From an uncultured Planctomycetota bacterium (GTDB taxonomy: Bacteria; Planctomycetota; DG-23; CAZBND01), in contig CAZBND010000025.1 in the NCBI GenBank assembly GCA_964493415.1, forward strand, positions 14,785-44,067: a stretch of 29,283 bases of DNA, written 5' to 3'. Within the stretch, counting starts at the first letter, position 1. Every line of letters begins with the position of its first letter. A program made the translations under genes and the position numbers. This document shows positions 1 through 29,283 of this stretch, one piece after another. The notes under the pieces were generated by a model that saw nothing but the letters and a program-made list of their open reading frames with translations, had not been told where the DNA came from and did not search any database.

Positions 1-120
1 AAGGTGCTGAAGCCGAAGGTCGAAAAGGAGCTTAGCAGGGGACATTGCAGGCCCTTCTTCGAGTTGGATAAGGGAGGAGGCGAGGTCATCGTCCGGCCCC
101 CGCCTGTGGATGACGGTTGA
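1..120 (+). CDS. 3' end of an upstream gene (partial; C-terminal about 39 codons ending at TGA near 118-120)
   Basis: Frame 1 is open from the window edge to TGA at about 118-120 (...HCRPFFELDKGGGEVIVRPPPVDDG*). A GC hairpin plus T-run terminator follows at about 163-185. No product can be assigned from the fragment. Confidence 0.3.
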   Translation, partial: KVLKPKVEKELSRGHCRPFFELDKGGGEVIVRPPPVDDG

Positions 121-162
121 GACGTTGGATTCGGGGGAAACGGAAAGCTGAGTGAGCCCATC

Positions 163-185
163 GGCCCCAGGGCCGGGGCCTTTTT
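163..185 (+). terminator. Rho-independent terminator (GGCCCC-agggcc-GGGGCC stem-loop followed by TTTTT)
   Basis: A 6-bp all-GC stem with a 6-nt loop is immediately followed by T5. It sits about 45 nt after the stop of the partial upstream ORF and before the RBS of the next gene. Confidence 0.5.
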
Positions 186-240
186 CGTGTGCGGCTTAGA
201 GGTAGAAGGTTCGGATATCCAATAGCCTGTGAGGGAGAAA

Positions 241-1311
241 ATGACTAAGAGCAAGGAGCCGGAGGAGAAGGAGCGCGCGTCCCGAAGTATGTTCGATCCC
301 AATTACGTGCCGCCGCCTGAGCCGCCGCGAAAGCATCGCGGTATGTGGTGGAAAGTGGCGGTCGTGCTGGCGCTGCTGCTGACGGTTTCGGTCGTTATCC
401 TGAAGAAGCATCATCGTGAGCCTGCGACCGCGCTATCCGCTTCGCAGGAGACACAGGCGGGGATGGGCGCTACGCCGGATCCGACCTTCTCTCCCGAAGA
501 TGTTCTGGCCACGGTGGACGGAAAAGAGATCACCTTGCGCGAGCTGGAGGAAATCCTTCAAACGGTTCCAGCGGAGTATCGGGGGCAATTCCAGCGGCAG
601 AAGCACGAGTTCCTCGAGCAGATCATCGTGCGCGAAATGCTTCTGCAAGCGACGAATCATCTGGGCATCGCCGACACCGAAGCGTACAAGTCAGCCCTGC
701 GGGCGAACGCCGATGCTACTCCCATTCAGAGAGAAGACCTCCTCATCAGCATCCTTTTGCAGGAGCATGTGTTTCAACAAGTCGAGATCTCGGATGATGA
801 CCTGCGCGCCTTCTACGAGGAGGTGAAGGCTGACATTCCGGGGCAGCCCGCGTTCGAAAGTGTCAAGGACTTGCTCCTGCCGTCCTTAAGGCAGCAGAAA
901 GCGTACGAGGCCATGGAAGGATACATCGCCGAGCTCGGGGCAAAGGCTGTCGTCACTCGGAACGAGCAGTGGATCGCGGTCCAGAGGAAAGTCGCGGCTC
1001 AGAATCCGCTCGACAGCGTCTTGGGCAAAGGCATGCCCGTCCTGGCCGACTTCGGGCGAGGCACCTGCATCCCGTGCAAGATGATGCAGCCCATCCTCGA
1101 CAAGCTCGCAGTGGACTTATCCGGCCAGGTGCACGTCCTTATCCTCGACACCAGCGACTATCCCTCTCTGTCCAGGAAGCACGGGGTTCGGCTGATCCCG
1201 ACGCAGATATTCTTCGACGGTTCGGGCAAGGAGCAGTATCGGCACGAGGGTTTCATGTCTGAGGATGACATTCGCCGTAAGCTTCGAAGCCTCGGCATGG
1301 TTAGTGACTGA
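241..1311 (+). CDS. Membrane-anchored periplasmic thioredoxin-fold protein with a SurA-N-like chaperone domain (TlpA/ResA-like C-terminal domain, CxxC = CIPC)
   Basis: A Lys/Glu-rich N-terminal tail is followed by one TM helix (WWKVAVVLALLLTVSVVIL). Next comes a SurA_N-like segment (VATVDGKEITLRELEE...). The C-terminal thioredoxin-like domain carries GRGTCIPCKMM...LIPTQIFFDGSGKE. An RBS GAGGGAG precedes ATG 241; the track's start at 229 is a GTG within the RBS. Confidence 0.75.
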   Translation: MTKSKEPEEKERASRSMFDPNYVPPPEPPRKHRGMWWKVAVVLALLLTVSVVILKKHHREPATALSASQETQAGMGATPDPTFSPEDVLATVDGKEITLRELEEILQTVPAEYRGQFQRQKHEFLEQIIVREMLLQATNHLGIADTEAYKSALRANADATPIQREDLLISILLQEHVFQQVEISDDDLRAFYEEVKADIPGQPAFESVKDLLLPSLRQQKAYEAMEGYIAELGAKAVVTRNEQWIAVQRKVAAQNPLDSVLGKGMPVLADFGRGTCIPCKMMQPILDKLAVDLSGQVHVLILDTSDYPSLSRKHGVRLIPTQIFFDGSGKEQYRHEGFMSEDDIRRKLRSLGMVSD

Positions 1312-1332
1312 GCGCAGGAAAGGAATCGCGCC

Positions 1333-2031
1333 ATGCAGCAACTCTTCACGGCCCTGACGCGCGCCATCGAAGGTTCTCCGGGGGTAGCCCTGAGCGCGGC
1401 CTTCGCCTGGGGGATACTGAGCATCCTCCTGAGCCCGTGCCACCTTGCGAGTATCCCTCTGATCGTCGGGTTCATCGACGGCCAGGGAAGGATGTCCAAT
1501 CGTCGGGCATTCCTGATCTCGGTTCTATTCGCTACGGGCATCCTGATCACCATAGGCTTGGTCGGTGCGGTGACCGCTGCGGCCGGACGCATGATGGGTG
1601 ACGTGGGCAGGTACGGGAACTATCTCGTCGCGGTGATATTCTTCGCTGTGGGGCTCCATCTCCTGGGAGTGATTCCCATGCCGTGGTCCGGCCCTGGTCA
1701 GGTGCGCGTGAGAGGGAAGGGGACAGTGGGAGCGTTCATCTTGGGCCTGGTCTTCGGCATCGCCCTTGGTCCGTGCACCTTCGCGTACATGGCTCCCATG
1801 CTTGGGGTCACGTTCAGGTTGGCGGACACGAATGCGCTATACGGGATTGCCCTCCTTGCTATCTACGGGGTCGGGCACTGTTCCGTTATCGTATTTGCCG
1901 GCACTTCCGCCGAGGCGGTCCAGCATTACCTGAACTGGAACGAGCGTTCGAGGGGGGCGGTAGTCCTGAAGAAAATCTGCGGCGTTCTGGTACTCCTTGG
2001 CGGGGTGTATCTCGTGTACGCCGCGCCGTAG
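1333..2031 (+). CDS. ccdA: CcdA/DsbD-family cytochrome c biogenesis and thiol-disulfide transmembrane electron-transfer protein
   Basis: It is a polytopic membrane protein with the two conserved Cys of the DsbD core (LLSPCHLASIPLIVGF and LGPCTFAYMAP). The RBS AGGAAAGGA lies 9 nt upstream. Position and spacing pair it with the upstream thioredoxin-fold protein. Confidence 0.8.
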   Translation: MQQLFTALTRAIEGSPGVALSAAFAWGILSILLSPCHLASIPLIVGFIDGQGRMSNRRAFLISVLFATGILITIGLVGAVTAAAGRMMGDVGRYGNYLVAVIFFAVGLHLLGVIPMPWSGPGQVRVRGKGTVGAFILGLVFGIALGPCTFAYMAPMLGVTFRLADTNALYGIALLAIYGVGHCSVIVFAGTSAEAVQHYLNWNERSRGAVVLKKICGVLVLLGGVYLVYAAP

Positions 2032-2178
2032 GCTCTGCGGCATGATCACGTCAAAAGGTCGGTGCACACTAGAAGCACGGCTCCTTATACCGCGAAGTGT
2101 ATCATATGAGAATAAGAGGCCCCCTCAGCATAACCAACGCGTTGGCTGACGAGAACGGGCTGCGAACTCTCTGCGCAC

Positions 2179-5100
2179 TCAGCGGGGGGAAGCCGCATGC
2201 TGGCGCGTGAAGAGGAGGTACAGGCAGGGCATCAGGAAGAGCGCCACGGCGATTTCCATGATCAGCCCGCCGATCGCGCCGACCGCCATCGGCTGGAGCA
2301 TGTCGCCCCCTTCCCCGAGGTTCAGCGCCAGCGGCAGGAAACCCATCATGGTTGTCAAGGTGGTCATCAAGCGCGGGCGAAGGCGGATCTTTGCGGCGTC
2401 CACCACGGCGTCGAAGGGGGAGAGGCCCTCGCGCACGCGAAGGTCGCCGGCAAACGTCAATAACAGCACGCCGTCGTTGACGCCGGCGGCCACCACGACC
2501 AGCACGCCGATGATGACCGTCGCCCCGAGCGGGAAGCCCATCGCGTAGAGAAGACAGACCACGCCGGTAAGACAGACGGGCACGCTGCCCAGGATCAAGG
2601 CGGGCAGCTTCACGCTGTTGAACTGGACCGTCAGGATGATGAATGAGAAGAAGAGCGCGAAGGCGAAAACGGCCAGCACCGTGTCCCTCATGTCGGACAT
2701 CATCTCTGCTCTACCGCCGAAGGTGAACTCGTACCCCGCCGGAACCTCCATCCCGGCGAGCACGCCCCGAAGACCGGCGACCGCTCCGGCAAGGTCTCCG
2801 TCGGTCATGTCCGCCTCGACGGTGACCTGTTTGACCTGGTCTTGGCGAATGATTTCCACCGGTCCCACGGCCGGCCGAACGCTTGCGATGTCGCGCACGC
2901 GAAGGGTCTCGCCCTGGGCGCAGGTCAAGGAAAGGTTCTCGACGTCTTGGCGGCTCGTTATCTTCGCCTCGGGCACAATGAGCCGGACGTCGTAATACTC
3001 CGACCCGTCGCGGTAGCGCGTGGGCACGGTTCCGGTGATAAGCGTGCGCAATGCGCTCGCCACGTCGGCTACGGAGACTCCCAGCTCGGCGGCCTTCGCC
3101 CGATCAACATGAACGTGGTACTCGGGCCGCGAAAGGTCCATCGAGATGTTGACGTTGGCGAAGCCGCCGGCCTCCTGCATTGCGTGCGCCGCGCGGCCCG
3201 CGAGATCGGAAAGCGTCTCTGTGTCTTGGCCGCGGATTTCCACCACGATGTCCGACGCGCCCATACCGTGGATGCCCTTGACGGGCATCTGCCTGGCCAT
3301 GGCCTTGATGCCTGGCAAGGGCACTTTGCCCACGATCTGACGCAGGCGCGCCACGTATTCGGCGGTGCTTACGTTGCGCTCGGCCTTGGGGACGAGCTGG
3401 AGGTCAAGTTCGCCCTCGTTGGCGACCTCGTAGGTGTAAAGCCCCTTGACTTGCCCGCCGGCCAAGGAAAAGACGCTCGCGATGAGCGGGTCGTCGGCGA
3501 GCTCTTGCTCGAGCTTTCGCAATGCCTGGTCGGTCTCGTGCACCGAACCGCCGGCGGGCAGTTTGACCTTCACCATGACCCGCCCGTCGTCCATCAGTGG
3601 CAGAAACTCGCCGCCCAGTCGGCCAAGCAGCATGAATCCTGCGCCAAGCGCCGCCATGAAAAGCAGCATGACGACCCACCGGGCGCGGAGGACCCTGCTC
3701 AGCGTCCACCCGTACGCGTCGGTCGCGCGCGCGAAGAGACGCTCGAAAGGCGTGGCTGTCCGAGTCTGCCGGCGACGTCGGAACAACGTGGCGGCGAGCA
3801 TCGGCGTTACGGTCACGGCGACGGTGAGGCTGATAACCACGATACCTGCGACGACCAGGATCAACTCGCGGAACAGGAGGCTCGTCAGGCCGGGCACGAT
3901 CAGGAACGGCACGAAGAGCGCCAGGAAGGACAGCGTCGCGGCGATGACGGCGGGGCCGACCTCGTCGGTCGCCGCCACAGCCTGGTCGGCCACGTCGTGG
4001 TCGGGATGCTCGTGGCGGAAGCGGGTGATGTTCTCCAGGACGACGATGGAGTTATCCAAAACCACGCCGATGGCAACTACCAGCCCGCCCAGGGAAAAGA
4101 TGTTGAGCGAGAAGCCGGCCACCTTCATAAGGCCGAAGTTGAGCACCATGGTCAGCGGCAGCGCCACGGCCATCACCAGCACCTGCCGAACGCTGCCAAG
4201 GAACAGGTAGACGACGACCACCAGCAGGGCCGCCGCCCCGAGGGCCGCGTTGCGCACCCCCGCCAGGGACTGGCGCACGTACTCCGCCTGGTTCTCCATG
4301 TAGTCCAGACGTAGCCCTTCGGGGAAGAACGCTTTCAGCTCGCCGAGCTTGGCGGCTACCGCGTCAGCCACCTCCACAGTGTTGGCCTCGGCCTCCTTCA
4401 GAACCGATATCTTGACGCAGTCTTCGCCGTTGAACCGGGTGATCACGCGGGCATCCTCATGTGAGTCGGTCACTTCCGCAATGTCGCGCAGGTAGACTTT
4501 GCTCTGCCCCTGGCGGGCTATCAGGACGGAACGGATGTCCTCCAGGGAAGTGAATTCGCCCGTCGTGCGGGCGATCACTTCCGTGCGCCCGACAGTGACG
4601 CGTCCGCCGGTCTGCTCGACGTTCTCCTGGCTCAGCCGGCTCAATACCATATCCATAGACAGGTTGTGTTTATCCAGGGCCGGTGGGTCGAGGAGGATGC
4701 GTATCTCCCGTTCCAGCCCGCCCACAATCTCCGTGCCGGCCACGCCTTTGACGGCCAAGATGCGGTCCTGGAGCCAGTTCTGCGCCCACTCACGCAGTTG
4801 GACCGGCCCAAGTCGTTCCGAACTGATCGCCACTTGCATGACCGGTAGCTGTGAGGGGTCGGCTTTGAACACGAAGGGAGGATCGATATCCTCGGGCAGG
4901 TCCTGCTCGGCGCGGGCGAGCGCCGCGAGCACGTCCTGGAACGCCGCGTCGACATCCGTTCCGTACTCGAAATGCACGTCCAGCGCGTAGATACCCTCGC
5001 GAGCCGAAGACTCCAGGTAGTCGAGGTTGTCCACTGTGGCCATCAGGCGCTCGACAGGATCGGCGACGTCCTTGTCGATCTCGTCGGGCGTGGCCCCCAG

Positions 5101-5253
5101 CCATTTGATCTGCACCTTGACGAGGGGATAGGTGATGTCCGGCAGGAAGTCCACCGGCAGACGCCACAGGCCGTACAGGCCCAACACGACCAGTGCAAGC
5201 ACGATGGCGCTTGTGGCCAACCGCCGTCCGACGGAATACCGCGTTATCCTCAT
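2179..5253 (-). CDS. RND efflux transporter permease subunit (AcrB/CzcA superfamily, 1024 aa)
   Basis: It has 12-TM architecture with two large periplasmic loops. The TM4 motif AIGVVLDNSIVVLENI resembles the HAE-type AIGxxVDDAIVxxEN. Its start overlaps the MFP stop by 4 nt. Substrate class cannot be determined from sequence. Confidence 0.92.
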   Translation of the reverse strand: MRITRYSVGRRLATSAIVLALVVLGLYGLWRLPVDFLPDITYPLVKVQIKWLGATPDEIDKDVADPVERLMATVDNLDYLESSAREGIYALDVHFEYGTDVDAAFQDVLAALARAEQDLPEDIDPPFVFKADPSQLPVMQVAISSERLGPVQLREWAQNWLQDRILAVKGVAGTEIVGGLEREIRILLDPPALDKHNLSMDMVLSRLSQENVEQTGGRVTVGRTEVIARTTGEFTSLEDIRSVLIARQGQSKVYLRDIAEVTDSHEDARVITRFNGEDCVKISVLKEAEANTVEVADAVAAKLGELKAFFPEGLRLDYMENQAEYVRQSLAGVRNAALGAAALLVVVVYLFLGSVRQVLVMAVALPLTMVLNFGLMKVAGFSLNIFSLGGLVVAIGVVLDNSIVVLENITRFRHEHPDHDVADQAVAATDEVGPAVIAATLSFLALFVPFLIVPGLTSLLFRELILVVAGIVVISLTVAVTVTPMLAATLFRRRRQTRTATPFERLFARATDAYGWTLSRVLRARWVVMLLFMAALGAGFMLLGRLGGEFLPLMDDGRVMVKVKLPAGGSVHETDQALRKLEQELADDPLIASVFSLAGGQVKGLYTYEVANEGELDLQLVPKAERNVSTAEYVARLRQIVGKVPLPGIKAMARQMPVKGIHGMGASDIVVEIRGQDTETLSDLAGRAAHAMQEAGGFANVNISMDLSRPEYHVHVDRAKAAELGVSVADVASALRTLITGTVPTRYRDGSEYYDVRLIVPEAKITSRQDVENLSLTCAQGETLRVRDIASVRPAVGPVEIIRQDQVKQVTVEADMTDGDLAGAVAGLRGVLAGMEVPAGYEFTFGGRAEMMSDMRDTVLAVFAFALFFSFIILTVQFNSVKLPALILGSVPVCLTGVVCLLYAMGFPLGATVIIGVLVVVAAGVNDGVLLLTFAGDLRVREGLSPFDAVVDAAKIRLRPRLMTTLTTMMGFLPLALNLGEGGDMLQPMAVGAIGGLIMEIAVALFLMPCLYLLFTRQHAASPR

Positions 5254-6629
5254 CGCTCGTCCTCCGCAGCCATGGGCCGGGCTGCGGCGGTGCCTTGGCG
5301 ACCTGGTTTCTCCGCGCCCTCGCCGGCGCCTGCGATTCTGACGGGCGCGCCGTCTGTCAAGCCCTCATTCCCCCTCACCACAACGTGTTCGCCGGGCGCT
5401 ATGCCTTGGCTCACCTGAACGCTCCGCTTTCCTTCGATGCCAAGCGTAACTTTGCGCCGCACCGCCTTCCCCGCCTCGACCACGAACGCAATCGTTTCCC
5501 CTTGCGCAGTCTCGATCACGGCTTCGGTGGGGATGAGCACGGCCTGGCGCGCCAATCCCAACTCCAGCGTCAGCCGCGCGAACTGGTGCGGCATGAGGTC
5601 AACGGGCGGAGTGAACTTCGCCTCCGCCGTGCGTGTTCGCATGACTGGATCGAGCTGGGGATAGACGCGCACGACCTGGGCTGGGAACGTCCGGCCCGGG
5701 AGGGCGTCCAACGTCGCCTCCAGCCGAAGCCCCGTTCGCACCGCTGCGGCGTAGACCTCGGGGACGGAGAACCGCACGACAAGCGATGCGGGCGCGTACA
5801 TCTCGATCAGGGGGCTTCGCGGCACGGCCAGGTCGCCGGGGCGCACGTGCACATGTGCAATTCTGCCATCGAATGGGGCCGCAATGACGCATTCGGCCAA
5901 ATGCGCATCGGCCAGGGCAAGCTTGGCCGATGCTTCCTTCACGGCGGCCTCCTGGACGGCAAGCTCCGTGGTGGTGGGCCCGGCCCTGAGCATGCGCAGC
6001 GCCTCCTCTGCGGCGGCCAGCTCCGCTTCGGTCACCTTCATCCGTTCGCGCGCTTGGTCGAAGCTCTGCTGCGAGGTGAACTCTTGTTTGATGAGTTCCG
6101 CCTGGCGCTGGTAGCTCTTGCGGGACTCTTCGACCGTCGCCCGCCACTTCGCCAAGTTCGCCTCAGCCTTCTCTATCTCCTCCGGGCGGGCACCGGCTTT
6201 CAGGTCGGCGAGTTTCGCTTCGGCCAGCATCAGCGCGGCCCGAGAGGCCTCAACCTCCGCCCGGTGCACCTCACGGTCGATCTCGACGAGCTTCTCCCCC
6301 GCCCGTACCTCGTCGCCTTCGCGCCACGGGCAATAGGTGATAGGGCCTTCCTTTGTGGCGGCGATGACCACGGCATTGGTCGCAACCACTTCGCCGGTCA
6401 GTTCCAAGGTCTGCGTCATGTCGCCGACGCGTGCCGCTTCCACCTCCACCAGCGGGGCCTTGGCCGCTTGGCCCGGGTTCTCCGCCTTCGCTTGGGGCGT
6501 TCTGCCGACGGCCAGCCAGGCTGCCGCCGCGCCTGCCAGGGCAATCACCGGCAGAAGCAACACAAGTTTTTTTCGCTTGCTCACGGTTTCCCACTCTCCT
6601 TCATGATCAGTATTGCGAGCGCTCGGCAA
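5250..6629 (-). CDS. RND efflux periplasmic adaptor subunit (membrane fusion protein, HlyD family)
   Basis: It has an N-terminal TM/signal segment, a long alpha-helical coiled-coil hairpin and beta-barrel/lipoyl-like segments (RVYPQLDPVMRT...). It is translationally coupled to the RND permease. Confidence 0.88.
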   Translation of the reverse strand: MPSARNTDHEGEWETVSKRKKLVLLLPVIALAGAAAAWLAVGRTPQAKAENPGQAAKAPLVEVEAARVGDMTQTLELTGEVVATNAVVIAATKEGPITYCPWREGDEVRAGEKLVEIDREVHRAEVEASRAALMLAEAKLADLKAGARPEEIEKAEANLAKWRATVEESRKSYQRQAELIKQEFTSQQSFDQARERMKVTEAELAAAEEALRMLRAGPTTTELAVQEAAVKEASAKLALADAHLAECVIAAPFDGRIAHVHVRPGDLAVPRSPLIEMYAPASLVVRFSVPEVYAAAVRTGLRLEATLDALPGRTFPAQVVRVYPQLDPVMRTRTAEAKFTPPVDLMPHQFARLTLELGLARQAVLIPTEAVIETAQGETIAFVVEAGKAVRRKVTLGIEGKRSVQVSQGIAPGEHVVVRGNEGLTDGAPVRIAGAGEGAEKPGRQGTAAARPMAAEDER

Positions 6630-8109
6630 GCGACAGCCCTACGGCCCGCTCGAACTGCGCTTTCGCCGTATACCAGTCCAGGCGAGACTGCACCAGCCGA
6701 CGCTCCGCCTCGGTCTGCGCGGTCTGGGCGTCGATGAGCCCGATGATCGAAACGACGCCGCTCTTGTATTCGCCCTCGGCCAGGCGGGCGCTTTCGCTCG
6801 CGCCGGCGGTGAGCTTGGCCGCCGCCTCCACGGCCTCGGCCGATTCGATGAGCCGCCAGTAGGAGGTCCACACTTCGAGTTCGACTCCCTCGAGGAGGTC
6901 GGCGTGGTCGGCCATCTCGCGGGCGAGGTCTGCTCGAGCGCGCTCGAGGCGATAACCTCGCTCGAACCCGTCAAACAGCGGATAGCTCAGTGACAGCCCC
7001 ACAGACCACTCGTCGCGGTCGGGAACGAAGTTCGTGTCCTTGGGACCGGCGCTCAAACCGGCGCTCAGGGTCGGCCAGTAGGCCGCCCGCGCGGCGGCGA
7101 CCTCGGCTCGGTTCGCCTCGATGCGGGCCAGGGCGGCCCGCAACTCCGGGCGCTGCCGCGCCGCTTCGTCGAGCAATTCCTCTATGCGCGGCAGCTCCTC
7201 CTTTTCCGTGTCGGCGGGCAATTCGGCGATCTCGAATCCGGTGTGTACGGGCAGTCCCATCCCGCGAGCGAGACGGCCGCGCGCGGTCTGGACGCCGTTG
7301 CGGGCCTGCACCAGGAGCAGCTCCGCCTCAGCGCGTTGGGTTTCCGCCCTCAGAACGTCCGCACGGGTCACCACGCCCGTTGTGTGCCGCGCCCTCGCTA
7401 GGTCGACATGGTATTGGGTTCGCTTCACTGTCTCCTCAGCGACTGTGAGGGACCACTGGGCGGCGAGGAGCTCGTGGTAGGACTCCTCGACCGAGAGTGC
7501 GACATCCTGCAGGGTTGCGTTGTGGCGAAAGTCCGCTTCCATGAGAGCGGCCTCGGCGCCCGCCACCCGCGCCCGGCGCGCGCCGCCATCGAAGAGCAAA
7601 TAGCTCACGTCAATGCCGGCGGCGTAGGAGTTGCGCGGATCATTCTCCTTGTCGCTGTCCAGCGAGACCGACTTCCCTCGTGCGGTTTCGGCTCGAAGGC
7701 CCGCCGAAGGGAGATAGGCGGCGCGCTCTTCGCCCACACGCGCGCCCGCCGAACGCGCTGTTTGCCAGGAACTACGCGTCCGCGGGTTGCGCTCCAGCGC
7801 CGTCCGGATGCAATCGGCCAGGGTGAGCCTGCCGTCCTCTCTCGTTGCGCTCAATACAGGTTGAGACAGCCTCTCCGGCCCCACGGCCGGAGCGCTCTCC
7901 ACCGTCGGTGACGCATCGTCGGATGAGTAGTAAGCTGACGGCGTGACAGGAATGCGGGCTTTGGCGTTCCATGGGTCAACGCCCGCGCAACCGGAGATTG
8001 CGATGACGGCGAGGCCGGCGATGCCGACGGAATAAATTTTCGACACAATTCTTCCCACTCGATTTTCCTCAAGGGAAGGGCCGCCAATCCCCGCGATTGG
8101 CGGCCACAC
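6607..8109 (-). CDS. Efflux outer-membrane factor lipoprotein (TolC/NodT family)
   Basis: It has the two-repeat TolC-like helical architecture. A lipoprotein signal with lipobox AISGC is present. The true start is probably GTG near 8058, giving MGRIVSKIYSVGIAGLAVIAISGC with RBS GAGGA 7 nt upstream, rather than the upstream ATG at 8109. It overlaps the MFP gene by 23 nt. Confidence 0.88.
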   Translation of the reverse strand: MWPPIAGIGGPSLEENRVGRIVSKIYSVGIAGLAVIAISGCAGVDPWNAKARIPVTPSAYYSSDDASPTVESAPAVGPERLSQPVLSATREDGRLTLADCIRTALERNPRTRSSWQTARSAGARVGEERAAYLPSAGLRAETARGKSVSLDSDKENDPRNSYAAGIDVSYLLFDGGARRARVAGAEAALMEADFRHNATLQDVALSVEESYHELLAAQWSLTVAEETVKRTQYHVDLARARHTTGVVTRADVLRAETQRAEAELLLVQARNGVQTARGRLARGMGLPVHTGFEIAELPADTEKEELPRIEELLDEAARQRPELRAALARIEANRAEVAAARAAYWPTLSAGLSAGPKDTNFVPDRDEWSVGLSLSYPLFDGFERGYRLERARADLAREMADHADLLEGVELEVWTSYWRLIESAEAVEAAAKLTAGASESARLAEGEYKSGVVSIIGLIDAQTAQTEAERRLVQSRLDWYTAKAQFERAVGLSLAERSQY

Positions 8110-8144
8110 TCGACTTACGGACAGACCGCGCAGTCCCTAGGCGG

Positions 8145-8444
8145 TCAATGGCACGGCCCGGCAAAGCTGTGACTGCAACCGTGTTGCATTCCGTGGCGGC
8201 CATGGCCGCCGTCATGGCTTCCACACTGTCTGCGCACGTCACAGACACCGTCGCCGTCCGCATCCTCGAACCCCGGGCAGTCCGCGGTATGAGCGACGCC
8301 CTGTTGGGCGACATCATCTATACTGACTGCCTGTTCATCCGGGGCCGGCAGGTTCGCAGCCCGGCTTTGGGCAATCGCATACGCCCCGAGGGCTGCCAGC
8401 GCCACGACTCCGATCACTACCAGCAAGAGCATCGATTTCCTCAC
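8145..8444 (-). CDS. Small secreted His/Cys/Asp-rich protein (putative periplasmic metal-binding protein or metallochaperone)
   Basis: GTG start with a perfect RBS AAGGAGG 5 nt upstream. It has a Sec-type signal peptide (MRKSMLLLVVIGVVALAALGAYAIAQS). The mature part of about 73 aa contains 5 Cys and about 8 His, with motifs DCPGFEDADGDGVCD and HDGGHGRHGMQHGCSH. It sits between the LTXXQ protein and the efflux OMF gene. Confidence 0.6.
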   Translation of the reverse strand: MRKSMLLLVVIGVVALAALGAYAIAQSRAANLPAPDEQAVSIDDVAQQGVAHTADCPGFEDADGDGVCDVRRQCGSHDGGHGRHGMQHGCSHSFAGPCH

Positions 8445-8544
8445 TGTCGCCTCCTTATGTTTTGTTCACGCCGATCTTGGTAACGTCTGGTAACACGTAG
8501 GCGGGCGGACTCTTGCGCTTTCACCTCCTTACATAGGGGTTCTT

Positions 8545-9090
8545 TTAACCGCGCGTCGGAAGAGGGTGGCGGGCTGCTTCGCCGTCTCCCGCCTCGCGGG
8601 CGGCTTGCGCAGCCCCTCGGCCCGTCATGGGCCCGTGTCCGGCGCATCCGGACTGCTGTCGCATCATCCGGAAAAGTTGTTCCTGCTGCTCGTGTGTCAG
8701 AAAGTTCTTTTCGCTCAGGAGGTGGTCGATGACGAGTTGCTGCATTTGGCGCTGGCGGGCCACGATCTCCTCCTGCTTGGCACGGATTGCGTCGCGGTCG
8801 GGCTCCGGCGCGGCGATCAAATCTATCATCTCCGCGCGGGCGCAGTTGATTTCGGCTGAGACGGCCTGAGCGGATTTCTGGAACTCGGCGAGCCGAGGCT
8901 CGATCTCGCGCCACTGCGCCTCGGTCGCGCCGAGCCGGCGATGGAGCGGACACCAGATGCCTTCCTCGTGCCTTGGCCCGTGACGGCCTGGTAGATGCGT
9001 GGGCAGTGCGCGCGCGGCCCAGACGGCCACGAAGGCGAGGTTGAGCGCAACGGACAGGAAGACCAGCAGCGGCATTATCTTCTTCCGCAT
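8545..9090 (-). CDS. LTXXQ-motif periplasmic protein (Spy/CpxP/ZraP family; 'periplasmic heavy metal sensor'-like)
   Basis: It has a signal peptide (MRKKIMPLLVFLSVALNLAFVAVWAARA), helical repeats with LTHEQQEQLFRMM (LTxxQ) and a His-rich N-terminal region. Its start lies 2 nt after the anti-sigma stop. Confidence 0.72.
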   Translation of the reverse strand: MRKKIMPLLVFLSVALNLAFVAVWAARALPTHLPGRHGPRHEEGIWCPLHRRLGATEAQWREIEPRLAEFQKSAQAVSAEINCARAEMIDLIAAPEPDRDAIRAKQEEIVARQRQMQQLVIDHLLSEKNFLTHEQQEQLFRMMRQQSGCAGHGPMTGRGAAQAAREAGDGEAARHPLPTRG

Positions 9091-9092
9091 GG

Positions 9093-9581
9093 CTATTGCC
9101 CCCCTCCGTTATTCGCCGATGCGAGCGTCAGGTAGGCGTCGGCGAGTGAACCGGCCGGCGCATCGGAGAGGTAATCGAAGCCGTATACTGCATCCGGATC
9201 GGCTTGCGCGAGGTCGGGCGGGGTCGCCGAGCCGCCGACAAAGTCCAGCCCCATCATCGAGCCGAGACCGAGGCCCAGGATAACCATCGCCGCCGCTGCG
9301 AGACGCATGGCCGGAGAGAACGACTTCCAGAACGGCACGACGACACGCCGCTGCTCGCGGCGTCGAGCGGCGCGGATGACCGCGCGTTCGGCGAAGCCTG
9401 CCGGAATGTCGGGCGGTTGGGCTAGTTGCGACAGCGCCGCTGCGGTGGCGCGGAGTCGTTCGAGCGCTTCGCGGCATGAGTCGCACGCCCCGACATGGCG
9501 CTCAATATCGCCTCGCTGCTCCGAGGACAGTTCTCCGTCCAGGTAGCGGTTCAGCATGGATTGAATGTGTCTGCAACGCAT
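9093..9581 (-). CDS. Anti-sigma factor, zinc-finger (ZAS / zf-HC2) type, single TM
   Basis: The N-terminus MRCRHIQSMLNRYLDGELSSEQRGDIERHVGACDSCREALERL carries the H-x3-C-x2-C motif typical of ZAS anti-sigma factors. A TM helix (AAAAMVILGLGLGSMMGL) and a periplasmic C-terminal tail follow. It lies directly downstream of the ECF sigma factor. Confidence 0.8.
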   Translation of the reverse strand: MRCRHIQSMLNRYLDGELSSEQRGDIERHVGACDSCREALERLRATAAALSQLAQPPDIPAGFAERAVIRAARRREQRRVVVPFWKSFSPAMRLAAAAMVILGLGLGSMMGLDFVGGSATPPDLAQADPDAVYGFDYLSDAPAGSLADAYLTLASANNGGGQ

Positions 9582-9641
9582 CGCAAGTCATCCTTTCACC
9601 TGAATAAACGGACTCGAAGCGAAAAACCCCCGCGGAAAATC

Positions 9642-10202
9642 TCAGGCATTTCCCGGTTCCTTGAGCCGACCTTGGAGCGCGTCCCTGCCGCGGGCAAGGA
9701 GCCGCTCGACGGATTTCACCGACGTGCCGATGGCGTCGGCGATCTCCTGGTAACTCAAATTCTCGTAGTGGCGGAGGACTAGGGCGGCGCGCTGGCGGGG
9801 AGGGAGAGCGTCCAAGGCGCGGCGGACGGCCTCGGCGGACTCACGCCGGGCGAGCGCCTCCGGAGGGCCTGGATCAGCGGATGGCGACGCGGGCAGGCGA
9901 TCCATGTAACGAGGACGTTTCTTCTCCAGGCGATCCAGGCATAGACGGGTGACGACGCGGTAGAGATACGTTCGGAAGGACGCCGTGGGGCGGTAGCGCG
10001 AGGCCGCGTCTAGGATTTTCAGAAAGGCGTCCTGGGCCGCGTCCTCGGCCTCCGCCGGGTCGCCGAGCAGCCGCCAGGCGGCGTTCCAGGCCGACCGCTG
10101 ATGACGGCGCACGAGTTCGCCGAAGGCATCCAGGTTGCCGCCGGCGGCGGCCTGCATGAGTTCCTCATCGGTCGGCATGGGCCGCGCCTTTCGTGCGTCC
10201 AA
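9642..10202 (-). CDS. RNA polymerase ECF (sigma-70 family group 4) sigma factor
   Basis: Sigma-70 region 2 (AQDAFLKILDAASRYRP...FRTYLYRVVTRLCLD) and region 4 HTH (LSYQEIADAIGTSVKSVERLLARGR) are present. Confidence 0.9.
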   Translation of the reverse strand: MDARKARPMPTDEELMQAAAGGNLDAFGELVRRHQRSAWNAAWRLLGDPAEAEDAAQDAFLKILDAASRYRPTASFRTYLYRVVTRLCLDRLEKKRPRYMDRLPASPSADPGPPEALARRESAEAVRRALDALPPRQRAALVLRHYENLSYQEIADAIGTSVKSVERLLARGRDALQGRLKEPGNA

Positions 10203-11286
10203 CGATGAGGTAATGGACGGCCAAACCCGCCGCGAAGCCCACCGCCATGTTCACCGCCACTGAGCCGGCTACGGTGACAGCAACCGGAATAAGGCCCCTG
10301 TCCAGCCGCAGGTCCCGCGCGAACTTGAACAGCTCGATGCCGACGAGCAGCATCATCGCGCCCACGATGGCGCGGGGGAAGGCCAGGAAGAGCGACGCGA
10401 TGCCGCCGGCGAGGAAGAGACCCAAAGCAATCTCGATCACTCCCTCGATGAGGTTCGTGCCGCCCGTGCGCGCCCCGAAGTAGTACTGCCCCGCCAGCCC
10501 GCCCGCGCCGTGGCATAGCGGCATGCCGCCGAAGAAGGGGAGGATCACGTTCATGACGCCCATGTTCACCGACAGTTGGCGCTCGGTGATGCGGCGGTTC
10601 GGCCAGTACTGCGAGACGAGCGCTGACGTGGCGATGACGGCGTTCGTGGCGGTCAAAGGTATCTGCGCCAGGCCGCCGTCGCGCAGGACCGGCCAGACCA
10701 GGCGAAGGTCGAACGTCGTCAGCGGCGGGAGCGCGAAGGACAGCCCGGCCACGGCCCCAAGTTCTTCGCGCCATGCCATGACTGCGATGCCCAGGACCAC
10801 CAGCACGATCGCCGCGGGAGCGTAGCGGTTTTGGCGCAGAAGCAGCACGATGGCGACGGAGACGATGCCCAGCAGCCACCACCCGCTCACCATCTTGATG
10901 CCCTCGACGGCCAGCAGCGCGCCGAGCGAGAGCTGAATGCCGCGCACGACGGCCCTGGGCGTCCATCGGGCGACGTGCGCCATCGCGCCGGTGGTGCCCA
11001 TCAGCAGCCACACGACGCCCATGACGAAGGCCGAGGTGTAGACCTTTTCCGGCGTCCACGCCTGGGCGATGGCCATAATCGCGAGTGCCTTCATCGGCTC
11101 GATGGGCATGGGCAGGCGATACACGAGGGCGGTGACGATGTTCGCGAGTCCCATCATGACGAGAAGCCCGGCGGGGTTCATCTTGCAGACGGTCATGTAG
11201 CCGATGGCCAGCGGCAGGAGCGTTCCGAAGTCGCCCATGGAACCGGCCAACTCGCGCAGGTTGAACACGAACGATCCGATCTTCAT
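10165..11286 (-). CDS. Polytopic permease of the MOT1/SulP-like family (putative sulfate or molybdate transporter)
   Basis: The N-terminus LRELAGSMGDFGTLLPLAIGYM resembles the MOT1 signature (ELSGSLGDLGT..IPI). It has about 10-12 TM helices and overlaps the ECF sigma start by 38 nt. The family assignment is from memory of motifs and is not verified. Confidence 0.55.
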   Translation of the reverse strand: MKIGSFVFNLRELAGSMGDFGTLLPLAIGYMTVCKMNPAGLLVMMGLANIVTALVYRLPMPIEPMKALAIMAIAQAWTPEKVYTSAFVMGVVWLLMGTTGAMAHVARWTPRAVVRGIQLSLGALLAVEGIKMVSGWWLLGIVSVAIVLLLRQNRYAPAAIVLVVLGIAVMAWREELGAVAGLSFALPPLTTFDLRLVWPVLRDGGLAQIPLTATNAVIATSALVSQYWPNRRITERQLSVNMGVMNVILPFFGGMPLCHGAGGLAGQYYFGARTGGTNLIEGVIEIALGLFLAGGIASLFLAFPRAIVGAMMLLVGIELFKFARDLRLDRGLIPVAVTVAGSVAVNMAVGFAAGLAVHYLIVGRTKGAAHADR

Positions 11287-11292
11287 TCGCTG

Positions 11293-12063
11293 TCACAGTC
11301 CCTTCGCCCGCCCGTGACGATGGAAGCGGCAGGCACTCCACATGAATCCGGCGGCAAAGACGACCAGGATGGCAGGGCTCAGCGACAACGGGAAATATCT
11401 CGGCTGGCCGAAGCCGGCGCGGATGAGATCACCGGCGTAGGACAGGGGTGAGACGGGGGCCACCCACCGGGCCCAGGCGGGCATCTGAGGGATGGGCAGG
11501 AAGACCCCGCTGACAAACAGCAGCGGCAGGCGCACCAGGTTGGACAGGAGCATGATGTTGGAGGGGCTACTCGCCGGCGGTGCGGCCAGCAGCACCCCTA
11601 GCGACGCGAAACTCAGCGCGCCGAGGATGATGCCAGCCACAAGCAGTCCCACGTTCATGACCGCCGCGTCCGTCAGCGCCAAGCCCAGGAACACCGGGAT
11701 GACGGACAGGCACGCACCGAAGAGCAGCCCGCTGATCACGTCGCCGCCGATGATTGCCTCTGGACAAACCGGCGTCGCGATAAGCCGCTCGTAGGTTCGG
11801 GCGGCCCGCTCCCACGGCGTCACCAGCGGGCCGACTGCACTGGCGGTAAACCATAACGCCATGGCGACCATCCCCGGCACAATGCTCTCTGCCGCGACGG
11901 GTCGGCCCATCTTGAATGCCAGGAAGAAGAACACCGGGAACAGTACGCCGAAGATCAACACTGGTGGCTTCAGATAGTACAGGAGGGCGTTTTTCTTGAC
12001 GATTACCAGCGCCCCGTGGAACTGGTGCTCCCAGGCATGAACGGTCTCCGTGCGGTCGGTCAT
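11293..12063 (-). CDS. ABC-2 type transporter permease
   Basis: The true start ATG at about 12063 overlaps the ATPase stop as ATGA (MTDRTETVHAWEHQFHGALVIVKKNALLYYLKPP...), giving a 6-TM ABC-2 permease. The long N-terminal Arg-rich extension in the track (to 12723) lies in a different frame over the ATPase gene and is spurious. Confidence 0.8.
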   Translation of the reverse strand: MTDRTETVHAWEHQFHGALVIVKKNALLYYLKPPVLIFGVLFPVFFFLAFKMGRPVAAESIVPGMVAMALWFTASAVGPLVTPWERAARTYERLIATPVCPEAIIGGDVISGLLFGACLSVIPVFLGLALTDAAVMNVGLLVAGIILGALSFASLGVLLAAPPASSPSNIMLLSNLVRLPLLFVSGVFLPIPQMPAWARWVAPVSPLSYAGDLIRAGFGQPRYFPLSLSPAILVVFAAGFMWSACRFHRHGRAKGL

Positions 12064-13004
12064 TTCGACACCTCCTGCGTCCTGTCCGCGGTGAGATGGA
12101 GGAAAACCTCTTCCAGGCTGGGCTTGCGCGTGCAGAGGTGAGCAATCTCCCATCCCCGGCTGTCGCCAAGGCGAACCACCGCTGCCGCAACGCGTCCAGG
12201 CGTCTGGGTGTACAGGCGATGGCGTCCGGCCTCCTCGCTTACCTGCGCAACGCCCGGGATAGCCTCGAGTTCGGCAGCGCCGGCAGTCCCTCCCTGGAAG
12301 GCCACCTCGGTGTACTGTCTCGAGCGCACTATGCTGCGAACCCCATCGGGCGTGTCGACGGCGGCTATGTGCCCCTTGTTGATGATCGCGACGCGGGTGC
12401 ACATCTCTTCCGCCTCGTCCATGTTGTGCGTGGTCAGGAAAACGGTCAGCCCGGTCCGGTTCAACTCGCTCACGATCTGCCGAATCAACCGGGCGCTTTG
12501 GACGTCGAGGCCGCTTGTGGGTTCGTCCAGGAAGAGGATCTCCGGGCGCGTGACCAGCGCGGCGCAGAGCATCACCCGCTGCCGGAGCCCTTTGGAGAGC
12601 ACGCGCGCCTTCTGCCGCTTGCGTTCTCCAAGGCCCAGCGCATCGAGGAGCCGTTCGCCCTCGCGGGCGCGTTCCTTCCGCGGCACGCCGTGTAGCTCGG
12701 CCATGAGCATCACGTTCTGCCACACGGTCAGGTCGAGGTAGACGTTCGCCTCTTCCGGCACCACGGCGAGGTGGGCGCGAGACAGGAGCGCCTCCTTTCG
12801 GATGTCATGTCCCTGGATGGAGGCCGTTCCCTCGGTTGGCTCCAGCACGCCGGTGAGCATCCGAACCGTGGTCGTCTTCCCCGCCGCGTTCGGGCCCAAA
12901 AAGCCGAAGATTTCGCCCTCCTCAACGCAGAAGCTCACGCGGTCTACCGCTACCAGATCGCCGTAGCGCCGGGTGAGCCCGTTGACTTCAATGGCGTTGG
13001 GCAC
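12060..13004 (-). CDS. ABC transporter ATP-binding protein
   Basis: Walker A GPNAAGKTT, ABC signature LSKGLRQRV, Walker B LFLDEPTSGLD and an H-loop are present. The likely start is GTG near 13004 (MPNAIEVNGLTRRYG) with RBS AAGGGAGGGG 6 nt upstream. The track's 13058 start is a TTG. With the GTG start, overlap with the upstream methyltransferase is about 17 nt. Confidence 0.88.
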   Translation of the reverse strand: MPNAIEVNGLTRRYGDLVAVDRVSFCVEEGEIFGFLGPNAAGKTTTVRMLTGVLEPTEGTASIQGHDIRKEALLSRAHLAVVPEEANVYLDLTVWQNVMLMAELHGVPRKERAREGERLLDALGLGERKRQKARVLSKGLRQRVMLCAALVTRPEILFLDEPTSGLDVQSARLIRQIVSELNRTGLTVFLTTHNMDEAEEMCTRVAIINKGHIAAVDTPDGVRSIVRSRQYTEVAFQGGTAGAAELEAIPGVAQVSEEAGRHRLYTQTPGRVAAAVVRLGDSRGWEIAHLCTRKPSLEEVFLHLTADRTQEVSK

Positions 13005-13632
13005 TCTCGACCCCTCCCTTCTCGAAAAGTAGCCAGAACCCTGGGGGAACGGGCTCAAGCAGCGACTCGCCGAGCCCTGCAGCCCGCGCTTGAAGCTCTA
13101 GCCATTCCGGCCTGCGCTTGCTATACCAGTCATCCAGAGCTTTCTCACTCCGAGCCTTCAGCTCTTGATTCCGGCGACGAAAGAACTCCTGGCGCGCGGA
13201 TTCGGGATACGAGCTGCCAAAGCCCCCGCCGACCAAGGCGCGACCACCGGGGCCGAGGATCCGGTAGACCTCCCGGAGGCCCTGTGCCGGCTCGTCCCAG
13301 AAAAAGACCGAGCCGCGACTGACTACGAGGTTCACCGAGCAATCGGCGAAGGGCATACTCTCCGCGCGGCCGGCGACAGCTAACGCACGCGTTCCCAGGC
13401 CGGAGTGCTTCGCGCTTTCAAGAGCTTTGCGTAAGGCGTTGGCGCGTGGGTCCACAAGAAGGATAGTGCTGCGTGACGCTCTTGCCAGGGCGAGTCCCAG
13501 TCCGCCGCTGCCGCAACCCAGGTCGACCCAAACGCCCTCCTCCGGTCGGCAGTAGCTGAGGACGTCCTCTGCAACGGCGACGAACCAATCCGGCAACCGC
13601 CTGGCAGATTTCGGCCTGACGTCACGTTCCAC
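12988..13632 (-). CDS. Class I SAM-dependent methyltransferase
   Basis: Motif I VDLGCGSGGLGLALA is present, then an acidic post-I residue (LLVDP) and motif II/III region (VNLVVSRGSVFFWDEPAQGLREVYRILGPGGRALV). GTG start. The substrate is unknown. Confidence 0.78.
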   Translation of the reverse strand: MERDVRPKSARRLPDWFVAVAEDVLSYCRPEEGVWVDLGCGSGGLGLALARASRSTILLVDPRANALRKALESAKHSGLGTRALAVAGRAESMPFADCSVNLVVSRGSVFFWDEPAQGLREVYRILGPGGRALVGGGFGSSYPESARQEFFRRRNQELKARSEKALDDWYSKRRPEWLELQARAAGLGESLLEPVPPGFWLLFEKGGVESAQRH

Positions 13633-13719
13633 GGAGCACTTCCGTGGGTTCTATAGTCATTCGCTCTCGGCCTTTTTCACGCAGGGATGTTCCTTCACCT
13701 CGCCGTGGCACTTTCTGAT

Positions 13720-13794
13720 CTACTCGGGAGAGCAATCCTGCGGCTTGCCCTTCAGCTCGCTAGGCTTCAGACACCCCTTCTTTGCGTCAGCCAT
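13720..13794 (-). CDS. Candidate small ORF (24 aa, MADAKKGCLKPSELKGKPQDCSPE) between the ArsR-like regulator and the methyltransferase/ABC operon
   Basis: ATG is preceded by AAGGAGAGG at about 9 nt spacing. The peptide is Lys-rich with two Cys. It was not in the six-frame track because it is too short. It is speculative and may be non-coding. Confidence 0.2.
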   Translation of the reverse strand: MADAKKGCLKPSELKGKPQDCSPE

Positions 13795-13857
13795 GTTGCG
13801 CGTCCTCTCCTTAAGCGCCCGCGCAATTGCTTGCAGGCTGGAAAAAAAAGAAGAGCT

Positions 13858-14163
13858 CTACCCGGATCCTTCGCCGAGTAGTTCGTCCGCCAGCTTTCTC
13901 CATCCGGCCAGCGTTTTGGGGTTCATGCGGTAGTGGACGTAGTACCCGCGCTTGTCGGGGATGACGAGGTCTGCCGCGCGCAGCACTCGCAGGTGCTGCG
14001 AGACCGCCGCGGGGGTGACCCCCAGTCGCGCCGCGAGCGCGTTGACGCACATCGGCTTGTTCCGGATCAGTTGGACTATCCGGAGGCGTGTCGGCGCTGA
14101 AAGGATCTTGAAGATTCGCGCTGCCTTTTCGGGATCGGTCACTTGCGCGCCTTGATTAAGCAT
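13858..14163 (-). CDS. ArsR/SmtB-family transcriptional regulator (no CVC metalloid site)
   Basis: Winged HTH: APTRLRIVQLIRNKPMCVNALAARLGVTPAAVSQHLRVLRAADLV. It is divergent from the ars operon and heads the long minus-strand gene array. A 10-bp palindrome GCATATATGC overlaps its start codon. Confidence 0.85.
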   Translation of the reverse strand: MLNQGAQVTDPEKAARIFKILSAPTRLRIVQLIRNKPMCVNALAARLGVTPAAVSQHLRVLRAADLVIPDKRGYYVHYRMNPKTLAGWRKLADELLGEGSG

Positions 14164-14270
14164 ATATGCAAATACTACAGCGGTCCTTGCCGCCCTGTCA
14201 ATTCTTCGGCTCGAAATTCTGCGGTCAGGCGCGGGGGAGAAACAGGACAGGACGCTGCTTTAGGTCGGGC

Positions 14271-14299
14271 TTGACAAGCGAAGGGGGAGGGGTACAATT
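14271..14299 (+). promoter_or_regulatory. Sigma70-like promoter of the ars operon (TTGACA, 17-nt spacer, TACAAT)
   Basis: TTGACA at about 14271-14276 and TACAAT at about 14294-14299. RBS GGAGG lies at about 14320 and the arsR ATG at 14329. The same 165-nt intergenic region must also hold the divergent promoter for the minus-strand ArsR. Confidence 0.5.
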
Positions 14300-14328
14300 A
14301 GTTATGTGGCGAATTAACGGAGGTAATC

Positions 14329-14694
14329 ATGCGGGAACTTCTGCTCGTAACGAAAGCCTTGGCCGATGAAACGCGCCTTCGGGCTCTTCGCGCGCTGCGC
14401 GGGCGCGAGCTCTGCGTCTGCCAGATCGTGGAGCTTCTGGGGCTTGCGCCCTCAACGGTCTCGAAACACCTGTGGCTCCTCAGACAAGCACGCCTGATTG
14501 AAGGGCGCAAAGAGGGCCGCTGGATGTTCTACCGCCTCGCGGGGCGCGACGCTCCGCAAGTCGCTCAAGAAGCGCTCGCCTGGGTGAATCGGTCGCTCGC
14601 CGCTTCACCGAAGATCAAAGAGGACGGCAAGCGGCTCAAGCAGATACTCAAAATGGACCCGGAGGAAATATGCAGGCGACAAAGCAAAAGCTGA
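14329..14694 (+). CDS. arsR: ArsR-family arsenite-responsive repressor
   Basis: The HTH carries the metalloid-binding ELCVCQIVELLGLAPSTVSKHL (CVC) motif. It is the first gene of arsR-arsC-acr3-arsM. Confidence 0.9.
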   Translation: MRELLLVTKALADETRLRALRALRGRELCVCQIVELLGLAPSTVSKHLWLLRQARLIEGRKEGRWMFYRLAGRDAPQVAQEALAWVNRSLAASPKIKEDGKRLKQILKMDPEEICRRQSKS

Positions 14695-15119
14695 AGCTCC
14701 TTTTTCTTTGCACGGGCAATTCCTGCCGCAGCCAGATGGCTGAAGGCTGGGCTCGGCAACTGAAAGGGGACCTCATAGAATCCTACTCCGCGGGCATCGA
14801 GGCCCGCGGCCTGGACCCGCGCGCGGTAAAGGCTATGGCCGAAGTCGGCGTGGATATCTCCGGGCAAAGGTCGAAGCCCGTCCGGGAAGTCATGGGAATT
14901 GACTTCGACTACGTTATCACTGTCTGCGGGCATGCGCGCGAGAGCTGCCCCATCTTCCCCGGCAAGGCCAAGATAGTTCACCACGGTTTCGACGATCCTC
15001 CCCAACTTGCCGCCGGCGCGAGGACGGAGGAGGAAGCGCTGACCCACTACCGGCGCGTGCGCGACGAAATCCGCGCATACGTCGAAACGCTGCCTGAATC
15101 GCTCGAGAAAGAAAGGTAA
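14670..15119 (+). CDS. arsC: Arsenate reductase, LMW-PTP/thioredoxin-coupled type
   Basis: P-loop [17 protein letters not shown] (CX5R) is present, with downstream Cys ([10 protein letters not shown]) for the thioredoxin-coupled disulfide cascade. It overlaps the arsR 3' end by 25 nt. Confidence 0.9.
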
Positions 15120-15126
15120 ATTTCAT

Positions 15127-16326
15127 ATGGCAACGGAAGGTTTGGCGGAGAGACAGGCAAAGGGCCTGAACGTTTTCGAGAAGTACCTGACCGCCTGGGT
15201 CATCCTGTGCATCATCGGCGGCATTGTGCTGGGGAAGCTCGCCCCGGGGTTCGCGAAGGCCCTCGACGGCATGGCCATCTATGTAGGCGAAGCTCCCGTG
15301 GTCTCGATCCCCATCGCCGTCTGCCTTTTCTTCATGATGTACCCGATAATGGTGAAGATAGACTTCGCCGAGGTCATCAAGGCCGGCAAGAGCGGGAAGC
15401 CCGTGGGACTGACCCTGTTCGTCAATTGGGCCATCAAGCCTTTCACCATGTATGCCATAGCGTTGCTGTTCCTGGGTACGCTGTTCCACGGCCTCATCGG
15501 TCCCGACGCTGTCGACTACGTTAAGATGCCGCTGGGCCTGGACCTGCCCGTCGGCGCGACCCACGGGGCCGGCACGGTCATTATGCACGAAGGCGTCAAG
15601 GTGCTCCAGGTTCCGCTGTGGCGAAGCTATCTGGCCGGCTGCATTCTCTTGGGCATAGCCCCTTGCACGGCCATGGTGCTGGTGTGGGGCTATCTCGCCA
15701 GGGGGAATGACGGCCTGACGCTGGTCATGGTGGCGATCAACTCGCTGACGATGCTTCTGCTCTACGGCGTGTTGGGGGGCTTTCTCTTGGGAGTCGGGCG
15801 GCTGCCGGTTCCCTGGCAGGCCTTGCTGCTGTCGATTTCGATTTACGTCGCCCTGCCGCTGGTGGCGGGCTACGTCTCGCGCAGGTGGCTCATCGCCGCC
15901 AAGGGCCGCGCATGGTTCGAGCAGAAGTTCCTGCACGTCCTGACCCCGATCACGATCATCGCTCTGCTGATCACGTTGGTGCTGCTGTTCAGTTTCAAGG
16001 GCGAAGTGATCCTGGGCAATCCGCTGACGATTCTCTGGATCGCCATCCCTCTGTTCATCCAAACGAACCTCATCTTCTGGTTGGGCTACGGGCTGGCGAG
16101 GCTGCTGAAGCTGCGATACGCGGATGCCGCCCCAGCGGCCATGATCGGCGCGTCGAACCACTTCGAGGTGGCCATCGCGACGGCTACCATGCTGTTTGGA
16201 CTATCGTCGGGCGCCGCTCTGGCCACAGTGGTTGGCGTGCTGATCGAGGTGCCCGTGATGCTCATGCTGGTGAAGATATGCCTTAGAACACAACGTTGGT
16301 TCAAGACTGCGGAGGCCACGACATGA
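15127..16326 (+). CDS. acr3: ACR3-family arsenite efflux permease
   Basis: The N-terminus [24 protein letters not shown] and 10-TM architecture are typical of Acr3/ArsB (BART superfamily). Confidence 0.9.
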
Positions 16327-17138
16327 AAAGCCGCAAAGACGCGCATGAGATCGTAAGGAAGGCATATGGAGACATCGCTAAGAGACAAACGCCATGCTGC
16401 CAGCCGAGGGCCGCTTGCTGCGGGACCGGCTCTACTCCAAGTGCGATGCCGGAGGCGGAGCTGGGGCTTTCGTGCGGAGATCCGGTGGGACTCGCCGAGA
16501 TACGCGAAGGGGAGGTCGTCGTGGACCTTGGGAGCGGAGGGGGAAAGGACGTGTTCATGGCGGCGGAGAAGACCGGGCCGACAGGACAAGCGATCGGGAT
16601 CGACATGACCCGGGAGATGCTGGAACTCGCGAAAAGGAACGCGGTGAAATTCCGCCAGCGCACGGGGCTTGGTAATGTGGAGTTCCGCGAGGGGAAGATC
16701 GAGGAGCTGCCGCTGAAGGATGCTTCGGCTGACCTGGTGATCTCCAACTGTGTGATAAACCTCTCGCCTGATAAGCCGCGCGTCTTCAGAGAGATTTTCA
16801 GGGTGCTCAAGCCCGGCGGGAGGATGGTCGTGAGCGACGTGGTCTTAAATGAGAAGCTGCCTGAAGAACTGCTGAAGGATGAAAGGCTTTACGCGGGCTG
16901 TGTCGCGGGGGCTTTGGTGCGCGAGGATTACCTGAAGGCGATTCGCGACGCGGGATTCGGGAAAGTCGAGGTGTTGGCTGACAGGAATATGTCCCTGGAT
17001 TGGGCGGACCCCATAGCCGAGACGTGGCGCGACGTGCTCGAAGGCGCCGTGGCGAGCATCACGGTGAGGGCGACCAAGAAAGGCCCGGGCCGGAGGAACG
17101 CGGAGATTTGTTCGCAGCGGCGCAGCGTCGCTTCCTAA
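16323..17138 (+). CDS. arsM: Arsenite S-adenosylmethionine methyltransferase
   Basis: ATG 16323 overlaps the acr3 stop as ATGA ([16 protein letters not shown]...). Paired Cys occur in the N-terminal region ([10 protein letters not shown]), SAM motif I is [11 protein letters not shown], and the conserved downstream Cys is present ([11 protein letters not shown]). Confidence 0.85.
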
Positions 17139-17265
17139 TTGCAATATGTCGCCTGCACCTGCGGGTTCTCTTGTTCCTGTGCAGACTTGAGGATTCGGGT
17201 TAGCCCGCGGCCCACTGAGCCGCGATGCGGTGCGGCAAGGTAGCGGGCAATAGGAACGCGCCTGA

Positions 17266-18300
17266 TTACTTCCCGGCGGGGCATAGTGGTGACGCGCTGA
17301 CGATCCAGCGGCTCGCGTCGACTCTCGTCAGGCCCCGTACGCCTGGGAGCAATTGAGCACTCGAATCGGGGCCTCTGACTGCGACATCCAACCGCGTCGT
17401 GCCGCGTTTTGCATGGGCGACGAGAAGCCGTGCGGCGAGAGGGACATCATCTGTCGGCGAGGGCCCTCGGCAGAGCGCGGTCGGCCCGGGCGAATTCTGC
17501 GGGATAAGCAGCGCATCGTCGGGTCTGACGAGGCTCTCAAGCACGGCGTTCTCCTCTTCGTTTCTGCCCACGACCACCTTGGCTCCGCTGTCCAGCCGGA
17601 AATGACGTCCCAGCTTGAGAAGGCCTATATCGCTCATCTTGCATGAAGGGTCGTAGTCGAACAGGTCCCGCAGGCGGACCGAGAATTCTCTGTCAGTCAG
17701 GAGACAACCTCCGGCGGGGCACAAGTAATCCCTTATGCCGAGCTTGTTTGCCAACGCGATCTGGGGCTTCCGCGAGCGGCCCTGGATGGCTTTGAGCCGC
17801 GCTGTGTCCAGGAGCCCCTTTTCCTCCGGAAGCGATTCCGGAAGAAGCTTACTTGAGAGCGGACGCACAATCAGTCCGGCCAGTCCTGACTCGTGCTCAA
17901 TGATTTCCATCGCGTGGCGGCGCTGGGACATGGGGCGCTCGCCGAGCACTTCCCCCGTTGCGATGAAGTCGGCGCCCGTTTCCTCCATGCGACGCCGGGC
18001 TTGAGAGAACATGTGAATGCGGCAGTCCAGACATGGGTTCATGCCGCGGCCTCGGCCGAATCTTGGATGCTTAACGACCTGGAGGTATTCCTCGCCGCAG
18101 GCGAGTATCTGAACAGGGATGCCCAACTGTTCGGCCGCTTTTCGGGCTGCCGGGCATCCCAGCCCCTTGGGCGTACAGCGGCAGAAGGGGGAGACGAAGT
18201 TGAGCGCCTCAATTTGAATTCCCATGTCGAGAAGCAGCTTGCCGGCGAGGGTGCTGTCAAGGCCTCCGGAAAGCAATAGAATCGCCTTTGGCATGTTCAC
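17266..18300 (-). CDS. PP-loop ATP pyrophosphatase, ThiI-like tRNA/sulfur-transferase domain without a THUMP domain (putative Fe-S or Cys-dependent thiolation enzyme)
   Basis: The N-terminal PP-loop is AILLLSGGLDSTLA. A ThiI-type motif ATGEVLGERPMSQRRHAMEIIEHESGLAGLIVRPLSS matches ThiI VTGEALGQVSSQT...LRPL. Cys clusters are FCRCTPKGLGC and NPCLDC. It is divergent from the Rrf2/sulfur cluster. Confidence 0.55.
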   Translation of the reverse strand: MNMPKAILLLSGGLDSTLAGKLLLDMGIQIEALNFVSPFCRCTPKGLGCPAARKAAEQLGIPVQILACGEEYLQVVKHPRFGRGRGMNPCLDCRIHMFSQARRRMEETGADFIATGEVLGERPMSQRRHAMEIIEHESGLAGLIVRPLSSKLLPESLPEEKGLLDTARLKAIQGRSRKPQIALANKLGIRDYLCPAGGCLLTDREFSVRLRDLFDYDPSCKMSDIGLLKLGRHFRLDSGAKVVVGRNEEENAVLESLVRPDDALLIPQNSPGPTALCRGPSPTDDVPLAARLLVAHAKRGTTRLDVAVRGPDSSAQLLPGVRGLTRVDASRWIVSASPLCPAGK

Positions 18301-18521
18301 TGTGTCCGTTTCTACGTGTTGCCGGGTGGTTTAGGGGGTCTTTGCCGGCCTCGGCCCGGCTGGAGAGTTTCGCCCTGCTCTGGGGGTGTTGCTCGACCTT
18401 TTCATTGTAATCGCCGGCCGGAGAAAAGCAACTAGGAGCGTAAGGTATGATGCGCGAAAGACTTGCGGCAGGTGGTCGTGGGATTTGCGGGGGAGGGGAG
18501 AGAAAAAATCGGGTGGCCTAT

Positions 18522-18550
18522 TGACAGGTAGGGTGAGGCGGCTATAATTC
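18522..18550 (+). promoter_or_regulatory. Near-consensus sigma70 promoter (TTGACA, about 17 nt, TATAAT) for the Rrf2-led sulfur cluster
   Basis: The sequence reads cctaTTGACAggtagggtgaggcggcTATAATtccag, about 27 nt upstream of the Rrf2 start (18577). Coordinates are approximate to +/-2. Confidence 0.55.
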
Positions 18551-18576
18551 CAGTAAGTGCCCGTAAAAGGTAGACT

Positions 18577-18993
18577 ATGCTTCTCGAGAACGCCAGAATG
18601 AATCATGCGTGCGTCGCGCTATTGGAGCTCTCCCAGCACTGGGAGACGGGGGAACTGGTGAAGACCAAGGACATATCTCGGGAGAATTCGCTGCCGCACA
18701 AGTATCTGACGCAGATACTGCTTCAGCTTAGGAGTGCCGGGCTTGTTGTGAGTGTCCGTGGATCGCGCGGGGGATTCAGGCTCGCGCGCCATCCTCGGGA
18801 GATAACGGTGTGGGATGTTTTTCAAGCGGTAGAGAGCACAGGCCGCGAACGCAGGGAGGGAAAGGCCGGGCTGCGGGAGGGGCAGCGGCTACTGGCGAGC
18901 GTTTGGAGAGAGGCGGCCGGCGGGGTGAGGGAGACGCTGGAGAAGTACACGTTCGAGGATTTGCGCACGGCGGCGCAGGTGTACCACATATGA
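18577..18993 (+). CDS. Rrf2-family transcriptional regulator (CymR/IscR-like)
   Basis: The N-terminal wHTH is RMNHACVALLELSQH...SRENSLPHKYLTQILLQLRSAGLVVSVRGSRGGFRLAR. It is the first gene of the co-directional sulfur assimilation cluster. Confidence 0.88.
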   Translation: MLLENARMNHACVALLELSQHWETGELVKTKDISRENSLPHKYLTQILLQLRSAGLVVSVRGSRGGFRLARHPREITVWDVFQAVESTGRERREGKAGLREGQRLLASVWREAAGGVRETLEKYTFEDLRTAAQVYHI

Positions 18994-19058
18994 GTCCCCT
19001 TTTTTGGGGCAATACACTAGTAAAAGAATAGGATGGGTAGGAAAGAGCGGAGGTTGCT

Positions 19059-19772
19059 GTGACACGGATCGGATTTGAGGATAGGGCGAGCCTTCAGTCC
19101 CTGAGCGCGGAAGGGCTCTTGACATGGGCGCTGGATGAGTTCGGTGACGAGGTCTCGCTGGCGTGCAGCTTTGGCGCGGAGGATGTGGTGCTGGTCGACA
19201 TGCTGTGCAGGCTCACCTCGAAGCCCAGAGTGTTTGCCATTGACACCGGCAGGCTTCACGAGGCGACGTACGAGGTCATGGAGCGAATCAGGGAGAAATA
19301 TGGTCTCGACCTCGACATCTACTTTCCGTCGCGAGGGGAAGTGGAACGGCTGGTCAGCGAGAAGGGTCTTTATTCATTCCGCACCAGCTTGGAGGGACGG
19401 AAAGAATGCTGTCGGATAAGGAAGGTGGAACCACTGGGGCGGGCGCTGAAAGGGCTCAAGGCGTGGATAACGGGGCTCAGACGCGACCAGAGCATTACCA
19501 GAACGGAGGTTGCGAAGGTGGAAGTCGACGACGCGCACGGGGGAATCGTTAAGCTCAATCCCCTTGCCGACTGGAGTTCTGAGGCGGTGTGGGAGTACAT
19601 CCGGGCCAATGACGTTCCCTACAACGCTCTGCACGACGTCGGCTATCCGAGCATCGGCTGCGAGCCGTGCACACGGGCTGTGAAGCCCGGGGAGCGTCCG
19701 AGAGCCGGCCGCTGGTGGTGGGAGAATCCGGTTGATAAAGAATGTGGTCTTCATGTTGAGGAAAGGAAGTGA
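19059..19772 (+). CDS. cysH: Adenylyl-sulfate (APS) reductase, thioredoxin-dependent, Fe-S type (PAPS reductase family)
   Basis: It has the PAPS_reduct fold (SFGAEDVVLVDML), an Fe-S cluster Cys pair KECCRIRK plus SIGCEPCT, and the C-terminal catalytic ECGLH. The CC..CxxC motif indicates APS rather than PAPS specificity. GTG start with RBS GGAGG. Confidence 0.88.
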   Translation: MTRIGFEDRASLQSLSAEGLLTWALDEFGDEVSLACSFGAEDVVLVDMLCRLTSKPRVFAIDTGRLHEATYEVMERIREKYGLDLDIYFPSRGEVERLVSEKGLYSFRTSLEGRKECCRIRKVEPLGRALKGLKAWITGLRRDQSITRTEVAKVEVDDAHGGIVKLNPLADWSSEAVWEYIRANDVPYNALHDVGYPSIGCEPCTRAVKPGERPRAGRWWWENPVDKECGLHVEERK

Positions 19773-19774
19773 CC

Positions 19775-21013
19775 ATGCCCTCTTTAGTCTTGCCGCACGG
19801 CGGGAAGCTGATCGACCGAACAGCCGAAGGGAAAGAGCGCGCGGAATTGCTTGACAGGTTCGCGGGGTACCCCGCGGTTGAAATAGACCGGCTTGCCGCT
19901 TCGGACATCGAGCTCTTGGCCACTGGAGCGTTCAGCCCGCTTAAAGGGTTCATGGGGCGGGATGATTATGAGTCGGTGCTGGCGTCCAACCGGTTGGCTT
20001 CGGGGCTGCCGTGGACCATACCTGTAACGCTATCGGTGTCGCGCCGAGCAGCCAAAAGAGTGAGCTCCGCCGGCGATGTGGCCCTTATTTGCCCGGAAAA
20101 TGAAACGAGGGCGGTTCTTCATCTCGAGGACGTGTTCGAACACCCCAAAGAGAGGGAATCGGTACAAGTGTACGGTACCAGCGATTTCGCGCATCCGGGT
20201 GTAGCGCGGCTTTACGGGCGGGGAGAAGTTCTGCTGGGCGGGAGCATAACCGTGGTTTCGCTTCCGAAACACGGCACTCTCCTCGAGTACCGTCACGCGC
20301 CTGCAGAAACGCGGGCGGCTTTTTCGGAGCGGGGATGGAAGCGTATTGCCGGGTTCCAGACGAGGAACCCAATCCACCGCGCGCACGAGTACATCCAAAA
20401 GTGCGCTCTTGAGATAGTGGACGGGCTTTTCCTTCAGCCGCTGGTCGGGGACACCAAAGCTGACGACATACCGGCGGAGGTGAGCATTCGAAGCTACGAG
20501 GTCGTCACGAGCAGGTATTATCCCAAGGATCGCGTCTTCCTGGGGGCGTTTCCGGGATACATGAGATATGCCGGGCCGCGGGAAGCGGTTTTTCACGCCT
20601 TGGTGCGGAAGAACTACGGCTGCAGTCACTTCATCGTGGGGAGAGATCATGCGGGTGTCGGTGATTACTACGGACCGTTTGATGCGCACAAGATATTCGA
20701 AAGCTTTGGCCCGGACGAGATCGGGATAACGCCGTTGTTTTTTGACCACACATTCTATTGCCGCGATTGCGAGGGGATGTCCTCCCCCAAGACGTGCCCG
20801 CATTCCTTGGGGTCGAGATGCTTGCTCTCAGGGAAAAGGGTGCGGGAACTGCTGGCTGAGGGGAAGACGCCTCCCACGGAGCACACGAGGCCCGAGGTAG
20901 CGGAGATTCTGGTGGAAGCGTACCGGAAGGCTAACGGGGCGTCCAATTCGGAGCCGGAGGGGGAGCGTACGCCTGCGGGAAGCTCGTGCGCAAAGGTGAA
21001 GAAAGGTGGCTGA
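19775..21013 (+). CDS. sat: Sulfate adenylyltransferase (ATP sulfurylase, homo-oligomeric type)
   Basis: Motifs GFQTRNPIHRAHE and FIVGRDHAGVG are present, along with an N-terminal PUA-like domain (LVLPHGGKLIDR). ATG 19775 follows RBS GAGGAAAGGAAG. An alternative GTG 19769 overlaps the cysH stop as GTGA. Confidence 0.9.
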   Translation: MPSLVLPHGGKLIDRTAEGKERAELLDRFAGYPAVEIDRLAASDIELLATGAFSPLKGFMGRDDYESVLASNRLASGLPWTIPVTLSVSRRAAKRVSSAGDVALICPENETRAVLHLEDVFEHPKERESVQVYGTSDFAHPGVARLYGRGEVLLGGSITVVSLPKHGTLLEYRHAPAETRAAFSERGWKRIAGFQTRNPIHRAHEYIQKCALEIVDGLFLQPLVGDTKADDIPAEVSIRSYEVVTSRYYPKDRVFLGAFPGYMRYAGPREAVFHALVRKNYGCSHFIVGRDHAGVGDYYGPFDAHKIFESFGPDEIGITPLFFDHTFYCRDCEGMSSPKTCPHSLGSRCLLSGKRVRELLAEGKTPPTEHTRPEVAEILVEAYRKANGASNSEPEGERTPAGSSCAKVKKGG

Positions 21014-21291
21014 TGAGGATGTCGGATGACCTTCGGCCGGTGCGCTCGGCTGACCTCACGCGGGAAGTCTGCCCGATGACCTTCGTGAAGTTGAAGCTCC
21101 ACTTGGAGCTGATTCAGCCCGGGGAGGTTCTCGAAGTGTTGTTGAAGGAAGGCGAGCACATGCGGGACGTGCCTCGGTCGGTGAAAGAAGAGGGGCATAA
21201 GATCGTGGCGGTGGAACCGGTCGGCGAGAACTACAGAGTGTTTGTCCAAAAGGCGGTCTGCGGGGGTTCGGGGGAGGTAAGCAAGCAATGA
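21010..21291 (+). CDS. TusA/SirA-like sulfur-carrier or sulfurtransferase family protein
   Basis: It is about 93 aa with ADLTREVCPMTFVKLKLHLELIQPGEVLEVL. This is a CPxP-like motif with the second Pro replaced (CPMT) in a two-layer alpha/beta fold. ATG 21010 overlaps the sat stop as ATGA, and its stop overlaps the next start as ATGA. Confidence 0.65.
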   Translation: MMRMSDDLRPVRSADLTREVCPMTFVKLKLHLELIQPGEVLEVLLKEGEHMRDVPRSVKEEGHKIVAVEPVGENYRVFVQKAVCGGSGEVSKQ

Positions 21292-22577
21292 ATTTCGTGA
21301 AGGGACTCAAATGCAGAGAAGAAGGATGCGGCGGGAGGTATCCCAAAGAGCCGTTGCACATATGCGAGCACTGCTTCGGGAAATTGGAGGTTGACTACGA
21401 CTACGAGGGGATAGCGAGGGGGATATCGAGGGATGTGATTGAACAGCGCCCGGCGACGATGTGGCGGTATCGTGAGCTGCTTCCGATAGACGGCGATCCG
21501 ACTGCGGGCCTCACGACAGGATTCACCCCGCTGTTCCGAGCCGAGAGGCTGGCCCGTGCGCTGGAACACGACGAGGTATACATCAAAAACGATGCGGTGA
21601 ATTCCCCGACGCTTTCTTTTAAGGATCGAGTGGTCTCCGTGGCGTTGTCGAAGGCGAAGGAGTTCGGATTCGACACCGTAGCGTGCGCGACGACCGGCAA
21701 CCTTGGGAATAGCCTTGCAGCGCAGTCCGTCAAGGCAGGTCTTCGGTGTTTCATATTCATGCCGGCGGATCTCGAGCAGGGGAAGATCGTCGCGACGTCG
21801 GTGTACGGTGTGAACGTAATCGGGATATCGGGGAACTACGACAACGTGAATCGACTGTGCACGGAAATAGCGGATCGCTGCGGGTGGGGGTTCGTGAACA
21901 TAAATTTGAGGCCGTACTATGCCGAGGGGTCCAAGACGTACGGATTTGAGATAGTGGAGCAGCTTGGCTGGCGCGCGCCGAAGCACGTGGTTGTGCCGAT
22001 GGCGGGTGGGTCTCTGGTTACCAAGGTGCACAAGGCGATAAAGGAGTGCCGAGAAGTCGGGCTGATAGAGGGTGCCGATACGCGCATACACGGGGCCCAG
22101 GCATCGGGGTGCAATCCCATTTCCGCGGCGATCAAGGCCGGCGAGGAGATCATTACTCCCGTCAGACCCGACACCATCGCTCATTCGATAGCCATCGGCA
22201 ATCCGGCGGACGGGTACTATGCAGTGGAGACGATTCGCGATAGCGGGGGGTGGGCCGAGGACGTTACCGATGGGGAGATTGTGGAGGGGATCAGGCTGCT
22301 CGCTGAAACAGAGGGTGTATTCACTGAGACGGCGGGAGGGGTCACAGTGGCGGTCACGAGAAAGCTCATCGAGCAGGGCCACATACCACGGGACGAGTCG
22401 GTGGTGATCTCGATCACGGGGAACGGGCTCAAGACCCAGGAGGCGGTGCTCGGGAAAGTCAGGGAGAGGGTGATCATAGAGGCGCGGTACGAAGACTTTG
22501 AGGCGGCGCTCGCGTCACTGGAGGCTCGCGATCAAGGAGCCGCCCTGTCCGCAAAGGAGGAAGCCAAGTGCCTGTGA
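21288..22577 (+). CDS. Threonine-synthase-like PLP-dependent enzyme (fold type II) with an N-terminal zinc ribbon; candidate O-phosphohomoserine-dependent sulfhydrylase
   Basis: It has an N-terminal C-x4-C...C-x2-C (CREEGCGG...ICEHCFG) and the PLP lysine motif SPTLSFKDRVVS. The Gly-rich loop and C-terminal domain are typical of ThrC. It is translationally coupled upstream (TusA-like) and downstream (sulfur carrier, GTGA overlap). Confidence 0.8.
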   Translation: MNFVKGLKCREEGCGGRYPKEPLHICEHCFGKLEVDYDYEGIARGISRDVIEQRPATMWRYRELLPIDGDPTAGLTTGFTPLFRAERLARALEHDEVYIKNDAVNSPTLSFKDRVVSVALSKAKEFGFDTVACATTGNLGNSLAAQSVKAGLRCFIFMPADLEQGKIVATSVYGVNVIGISGNYDNVNRLCTEIADRCGWGFVNINLRPYYAEGSKTYGFEIVEQLGWRAPKHVVVPMAGGSLVTKVHKAIKECREVGLIEGADTRIHGAQASGCNPISAAIKAGEEIITPVRPDTIAHSIAIGNPADGYYAVETIRDSGGWAEDVTDGEIVEGIRLLAETEGVFTETAGGVTVAVTRKLIEQGHIPRDESVVISITGNGLKTQEAVLGKVRERVIIEARYEDFEAALASLEARDQGAALSAKEEAKCL

Positions 22578-23071
22578 CAGTTAGAACATCCTCTGTTTTG
22601 AGGGGTCTCCTTCAAGGGAACCTCGAGGTGGAGTCTGAAGGGAAGACCGTGCGCGAGGTGCTCACTTCGCTGGGCGTGCTTGAGCGTATTTGTGACCCGT
22701 CGGGGGGAATCAGGCGGCATTTCAACATTCACGTGAATGACGGCGACGACATAAGACTTGGACGGGGGCTCGAAACGAAGGTGAAATCCGGAGACGTTGT
22801 CACCATCCTGTCGGCGATTTCAGGCGGAGCGGAATATCGGCGCAAGGTGTGGTTGACCTTTCCAAAGGAACAGGTCGCTCGCCCTCTTGTCTGGGAAGTA
22901 GGCCAACGATTCGAAGTGGTCACCAACATTCGCCAGGCGAGCGTTTCCAGCGAAATCGGCATAGTGGGGCTGGAGATTACGGGAGAACGGGAGGAAGTGA
23001 TGCGCGCGGTCGATTTTCTTGAAGAACAGGGGGTCTCTGTAGAGCCGATCGAGCTGGACGTGGTGGAGTGA
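22574..23071 (+). CDS. ThiS/MoaD-like sulfur-carrier protein with internal Gly-Gly (about residues 84-85) fused to a C-terminal NIL domain
   Basis: The N-terminal beta-grasp ends ...NIHVNDGDDIRLGRGLETKVKSGDVVTILSAISGG (compare ThiS ...HIVQDGDQILLFQVIAGG). It is followed by about 80 aa that match the NIL / MetN-C2-like domain (LTFPKEQVARPLVWEVGQRFEVVTNIRQASVSSEIGIVGLEITGEREEVMRAVDFLEEQGVSVEPIE). GTG 22574 overlaps the upstream stop as GTGA. Confidence 0.72.
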   Translation: MTVRTSSVLRGLLQGNLEVESEGKTVREVLTSLGVLERICDPSGGIRRHFNIHVNDGDDIRLGRGLETKVKSGDVVTILSAISGGAEYRRKVWLTFPKEQVARPLVWEVGQRFEVVTNIRQASVSSEIGIVGLEITGEREEVMRAVDFLEEQGVSVEPIELDVVE

Positions 23072-23074
23072 GGC

Positions 23075-23920
23075 GTGAAAGAATTAGGGTTCAACGAAAG
23101 CCAGATTAACAGATACTCCCGGCACATCCTCCTCAAGGATGTCGGGCTGGAGGGGCAGAAGAAACTGTCAAGAGCCGGCGTATTTGTGGTGGGGGCGGGG
23201 GGGCTTGGCTCGCCGGCGCTCTACTACCTTGCGGCGGCCGGGATCGGCAGGATAGGCGTGGTCGATTCGGACGTTGTGGACCTGTCTAACCTGCAAAGGC
23301 AAGTGCTTTTTGGGGTGGACGATATCGGCAAGAGCAAGGCCCGGGCTGCCGCTGACGCACTTGCCCGTCAGAACCCTGACTGCAATGTACTGGCCGCGGA
23401 AGAGCGGCTCACTTCCGGGAACATAGAAAGCCTGTGCGATGGCTACGACGTGGTCTTGGACGGTAGCGACAACTTCCCGACGCGGTTTCTGGTGAACGAC
23501 TTCTGTTGGCTGCGAGGAATCCCGCTGGTTTCCGCCGCGGTCGTTCAGTTCGACGGGCAATTGCTGACGGTGGTGCCGGAGGAGAAGACTCCTTGTTACC
23601 GGTGTCTTGTCGGGGAGCCGCCGGAGCCGGGGACAATCCCAAGTTGCCAAGAGGCGGGGGTGCTTGGTGCGGTTGCGGGCGTTGTCGGTACGCTGCAGGC
23701 CGCTGAGGCGCTTAAGCTCATCATCGGCATCGGCAAGCTCCTTACGAATAGCCTCCTCGTTTACAGCGCGTTGGAGGGCAAATTCAACCTCTTCCGTCGA
23801 TCCAGCGACCCGGATTGTCCGCTGTGTGGGACAAGCCCGCGTATCACGGGTCTCAAGGACTATGAGCAGGTGTGTTCCGCGCGAGAAACCGTGGCGCGGA
23901 GTGGGAGGTTGAGTACGTGA
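23075..23920 (+). CDS. MoeB/ThiF/HesA-family E1-like adenylyltransferase (no rhodanese domain)
   Basis: The nucleotide-binding motif is VVGAGGLGSPALYYLAAAGIGRIGVVDSDVVDLSNLQRQ. Zinc Cys pairs CYRC...CPLC and a conserved Cys in PSCQEAGVLG are present. GTG start 3 nt after the carrier stop. Confidence 0.9.
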   Translation: MKELGFNESQINRYSRHILLKDVGLEGQKKLSRAGVFVVGAGGLGSPALYYLAAAGIGRIGVVDSDVVDLSNLQRQVLFGVDDIGKSKARAAADALARQNPDCNVLAAEERLTSGNIESLCDGYDVVLDGSDNFPTRFLVNDFCWLRGIPLVSAAVVQFDGQLLTVVPEEKTPCYRCLVGEPPEPGTIPSCQEAGVLGAVAGVVGTLQAAEALKLIIGIGKLLTNSLLVYSALEGKFNLFRRSSDPDCPLCGTSPRITGLKDYEQVCSARETVARSGRLST

Positions 23921-24429
23921 AGCTTCTTGCGGATACTGCCAACTCCATAATTGAAGAGGCGAAGAAAGATGACTGTGAATGCTGCGGGATTCTTTTGGCC
24001 GACCCGCTCGCGCCGAGTGTGGGGCGTTGGGTCTATCCAGCGCCCAACCGAGCAACGAGGAGGAAGCAATCGCGGTTTGTCCTCGACCCCGCGACTCACC
24101 TAAGGGTGGTGGAGTGGGAGGCAGAAGGACGGGTGGTAGTGGTCGGGTACTATCATTCGCATCCGACGTCGCCGGCTGAGCCTTCGCCGGATGATATCGA
24201 CAGGGCACTTTCGGGGGTCACGTACCTCATCGCGGGGTTGGAGGGGAGAACTTGGACTTTACGTGCTTGGCGGAAGGTCGGTGAGGAATTCGTTGAAGAA
24301 CCCATAGAGTTGGAGATGGGCGAATGGCACAGACCGTTGCAGAAAAGCTGGGCAGCAGGCCGGCGCTGCGCCGGTTCAGCGATGCGAGAGAACTCATACC
24401 CAGTCCCGCCAACCCGACCCCGTTGGTGA
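23917..24429 (+). CDS. JAMM/MPN+ (Mov34) zinc metalloprotease (Mec+/HcyD/QbsD-like)
   Basis: The JAMM motif is E...GYYHSHPTSPAEPSPDDI (HxHx7Sx2D) and the N-terminus is VKLLADTANSIIEEAKKDDCECCGILL. The likely start GTG 23917 overlaps the E1 stop as GTGA. Its 3' end overlaps the next gene by about 106 nt. Confidence 0.82.
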   Translation: MKLLADTANSIIEEAKKDDCECCGILLADPLAPSVGRWVYPAPNRATRRKQSRFVLDPATHLRVVEWEAEGRVVVVGYYHSHPTSPAEPSPDDIDRALSGVTYLIAGLEGRTWTLRAWRKVGEEFVEEPIELEMGEWHRPLQKSWAAGRRCAGSAMRENSYPVPPTRPRW

Positions 24430-25316
24430 GACTCAACAGAGTGCTCGCGGGCTTGGGAATGGACGTGTTCTTGAAGCTCGAGTGGTTCAGCCCGTTCGGC
24501 TCTACAAAGGATCGTGCGGCGAAGTATCTGCTGGATGGGATGGCGAAGAGGGGGGAATTGGAGGGGAGGGAAATAGTCGAGCCTACATCGGGGAATACGG
24601 GCATAGCCCTGGCGGCGCTGGGGGGAATCATGGGCAAGAAAGTGACTGTTACGGTGCCAAGCGGAGTGCCGGAGGAGAAGCAGATCATATTGAGAATGCT
24701 CGGCGCCGAGGTCTGGCCTACGCCGGACGATCTATGTCCGGTGGAGCATCCCAAGGACGGGGCGATCGCATTGGCGCATTCGTTCGTCAGAGGGGAATCG
24801 GGGCGGGGGCGCTACGCGATGCCCAACCAGTACGAGAACCCGGACAACGTCCGTGCACACTACGAGACGACGGGGCCGGAAATCTGGCGGCAGACCGAAG
24901 GCCAGGTTAGGTACTTCTTTGCCGGCGTGGGAACTTGCGGCACTATCACGGGGGTGGGCCGGTTCCTTAAGGAGAAAGATGCTCGGATACGGATAATCGG
25001 AATCGAACCCCAGAAGGGGCACAGACTGCCGGGCCTGAAGAACCTGGAGGAGTCCAAGGAGCCGGGCATCCTGGAGCGAGACCTGATAGACAGGATCGTC
25101 CGAGTGGATGACGGTCCGGCTTACGAAATGACGAGGCGGCTGTTCAGAGAAGAAGGACTGATAGTTGGGCCGTCAACCGGTGCCATTGTTCAAGGGATTG
25201 CGGAGTGCTCGCTGCACGGGGAAGGCGTGGCGGTAGGCATTTCGCCCGATGGCGGTTTTAAGTACGCGAGCTATTTCGCCGATGTCCTCGGTGACGAAGG
25301 CAAGCCTCAGGTGTGA
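24324..25316 (+). CDS. Cysteine synthase family PLP enzyme (CysK/CysM-like; candidate thiocarboxylate-dependent O-phosphoserine or O-acetylserine sulfhydrylase)
   Basis: TPLVRLNRV is followed by the PLP lysine motif SPFGSTKDRAAKYLL, the Gly-rich loop EPTSGNTGIALA, and GVGTCGTITG. ATG 24324 is preceded by GGAG. Confidence 0.88.
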   Translation: MAQTVAEKLGSRPALRRFSDARELIPSPANPTPLVRLNRVLAGLGMDVFLKLEWFSPFGSTKDRAAKYLLDGMAKRGELEGREIVEPTSGNTGIALAALGGIMGKKVTVTVPSGVPEEKQIILRMLGAEVWPTPDDLCPVEHPKDGAIALAHSFVRGESGRGRYAMPNQYENPDNVRAHYETTGPEIWRQTEGQVRYFFAGVGTCGTITGVGRFLKEKDARIRIIGIEPQKGHRLPGLKNLEESKEPGILERDLIDRIVRVDDGPAYEMTRRLFREEGLIVGPSTGAIVQGIAECSLHGEGVAVGISPDGGFKYASYFADVLGDEGKPQV

Positions 25317-26230
25317 AGGGGGCATCTATGAGTTCAGAGAGTGAACCGGTTGCGTACGACATAGCCGAGCTCAAAGCCGGAGGACTGATGAAGCAGAGCG
25401 AAAAGGATTTGTTCAGCGTTCGGCTGCGTGTCGTCGGCGGCTACATGAAGGCGGACCAGCTTGAGAAGCTTGCCGAAATCAGTCGGAAGTACGGTAGGGG
25501 CCATATTCACCTCACGACGCGCCAGGGAGCCGAGATACCGTACATCAGTTTCCATGACGTTGAGGATGTTCGATGCGAGCTGGCGGAGGTGGGCCTTGAA
25601 TTCGGCGCGTGCGGCACCAGGGTAAGGACGATTACAGCCTGTCAGGGGCTCTCCTGTTACAACGGCCTGATAGACGCCCAGGCGTTGGCGGCGAAGCTGG
25701 ACGAGAAGTTCTTTGGCAAAGGAGGATACCCGCACAAGTTCAAGATAGGCATTGCGGGATGCCCGAACGCGTGTACAAAGCCCCACGAGAACGACCTCGG
25801 CATAATGGGTAACATTCTGAAGGTGTTCGTCCCGGACCGTTGCACTCTATGCGGTTTGTGCGTCAAGGCCTGCCCGATCGAGGGAGCGCTGGAGATCATT
25901 GAAGGGGAACTCCAGTACCATCAGTCCGCGTGCGTGCGATGCGGAGCCTGCATAGCATCGTGCCCGACTGACGCGTGGGTCAGGGAAGCGGTTTCGTACG
26001 CAGTGTTCGCTGGCGGCAAGATGGGGAAGAATCCGCGCTTCGCGGACAGGCTTCCCTTTGACATAACCGACGAGAACAGCCTGGTGGTTCTCATCGACCG
26101 CGTTTTGGAGTGGTACAAGCGGAACGGGGTGAGGGGCGAACGCTTTGGAACAACCATAGATCGCGTTGGACTGGGAGCGCTCGTATCAGACCTGCAACAG
26201 GACCTTGGCGACGGGGGGCATAATGTTTGA
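25313..26230 (+). CDS. Small siroheme-[4Fe-4S] sulfite reductase with an inserted 2x[4Fe-4S] ferredoxin domain (AsrC / small assimilatory Sir / Dsr-like-protein type)
   Basis: The siroheme-cluster coupling motifs are TACQGLSCYNG (C-x5-C) and IAGCPNAC (C-x3-C). The ferredoxin motifs are CTLCGLCVKACP and CVRCGACIASCP. A GTG start overlaps the cysM-like stop as GTGA. No AsrA/AsrB partners are present. Confidence 0.78.
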   Translation: MKGASMSSESEPVAYDIAELKAGGLMKQSEKDLFSVRLRVVGGYMKADQLEKLAEISRKYGRGHIHLTTRQGAEIPYISFHDVEDVRCELAEVGLEFGACGTRVRTITACQGLSCYNGLIDAQALAAKLDEKFFGKGGYPHKFKIGIAGCPNACTKPHENDLGIMGNILKVFVPDRCTLCGLCVKACPIEGALEIIEGELQYHQSACVRCGACIASCPTDAWVREAVSYAVFAGGKMGKNPRFADRLPFDITDENSLVVLIDRVLEWYKRNGVRGERFGTTIDRVGLGALVSDLQQDLGDGGHNV

Positions 26231-26720
26231 TCTGTCAACGCTTGAGTCCAAAGTCCAAGAGTACTTCGGAGATGACGTAAGGCGGATGACACATACGCGG
26301 GAGGTTCTGGGCTACGCGCAGCGGATCCTTCGAGAGGTGGCGGCTAATGAAGAGGTCGTCCTGGCGGCAGCGCTGCTGCATGATATCGGGATACCGGAAG
26401 CGGAGCGGAGGCATGGGAGTGCCGCCGGGCGCTATCAGGAACTCGAAGGGCCCCCAATCGCGGAACGGATGCTCCGTGAACTGGGGGCCTCTCCGGAAAG
26501 TACGGATGCAGTCTGTGAACTGGTGGCGTGTCACCATACGCCCGGCAAGGTCGACTCTGCGGAGTTCGACGTTCTTTGGGATGCGGACTGGCTGGTCAAC
26601 TTGGCTGATGAGTTCAACGGAGCTTCCAGAGAAGGGCTTAAGGTGGCGATCGAGAGGGTCTTCCGAACTGAGACCGGACGGCGGCTGGCGGAAGGAGTCT
26701 ATCTTGACGGGGGCGGATAG
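26223..26720 (+). CDS. HD-domain metal-dependent phosphohydrolase
   Basis: The HD motif AAALLHDIG and downstream His (ACHHTP, D...D) are present. ATG at about 26223 overlaps the sulfite reductase stop, indicating translational coupling. Substrate unknown. Confidence 0.72.
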   Translation: MFDLSTLESKVQEYFGDDVRRMTHTREVLGYAQRILREVAANEEVVLAAALLHDIGIPEAERRHGSAAGRYQELEGPPIAERMLRELGASPESTDAVCELVACHHTPGKVDSAEFDVLWDADWLVNLADEFNGASREGLKVAIERVFRTETGRRLAEGVYLDGGG

Positions 26721-26803
26721 GTAACGGGAGGAAGTCGACTGACGCGGGATAAAGGAAGCAGAGCGCGACCTTGTGCTCGCAGGGGGCTGGAGATCTCCGG
26801 TTC

Positions 26804-26932
26804 GCGGGCGAGACTTTGGGGTCCGAAAGCAACCGTCACGGTTGCTCCCGTTGGCCGAAAATCTGGCCGCGAACTCTCGGACTCTCTGTTGAATACCCGC
26901 ATCTAGGTTAACAACGCCGTCCGTTTCGGACC
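26804..26932. repeat. Intergenic element bounded by a 13-bp inverted repeat (TTGGGGTCCGAAA ... TTTCGGACCCCAA) and enclosing internal hairpins. Candidate structured ncRNA or miniature inverted-repeat element.
   Basis: The arms lie at about 26808-26820 and 26920-26932. Inside are GCAACC-gtcac-GGTTGC and GGCC-gaaaatct-GGCC hairpins and a GTTAAC palindrome. A 10-bp palindrome GGAGATCTCC lies just upstream (about 26783). It sits in the 524-nt gap between the convergent HD and flotillin genes. Confidence 0.3.
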
Positions 26933-27244
26933 CCAATCCGACGGTTCGAACTTCCACCAGGCAAGTAAAATGGATAGGCGGCGATGTGGCCCTCGAAAGA
27001 CGCCTGACAGAATCGGCCTAAAGGCGGATTATAGATGGCAAACACACTCCATCTGTAAACGACGAACCCGATCTAATCGACGTTCGCGGGAGTGTGGCTG
27101 CGGACCAAGAGAACGAAAGGTTGTGGATTGCGCAAGGCAGCGCAACGATGGTCTTCCAACTGGCCAAGTGTGCCAACCAGCACCAGCGAGCGCTCAAAGG
27201 GGCGCAGTTACCTCAACGTTCGCACACAACGGGTTTCCAACGCG

Positions 27245-28750
27245 CTATTCTTCAGAGGCGGGTTGGTTATTGAGCATGTCTTTCAGGATAGTCCCCATCA
27301 GGGCGTCGGTCATTCCGCCGCCAGGTCCGCCCACCATTACGTCGGGCGTTATCTTTATTCCTTCTGTGGCGACAAGTTTCATAATTTCCAGCAATGCGGC
27401 ATTGTCCGCGCCGATTACTTCAGAGACCATTTTATAAGCCTGCGCCTTTGCCTCGGCGACAAGCTTGACCTGTTCGGCTTCCGCCTGGGCGTCGATGATT
27501 CTTTTTTGCTTTTCCTGCTCGGCGACTTTAACGCCGTAGGCGGCGGTAGCAAGGCGTTTTTCTTCCTCGGCCTCCTGTCGTGTGCTTTCGAGGGCCTTTT
27601 GTTTTTCGGCGGCCCGTTGCTGTTCCTCAAAAGTCGCCTGCTCCTGCAGGGCTATTTCGCGGTCGGTCTGAGTCTTTAGAAGGGCTCCAAGGGTTTCTAC
27701 GTCACCGACATCCCCTATTCGAACAGCCAGCACCGTAACACCGTATCCACTCAGTTCCTTCTCAAGCATCGAGGCGCTTTCTTGTTCCTGCACCGAACGG
27801 TTCTGGACGTAACCGAGGGCCTTGACCTGCTCGGCGTTATTTCTGAATATAGCCCGGACGGTGGGTGTAACGAGTTTGCTTAGGACCAAATCGTCGCCGC
27901 CTATGGTGGCTACGACGCGGGGAGCATTTTCGCGGTCAATTCGATAGCTCACACGAACATCGACTGGGAAGGTAAAACCATCTTTGCTTCGTACCGAGAT
28001 AGGCCGGCGTTCCTGTGTCTCCAGTTCTCCTCTTTCCAGCTCCATTGTATAACTGACTTTTACCTGACGGATGCTGACCTTGGTTATTTCATAGGCGTTG
28101 GTGTTCAGGTAATACTTACCTTCGGACAGGGGTGTATTCCAGATACCCCTCTGGCCTTTTTCGACGAGGCGGGCATCAGATTCTACTATTTCACCCACGT
28201 TGCTCTTTACGACTGCAACCGTTCCTATTTCAACGTTTGTTACCGGGACGTGGGTAACTGAAAACAACTTCGTATTGAGGCGGTATTTTCCCGGCTTCAG
28301 AACGGTAAGCTGCGGGCCTTTATAGCCCCTCCCTTCGTCGAGGAAATACTTGGCATCAATCATCTTGTCCGGTGTTTCCCATTCGGGCGCGTATATGGTA
28401 TCGGGAGGCAGGCTCCGACCGTCGGCCGCGGTCAACAGCCCGACACGATCCTGCTCTATCTCGATGACGGAGACTTTACTTACATCATATTGCCACGGCC
28501 AGTAGAAGAAATGCCAACCGGGTGTCAATACCTGGGCCTGGATGCCGTTCTCGCCGGTGACAGCGAGGATACGACCTTGCGGCAGCGGGCCTCCGCCAAG
28601 CTTCTTTTCCACGAGACCCACCTGGTCCCCGTCGATTTTCACCACTGAAATGGCAAAGACAATGACAAGGACGACCAGCAATACCAGGATTAGCATCGCA
28701 ACAGGACCGAGCTTTCTCAACCACGCGGGTAGAGCTTCATAACCATCCAT
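27245..28750 (-). CDS. Flotillin-like SPFH/Band-7 domain protein (FloT/YuaG-like)
   Basis: An N-terminal TM helix (VAMLILVLLVVLVIVFAISVV) precedes the SPFH domain. A long Glu/Ala/Gln/Lys-rich coiled coil (EQQRAAEKQKALESTRQEAEEEKRLA...AQAEAEQVKLVAEAKAQA) and a C-terminal flotillin tail follow. Confidence 0.88.
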   Translation of the reverse strand: MDGYEALPAWLRKLGPVAMLILVLLVVLVIVFAISVVKIDGDQVGLVEKKLGGGPLPQGRILAVTGENGIQAQVLTPGWHFFYWPWQYDVSKVSVIEIEQDRVGLLTAADGRSLPPDTIYAPEWETPDKMIDAKYFLDEGRGYKGPQLTVLKPGKYRLNTKLFSVTHVPVTNVEIGTVAVVKSNVGEIVESDARLVEKGQRGIWNTPLSEGKYYLNTNAYEITKVSIRQVKVSYTMELERGELETQERRPISVRSKDGFTFPVDVRVSYRIDRENAPRVVATIGGDDLVLSKLVTPTVRAIFRNNAEQVKALGYVQNRSVQEQESASMLEKELSGYGVTVLAVRIGDVGDVETLGALLKTQTDREIALQEQATFEEQQRAAEKQKALESTRQEAEEEKRLATAAYGVKVAEQEKQKRIIDAQAEAEQVKLVAEAKAQAYKMVSEVIGADNAALLEIMKLVATEGIKITPDVMVGGPGGGMTDALMGTILKDMLNNQPASEE

Positions 28751-29231
28751 GATTTACTCTCTCAATAAGATTCGCGGATTCAAAACATCACCTTTTGTTC
28801 AGCTTACCCCCATGCGATAAACAGTATGCAACCTGGACTTGCGGTGCAACCGTCCCATGGGTAAACTTCCGGTTGCTGTTCCCGTCACCATTCGATCTTC
28901 CTCCGCACAAAGCAGCATACCCGACGACGGACCGCCCATCGCCCCTGCCTGTCGAAAACCTTGGCGAAGGCAAGTGTCTTTATTCTATACTCGCCTCGCT
29001 GCCCGCACAAGGACTTTTTCGCCCGCCCATGGGGGCACCAGTCCGTATGCCCTGGCCAGCGTCTGACGCCCCAGGCCCATGTGCCGCCTATGATTGTAAT
29101 ATGTAATACACGAAGTAGCACCACTGCCCAGCCGAGCCCTCGCCAGAGTCGCGAGGAGCTTCCCCCCATCAGTTGGACAGGTGACGGGGCAAAATGAGCT
29201 AATGGTCTGTGGCCGTTGCACCTCCTTTCTC

Positions 29232-29251
29232 CCGCCCCCCATGGGGGGCGG
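29232..29251. repeat. Perfect 20-bp GC-rich palindrome CCGCCCCCCATGGGGGGCGG
   Basis: It is an exact reverse-complement palindrome centred on CATG and is immediately preceded by CACCTCCTTTCT. It has no U-tract on either strand, so it is more likely an operator or structural element than an intrinsic terminator. Confidence 0.4.
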
Positions 29252-29283
29252 CGCGCTTCCGAACTGCTGCTGAAGTAGACCTC

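Follow-up and report, generated by a model that had tools for sequence, protein, structure and literature searches.

A set of co-directional genes in a 29,283-nucleotide stretch of DNA from an uncultured Planctomycetota bacterium (contig CAZBND010000025.1; hereafter the window) is built like the Cnr nickel/cobalt system, but has a conserved promoter-like site between the sigma factor gene and the anti-sigma factor gene. The interpretation that we favour, and consider fairly probable, is that of a Cnr-type module for envelope signalling and efflux, which would act on a toxic metal or metalloid and be wired in two tiers.

Gene order and conservation of the module

The seven genes listed by the sequence-only reading were all confirmed at their coordinates on the minus strand, where all features described below are located. 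Their order is ECF sigma factor, zf-HC2 anti-sigma factor, PF13801 sensor, a secreted Cys/His-rich protein of 99 residues, outer-membrane factor (OMF), periplasmic adaptor (MFP) and RND permease. Domain models and coordinates agreed with the description of a co-directional set combining an ECF sigma factor, a zinc-finger membrane anti-sigma factor, a periplasmic protein, a small secreted protein and a tripartite pump. Of the pump gene boundaries, which had been described as overlapping, the MFP/RND junction does overlap (ATGA), whereas OMF and MFP are, judged from their likely starts, 22 nt apart. The sensor and small genes are separated by 100 nt, the small and OMF genes by 86 nt.

The co-directional array runs past position 10202, up to about 14142. 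It comprises 13 genes and is headed by an ArsR-type repressor gene, followed by the genes of a methyltransferase, an ABC-2 exporter and a MOT1-family transporter, all upstream of the sigma gene. The regulatory and efflux genes had been proposed to form a self-contained module; this is supported, together with their probable co-transcription, by the junctions of -4 to +20 nt found in most relatives, but in the window the module is embedded in the longer ArsR-headed array.

Using the sensor protein as query, 54 species-level loci were collected, the relatives being metagenome-assembled genomes (MAGs) throughout. The order sigma, anti-sigma, sensor, (small protein), OMF, MFP, pump is kept in most of these loci, which represent several phyla, and identical gene order was found in six near-identical metagenome contigs. 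The hosts of the conserved module are uncultured sediment bacteria: sigma, anti-sigma, sensor and tripartite pump recur in this order in about 50 MAG species, mostly of Planctomycetota, Lentisphaerota and Desulfobacterota. Such an arrangement is far beyond chance. The anti-sigma and sensor genes are separated by 2 nt in nearly all loci and the other junctions overlap or are tiny; the sole long conserved junction of the module is the spacer of 55-61 nt between sigma and anti-sigma.

The periplasmic sensor, the small secreted protein and the pump

The sensor gene (8545..9090) encodes a membrane-anchored protein, which had been described as an LTXXQ-type periplasmic protein. PF13801 (Metal_resist, 58.6 bits, cutoff 29.2), Foldseek and hhalign all place it in the CnrX/ZraP/CpxP/Spy fold family; with the LTXXQ Pfam model it scored 18.9, under the cutoff of 24.3, although a literal LTHEQ is present. 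The AF2 model has a pLDDT of 80, and the top Foldseek matches were CpxP, CnrX, NccX, ZraP and Spy, with the weak E-values (0.02-0.1) that are expected for helical hairpins. Comparison with Escherichia coli ZraP by hhalign gave E = 2.5e-4 over the hairpin core. Two motifs are conserved, W-C47-P-L-H50 and G-C149-x-G-H152-G-P-M, and S13 and N17 of the N-terminal helix are invariant. The N-terminal anchor is CnrX-like, and the C-terminal tail is rich in Gly, Cys, His and Met as in ZraP. The enterobacterial proteins ZraP, CpxP and Spy share with the sensor the fold family, the LTXXQ-type motif and, in ZraP, this tail, but they are soluble proteins that serve as chaperones or as modulators of two-component systems (ZraSR, CpxAR), whereas the protein of the window is apparently anchored in the membrane and has an ECF anti-sigma factor as its partner.

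The next gene (8145..8444, GTG start 5 nt after AAGGAGG) encodes the 99-residue protein. Its signal peptide ends in AYA; the mature part has five Cys and seven His residues, contains the motif C-P-G-F-x-D-x-D-G-D-G-V-C-D and ends in (F)AGPCH, and no Pfam or NCBIfam model matched it. The tiny, metal-binding-looking secreted protein of the sequence-only reading is thus present, secreted and Cys/His-rich, but it is an optional accessory of the module, its slot being filled by the same or another Cys-rich secreted protein in about 11 of about 57 lineages. A protein of this kind beside the OMF gene of a tripartite RND operon recalls the copper/silver system CusCFBA. It is, however, unrelated to the metallochaperone CusF, having its own Cys/His-rich motif and an optional place upstream of the OMF gene. 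A GC-rich stem-loop, GGCCGCCAAT-N7-ATTGGCGGCC (8079..8105), follows the small gene and precedes that of the OMF. The minimum free energy of this 89-nt intergenic region is -42.4 kcal/mol (z = -2.9), and the stem is retained with altered sequence in loci L007, L008 and L010.

The pump consists of a TolC-family lipoprotein OMF of 483 residues (6607..8058; OEP 227 bits, lipobox AISGC), an MFP of 444 residues (5250..6584; TIGR01730 205.8 bits, HlyD_D23) and an RND permease of an unclassified clade (2179..5253; ACR_tran 816 bits). The permease had been judged HAE-like rather than HME-like. Its overall similarity is indeed nearer HAE-1: the best solved matches were MdtB, CmeB and AcrB, and NCBIfam RND_permease_2 scored 701 bits, the CusA/CzcA model 442 bits. 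TM4 (AIGVVLDNSIVVLEN), however, reads D-N, which is not canonical HAE-1. The proton relay D400/N401/N926/R places D/N/N/R where AcrB has D407, D408 and K940, with Asn at the position of K940, and matches neither the HAE-1 nor the HME signature. The methionine triad of CusA (M573/M623/M672) is absent. The Phe-rich drug pocket of AcrB is not conserved either, polar or charged residues being found there instead. In relatives the RND pump can be substituted by a MacB-type ABC pump; organic substrates and peptides are the best-known cargo of such pumps. The missing HME signatures and Met triad and the MacB-type pumps of relatives were counted as points against the Cnr-type interpretation.

These same features would suit a module for general envelope stress or xenobiotic efflux, in which the PF13801 protein would be a Spy/CpxP-like chaperone or stress reporter and no metal sensor, membrane-active organics or the misfolding of envelope proteins would trigger the sigma response, and organic compounds would be exported by the pump. 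That the permease is closest overall to MdtB, CmeB and AcrB and is interchangeable with MacB-type pumps, and that the sensor has CpxP and Spy among its best structural matches, speaks for such a module. We nevertheless regard it as unlikely in view of the conserved Cys/His/Met motifs, ZraP-like tail and CnrX-like anchor of the sensor, the loss of the Phe-rich pocket, and the recurrent linkage of the module to ArsR, ChrA or MOT1 as well as to secreted proteins rich in Cys and His.

The sigma factor, the spacer motif and the anti-sigma factor

The ECF sigma factor (9642..10178; Sigma70_r2 70.8 bits, r4_2 65.6 bits, TIGR02937 127 bits) has 178 residues counted from the ATG; the longest reading frame starts from a TTG at 10202. 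Its best solved relatives are Mycobacterium tuberculosis SigE and Bacillus subtilis SigW, CnrH scoring 52 bits. The start overlaps the preceding gene in many lineages. In the window the overlap with the stop codon of the MOT1 gene is 14 nt, as read from the sequence, so that the sigma gene lacks any intergenic region.

A search for the AAC-N16/17-CGT promoter that had been suggested upstream of 10202 and of 8109 found none at either place. The only conserved ECF-like promoter motif is located between the sigma and anti-sigma genes, which in the window are 60 nt apart: the bipartite candidate target promoter GCGGGGGTTTTTCGCTTCGAGTCCGTTTAT (9604..9633), 48-53 nt before the anti-sigma ATG. The consensus is G[C/A]GGGGG[A/T]TT-N10-[T/C]CGTTT[A/G], in which G5 and CGTT are invariant, and 48 of 51 loci have 16 nt between GGGG and CGTT. 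With 33.2 bits, GCGGGGGTTTTTCGCTTCGAGTCCGTTTAT is the single site of the window, the runner-up scoring 10.8 bits, and a position weight matrix scan of 735 kb on both strands showed the motif to be almost confined to the position 48-53 nt before the anti-sigma ATG. Where insertions separate the sigma/anti-sigma pair (L028, L032, L058), the motif keeps with the anti-sigma gene. It is absent upstream of sigma in 43 of 44 loci; L011 has an additional copy upstream of sigma, and L050 has one upstream of the pump.

The -10 half is of the CGT type. The -35-like half, GGGGGWTT, does not contain the AAC that ECF promoters typically have, and the motif could therefore be bound by another factor. It might then serve a different regulator or act at the RNA level, with the array read through from promoters further upstream, ArsR-controlled or other, and with the targets of the sigma factor elsewhere; the partial overlap of the motif with the sigma 3' end in some loci would fit as well. 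This seems distinctly unlikely, however, for a motif that is bipartite, with fixed spacing, variable spacer sequence and constant distances to the Shine-Dalgarno sequence and the ATG, that is strictly co-inherited with the sigma clade across phyla, and that has second copies upstream of sigma or pump. Moreover, the spacer motif showed no consensus RNA structure, no covarying base pairs and no Rfam match.

The anti-sigma gene (9093..9581; zf-HC2 41.7 bits) encodes a single-pass ZAS-type zinc-finger protein with the motif H29-x3-C33-x2-C36 plus C3, one hydrophobic segment (residues ~91-112) and a conserved periplasmic C-terminal tail (Y..D.L..AP.GSLA..YL.L). In the alignment of relatives C3, H29, C33 and C36 are each at least 90% conserved. 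With these C-H-C-C ligands the ZAS domain may sense thiol oxidation or zinc, as had been suggested. The membrane-spanning topology, the conserved tail in the periplasm and the translational coupling with the periplasmic sensor make this less likely as the primary input.

It is quite improbable that the module is a redox or thiol-stress switch like RsrA-SigR, in which the cytoplasmic ZAS domain would be the actual sensor, oxidised or deprived of its zinc by thiol oxidants or thiol-reactive metalloids, with the periplasmic protein just another member of the regulon: the H-x3-C-x2-C motif and the N-terminal Cys as fourth ligand do resemble RsrA, whose first zinc ligand is a Cys, thioredoxin and DsbD_TM genes adjoin the pump in the window and the neighbouring ars operon is compatible with thiol-reactive arsenite, but RsrA-SigR has no counterpart of the membrane-spanning architecture and dedicated periplasmic partner (2-nt coupling in nearly all loci), zinc is purely structural in many zf-HC2 anti-sigma factors, for example ChrR, and the thioredoxin/DsbD pair does not accompany the module as a conserved neighbour.

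Proposed two-tier wiring and comparison with known systems

Upstream of the ArsR/SmtB-family gene (13858..14142; 94 residues, HTH_5 56.6 bits, gene call in L001) lies a sigma-70-like promoter, TTGACA-18-TAGTAT (14172..14201, 10/12 matches), and TTGAC-N17-TAnTAT likewise precedes orthologous ArsR genes in other loci. A perfect palindrome directly 3' of the -10 hexamer, GCATATATGC (14160..14169), is a candidate operator which the ArsR/SmtB protein may bind; relatives have inverted repeats (TTAGT/ACTAA, TTAGC/GCTAA) at the equivalent position. In at least 17 loci the array begins with an ArsR ortholog. A small Cys-rich open reading frame follows (13657..13794; C..KP..L.GKP.DC.PE[Q]IR.CHGE...HPC), which in the window is broken by an in-frame TAG at 13722-13720; relatives have CAG instead and an intact frame, which L053 and L055 carry as a C-terminal fusion to ArsR. 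Since the ArsR protein of the window has a single Cys (PMCVNAL) and no recognisable metal site, and its Cys-rich partner is broken, the first tier may be constitutive here. The array continues with a SAM-dependent methyltransferase (12988..13632; Methyltransf_11 61.9 bits), a DrrA-like ABC ATPase (12060..13004; gene call, ABC_tran 107 bits, DrrA1-3_C), an ABC-2 type permease (11293..12063; gene call, ABC2_membrane 76.8 bits) and a SulP-related oxyanion transporter of the MOT1 family (10165..11286; MFS_MOT1 178 bits), which is replaced by ChrA in L008, L012 and L014. A terminator-like hairpin with a T-run after arsR suggests that the genes 3' of it may use a different promoter.

In the first tier of the Cnr-type interpretation, the ArsR/SmtB-family repressor, the sigma-70-type promoter and the operator palindrome would control transcription of the array, giving rise to the methyltransferase, the ABC-2 exporter, the MOT1-family transporter and, through the overlapping frame, the sigma factor. 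The sigma gene, having no promoter of its own, would be supplied by the ArsR-headed operon. In the second tier the anti-sigma factor would hold sigma at the membrane, and its periplasmic tail and transmembrane helix may touch the membrane-anchored CnrX/ZraP-like sensor, whose conserved Cys, His and Met residues are candidate ligands. Released sigma would start transcription at the G5-N15-CGTT promoter in the spacer right after its own gene, and the predicted transcript would encode anti-sigma, sensor and small Cys/His-rich protein, a possible periplasmic metal buffer or chaperone, and then the OMF-MFP-RND pump, which would clear the periplasm. The stem-loop before the OMF gene probably reduces read-through into the pump genes. 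Because this transcript begins with anti-sigma and sensor and omits sigma, induction would be self-limiting, by negative feedback without positive autoregulation.

The closest known counterpart is CnrYXH-CnrCBA(T) of Cupriavidus metallidurans (nickel/cobalt, ECF291; likewise NccYXH), whose mechanism and RpoD-dependent baseline promoter are known (PMC6851896, PMC9045368). In both systems a single-pass anti-sigma factor with a short periplasmic tail holds, or in the window would hold, an ECF sigma factor, a separate, N-terminally anchored periplasmic sensor has the hooked-hairpin fold (PF13801; Foldseek matches CnrX and NccX), and the output is an adjacent OMF-MFP-RND pump; the combination of a housekeeping-type baseline promoter with sigma-dependent promoters (PMC6851896, PMC9045368) is predicted here. 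The anti-sigma factor, however, is class I ZAS (zf-HC2), whereas CnrY belongs to class II; the genes run sigma, anti-sigma, sensor, pump and not cnrYXH-CBA, and the conserved candidate ligands are Cys/His/Met instead of His42/His46/Glu63/His119/Met123. The RND permease is not HME2, the sigma factor is distant from CnrH and, since the candidate sigma-dependent motif sits after its gene, it would not be autoregulated, unlike in Cnr.

The best reading is that the module corresponds to ECF281 of the ECF classification 2.0 (Casas-Pastor et al. 2021), a group defined by a zinc-finger anti-sigma factor at +1 and a PF13801 heavy-metal resistance protein at +2 (PMC7826278); this context is an exact match, the assignment being by gene context. 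ECF281 is a bioinformatic prediction for which the text names no characterised member, and the main text mentions no efflux pump, ArsR-headed cassette, RND/MacB swap or spacer promoter (PMC7826278).

The gene overlap and the promoter- and operator-like sequences also suggest a likeness to Fur-FecIR, in that transcription of sigma would be under a cytoplasmic metalloregulator and its activity under a trans-envelope signal. Here, however, the regulator belongs to the ArsR family, the signal would come from an inner-membrane sensor rather than a TonB-dependent receptor, and the output would be efflux instead of uptake.

Gene content and extent of the array

ORF listing and profile searches of the window confirmed the seven co-directional minus-strand genes, from an ECF sigma factor to an RND permease, that the sequence-only reading had described, and the module is real and strongly conserved. 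The sigma gene (9642-10178) starts with an ATG and encodes 178 amino acids; the TTG at 10202 merely marks the longest ORF. The product scored 70.8 bits with Sigma70_r2, 65.6 bits with Sigma70_r4_2 and 127 bits with TIGR02937 (cutoff 42.9), which identifies it as an ECF (group 4) sigma-70 factor. It is followed by a 162-aa anti-sigma factor (9093-9581) with a zf-HC2 domain (41.7 bits; cutoff 22.2) and a single hydrophobic segment, by a 181-aa PF13801 'Metal_resist' protein, here called the sensor (8545-9090; 58.6 bits, cutoff 29.2), and by a 99-aa small protein, which matches no family model (8145-8444). The pump genes encode an OMF lipoprotein (6607-8058; OEP), an MFP (5250-6584; RND_mfp) and the RND permease (2179-5253; ACR_tran, 816 bits). 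The genes are separated by 60 nt (sigma/anti-sigma), 2 nt (anti-sigma/sensor), 100 nt (sensor/small gene), 86 nt (small gene/OMF) and 22 nt (OMF/MFP). Thus, of the overlapping pump gene boundaries proposed earlier only the MFP/RND junction (ATGA) was found.

The sequence-only reading was right in outline, in the genes and in their common direction, but the array does not begin with the sigma gene. On the same strand it extends upstream through a MOT1-family transporter gene (10165-11286), genes for an ABC-2 permease and an ABC ATPase, and a SAM methyltransferase gene (12988-13632) to an ArsR-family gene, which heads it (13858-14142). Calls for these upstream genes were taken from identical or nearly identical loci in six metagenome contigs and combined with Pfam matches. 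The stop codon of MOT1 (10167-10165) falls 14 nt within the sigma ORF, so the sigma gene has no intergenic region of its own.

A sigma-70-like promoter (TTGACA-18-TAGTAT) lies upstream of arsR, directly followed by the palindrome GCATATATGC, a candidate operator. The same layout of promoter and inverted repeat precedes orthologous ArsR genes in other loci. This promoter faces a divergent arsenic-resistance operon on the plus strand (14329-17138), which encodes a second ArsR, an LMWP-type ArsC, an Acr3-type (SBF) permease and an ArsM-like methyltransferase, and has its own promoter (TTGACA-16-TACAAT, 14271-14298). The arsR stop codon lies within a terminator-like hairpin that has a long T-run (13858-13881, minus strand), and genes 3' of arsR may therefore be attenuated or use a separate promoter.

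A small Cys-rich ORF follows arsR (13657-13794, minus strand). Its motif, C.KP..L.GKP.DC.PEQ[IV]R.CHGD...HPC, is present in one or two copies in relatives, and the domain had no Pfam match. In the lineage of the window a Gln codon is replaced by an in-frame TAG (13722-13720) in all four independent assemblies. Among the related loci found with the module proteins (metagenome contigs or species-level MAG loci, L001-L058), the ORF was also noted in L001-L003, L008, L011, L013, L015, L026, L034, L042, L044, L053 and L055; in the last two, from Desulfobacterota, the domain is fused to the C-terminus of ArsR.

A candidate promoter between the sigma and anti-sigma genes

Nearly all gene junctions of the relatives measure between -4 and +20 nt. 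The exception is the sigma/anti-sigma spacer of 55-61 nt, whose length is constant across phyla. It carries the bipartite motif G[C/A]GGGGG[A/T]TT-N10-[T/C]CGTTT[A/G]. GGGG...CGTT was present in 51 of 54 spacers, with a gap of exactly 16 nt in 48 of these 51 when 14-20 nt were permitted, and CGTTxx ends 19-26 nt ahead of the anti-sigma ATG. A weight-matrix scan of both strands of 735 kb found the motif about once per locus, at 48-53 nt before the start of the anti-sigma gene. The sole site in the window (9633-9604) scored 33.2 bits; the runner-up in the 29 kb reached 10.8 bits.

In five loci the sigma and anti-sigma genes are split by insertions of 0.8-2.9 kb. The motif adjoins the anti-sigma gene in L028, L032 and L058, and a copy stands at the sigma end in L020 and L031. 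A second copy was found in two loci, 53 nt upstream of the sigma gene in L011 and upstream of the pump genes in L050. No motif-like site was detected within 320 nt upstream of the sigma gene in 43 of 44 loci, and in the window there was none upstream of sigma or OMF.

The sequence-only reading had predicted ECF promoters of the form AAC-N16/17-CGT upstream of 10202 and of 8109. This prediction was wrong: a minus-strand search of 8000-14400, which included related patterns, revealed no such promoter at either place. The matches all lay within coding regions, the nearest at 10577 in MOT1, and none was upstream of the sigma gene, the small gene or OMF. When bipartite k-mers were enumerated over the 480 nt that follow the sensor gene in 58 loci, only GC-rich coding noise emerged. 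In most relatives there is no room for a promoter between sensor and OMF because the two genes overlap.

An RNA element in the spacer was rejected, since RNAalifold predicted no pairs in 38 spacers and Rfam gave no match. The fixed spacing, the variable sequence between the half-sites, the CGT-type -10 half, the constant distance to the SD and ATG, and the co-inheritance with one sigma clade are properties of an ECF promoter. The spacer motif is thus a candidate target promoter of the ECF sigma factor, on which it would depend.

Anti-sigma factor, sensor and small secreted protein

Among 54 anti-sigma orthologs C3, H29, C33 and C36 are at least 90% conserved, which gives the H-x3-C-x2-C motif of ZAS proteins together with an upstream fourth ligand. 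This C-H-C-C ligand set would make a redox input to the anti-sigma factor possible. The periplasmic C-terminal part contains a second motif, Y..D.L..AP.GSLA..YL.L, conserved at the same level (at least 90%). The 2-nt junction between the anti-sigma and sensor genes is nearly invariant among loci, which is consistent with a stoichiometric complex of the two proteins.

The sensor belongs to a large family (187 matches), whose source names include 'periplasmic heavy metal sensor' in Victivallales and Planctomycetes MAGs. In alignments of 25, later 58, orthologs the N-terminal hydrophobic helix is conserved, with S13 and N17 invariant. Cleaved signal peptides do not usually show such invariance, which suggests helix-helix packing in the membrane. 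Conserved motifs are W-C47-P-L-H50-R-R-L, in which H50 is at least 90% conserved, and S-G-C149-A-G-H152-G-P-M-M-G. In addition, most orthologs have a helix Cys at position 78, which has moved to position 83 in the window.

The AF2 model of the sensor (pLDDT 80) consists of a TM helix (residues 2-28) and a helical hairpin. A profile search of PDB sequences found nothing significant for the sensor; matches came from the fold search alone. With Foldseek the top PDB matches were CpxP, CnrX (many entries), NccX, ZraP and Spy, with target-normalised TM-scores of 0.6-0.8 at E values of 0.02-0.1. The CnrX and NccX matches had target-normalised TM-scores of about 0.7 and rmsd of 2.3-3.3 Å, at E values of only 0.02-0.1. 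The modelled protein thus has the hooked-hairpin fold of CnrX, with a predicted membrane anchor; the N-terminal segment may also be cleaved. The hairpin core also aligned with E. coli ZraP in hhalign (E = 2.5e-4). The earlier assignment to the Spy/CpxP/ZraP type holds for the fold, the ZraP alignment and a literal LTHEQ, but not for the LTXXQ family model, PF07813, with which the sensor scored 18.9 bits (cutoff 24.3).

Like the sensor, ZraP has a Gly/Cys/His/Met tail at its C-terminus. In CnrX, binding of Ni or Co to His42, His46, Glu63, His119 and Met123 alters the contact with the C-terminal tail and TM helix of CnrY, which frees CnrH (PMC6851896). Conserved in the sensor are C47, H50, the helix Cys, C149, H152 and Met. 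These candidate ligands are softer, which would point towards a metal or metalloid of thiophilic character.

Translation of the small gene would begin at a GTG located 5 nt behind AAGGAGG. Its product carries a signal peptide ending in AYA, and the mature part contains five Cys and seven His. An exhaustive HMMER search yielded only 38 matches in 1.84 billion representatives, of which many were to repeats in giant proteins. Its genuine relatives are small and secreted, and they carry one to five copies of C-P-G-F/Y-x-D-x-D-G-D-G-x-C-D and Gly/His/Cys tails; neither Pfam nor NCBIfam has a fitting model for the protein and these relatives. A word-index homolog search found only the protein itself, and exact look-up of its GTG-start form returned no record. 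In L007 and L008 the same slot is filled by orthologs that end in (F)AGPCH. A Cys-rich secreted protein is encoded between sensor and OMF in about 11 of some 57 lineages, and the small protein is therefore an optional accessory. By analogy with CusF, it may act as a periplasmic metal buffer or chaperone.

In the closest relatives a strong GC stem-loop follows the small gene; its sequence varies and the pairing is kept. Strong hairpins follow it in other lineages too. In the window the stem-loop (8105-8079) lacks a U-tract, and the intergenic region has an MFE of -42.4 kcal/mol (z = -2.9). We read it as a putative stabiliser or attenuator that would set the regulator-to-pump stoichiometry. For the 100-nt spacer between sensor and small gene no structure was predicted (z = -0.4), and its length is lineage-specific (19-31 nt in L007 and L008). 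This spacer contains the direct repeat CGTGTTACC-AGA-CGTTACC with a 10-nt period (8479-8497, minus strand).

Some Planctomycetota have another accessory gene in the sensor/OMF slot (L012, 2620-2832; L013, 10929-11369; L016, 5165-5626). Its product has a His-rich N-terminus (GHMHHA) and one TM helix. In the full-length forms of L013 and L016 the cytoplasmic region is weakly, at sub-threshold level, similar to helix-turn-helix domains of the MarR/IclR type.

Pump, exchangeable cassettes and a proposed circuit

The RND permease matched PF00873 (ACR_tran) end to end with 816.5 bits (residues 4-1015 on model positions 2-1020 of 1021) and is thus a member of the RND superfamily, whose permeases have 12 TM helices and two large loops in the periplasm. 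It is nearest overall to MdtB, CmeB and AcrB. It fell below every curated NCBIfam subfamily cutoff, with 442 bits for TIGR00914 (cutoff 701), 495 for TIGR00915 (940) and 701 for RND_permease_2 (1250). Its TM4 reads AIGVVLDNSIVVLEN. We aligned the protein with E. coli AcrB, CusA and 18 module orthologs. In the module RNDs AcrB D407 corresponds to D400, D408 to N401, and K940 (CusA E939) to N926; R971 and T978 are kept as R957 and T964, and CusA K984 is replaced by Arg. D400, N401, N926, R957 and T964 are invariant in the 18 module RNDs. The positions of CusA Met573, Met623 and Met672 are occupied by Lys, Glu and Ala, and of the distal-pocket phenylalanines of AcrB only F610 is kept. No solved RND with such a D-N pair was found among the best TM4 matches.

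The TM4 signature of HME1/2 permeases is reportedly DFGX3DGAX3VEN. The window RND has neither this signature nor the CusA-type D405/E939/K984 relay with its Met site, which sets it apart from the HME-RND proteins CzcA, CnrA and CusA. Nor is the D407/D408/K940/R971/T978 relay of the HAE-1 class (AcrB/MexB/MdtBC) intact. The earlier description of this permease as HAE-like rather than HME-like agrees with its overall similarity, but not with its non-canonical D/N/N/R relay. The substrate of the pump cannot be read from the RND sequence.

A scan of one genome per species provided 54 loci, all from MAGs, mostly of Planctomycetota (Pirellulales, Phycisphaerae, Brocadiia), Lentisphaerota, Kiritimatiellia and Desulfobacterota. 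When all loci were annotated by BLAST, sigma, anti-sigma, sensor, OMF, MFP and a pump of the inner membrane proved to co-occur almost universally. The inner-membrane component is either an ortholog of the window RND (63-85% identity) or a MacB-type ABC transporter made up of one ATPase and two FtsX/MacB_PCD permeases. In many loci a cassette of ArsR, (methyltransferase), ABC, ABC-2 and (MOT1 or ChrA) genes is located upstream of sigma. Sigma, anti-sigma, sensor and OMF of the window are nearest to those of MacB-type loci (sigma 76-77% identity in L008 and L011, OMF 70% in L009). MFP and RND are nearest to Brocadiia loci (RND 84-85% in L034 and L041), whose sigma factors are only 55-56% identical. 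Because the gene identities are discordant, the supra-operon is put together, as a mosaic, from exchangeable cassettes.

Base composition was compared between 2001-13000 and 14001-29000. The array (2001-13000) has 63-68.5% GC and a GC skew near 0; the region of 16-27 kb has 58-61% GC and a skew of about +0.2, and the last 2 kb have 53-55% GC. This step and the mosaic identities suggest horizontal acquisition of the array.

With the zinc-finger anti-sigma gene at +1 (60 nt downstream) and the PF13801 gene at +2, the sigma factor matches the predicted group ECF281 in gene context. The ECF281 portion of the ECF classification 2.0 source names no characterised member (PMC7826278). Relative to that portion, several features appear to be new: the position of the promoter, which would exclude sigma from its own regulon, the upstream cassette with ArsR at its head, the interchange of RND and MacB, the Cys/His/Met motifs of the sensor, and the D/N/N/R clade of RNDs.

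The working of the locus would be similar to that of CnrYXH-CnrCBA, from which it differs in anti-sigma class, gene order, promoter layout and RND class. CnrYXH has a class II, CnrY-type anti-sigma factor, and here it is a zf-HC2 protein (class I ZAS). Sigma-dependent promoters precede both the regulatory and the pump operon in the Cnr system, whereas the window has one motif, between sigma and anti-sigma. In its putative logic the locus resembles Fur-FecIR, in which a metalloregulator acts on sigma supply and activity is controlled across the envelope.

We tentatively suggest, as a reading that is more doubtful than probable, a previously undescribed two-key metal/metalloid switch that would be widespread among uncultured Planctomycetota, Lentisphaerota, Kiritimatiellia and Desulfobacterota. 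In such a switch a cytoplasmic ArsR-family regulator with its Cys-rich CHGD..HPC partner would license synthesis of the ECF sigma factor, and the periplasmic, CnrX-like Cys/His/Met sensor would license its release. The only target promoter of sigma would lie between its own gene and that of the anti-sigma factor; the two-key switch would therefore rest on negative feedback alone and lack positive autoregulation. The sensor cassette drives either an RND with the D/N/N/R relay or a MacB-type ABC pump, which under the two-key reading would imply that a single soft-metal or metalloid species, for example As(III), Sb(III), Cu(I) or Cd, is captured in the periplasm in both cases. The nature of inducer and substrate, like the dependence of the motif on sigma, is inferred rather than shown.

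To our knowledge, experimental dissection of ECF-controlled metal efflux has so far been confined to CnrYXH and NccYXH, and ECF281-type trios, common as they are in genomes, are yet without study. For a large clade with uncultured members only, the locus offers testable features: a 30-bp candidate promoter, sensor ligand candidates and a conserved anti-sigma tail. Its circuit layout, with sigma outside its own regulon, would be unusual; pumps of two energy-coupling classes are found with a single sensor cassette, and the locus indicates a clade of RNDs in which the proton relay is non-canonical. Should a metalloid or soft metal turn out to be the inducer, the sigma/promoter pair could serve as a compact, orthogonal biosensor part and as a marker of metal stress in anoxic sediment metagenomes.

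In L012 two complete sets of sigma, anti-sigma and sensor genes are arranged in tandem, each with its own copy of the spacer motif. Set 1 is upstream of OMF-MFP-MacB, and set 2 is upstream of genes in the order RND-MFP-OMF, of which the RND is a distant one (26% identity).

Downstream of the RND gene and convergent to it, the plus strand of the window (229-2031) encodes a thioredoxin-domain protein, whose N-terminal part has a weak, sub-threshold match to SurA_N_3, and a DsbD_TM/CcdA-like membrane protein that weakly matches the ArsG family. Apart from a partial case in L044, this pair is not kept with the module elsewhere and was therefore rejected as a component of it. On the other side, the arsenic/efflux island adjoins a sulfate-assimilation cluster (18400-22600, plus strand), which encodes an Rrf2 regulator, a PAPS reductase, an ATP sulfurylase and a PLP-dependent, cysteine-synthase-like enzyme.

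What the first reader, a model, noticed from the sequence alone, without database searches (positions are those of the whole stretch)
21288..22577. ThrC-like PLP enzyme with an N-terminal zinc ribbon, translationally coupled to the sulfur carrier: candidate O-phosphohomoserine sulfhydrylase
This threonine-synthase paralog has the SFKDR PLP-lysine motif plus an extra N-terminal Cys4 ribbon. Its stop overlaps the start of the carrier gene as GTGA, and the start of its gene overlaps the stop of the TusA-like gene as ATGA. Threonine synthase acts on O-phospho-L-homoserine. A paralog performing gamma-replacement with a protein thiocarboxylate would give homocysteine directly. The co-presence of a CysM-like enzyme downstream suggests that one carrier pool feeds two outputs, Cys via the CysM-like enzyme and Hcy/Met via the ThrC-like enzyme. 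Alternatively, one of the two enzymes makes a different thio-metabolite.
Basis: partly seen in the sequence, partly recalled or inferred. Interest (0 to 1): 0.7.

Follow-up and report, generated by a model that had tools for sequence, protein, structure and literature searches.

The report
MetM-type homocysteine synthase, mislabelled threonine synthase
This gene most likely encodes not threonine synthase but a relative of the recently described enzyme MetM, which makes the methionine precursor homocysteine from O-phosphohomoserine with sulfur delivered on a small ubiquitin-like carrier protein; here the carrier is made fused to a methionine-transporter-type "NIL" domain, which has not been described.

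Summary
ORF 21288-22577 (429 aa) is a ThrC-fold PLP enzyme with the SFKDR lysine (K112) and an N-terminal Cys4 ribbon (C9, C14, C26, C29). It overlaps the TusA-like gene (ATGA) and the carrier gene.

- The protein falls in a clade of 83 sequences separate from canonical ThrC (36-37% identity).
- All 83 replace residues that are invariant in canonical ThrC: T88L, S155N, N157R, R160Y, N188G/S (Thermus numbering). All but one keep the four ribbon cysteines.
- 71 of 76 relatives have a ThiS/CysO-like gene just downstream.
- A SAM-I riboswitch motif precedes the gene in 38 of 80 species. Rfam confirmed 11 of 11 tested, plus an actinobacterial ortholog (50% identity) whose genome also has a canonical thrC.

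The window has no riboswitch; an Rrf2 regulator heads an operon running from sulfate activation to the carrier system.

One feature appears undescribed. The carrier is a ThiS-GG-NIL proprotein that would need cleavage, probably by the operon's JAMM protease. Free NIL proteins accompany the system in other phyla.

Not testable here: enzyme activity, a second thrC in this genome, and direct comparison with S. albulus MetM.

The parts
18521..18548 (+). Promoter-like site, TTGACA-16-TATAAT (12/12 consensus), upstream of the Rrf2 gene. Probable operon promoter.
   Evidence: This is a consensus match only.
18577..18993 (+). Rrf2-family transcription regulator, first gene of the cluster.
   Evidence: Pfam PF02082, E 7e-28. 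Rrf2 genes also precede relatives L006, L010 and L011.
19059..19772 (+). APS/PAPS reductase (CysH).
   Evidence: PF01507. TIGR02055 APS_reductase scores 277.8 bits, above its cutoff.
19769..21013 (+). Sulfate adenylyltransferase (Sat).
   Evidence: PF01747 plus PF14306. NF003166 scores 519 bits.
21013..21291 (+). TusA/SirA-like sulfur-transfer protein with the CPM cysteine motif. Start is ATG 21013 or 21019. Its stop overlaps the ThrC-like start (ATGA).
   Evidence: PF01206, E 8.5e-18. Gene calls give 90 aa. Sequence read.
21288..22577 (+). The finding: a MetM-type ThrC paralog, 429 aa. Zn ribbon Cys 9, 14, 26, 29 (21312-21374). PLP Lys112 (21621-21623). Clade signature V115, L139, N206, R208, Y211, S215, A239, G240, L243.
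22568..22828 (+). CysO/MetO-like sulfur-carrier domain (ThiS fold), residues 1-87, ending ...SAISGG.
   Evidence: PF02597. M. tuberculosis CysO (3dwg_C) matches at E 1.4e-10, and the alignment ends at GG87. The AIAGG motif is invariant in relatives.
22829..23071 (+). NIL domain fused in frame after the carrier's GG (residues 88-167). Presumed to be released by cleavage.
   Evidence: PF09383, E 3.8e-12. The only PDB sequence relatives are MetN C-terminal domains. At least 120 protein clusters share the 167-aa architecture. In the AF2 model, pLDDT falls below 50 only at residues 85-87 and the C-terminal end.
23075..23920 (+). E1-like adenylyltransferase (ThiF/MoeB), 281 aa, with no rhodanese domain.
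   Evidence: PF00899, E 4.7e-81. Best NCBIfam matches are MoeB and UbaA-type models.
23917..24429 (+). JAMM/JAB metalloprotease with intact E...HSHP...PSxxD motif. Likely start is GTG 23917, overlapping the E1 stop as GTGA. A 36-aa C-terminal extension overlaps the cysM-like start by 105 nt.
   Evidence: PF14464, E 2.9e-15. Alignment with homologs. Sequence read. Gene callers did not call it.
24324..25316 (+). CysK/CysM-family PLP enzyme. Divergent: below the NCBIfam cysM and cysK cutoffs.
   Evidence: PF00291. TIGR01138 scores 246.6, below its 394.2 cutoff. Best PDB match is Salmonella/E. coli CysM.
25313..26230 (+). Small sulfite/nitrite-reductase-type protein with an inserted 2x[4Fe-4S] ferredoxin domain. 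Gene callers start it at 25328.
   Evidence: PF01077, PF03460 and Fer4 families. Gene calls.
26223..26720 (+). HD-domain phosphohydrolase, last gene of the cluster. Role unknown.
   Evidence: PF01966, E 1.3e-11. Gene calls.

Best explanation
The gene encodes a MetM-type homocysteine synthase. It is a fold-type II PLP enzyme derived from threonine synthase. It likely binds O-phospho-L-homoserine and eliminates phosphate to give the PLP-bound vinylglycine-type intermediate. Instead of adding water at C-beta as ThrC does, it likely lets the C-terminal thiocarboxylate of the adjacent CysO/MetO-like carrier attack C-gamma. The carrier-homocysteine adduct would then be resolved to release homocysteine, which goes on to methionine.

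The rest of the operon supplies the sulfur:
- Sat converts sulfate to APS.
- CysH converts APS to sulfite.
- The small sulfite reductase converts sulfite to sulfide.
- The E1-like ThiF/MoeB adenylates the carrier's Gly-Gly end.
- Sulfide, or a TusA persulfide, converts the adenylate to the thiocarboxylate.

The carrier is translated as a ThiS-GG-NIL proprotein, so its Gly-Gly end must first be exposed. The operon's JAMM protease probably does this, and probably also hydrolyses the carrier-amino-acid adduct.

Shown here: the anatomy, clade membership, the changed signature residues, conserved pairing with carrier genes, and SAM-riboswitch control of orthologs. Inferred: substrate, product, use of the carrier by this enzyme, JAMM cleavage, and the order of sulfur transfer.
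For: 1. Clade placement. The protein is 49-50% identical over its full length, ribbon included, to a Nonomuraea ThrC-like protein. That gene is preceded by a SAM-I riboswitch (68.7 bits) and followed by a 91-aa ThiS-like protein ending in GG. This is the arrangement reported for S. albulus metM/metO. Identity to canonical ThrCs is only 30-37%, and the NJ tree separates the two groups.

2. Active-site signature. Six canonical ThrCs keep T88, S155, N157, R160, N188 and N191 (Thermus numbering). All 83 clade members, the window and Nonomuraea included, have L, N (plus a 1-aa insertion), R, Y, G/S and mostly L at those positions.

3. Carrier link. A ThiS-like gene lies within 1.2 kb downstream in 71 of 76 species loci, and its AIAGG end is invariant. 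In the window the two genes overlap. The carrier domain matches M. tuberculosis CysO.

4. Methionine link. A SAM-I riboswitch core lies upstream of the gene in 38 of 80 species loci. Rfam confirmed 11 of 11 tested, at 74.7-93.2 bits against a gathering score of 44.4. Those proteins are 62-70% identical to the window protein.

5. NIL association. NIL is present in 34 of 62 loci. Its only PDB sequence relatives are MetN C-terminal domains. NIL/ferredoxin proteins are genetically required in the DUF39 homocysteine pathway.

6. Coexistence with thrC. The Nonomuraea genome also has a canonical ThrC, 64.8% identical to the M. tuberculosis enzyme, at a distant site. M. aeruginosa likewise has a separate canonical ThrC.

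7. Operon type. The logic matches the ThiS/JAB/E1(no rhodanese)/SirA sulfate-assimilation class '4e' of Iyer et al. 2006.
Against: - No activity data exist for this protein or any close relative.
- The S. albulus MetM sequence could not be obtained, so membership rests on a proxy ortholog and on identities quoted in papers.
- The window has no SAM riboswitch.
- The protein passes NCBIfam's TIGR00260 threonine-synthase cutoff (305 vs 167 bits).
- A cyanobacterial homolog, 51.6% identical to MetM, was reported to make threonine from OPHS and to deaminate threonine in vitro. That study saw no evidence for MetM function in vivo (PMC12172450).
- The roles I assign to T88, S155, R160 and N188 (phosphate binding and product-assisted catalysis) come from my memory of Omi 2003 and Murakawa 2011. 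I could not check them in the held library.
- It is unknown whether this genome has thrB, a canonical thrC, or other homocysteine routes.
Confidence: 0.8

Rival explanations
1. It is a working threonine synthase, either housekeeping or a bifunctional ThrC/threonine deaminase. Its position next to the sulfur-carrier genes would then be incidental or regulatory.
For: - TIGR00260 thrC scores 305 bits, above its cutoff.
- The best PDB matches by sequence and fold are ThrCs.
- The M. aeruginosa homolog showed OPHS-to-threonine and threonine-to-ketobutyrate activity in vitro.
- No other thrC is in the 29-kb window.
Against: - Canonical ThrC residues T88, S155, N157, R160 and N188 are all replaced, in all 83 clade members.
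- There is no hom/thrB synteny of the kind seen in Listeria.
- SAM riboswitches, not threonine-related control, precede the orthologs.
- Nonomuraea and Microcystis carry a separate canonical ThrC.
- Water addition or ketobutyrate release is the side reaction expected when the thiocarboxylate nucleophile is missing from an assay (inference).
Confidence: 0.08
2. It is a carrier-dependent PLP enzyme with a different substrate or product. Examples are O-phosphoserine to cysteine, or another thio-amino acid or metabolite. The CysM-like enzyme would then do the homocysteine-related or some other step.
For: - Two PLP enzymes share the operon with a single carrier gene.
- CysM-like genes lie inside SAM-riboswitch-led operons in L053 and L058, so the assignment of outputs to enzymes is not fixed by context alone.
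- Cysteate synthase shows that ThrC paralogs can change substrate (TIGR03844 appears).
Against: - In anammox bacteria and Nonomuraea the SAM riboswitch controls only the ThrC-like/ThiS pair, with no CysM-like gene. The pair alone therefore suffices for the methionine-linked function.
- The cysteate synthase model scores 59.7 bits against a cutoff of 324.9.
- MetM biochemistry as reported uses OPHS.
Confidence: 0.07
3. It is an O-phosphohomoserine sulfhydrylase that uses free sulfide directly. The carrier/E1/JAMM set would serve only the CysM-like enzyme or another pathway.
For: - A sulfite reductase in the operon would supply free sulfide.
- Other sulfhydrylases can use either donor: MetY uses free sulfide in most bacteria and a protein thiocarboxylate in W. 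succinogenes (from my own knowledge; searches show only that this literature exists).
Against: - The ThrC-like/ThiS gene pair is kept in 71 of 76 loci, often with no E1, JAMM or CysM nearby.
- The two genes overlap in the window.
- The published MetM uses MetO thiocarboxylate.
Confidence: 0.05

Closest known systems
MetM/MetO pathway of Streptomyces albulus (Hasebe et al. 2024, Appl Environ Microbiol 90:e01247-24; included in GapMind 2026)
   Same: - A ThrC-homologous PLP enzyme is paired with a small GG-ended sulfur carrier.
- The carrier is activated by an E1.
- A JAMM (Mec-type) protease takes part.
- The family is usually misannotated as threonine synthase.
- A proxy actinobacterial ortholog shares 50% identity, the Zn ribbon and every signature residue.
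   Different: - The carrier is a ThiS-GG-NIL fusion rather than a free ~90-aa protein.
- The E1 has no rhodanese domain, and a TusA protein is present instead. MoeZ, a rhodanese-fused E1, is the enzyme named for S. albulus.
- The gene sits in a full sulfate-to-sulfide operon together with a CysM-like enzyme.
- An Rrf2 regulator replaces the SAM riboswitch.
- Identity to S. albulus MetM itself was not measured.
HcyS/HcyF/HcyD/MetY thiocarboxylate-dependent methionine pathway of Wolinella succinogenes (Krishnamoorthy and Begley 2011); operon class 4e of Iyer, Burroughs and Aravind 2006
   Same: - The operon combines ThiS/MoaD-like carrier, JAB, an E1 without rhodanese, SirA/TusA, ATP sulfurylase, (P)APS reductase and sulfite reductase.
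- The carrier carries extra residues after GG that JAB removes (from my own knowledge of the 2011 paper).
   Different: - The sulfhydrylase there is MetY, a fold-type I enzyme acting on O-acetylhomoserine. Here it is a fold-type II ThrC paralog, presumably acting on O-phosphohomoserine.
- The extension after GG is one residue there and an 80-aa folded NIL domain here.
CysO/CysM/Mec+ cysteine pathway of Mycobacterium tuberculosis
   Same: - The carrier domain's best PDB match is CysO (3dwg_C, E 1.4e-10).
- A JAMM protease and a CysK/M-family PLP enzyme are in the same operon.
   Different: - The focal enzyme is ThrC-like, not CysM-like.
- The window's CysM-like protein is closest to enteric CysM, not to the mycobacterial enzyme, in the PDB ranking.
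- There is no rhodanese-E1 (MoeZ).
Canonical threonine synthase (TIGR00260; PDB 1uim, 2zsj, 6cgq, 2d1f)
   Same: - Same fold. Foldseek gives E 1e-25 and target-normalised TM-score 0.83.
- The PLP lysine motif SFKDR and the TGN loop are shared.
   Different: - 36-37% identity.
- An extra N-terminal Cys4 ribbon.
- T88L, S155N with a 1-aa insertion, N157R, R160Y, Q164S, N188G and N191L.
- No hom/thrB neighbours.
MoaX, the fused MoaD-MoaE of M. tuberculosis (PMC4326299)
   Same: A sulfur carrier is translated fused to a C-terminal partner. By that paper's title, cleavage is necessary for activity. That the cut frees the carrier's Gly-Gly end is my own knowledge.
   Different: The partner there is the catalytic MoaE subunit. 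Here it is a NIL ligand-binding-type domain, and a dedicated JAMM protease is encoded in the operon.

Membership tests
MetM (thiocarboxylate-dependent homocysteine synthase) | ThrC-homologous fold-type II PLP enzyme with a catalytic lysine | tested here: met
   PALP matches at E 6.8e-72. K112 lies in SFKDR. The predicted structure has the ThrC fold.
MetM (thiocarboxylate-dependent homocysteine synthase) | Gene paired with a MetO-type (ThiS/CysO-like, GG-ended) sulfur carrier | tested here: met
   The carrier gene overlaps the 3' end of the ThrC-like gene. The pairing is kept in 71 of 76 related loci. The carrier domain matches CysO. The GG is internal, because the carrier is a proprotein.
MetM (thiocarboxylate-dependent homocysteine synthase) | Sequence orthology to the characterised S. 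albulus MetM | not testable with these tools
The proxy is 50% identity and a shared signature with the Nonomuraea riboswitch-metM-metO-type locus. A paper quotes a cyanobacterial homolog at 51.6% identity to MetM.
MetM (thiocarboxylate-dependent homocysteine synthase) | Methionine/SAM-responsive control (SAM riboswitch upstream, as reported for S. albulus) | tested here: inconclusive
   No riboswitch is in the window at Rfam gathering scores; an Rrf2 regulator is there instead. Orthologs at 62-70% identity do have one: 38 of 80 loci by motif and 11 of 11 by Rfam.
MetM (thiocarboxylate-dependent homocysteine synthase) | Catalyses O-phosphohomoserine + carrier-COSH to homocysteine | not testable with these tools
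   Needs biochemistry.
MetM (thiocarboxylate-dependent homocysteine synthase) | Coexists with a separate canonical thrC | not testable with these tools
   Only 29 kb of this genome is available, and the source species is not among the GTDB representatives (best hit 76% identity). Coexistence is true for Nonomuraea and is reported for Microcystis.
Canonical threonine synthase (ThrC) | Passes the curated family HMM (TIGR00260) | tested here: met
   305.1 bits against a cutoff of 167.1. SAM-riboswitch-controlled clade members pass it too (270-292 bits), so the model does not discriminate.
Canonical threonine synthase (ThrC) | Conserved substrate-phosphate site residues T88, S155, R160, N188 (T. 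thermophilus numbering; roles are from my own knowledge of Omi 2003 and Murakawa 2011) | tested here: not met
   The window has L139, N206, Y211 and G240 at these positions. Six canonical ThrCs are invariant there, and 83 of 83 clade members are changed.
Canonical threonine synthase (ThrC) | Threonine-pathway gene context (hom, thrB) | tested here: not met
   The neighbours are sulfur-assimilation and carrier genes. For contrast, Listeria has hom-thrC-thrB.
Cysteate synthase (ThrC paralog of methanogens) | Passes TIGR03844 | tested here: not met
   59.7 bits against a cutoff of 324.9.
ThiS/JAB/E1 sulfate-assimilation operons (class 4e, Iyer et al. 2006; W. succinogenes Hcy system) | Carrier + JAB + E1 without rhodanese + SirA/TusA + sulfate-reduction genes in one cluster | tested here: met
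   All are present at 19059-26230. The class is described.
ThiS/JAB/E1 sulfate-assimilation operons (class 4e, Iyer et al. 2006; W. succinogenes Hcy system) | O-acetylhomoserine sulfhydrylase (MetY) as the sulfur-accepting enzyme | tested here: not met
   No fold-type I sulfhydrylase is in the window. ThrC-like and CysM-like enzymes take its place.

The most novel reading that the evidence does not exclude
The NIL domain may be a third, so far undescribed component of the MetM/MetO-type pathway. In this lineage the carrier is translated as a ThiS-GG-NIL proprotein. The operon's JAMM protease would have to cut it, much as ubiquitin-fusion precursors are processed, releasing carrier and NIL in equal amounts. 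In other phyla the same NIL module is a free protein of about 80 aa encoded beside the carrier.

NIL is the MetN C-terminal domain, which by my own knowledge binds methionine there. It is also required, as NIL/ferredoxin, in the unrelated DUF39 homocysteine route. It may therefore bind methionine or homocysteine. Its role could be feedback control of carrier maturation or use, or handing over substrate or product. That would link two non-canonical homocysteine pathways through one shared module.
Probability: 0.35. Interest if true: 0.65.

Novelty: new member of a known kind. Interest (0 to 1): 0.42.

Why it matters
- Annotation. Every clade member tested passes NCBI's threonine-synthase model. 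Genomes across anammox Planctomycetota, Armatimonadota, Thermodesulfobacteriota, Binatia, Elusimicrobia, Omnitrophota and Actinomycetota therefore get a spurious thrC and an apparent gap in methionine synthesis. The residue signature L/N/R/Y/G at Thermus positions 88, 155, 157, 160 and 188, plus the Cys4 ribbon, gives a simple sequence test to separate the two.
- Distribution. The SAM riboswitch data extend the 2024 Streptomyces discovery to many uncultured lineages. They also provide independent, regulation-based support for the methionine role.
- Open question. The carrier-NIL proprotein and the free NIL proteins point to an uncharacterised component that can be tested directly.

Tried and rejected
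- Reference sequence and papers. I tried to read Hasebe 2024 (PMC11497804), Murakawa 2011 (PMC3024773), Petronikolou 2019 (PMC7050208) and Krishnamoorthy and Begley 2011 (PMC3089676). None is held. The S. albulus MetM sequence and the ThrC residue roles could therefore not be checked at source. A full-text search for the ThrC residue names found nothing relevant.
- Source genome. The question of another thrC in this genome stays open.
- Plasmid collection. The search gave one useful record, a Nonomuraea chromosome filed as a plasmid. The haloarchaeal and Azospirillum 'thrC' hits (32-35% identity) have no carrier neighbour and lack the signature. I treated them as other ThrC-like subfamilies.
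- CysM comparison. A search for a mycobacterial-type CysM using the window's CysM-like protein returned only Deinococcus CysM at 41% identity. The specificity of the CysM-like enzyme is left open.
- Cysteate synthase. Rejected on score.
- NIL as ferredoxin fusion. I checked whether the free NIL proteins are NIL-ferredoxin fusions like MA1822. They are NIL-only, and most have no cysteine.
- Structure. Prediction and Foldseek added only that the fold is ThrC-like and that no MetM-type structure has been solved.
Full report
**1. Observation**

The ORF at 21288-22577 (+) encodes 429 aa. It has a full PALP domain at residues 77-378, E 6.8e-72. The PLP-lysine motif is LSFKDRV, with K112 at 21621-21623. 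The N-terminus carries C9-x4-C14 and C26-x2-C29.

The start ATG overlaps the TusA-like stop as ATGA at 21288-21291, with a GGAGG 10 nt upstream.

At the 3' end a GTGA exists at 22574-22577. The carrier more likely starts at GTG 22568:
- An AAGGAGG lies 7 nt upstream.
- The N-terminus MPVTV aligns with residue 1 of M. tuberculosis CysO.
- Gene calls on five independent contigs give 167 aa.

The overlap is therefore 10 nt.

**2. The operon**

A perfect sigma-70 consensus lies at 18521-18548. From there the + strand carries, tightly packed or overlapping:
- Rrf2 regulator
- APS/PAPS reductase
- ATP sulfurylase
- TusA
- the ThrC-like enzyme
- a ThiS+NIL fusion protein
- a ThiF/MoeB E1 without a rhodanese domain
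- a JAMM protease
- a CysK/M-family enzyme
- a small sulfite-reductase-type protein with a ferredoxin insert
- an HD protein

The identical operon is on five metagenome contigs. A 78%-identical relative has the same core. No other thrC, hom or thrB is in the 29-kb window.

**3. What the enzyme is**

Curated models call it threonine synthase: TIGR00260 scores 305 bits against a cutoff of 167. The best solved structures, by sequence and by predicted fold, are canonical ThrCs. Those alignments begin only at residue ~55 and reach 34-37% identity.

Published work describes a ThrC homolog, MetM. With the sulfur carrier MetO, the E1 MoeZ and the protease Mec, it converts O-phosphohomoserine to homocysteine in Streptomyces albulus, and it 'is often misannotated' as threonine synthase (GapMind 2026 preprint). 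The S. albulus metM has an upstream SAM riboswitch and an adjacent metO (PMC12172450). I could not obtain the original paper or the sequence.

*Proxy ortholog.* The plasmid collection happens to hold the Nonomuraea gerenzanensis chromosome. There a SAM-I riboswitch (RF00162, 68.7 bits) precedes a ThrC-like gene with the same CxxC...CxxC ribbon. A 91-aa ThiS-like protein ending AVAGG follows it. That protein is 50% identical to the window protein over 409 residues. The same genome has a canonical ThrC, 64.8% identical to the M. tuberculosis enzyme, about 9 Mb away.

*Wider sample.* The genome-contig scan returned 80 species-level loci at 58-76% identity. They come from anammox Planctomycetota (Brocadia, Scalindua, Kuenenia), Armatimonadota, Thermodesulfobacteriota, Binatia, Omnitrophota, Elusimicrobia and others. 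No locus is close enough to name the source organism.

*Residue signature.* I aligned these sequences with six canonical ThrCs (B. subtilis, A. aeolicus, T. thermophilus, M. tuberculosis, A. thaliana, L. monocytogenes). In T. thermophilus numbering, the canonical enzymes keep G64, T88, S155, N157, R160, Q164, G187, N188 and N191. All 83 clade members, the window and Nonomuraea included, have V, L, N (plus a one-residue insertion), R, Y, S/A, A, G/S and, at position 191, L in 77, I in 5 and Q in Nonomuraea.

From my own knowledge (Omi 2003; Murakawa 2011), T88, S155, R160 and N188 hold the substrate phosphate. Retention of that phosphate drives water addition to give threonine. I could not verify these roles in the held library.

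*Ribbon and tree.* The four ribbon cysteines are kept in 82-83 of 83 members, so the ribbon is a clade trait. An NJ tree puts the window protein inside this clade, with Nonomuraea at its base, apart from canonical ThrCs.

**4. Links to the carrier and to methionine**

- A ThiS-like gene lies within 1.2 kb downstream in 71 of 76 loci that have enough flank. Its C-terminal motif AIAGG is invariant.
- A SAM-I riboswitch core motif sits 150-300 nt upstream of the ThrC-like gene in 38 of 80 loci. In the Binatia loci it sits upstream of a ThiF gene that precedes the ThrC-like gene.
- Rfam confirmed full-length SAM riboswitches in all 11 loci tested, at 74.7-93.2 bits against a gathering score of 44.4.
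- In the anammox and Nonomuraea loci the riboswitch controls just the ThrC-like/ThiS pair. That ties the pair itself to methionine supply.
- The window's own subclade (L006, L008-L012) has no riboswitch. It embeds the pair in a sulfate-assimilation operon, and in the window, L006, L010 and L011 an Rrf2 gene lies upstream.

**5. The carrier and NIL**

Residues 1-87 of the 167-aa protein match CysO of M. tuberculosis (3dwg_C, E 1.4e-10), and the alignment ends exactly at GG87. Residues 88-167 are a NIL domain (PF09383). Its only PDB sequence relatives are the C-terminal domains of the methionine importer MetN (3dhx, E 0.0067), with the N-I motif aligned.

At least 120 protein clusters share this 167-aa architecture. 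They are named 'NIL domain-containing protein' or 'molybdopterin converting factor small subunit'. In their alignment the GG is followed by 3-4 variable residues and then the conserved NIL core.

The AlphaFold model has two well-folded domains. pLDDT falls below 50 only at residues 85-87 and the C-terminal end, and pTM is 0.51. That is what a flexible, exposed junction would give.

Across the 80 loci the carrier ends in one of these ways:
- GG followed directly by the stop codon.
- GG plus a tail of 1-20 residues.
- GG fused to NIL (11 loci).
- GG fused to the E1 (4 loci).

In many loci the carrier gene is followed or accompanied by a free NIL-only protein of 78-86 aa, usually without cysteines. 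NIL is present in 34 of 62 loci with at least 3 kb of downstream sequence.

NIL/ferredoxin proteins are genetically required in the unrelated DUF39 homocysteine pathway (PMC5764234). I found no paper that mentions a NIL domain together with sulfur carriers. A precedent for a fused carrier that must be cleaved is M. tuberculosis MoaX (PMC4326299).

**6. Mechanism, with its status**

*Shown:* the parts, their conservation, the changed active-site residues, and the SAM-riboswitch control of orthologs.

*Inferred:*
- Sulfate is converted to APS, then sulfite, then sulfide by Sat, CysH and the small reductase.
- The JAMM protease frees GG87.
- The E1 adenylates GG87.
- Sulfide or a TusA persulfide makes the thiocarboxylate. 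Iyer et al. 2006 noted that rhodanese-less E1s in such operons always come with SirA/TusA.
- The ThrC-like enzyme eliminates phosphate from O-phosphohomoserine and accepts the thiocarboxylate at C-gamma.
- The JAMM protease releases homocysteine from the adduct, by analogy with Mec/CysO and HcyD/HcyS (my own knowledge).
- The CysM-like enzyme may draw on the same carrier for cysteine. However, CysM-like genes also sit inside SAM-riboswitch operons in L053 and L058, so its output is uncertain.

**7. Evidence against, and rivals**

The main counter-evidence is a study of the Microcystis homolog, which is 51.6% identical to MetM. It reported threonine synthase and threonine deaminase activities in vitro, and it saw no sign of MetM function in vivo under threonine stress. 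Those assays lacked the thiocarboxylated carrier. Water addition or ketobutyrate release is the expected side reaction in that case (inference).

The window has no riboswitch. The reference MetM was not compared directly. The rest of the genome is unknown.

My estimates are 0.80 for MetM-type function, 0.08 for a working ThrC, 0.07 for another substrate or product, and 0.05 for sulfide-only use.

**8. Novelty**

What appears undescribed:
- the carrier-NIL proprotein and the free NIL partners;
- the breadth of the family, with its SAM-riboswitch control, in uncultured phyla;
- a simple residue signature that separates MetM-type proteins from true ThrC, which current curated models do not do.

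Noticed in passing
window 22829-23071; loci L050, L052, L053, L055-L063, L067-L072, L074-L080, L082, L083, L085, L087: NIL-only proteins of about 78-86 aa, nearly all without cysteines and none with a ferredoxin domain, are encoded beside ThrC-like/ThiS genes in several phyla. L075 has a tandem NIL-NIL protein. In the window's clade the same module is fused after the carrier's GG.
   Followed up: partly
L055, L067, L068, L085 (carrier ORFs of 357-364 aa): In these loci the carrier is fused through its AIAGG end directly to the ThiF-type E1 (…AIAGGTELTEQQIERYSRQIILPEIGG…). This is another proprotein form that would need cleavage.
   Followed up: no
window 23917-24429: The JAMM gene was not called by the gene finders on the identical contigs. 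Compared with homologs it has a 36-aa C-terminal extension that reads 105 nt into the cysM-like gene in another frame. Its probable GTG start overlaps the E1 stop as GTGA.
   Followed up: partly
L053 4162-11079; L058 7000-11669: CysM-like genes lie inside operons headed by SAM riboswitches, together with ThrC-like, ThiS, NIL and ThiF genes. The CysK/M-family partner may therefore serve methionine metabolism rather than, or as well as, cysteine synthesis.
   Followed up: no
window 18521-18548: A perfect sigma-70 consensus promoter (TTGACA, 16 nt, TATAAT) lies 29 nt upstream of the Rrf2 start. It is the only 12/12 match in the 9-kb region scanned.
   Followed up: no
window ~14329-17138 (+): This is an arsenic-resistance-type cluster: ArsR, a low-molecular-weight phosphatase (ArsC-type), an ACR3/SBF-like permease, and a SAM methyltransferase with an N-terminal Cys-rich stretch (ArsM-like). 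A second ArsR is divergent at 13858-14163. The two middle genes are seen in the gene calls of the identical contig L001.
   Followed up: no
window 17266-18300 (-): A PP-loop ATPase (ThiI / tRNA methyltransferase HUP-type) fused to an NFACT-R_2 RNA-binding domain is divergently placed next to the sulfur operon. It may be a tRNA thiolation enzyme.
   Followed up: no
window 2179-9581 (-): An RND efflux set (AcrB-type pump, HlyD-type adaptor, outer-membrane factor) sits with a heavy-metal-resistance periplasmic protein and a zf-HC2 anti-sigma factor.
   Followed up: no
L007, L019, L058 (proteins scanned): SAM-riboswitch-controlled MetM-clade proteins all exceed NCBIfam's TIGR00260 'threonine synthase' equivalog cutoff (270-292 bits vs 167). 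L058 also exceeds NF006050. No MetM-named model appeared among the matches listed.
   Followed up: yes

Follow-up and report, generated by a model that had tools for sequence, protein, structure and literature searches.

How can a ThiS/MoaD-type sulfur carrier work when its Gly-Gly lies in the middle of the translated protein, with a NIL domain behind it? The question is raised by a 29,283-nucleotide stretch of contig CAZBND010000025.1 from an uncultured Planctomycetota bacterium, analysed as a whole and referred to here as the window. Its fusion ORF (22568-23071, plus strand) begins with GTG, encodes 167 residues and holds the carrier, a linker and the NIL domain in one frame without a stop codon. 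On balance, the product is probably a two-part precursor within an operon that leads from sulfate to homocysteine and cysteine via a protein thiocarboxylate, a polyprotein that a JAMM protease would cut into a carrier and a NIL component. The locus is a variant of the known thiocarboxylate pathway, and the evidence points to NIL as an undescribed component of it.

The fusion protein and its two domains

The start at 22568 is preferred to the one at 22574 in the preliminary description, which is the third codon of the ORF, because homologues of the fusion protein open with MxVTVRT and because AAGGAGG is found 7 nt upstream. The residue numbered Gly85 in that description therefore becomes Gly87.

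The first half of the protein, residues 1-87 (22568..22828), is a CysO-like ThiS/MoaD β-grasp ending in ...ILSAISGG, as identified by Pfam, alignment, AlphaFold2 and Foldseek. Pfam ThiS (PF02597) covers residues 18-87 with 35.2 bits (cut-off 22.5; E 1.9e-8). CysO of Mycobacterium tuberculosis (3dwg_C) aligns end to end with residues 1-87 (E 1.4e-10; family profile 2e-23), as does 4n6e_B; in each chain, the C-terminal AGG is matched with S85-G86-G87. Target-normalised Foldseek TM scores against CysO and 4n6e_B lie at 0.80-0.82, and the structural alignment with CysO gives about 41% identity. The codons of Gly86-Gly87 (22823..22828) mark where the JAMM is predicted to cut, after G87, and where adenylation and thiocarboxylation would follow. 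Gly-Gly is retained in 119 of the 120 close homologues listed and replaced by Gly-Ser in one (P0074). In the translated protein it is not the C-terminus, 80 more residues following in the same ORF; to obtain a free carrier C-terminus from this frame, proteolysis is therefore needed.

The linker between Gly87 and NIL, of 5-6 residues, is the basic AEYRRK in the window (residues 88-93, 22829..22846), and its length varies among the fused families. Behind it lies the NIL domain, with the β-α-β-β-α-β order of MetN C2 (residues 94-167 plus the stop codon, 22847..23071). Pfam NIL (PF09383) matches residues 95-159 at 46.4 bits against a threshold of 24 (E 3.8e-12), and the C2 domain of Escherichia coli MetN aligns with residues 96-161 (profile E 3e-8). 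Modelled alone, NIL reaches a pLDDT of 93.5 and a pTM of 0.81, and the 11 best PDB matches of this model are all MetN C2/NIL domains (TM 0.73-0.81, rmsd 1.5-2.6 Å). The AlphaFold2 model of the whole fusion likewise contains two confident domains, β-grasp and NIL (mean pLDDT 88.9), with pLDDT below 50 at residues 86-88 and 164-167 alone; according to this model, the Gly-Gly sits in a flexible hinge. Both domain assignments of the preliminary description, ThiS/MoaD and NIL, thus stand on profile, alignment and fold, the end-to-end match to CysO including the terminal Gly-Gly.

In an ungapped alignment, N120 falls on N295 of MetN and A124 on A299. The two MetN positions are methionine-contact and dimer-strand residues, Asn295 contacting L-methionine (PMC6233128). 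N120 and A124, within the motif N120-I-R-Q-A124, are invariant in homologue alignment A1, which makes ligand binding by NIL plausible; the motif defines all NIL domains, so the match does not specify methionine. The tandem NIL-NIL proteins hint at a dimeric NIL unit. Conservation of NIL equals or exceeds that of the carrier, with 71% versus 68% within the family and 54% versus 39% between the window and loci in which the two are split, which suggests that NIL has a function of its own. A role as persulfide or Fe-S relay is rejected: in the window the NIL part contains no cysteine, and the same is true of 114 of 117 homologues.

The best Foldseek match of the full fusion model is the ‘MoaD related protein’ of Thermus thermophilus (1V8C), which carries an AGG internally (residues 86-87). 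The C-terminal domain of this protein does not resemble NIL: 1V8C is missing from the top 50 matches of the NIL-only model and has no sequence match either, and the resemblance is an analogy only.

The operon and its relatives

The genes around the fusion, all on the plus strand, form a sulfate-assimilation cluster. At its head stands an Rrf2-family (CymR/IscR-like) regulator (18577..18993; NCBIfam rrf2_super, 96 bits), preceded by TTGACA-16-TATAAT (18521..18548), a possible operon promoter by consensus match only (12/12 positions). An Rrf2 gene likewise precedes the module in loci L001, L002, L004 and L010. It is followed by a PAPS/APS reductase (19059..19772; Pfam PAPS_reduct, E 1.5e-50), an ATP sulfurylase with PUA_2 and ATP-sulfurylase domains (19769..21013; Pfam E 5.5e-91) and a TusA/SirA-like sulfurtransferase (21019..21291; Pfam TusA, E 8.5e-18), whose frame is open from 20986 and whose start is taken from the gene calls on identical contigs (L089, L090). 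The gene of a ThrC-like PLP enzyme (21288..22577; Pfam PALP, E 6.8e-72) then overlaps the fusion gene by 10 nt; the enzyme has a Cys4 zinc-ribbon-like motif at its N-terminus.

Downstream, 3 nt past the fusion stop codon, begins a ThiF/MoeB-type E1 adenylyltransferase (23075..23920; Pfam ThiF, E 4.7e-81), which lacks a rhodanese domain, the NCBIfam MoeB and UbaA matches spanning the adenylation domain only. The JAMM/MPN+ metalloprotease predicted to cut after G87 (23917..24429; Pfam Prok-JAB, E 2.9e-15) lies in a frame open from 23872 and likely starts with the GTG at 23917, overlapping the ThiF stop as GTGA. A CysM/CysK-type PLP cysteine synthase (24324..25316; Pfam PALP, E 2.4e-66) has CysM/OASS-B as its best PDB matches; its gene is found in most fused loci, and the enzyme is probably a second user of the carrier thiocarboxylate. 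The last gene encodes a small sulfite reductase with an inserted 2x[4Fe-4S] ferredoxin domain (25328..26230, frame open from 25313, start per the gene calls in L089; Pfam NIR_SIR, E 2.7e-27, with NIR_SIR_ferr and Fer4), the presumed sulfide source. The same gene order recurs in L001, L002, L004 and many further loci.

Related loci are the best 80 of 249 ranked by tblastn, all 80 from uncultured bacteria, and the locus counts here and below refer to this set. In about 75 of the 80, the gene immediately preceding the carrier is ThrC-like. A SAM riboswitch precedes the ThrC-like gene in 61 of the 80 by our own model; Rfam SAM-I confirms 9 of the 9 such loci checked (73-96 bits, gathering score 44.4), among them two with a fused gene (L018, L019). 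Neither Rfam nor our model finds a SAM riboswitch in the window, where the Rrf2 regulator stands instead. The ThrC-like protein of the window is 60-70% identical to those encoded behind the riboswitches. Because the ThrC-like gene adjoins the carrier and a SAM riboswitch stands ahead of it in related loci, the module would make homocysteine, in the manner of MetM/MetO, and not threonine. The ThrC-like enzyme, likened to MetM of Streptomyces albulus through this riboswitch argument, would be a MetM-type homocysteine synthase using O-phosphohomoserine and the carrier thiocarboxylate. To this extent, the analysis bears out the connection with the ThrC-like MetM route drawn in the preliminary description.

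Fusion of the carrier with NIL is one arrangement of several. In 63 of the 80 loci, mostly verrucomicrobial, the carrier ends exactly at Gly-Gly-stop (...PAIAGG-stop) and an adjacent gene of its own encodes NIL, starting with its own ATG in every case except L024; the free NIL genes encode a Lys/Thr-rich N-terminal tail. A tandem NIL-NIL follows ThiS in L092, JAB-NIL fusions occur in sulfate or ThiS contexts, and the carriers of L024, L085 and L086 end with short extensions of 1-4 residues past the Gly-Gly. The description of NIL as an appendage of the carrier needs correction: NIL is a component, at least equally conserved, that most lineages encode separately. As NIL also occurs separately encoded, JAMM-fused or in tandem, the fusion is more aptly seen as a polyprotein that joins two partners. 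The point at which the split orthologues stop supports the Gly-Gly as the functional carrier terminus.

In 61 of the 63 split loci, NIL lies in the frame of ThiS, against a chance expectation of about one third. Programmed read-through of the stop codon is rejected because 27 of these 61 contain further in-frame stop codons and because NIL has its own ATG (except in L024). The excess is attributed to the ranking, since in-frame pairs give a single long HSP in tblastn and only the best 80 of 249 were kept. A stand-alone ThiS of 87 residues (P0135) is also set aside as a direct split orthologue: it adjoins a Thi4 thiazole synthase gene and is therefore a ThiS of thiamine context.

Predicted cleavage and the role of NIL

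The JAMM next to the fusion, noticed in the preliminary description, is catalytically intact by its motif: E36, H95-x-H97, S105 and D108 (E...HxH...S..D) are invariant in the alignment. A JAMM gene is adjacent in 19 of the 22 loci with residues after the Gly-Gly (NIL or 1-4 residues) and in 15 of 16 non-redundant fused loci, compared with 0 of 57 Gly-Gly-stop loci, an association confounded by phylogeny because the latter are nearly all Verrucomicrobiota. The second known role of JAMM, the release of cysteine or homocysteine from the carrier, could alone explain its presence. Cleavage of such a precursor has a precedent in DRJAMM, which cuts a MoaD-MoaE fusion and exposes the terminal Gly (PMC8832034). 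The intact motif, the adjacency and this precedent suggest that the JAMM cleaves after Gly87.

In the proposed mechanism, cleavage after Gly87 would release mature carrier and free NIL protein in equal amounts, AEYRRK becoming the N-terminal tail of the latter. ThiF would adenylate Gly87, and sulfide from the sulfite reductase, possibly delivered via TusA, would turn the adenylated residue into a thiocarboxylate. With this thiocarboxylate, the ThrC-like enzyme would convert O-phosphohomoserine to homocysteine and the CysM-type enzyme would convert activated serine to cysteine. The JAMM would probably also free the amino acid from the carrier, like Mec+ and HcyD. The NIL protein would act as a dedicated third component, most likely a dimeric small-ligand sensor that tunes the homocysteine branch as C2 throttles MetN, with methionine, homocysteine or a close analogue as candidate ligands. 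In the fused form, ligand binding to NIL could gate maturation as well.

A possible alternative, though not the one expected, makes NIL a catalytic accessory or docking subunit that is needed for activity and is not a feedback sensor; it might hold O-phosphohomoserine or homocysteine, for example, or link carrier and ThrC-like enzyme. NIL and the ThrC-like/ThiS pair share one SAM-regulated operon, whose transcription is therefore already under feedback control, and the fusion of NIL to carrier or JAMM suggests physical association. The DUF39 homocysteine pathway, which is unrelated, has a genetic requirement for NIL/ferredoxin proteins that goes beyond regulation (PMC5764234). Set against this, the summaries of the S. 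albulus pathway list only MetM, MetO, Mec and MoeZ, so that NIL, as far as these summaries go, is not universally needed. The C2 domains of MetN, the nearest characterised NIL domains, act allosterically, and the AlphaFold2 fusion model contains no confident contact between ThiS and NIL (pTM 0.53).

It is decidedly unlikely that the protein works uncleaved, its β-grasp being a non-carrier adaptor tethered to NIL while free sulfide feeds the PLP enzymes. The dedicated E1 next door acts only on a free C-terminus, and the near-universal Gly-Gly of the homologues listed, the exact end of the split orthologues, the flexible junction in the model and the adjacency of JAMM to C-terminally extended carriers all speak for a carrier that is set free. 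What lends the uncleaved form some weight is the single Gly-Ser homologue and a few divergent ThiS-like-NIL proteins without Gly-Gly (P0134, P0151, P0167, P0238), one of which lies in a non-sulfur context (L095); this loss means that an uncleaved two-domain form can persist in some lineages.

It is very unlikely that the ThrC-like enzyme is an ordinary threonine synthase beside a carrier that serves the CysM-type enzyme only, as in the CysO/CysM system of M. tuberculosis. The ThrC-like protein does pass the NCBIfam thrC equivalog threshold (TIGR00260, 305 versus 167 bits), threonine synthases lead its PDB matches, and the operon combines a carrier resembling CysO with a CysM-type gene. Orthologous ThrC-like/ThiS/NIL units nevertheless stand behind SAM riboswitches and not threonine-related controls, many of them without a CysM-type gene nearby, and MetM is routinely mis-annotated as threonine synthase according to secondary reports.

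Scarcely likely at all is a NIL that serves as a disposable pro-peptide or cap against premature adenylation of the carrier and is functionless once freed. HcyS-Ala and QbsE-CF are known carriers with short disposable extensions, and the 1-4 residue tails of L024, L085 and L086 are of this disposable kind. NIL is at least as well conserved as the carrier, has a separate gene with a start codon of its own in the split loci and takes NIL-NIL and JAB-NIL forms, all of which argue against a mere cap.

Practically negligible is a sequencing or assembly frameshift joining a separate NIL gene to the carrier, the refutation named in the preliminary description: other phyla do have split versions, but all 120 homologue clusters listed contain both domains at nearly uniform length (167-176 residues, nearly all 167-169), contigs from three independent samples encode the identical protein, and linker and NIL continue in a single, stop-free frame. 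The nearest named relatives among the matches listed are MAGs of Armatimonadota, Planctomycetota, Poribacteria and Verrucomicrobiota.

Relation to known pathways

The claim that a ThiS-GG-NIL fusion has not been characterised holds within the searchable literature. The closest parallel in function is MetM/MetO of S. albulus (Hasebe et al. 2024), described here from PMC12172450 and the GapMind 2026 preprint. As summarised in these sources, it has, like the window, a ThrC-like PLP gene beside a ThiS/MoaD-type carrier, and the JAMM (Mec) and E1 (MoeZ) that the MetM/MetO route needs have counterparts in the window. A SAM riboswitch lies upstream of metM (PMC12172450), as in the 61 related loci, whereas the window has the Rrf2 regulator. 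The window further differs in an E1 without rhodanese domain, in the TusA and sulfate-reduction genes inside the operon, and in NIL, placed after the Gly-Gly or in an adjacent gene here and not among the components listed for Streptomyces.

Gene content is closest to the HcyS/HcyD/HcyF/MetY/Sir pathway of Wolinella succinogenes, classed as operon type 4e by Iyer, Burroughs and Aravind 2006 (PMC1779556). Type 4e and the window share a C-terminally extended carrier, a JAMM, an E1 without rhodanese, SirA/TusA, PAPS reductase, ATP sulfurylase and sulfite reductase; NIL has 0 occurrences in the 2006 survey (PMC1779556). The extension in W. succinogenes, which the JAMM there trims, is a single residue and that in the window a folded domain, and the former uses an O-acetylhomoserine sulfhydrylase in place of the ThrC-like enzyme. 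The CysO/CysM/Mec+ system (PDB 3DWG, 3DWM) combines a carrier that aligns end to end with the one in the window with CysM-type and JAMM proteins alongside. CysO ends at its Gly-Gly without NIL, the CysM-type enzyme of the window ranks nearer to enterobacterial CysM than to that of M. tuberculosis among PDB matches, and the constant partner of the carrier here is the ThrC-like enzyme. In MoaD-MoaE fusions (DR2607/DRJAMM of Deinococcus; mycobacterial MoaX), an internal Gly-Gly carrier is likewise joined to a folded partner and cut by a JAMM (PMC8832034); their partner is the catalytic MoaE of molybdopterin synthesis, that of the window NIL, in amino-acid synthesis.

The known thiocarboxylate routes (CysO, HcyS, MetO) are described with a carrier, an E1, a JAMM and a PLP enzyme. 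The window and some 250 related genomes add NIL as a further conserved player, joined to the carrier or to the JAMM, present in duplicate, or carrier-adjacent under a SAM riboswitch. Re-annotation as a homocysteine-synthesis module would then be due for many genes now labelled ‘threonine synthase’, ‘molybdopterin synthase sulfur carrier’ or ‘NIL domain-containing protein’, and auxotrophy predictions would change for groups that include Verrucomicrobiota, Armatimonadota and Planctomycetota. Sensing of methionine or homocysteine by NIL, if it occurs, would give this recently discovered methionine pathway a further, post-translational point of control and the NIL domain a general function beyond MetN.

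More speculative, and on present evidence unlikely, is a broader reading in which NIL proteins are a general, previously overlooked homocysteine/methionine-sensing subunit of carrier-dependent amino-acid synthesis and a ligand-gated JAMM cut sets the carrier supply. The gated cut, if true, would give bacteria a parallel to ubiquitin-fusion precursors, one that serves metabolic feedback. The sensor role, if true, would explain the presence of NIL in two unrelated homocysteine pathways, ThrC-like/ThiS/NIL and DUF39/NIL-ferredoxin. In the latter, the NIL/ferredoxin proteins (MA1822, DvMF_0262) serve homocysteine formation as well (PMC5764234), differing in their 4Fe-4S ferredoxin partner, in the use of aspartate semialdehyde and sulfide, and in having no sulfur carrier. 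The C2 domain of the methionine importer MetNI shares fold and motif with the NIL of the window; it belongs to an ABC ATPase, while NIL here is joined to a sulfur carrier or stands free.

Architecture and family of ThiS-NIL

The ThiS-NIL gene spans 22568-23071 on the forward strand and encodes 167 aa from a GTG start 7 nt downstream of an AAGGAGG; its first 10 nt are shared with the end of the ThrC-like gene before it. The preliminary description placed the start at 22574, the third codon of this frame; since all homologues begin with MxVTVRT, 22568 is preferred. The Gly-Gly noted there is present, with its last residue becoming Gly87 instead of Gly85. The protein consists of a ThiS/MoaD beta-grasp carrier, the internal Gly-Gly and a NIL domain resembling the C2 domain of MetN, which confirms the fusion first proposed. 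In Pfam, residues 18-87 match ThiS (35.2 bits, cut-off 22.5) and residues 95-159, past the Gly-Gly, match NIL (46.4 bits, threshold 24). Among PDB sequences, M. tuberculosis CysO (3dwg_C) aligns end to end with residues 1-87 (E 1.4e-10; 2e-23 with the family profile), as does the Amycolatopsis carrier 4n6e_B, and the C-terminal AGG of both falls on S85-G86-G87. The E. coli MetN C2 domain aligns with residues 96-161 (profile E 3e-8).

The AlphaFold2 model (32-sequence alignment) shows two well-folded domains with a mean pLDDT of 88.9, falling below 50 only at the flexible junction, residues 86-88, and in the last four residues; the pTM of 0.53 indicates that the domains have no fixed mutual orientation. 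Modeled alone, the NIL part adopts a beta-alpha-beta-beta-alpha-beta topology (pLDDT 93.5, pTM 0.81), and every one of its eleven best PDB hits is a MetN C2/NIL domain (TM 0.73-0.81, rmsd 1.5-2.6 Å), in agreement with the beta-grasp plus NIL fold anticipated from the sequence.

The fusion is not an artefact. Searching 5.8 billion proteins gave 197 clusters; all 120 of those listed contain both Pfam domains within 167-176 aa, nearly all 167-169, and an identical protein occurs on contigs of three independent samples, which speaks against the frameshift or assembly error considered at the outset. The junction is Gly-Gly in 119 of 120 close homologues, and the NIL half has no cysteine in 114 of 117 homologues. 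More distant fused families (171-188 aa), found among 1.84 billion representatives, carry a basic linker of variable length after the Gly-Gly.

The single Gly-Ser junction among the close homologues, AIAGSDEV, belongs to P0074 (locus L001, 10001-10504), whose operon is otherwise complete; a sequencing error, a tolerated substitution or inactivity of this copy might explain it. Both the Gly-Gly and the RRxF motif have been lost from a small number of divergent ThiS-like-NIL proteins, P0134 (L094, 232-771), P0151 (L095, 6001-6519), P0167 and P0238, so that uncleaved forms do occur elsewhere; P0134 still lies downstream of a JAMM gene, and P0151 sits in a non-sulfur context. The solved structure 1V8C, of the 168-aa 'MoaD related protein' from Thermus thermophilus, is another case of a carrier plus a further domain: an AGG at residues 86-87 lies inside the chain, and the roughly 80 residues beyond it form a domain that is not NIL-like.

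Operon, split loci and the JAMM protease

In the window, the genes form a tight, partly overlapping series. Behind a perfect TTGACA-16-TATAAT lies the gene for an Rrf2 regulator, followed in order by PAPS/APS reductase, ATP sulfurylase, TusA, the ThrC-like PLP enzyme, ThiS-NIL, a ThiF-type E1 without rhodanese domain, a JAMM protease, a CysM-type PLP enzyme and, last, a small sulfite reductase into which a ferredoxin domain is inserted. This order is repeated in MAGs of Armatimonadota, Planctomycetota and others. This kind of sulfur-metabolism Ubl/JAB/E1 cluster was catalogued as 'type 4e' in a 2006 survey, whose text does not include NIL (PMC1779556).

The window proteins were mapped onto 80 loci, all from MAGs and a biased subset of the 249 species-level genomes with a relative. 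Of all neighbours, the ThrC-like gene is the constant one: it lies directly 5' of the carrier in about 75 of the 80, the setting in which the preliminary description had proposed to look for the fusion. Only 17 of the 80 loci are fused. The other 63, mostly from Verrucomicrobiota, encode a split carrier of 90-91 aa that ends in PAIAGG and a stop, with a separate NIL ORF 3' of it that starts at an ATG of its own and has an N-terminal tail rich in Lys and Thr. Because the split carriers stop at Gly-Gly, the internal Gly-Gly of the fusion is the true carrier terminus; the split and fused arrangements are equivalent, and ThiS-NIL is thus a Rosetta-stone link between two partner proteins. Where ThiS and NIL of split loci appear in frame, selection of long HSPs is a better explanation than read-through. 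In a verrucomicrobial variant (L020-L032, L070) the order is Rrf2, SAM riboswitch, ThrC-like, ThiS, NIL and two PAPS-reductase-like genes, and neither E1 nor JAMM is found within 10 kb.

The JAMM of the window has an intact motif: the E, HxH, S and D that mark active MPN+ enzymes are all present and invariant in the alignment. When a profile of four JAMM sequences was run against all six-frame ORFs of the loci, a JAMM adjoined the carrier in 15 of 16 non-redundant fused loci, and also in L024 (carrier ending GGL), L086 and L087 (GGAA) and L085 (GGAWA); it was beside none of the carriers in the 57 loci with a Gly-Gly-stop. Adjacency is therefore 19/22 with residues past the Gly-Gly versus 0/57 (Fisher p ~2e-15, a value that overstates independence, as the Gly-Gly-stop loci are largely of one phylum). 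JAMMs of this kind also free Cys or Hcy from the carrier in known systems (Mec+, HcyD). Even so, the pattern is what a pro-protein model predicts, and experimental precedent exists in the JAMM cut of a MoaD-MoaE fusion, which exposes the terminal Gly (PMC8832034).

The JAMM ORF (23872-24429, forward strand) overlaps the genes on both sides. The stretch shared with the ThiF gene is 49 nt if translation begins at the first possible start and 4 nt (GTGA) with the likely start, 23917. That shared with the CysM-type gene is 106 nt, since the C-terminal tail of the JAMM exceeds that of its homologues by about 35 aa. On the identical contigs L089 and L090, gene calls are empty over this 400-nt stretch.

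The proposed homocysteine branch and role of NIL

A covariance model built from Rfam matches detects a SAM-I riboswitch in 61 of 82 loci searched. In all nine loci with such a match that were then checked, Rfam places SAM-I directly upstream of the ThrC-like gene at 73-96 bits (gathering score 44.4); two of the nine, L018 and L019, are fused-gene loci. The matches range from L018 to L087, for instance L025 8475-8610 and L018 8541-8653. The genes behind them are mostly called threonine synthase in public records and are probably mis-annotated MetM-type homocysteine synthases. A SAM riboswitch is reported ahead of metM of Streptomyces albulus (PMC12172450), and MetM reportedly is, as a matter of routine, wrongly annotated as threonine synthase. 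The ThrC-like protein of the window is 60-70% identical to the riboswitch-controlled ones, which bears out its suggested link to the MetM route. From the riboswitches, this identity and the reported riboswitch ahead of S. albulus metM, the ThrC-like/ThiS/NIL unit is concluded to be a putative methionine-pathway module, forming homocysteine. In the window and its nearest relatives, an Rrf2 regulator takes the place of the riboswitch.

NIL is conserved at least as strongly as the carrier half: mean pairwise identity within the family is 71% versus 68%, and between the window and split loci 54% versus 39%. The same NIL subfamily occurs in JAB-NIL fusions, an alternative attachment of NIL to the sulfur-carrier system, and free NIL proteins of about 80 aa exist. 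In an ungapped alignment, the invariant N120 and A124 fall on N295 and A299 of MetN, where N295 hydrogen-bonds L-methionine held on the neighbouring C2 domain (PMC6233128), the N295A exchange abolishes methionine binding, and A299 sits on the dimer strand. Genetic evidence shows that the DUF39 route to homocysteine, which is unrelated, requires NIL/ferredoxin proteins (PMC5764234). Given this conservation, the other NIL arrangements, the N120/A124 match and the DUF39 requirement, the most economical reading is that NIL would be an accessory subunit, probably dimeric, that binds a small ligand and belongs to the homocysteine branch. The main rival has NIL take part in catalysis or docking. The lack of cysteine in NIL rules out a persulfide or Fe-S relay.

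Among the JAB-NIL fusions, P0155 (L005, 113-862) is a JAMM with C-terminal NIL encoded between a CysK/M-like gene and APS kinase, and P0186 (L088, 5692-6405), of the same build, shares its locus with PAPS reductase and ThiS. Tandem NIL-NIL proteins, which suggest that NIL works as a dimer, include P0132 (L092, 490-1023), directly 3' of a 91-aa ThiS gene, P0129 (L093, 1213-1707), beside TusA and Rrf2, and about ten other representative clusters.

The architecture, fold, flexible junction, operon, equivalence of split and fused forms, SAM-riboswitch control in orthologues and intact JAMM motif are computational results, whereas cleavage, substrates and ligand in the following scheme are inferred. 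JAMM would cut after Gly87, releasing carrier and NIL in equal amounts, and ThiF would adenylate Gly87. Sulfide from the sulfite reductase, possibly via TusA, would then yield the carrier thiocarboxylate, which the ThrC-like (MetM-type) enzyme would use to convert O-phosphohomoserine to homocysteine and the CysM-type enzyme to form cysteine, with JAMM recycling the carrier. NIL may modulate the system on methionine, homocysteine or a similar candidate ligand, possibly already at cleavage.

The pathway type is already known from CysO/CysM/Mec+, HcyS/HcyD/HcyF and MetM/MetO, and JAMM processing of carrier fusions from MoaD-MoaE. In the literature searched, with the primary MetM/MetO paper outside it, the few mentions of NIL domains are not tied to sulfur carriers, and NIL is not described as a fused or adjacent member of thiocarboxylate systems, consistent with the initial impression that the fusion is uncharacterised.

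Flanking genes and possible occasional members

In a related operon (L002, 12774-15086), the sulfite reductase is 770 aa long and has TusA as its C-terminal domain, supporting a functional link between the two in sulfur delivery. Upstream of the Rrf2 gene and divergent from it (17266-18300, reverse strand) lies the gene for a PP-loop ATPase with ThiI/MnmA-like HUP and NFACT-R_2 domains; a 55%-identical homologue directly adjoins the ThrC-like/ThiS-NIL genes in L004/L011 and L034, and the protein may be an occasional system member, such as a carrier-using thiolation enzyme. At the other end, the first 65 nt of an HD-domain gene (26166-26720, forward strand) are shared with the end of the sulfite reductase gene. 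Mapping of this HD-domain protein onto related loci gave no match, so it is probably outside the module. The genes for an ACR3-type (SBF family) arsenite carrier and an ArsM-like arsenite methyltransferase (15127-17138, forward strand), just upstream of the sulfur cluster, are unrelated to ThiS-NIL. Farther upstream, a three-gene RND efflux system (2179-8109, reverse strand) encodes an AcrB-like pump, a membrane-fusion protein and an outer-membrane factor, the last of which indicates a diderm host.
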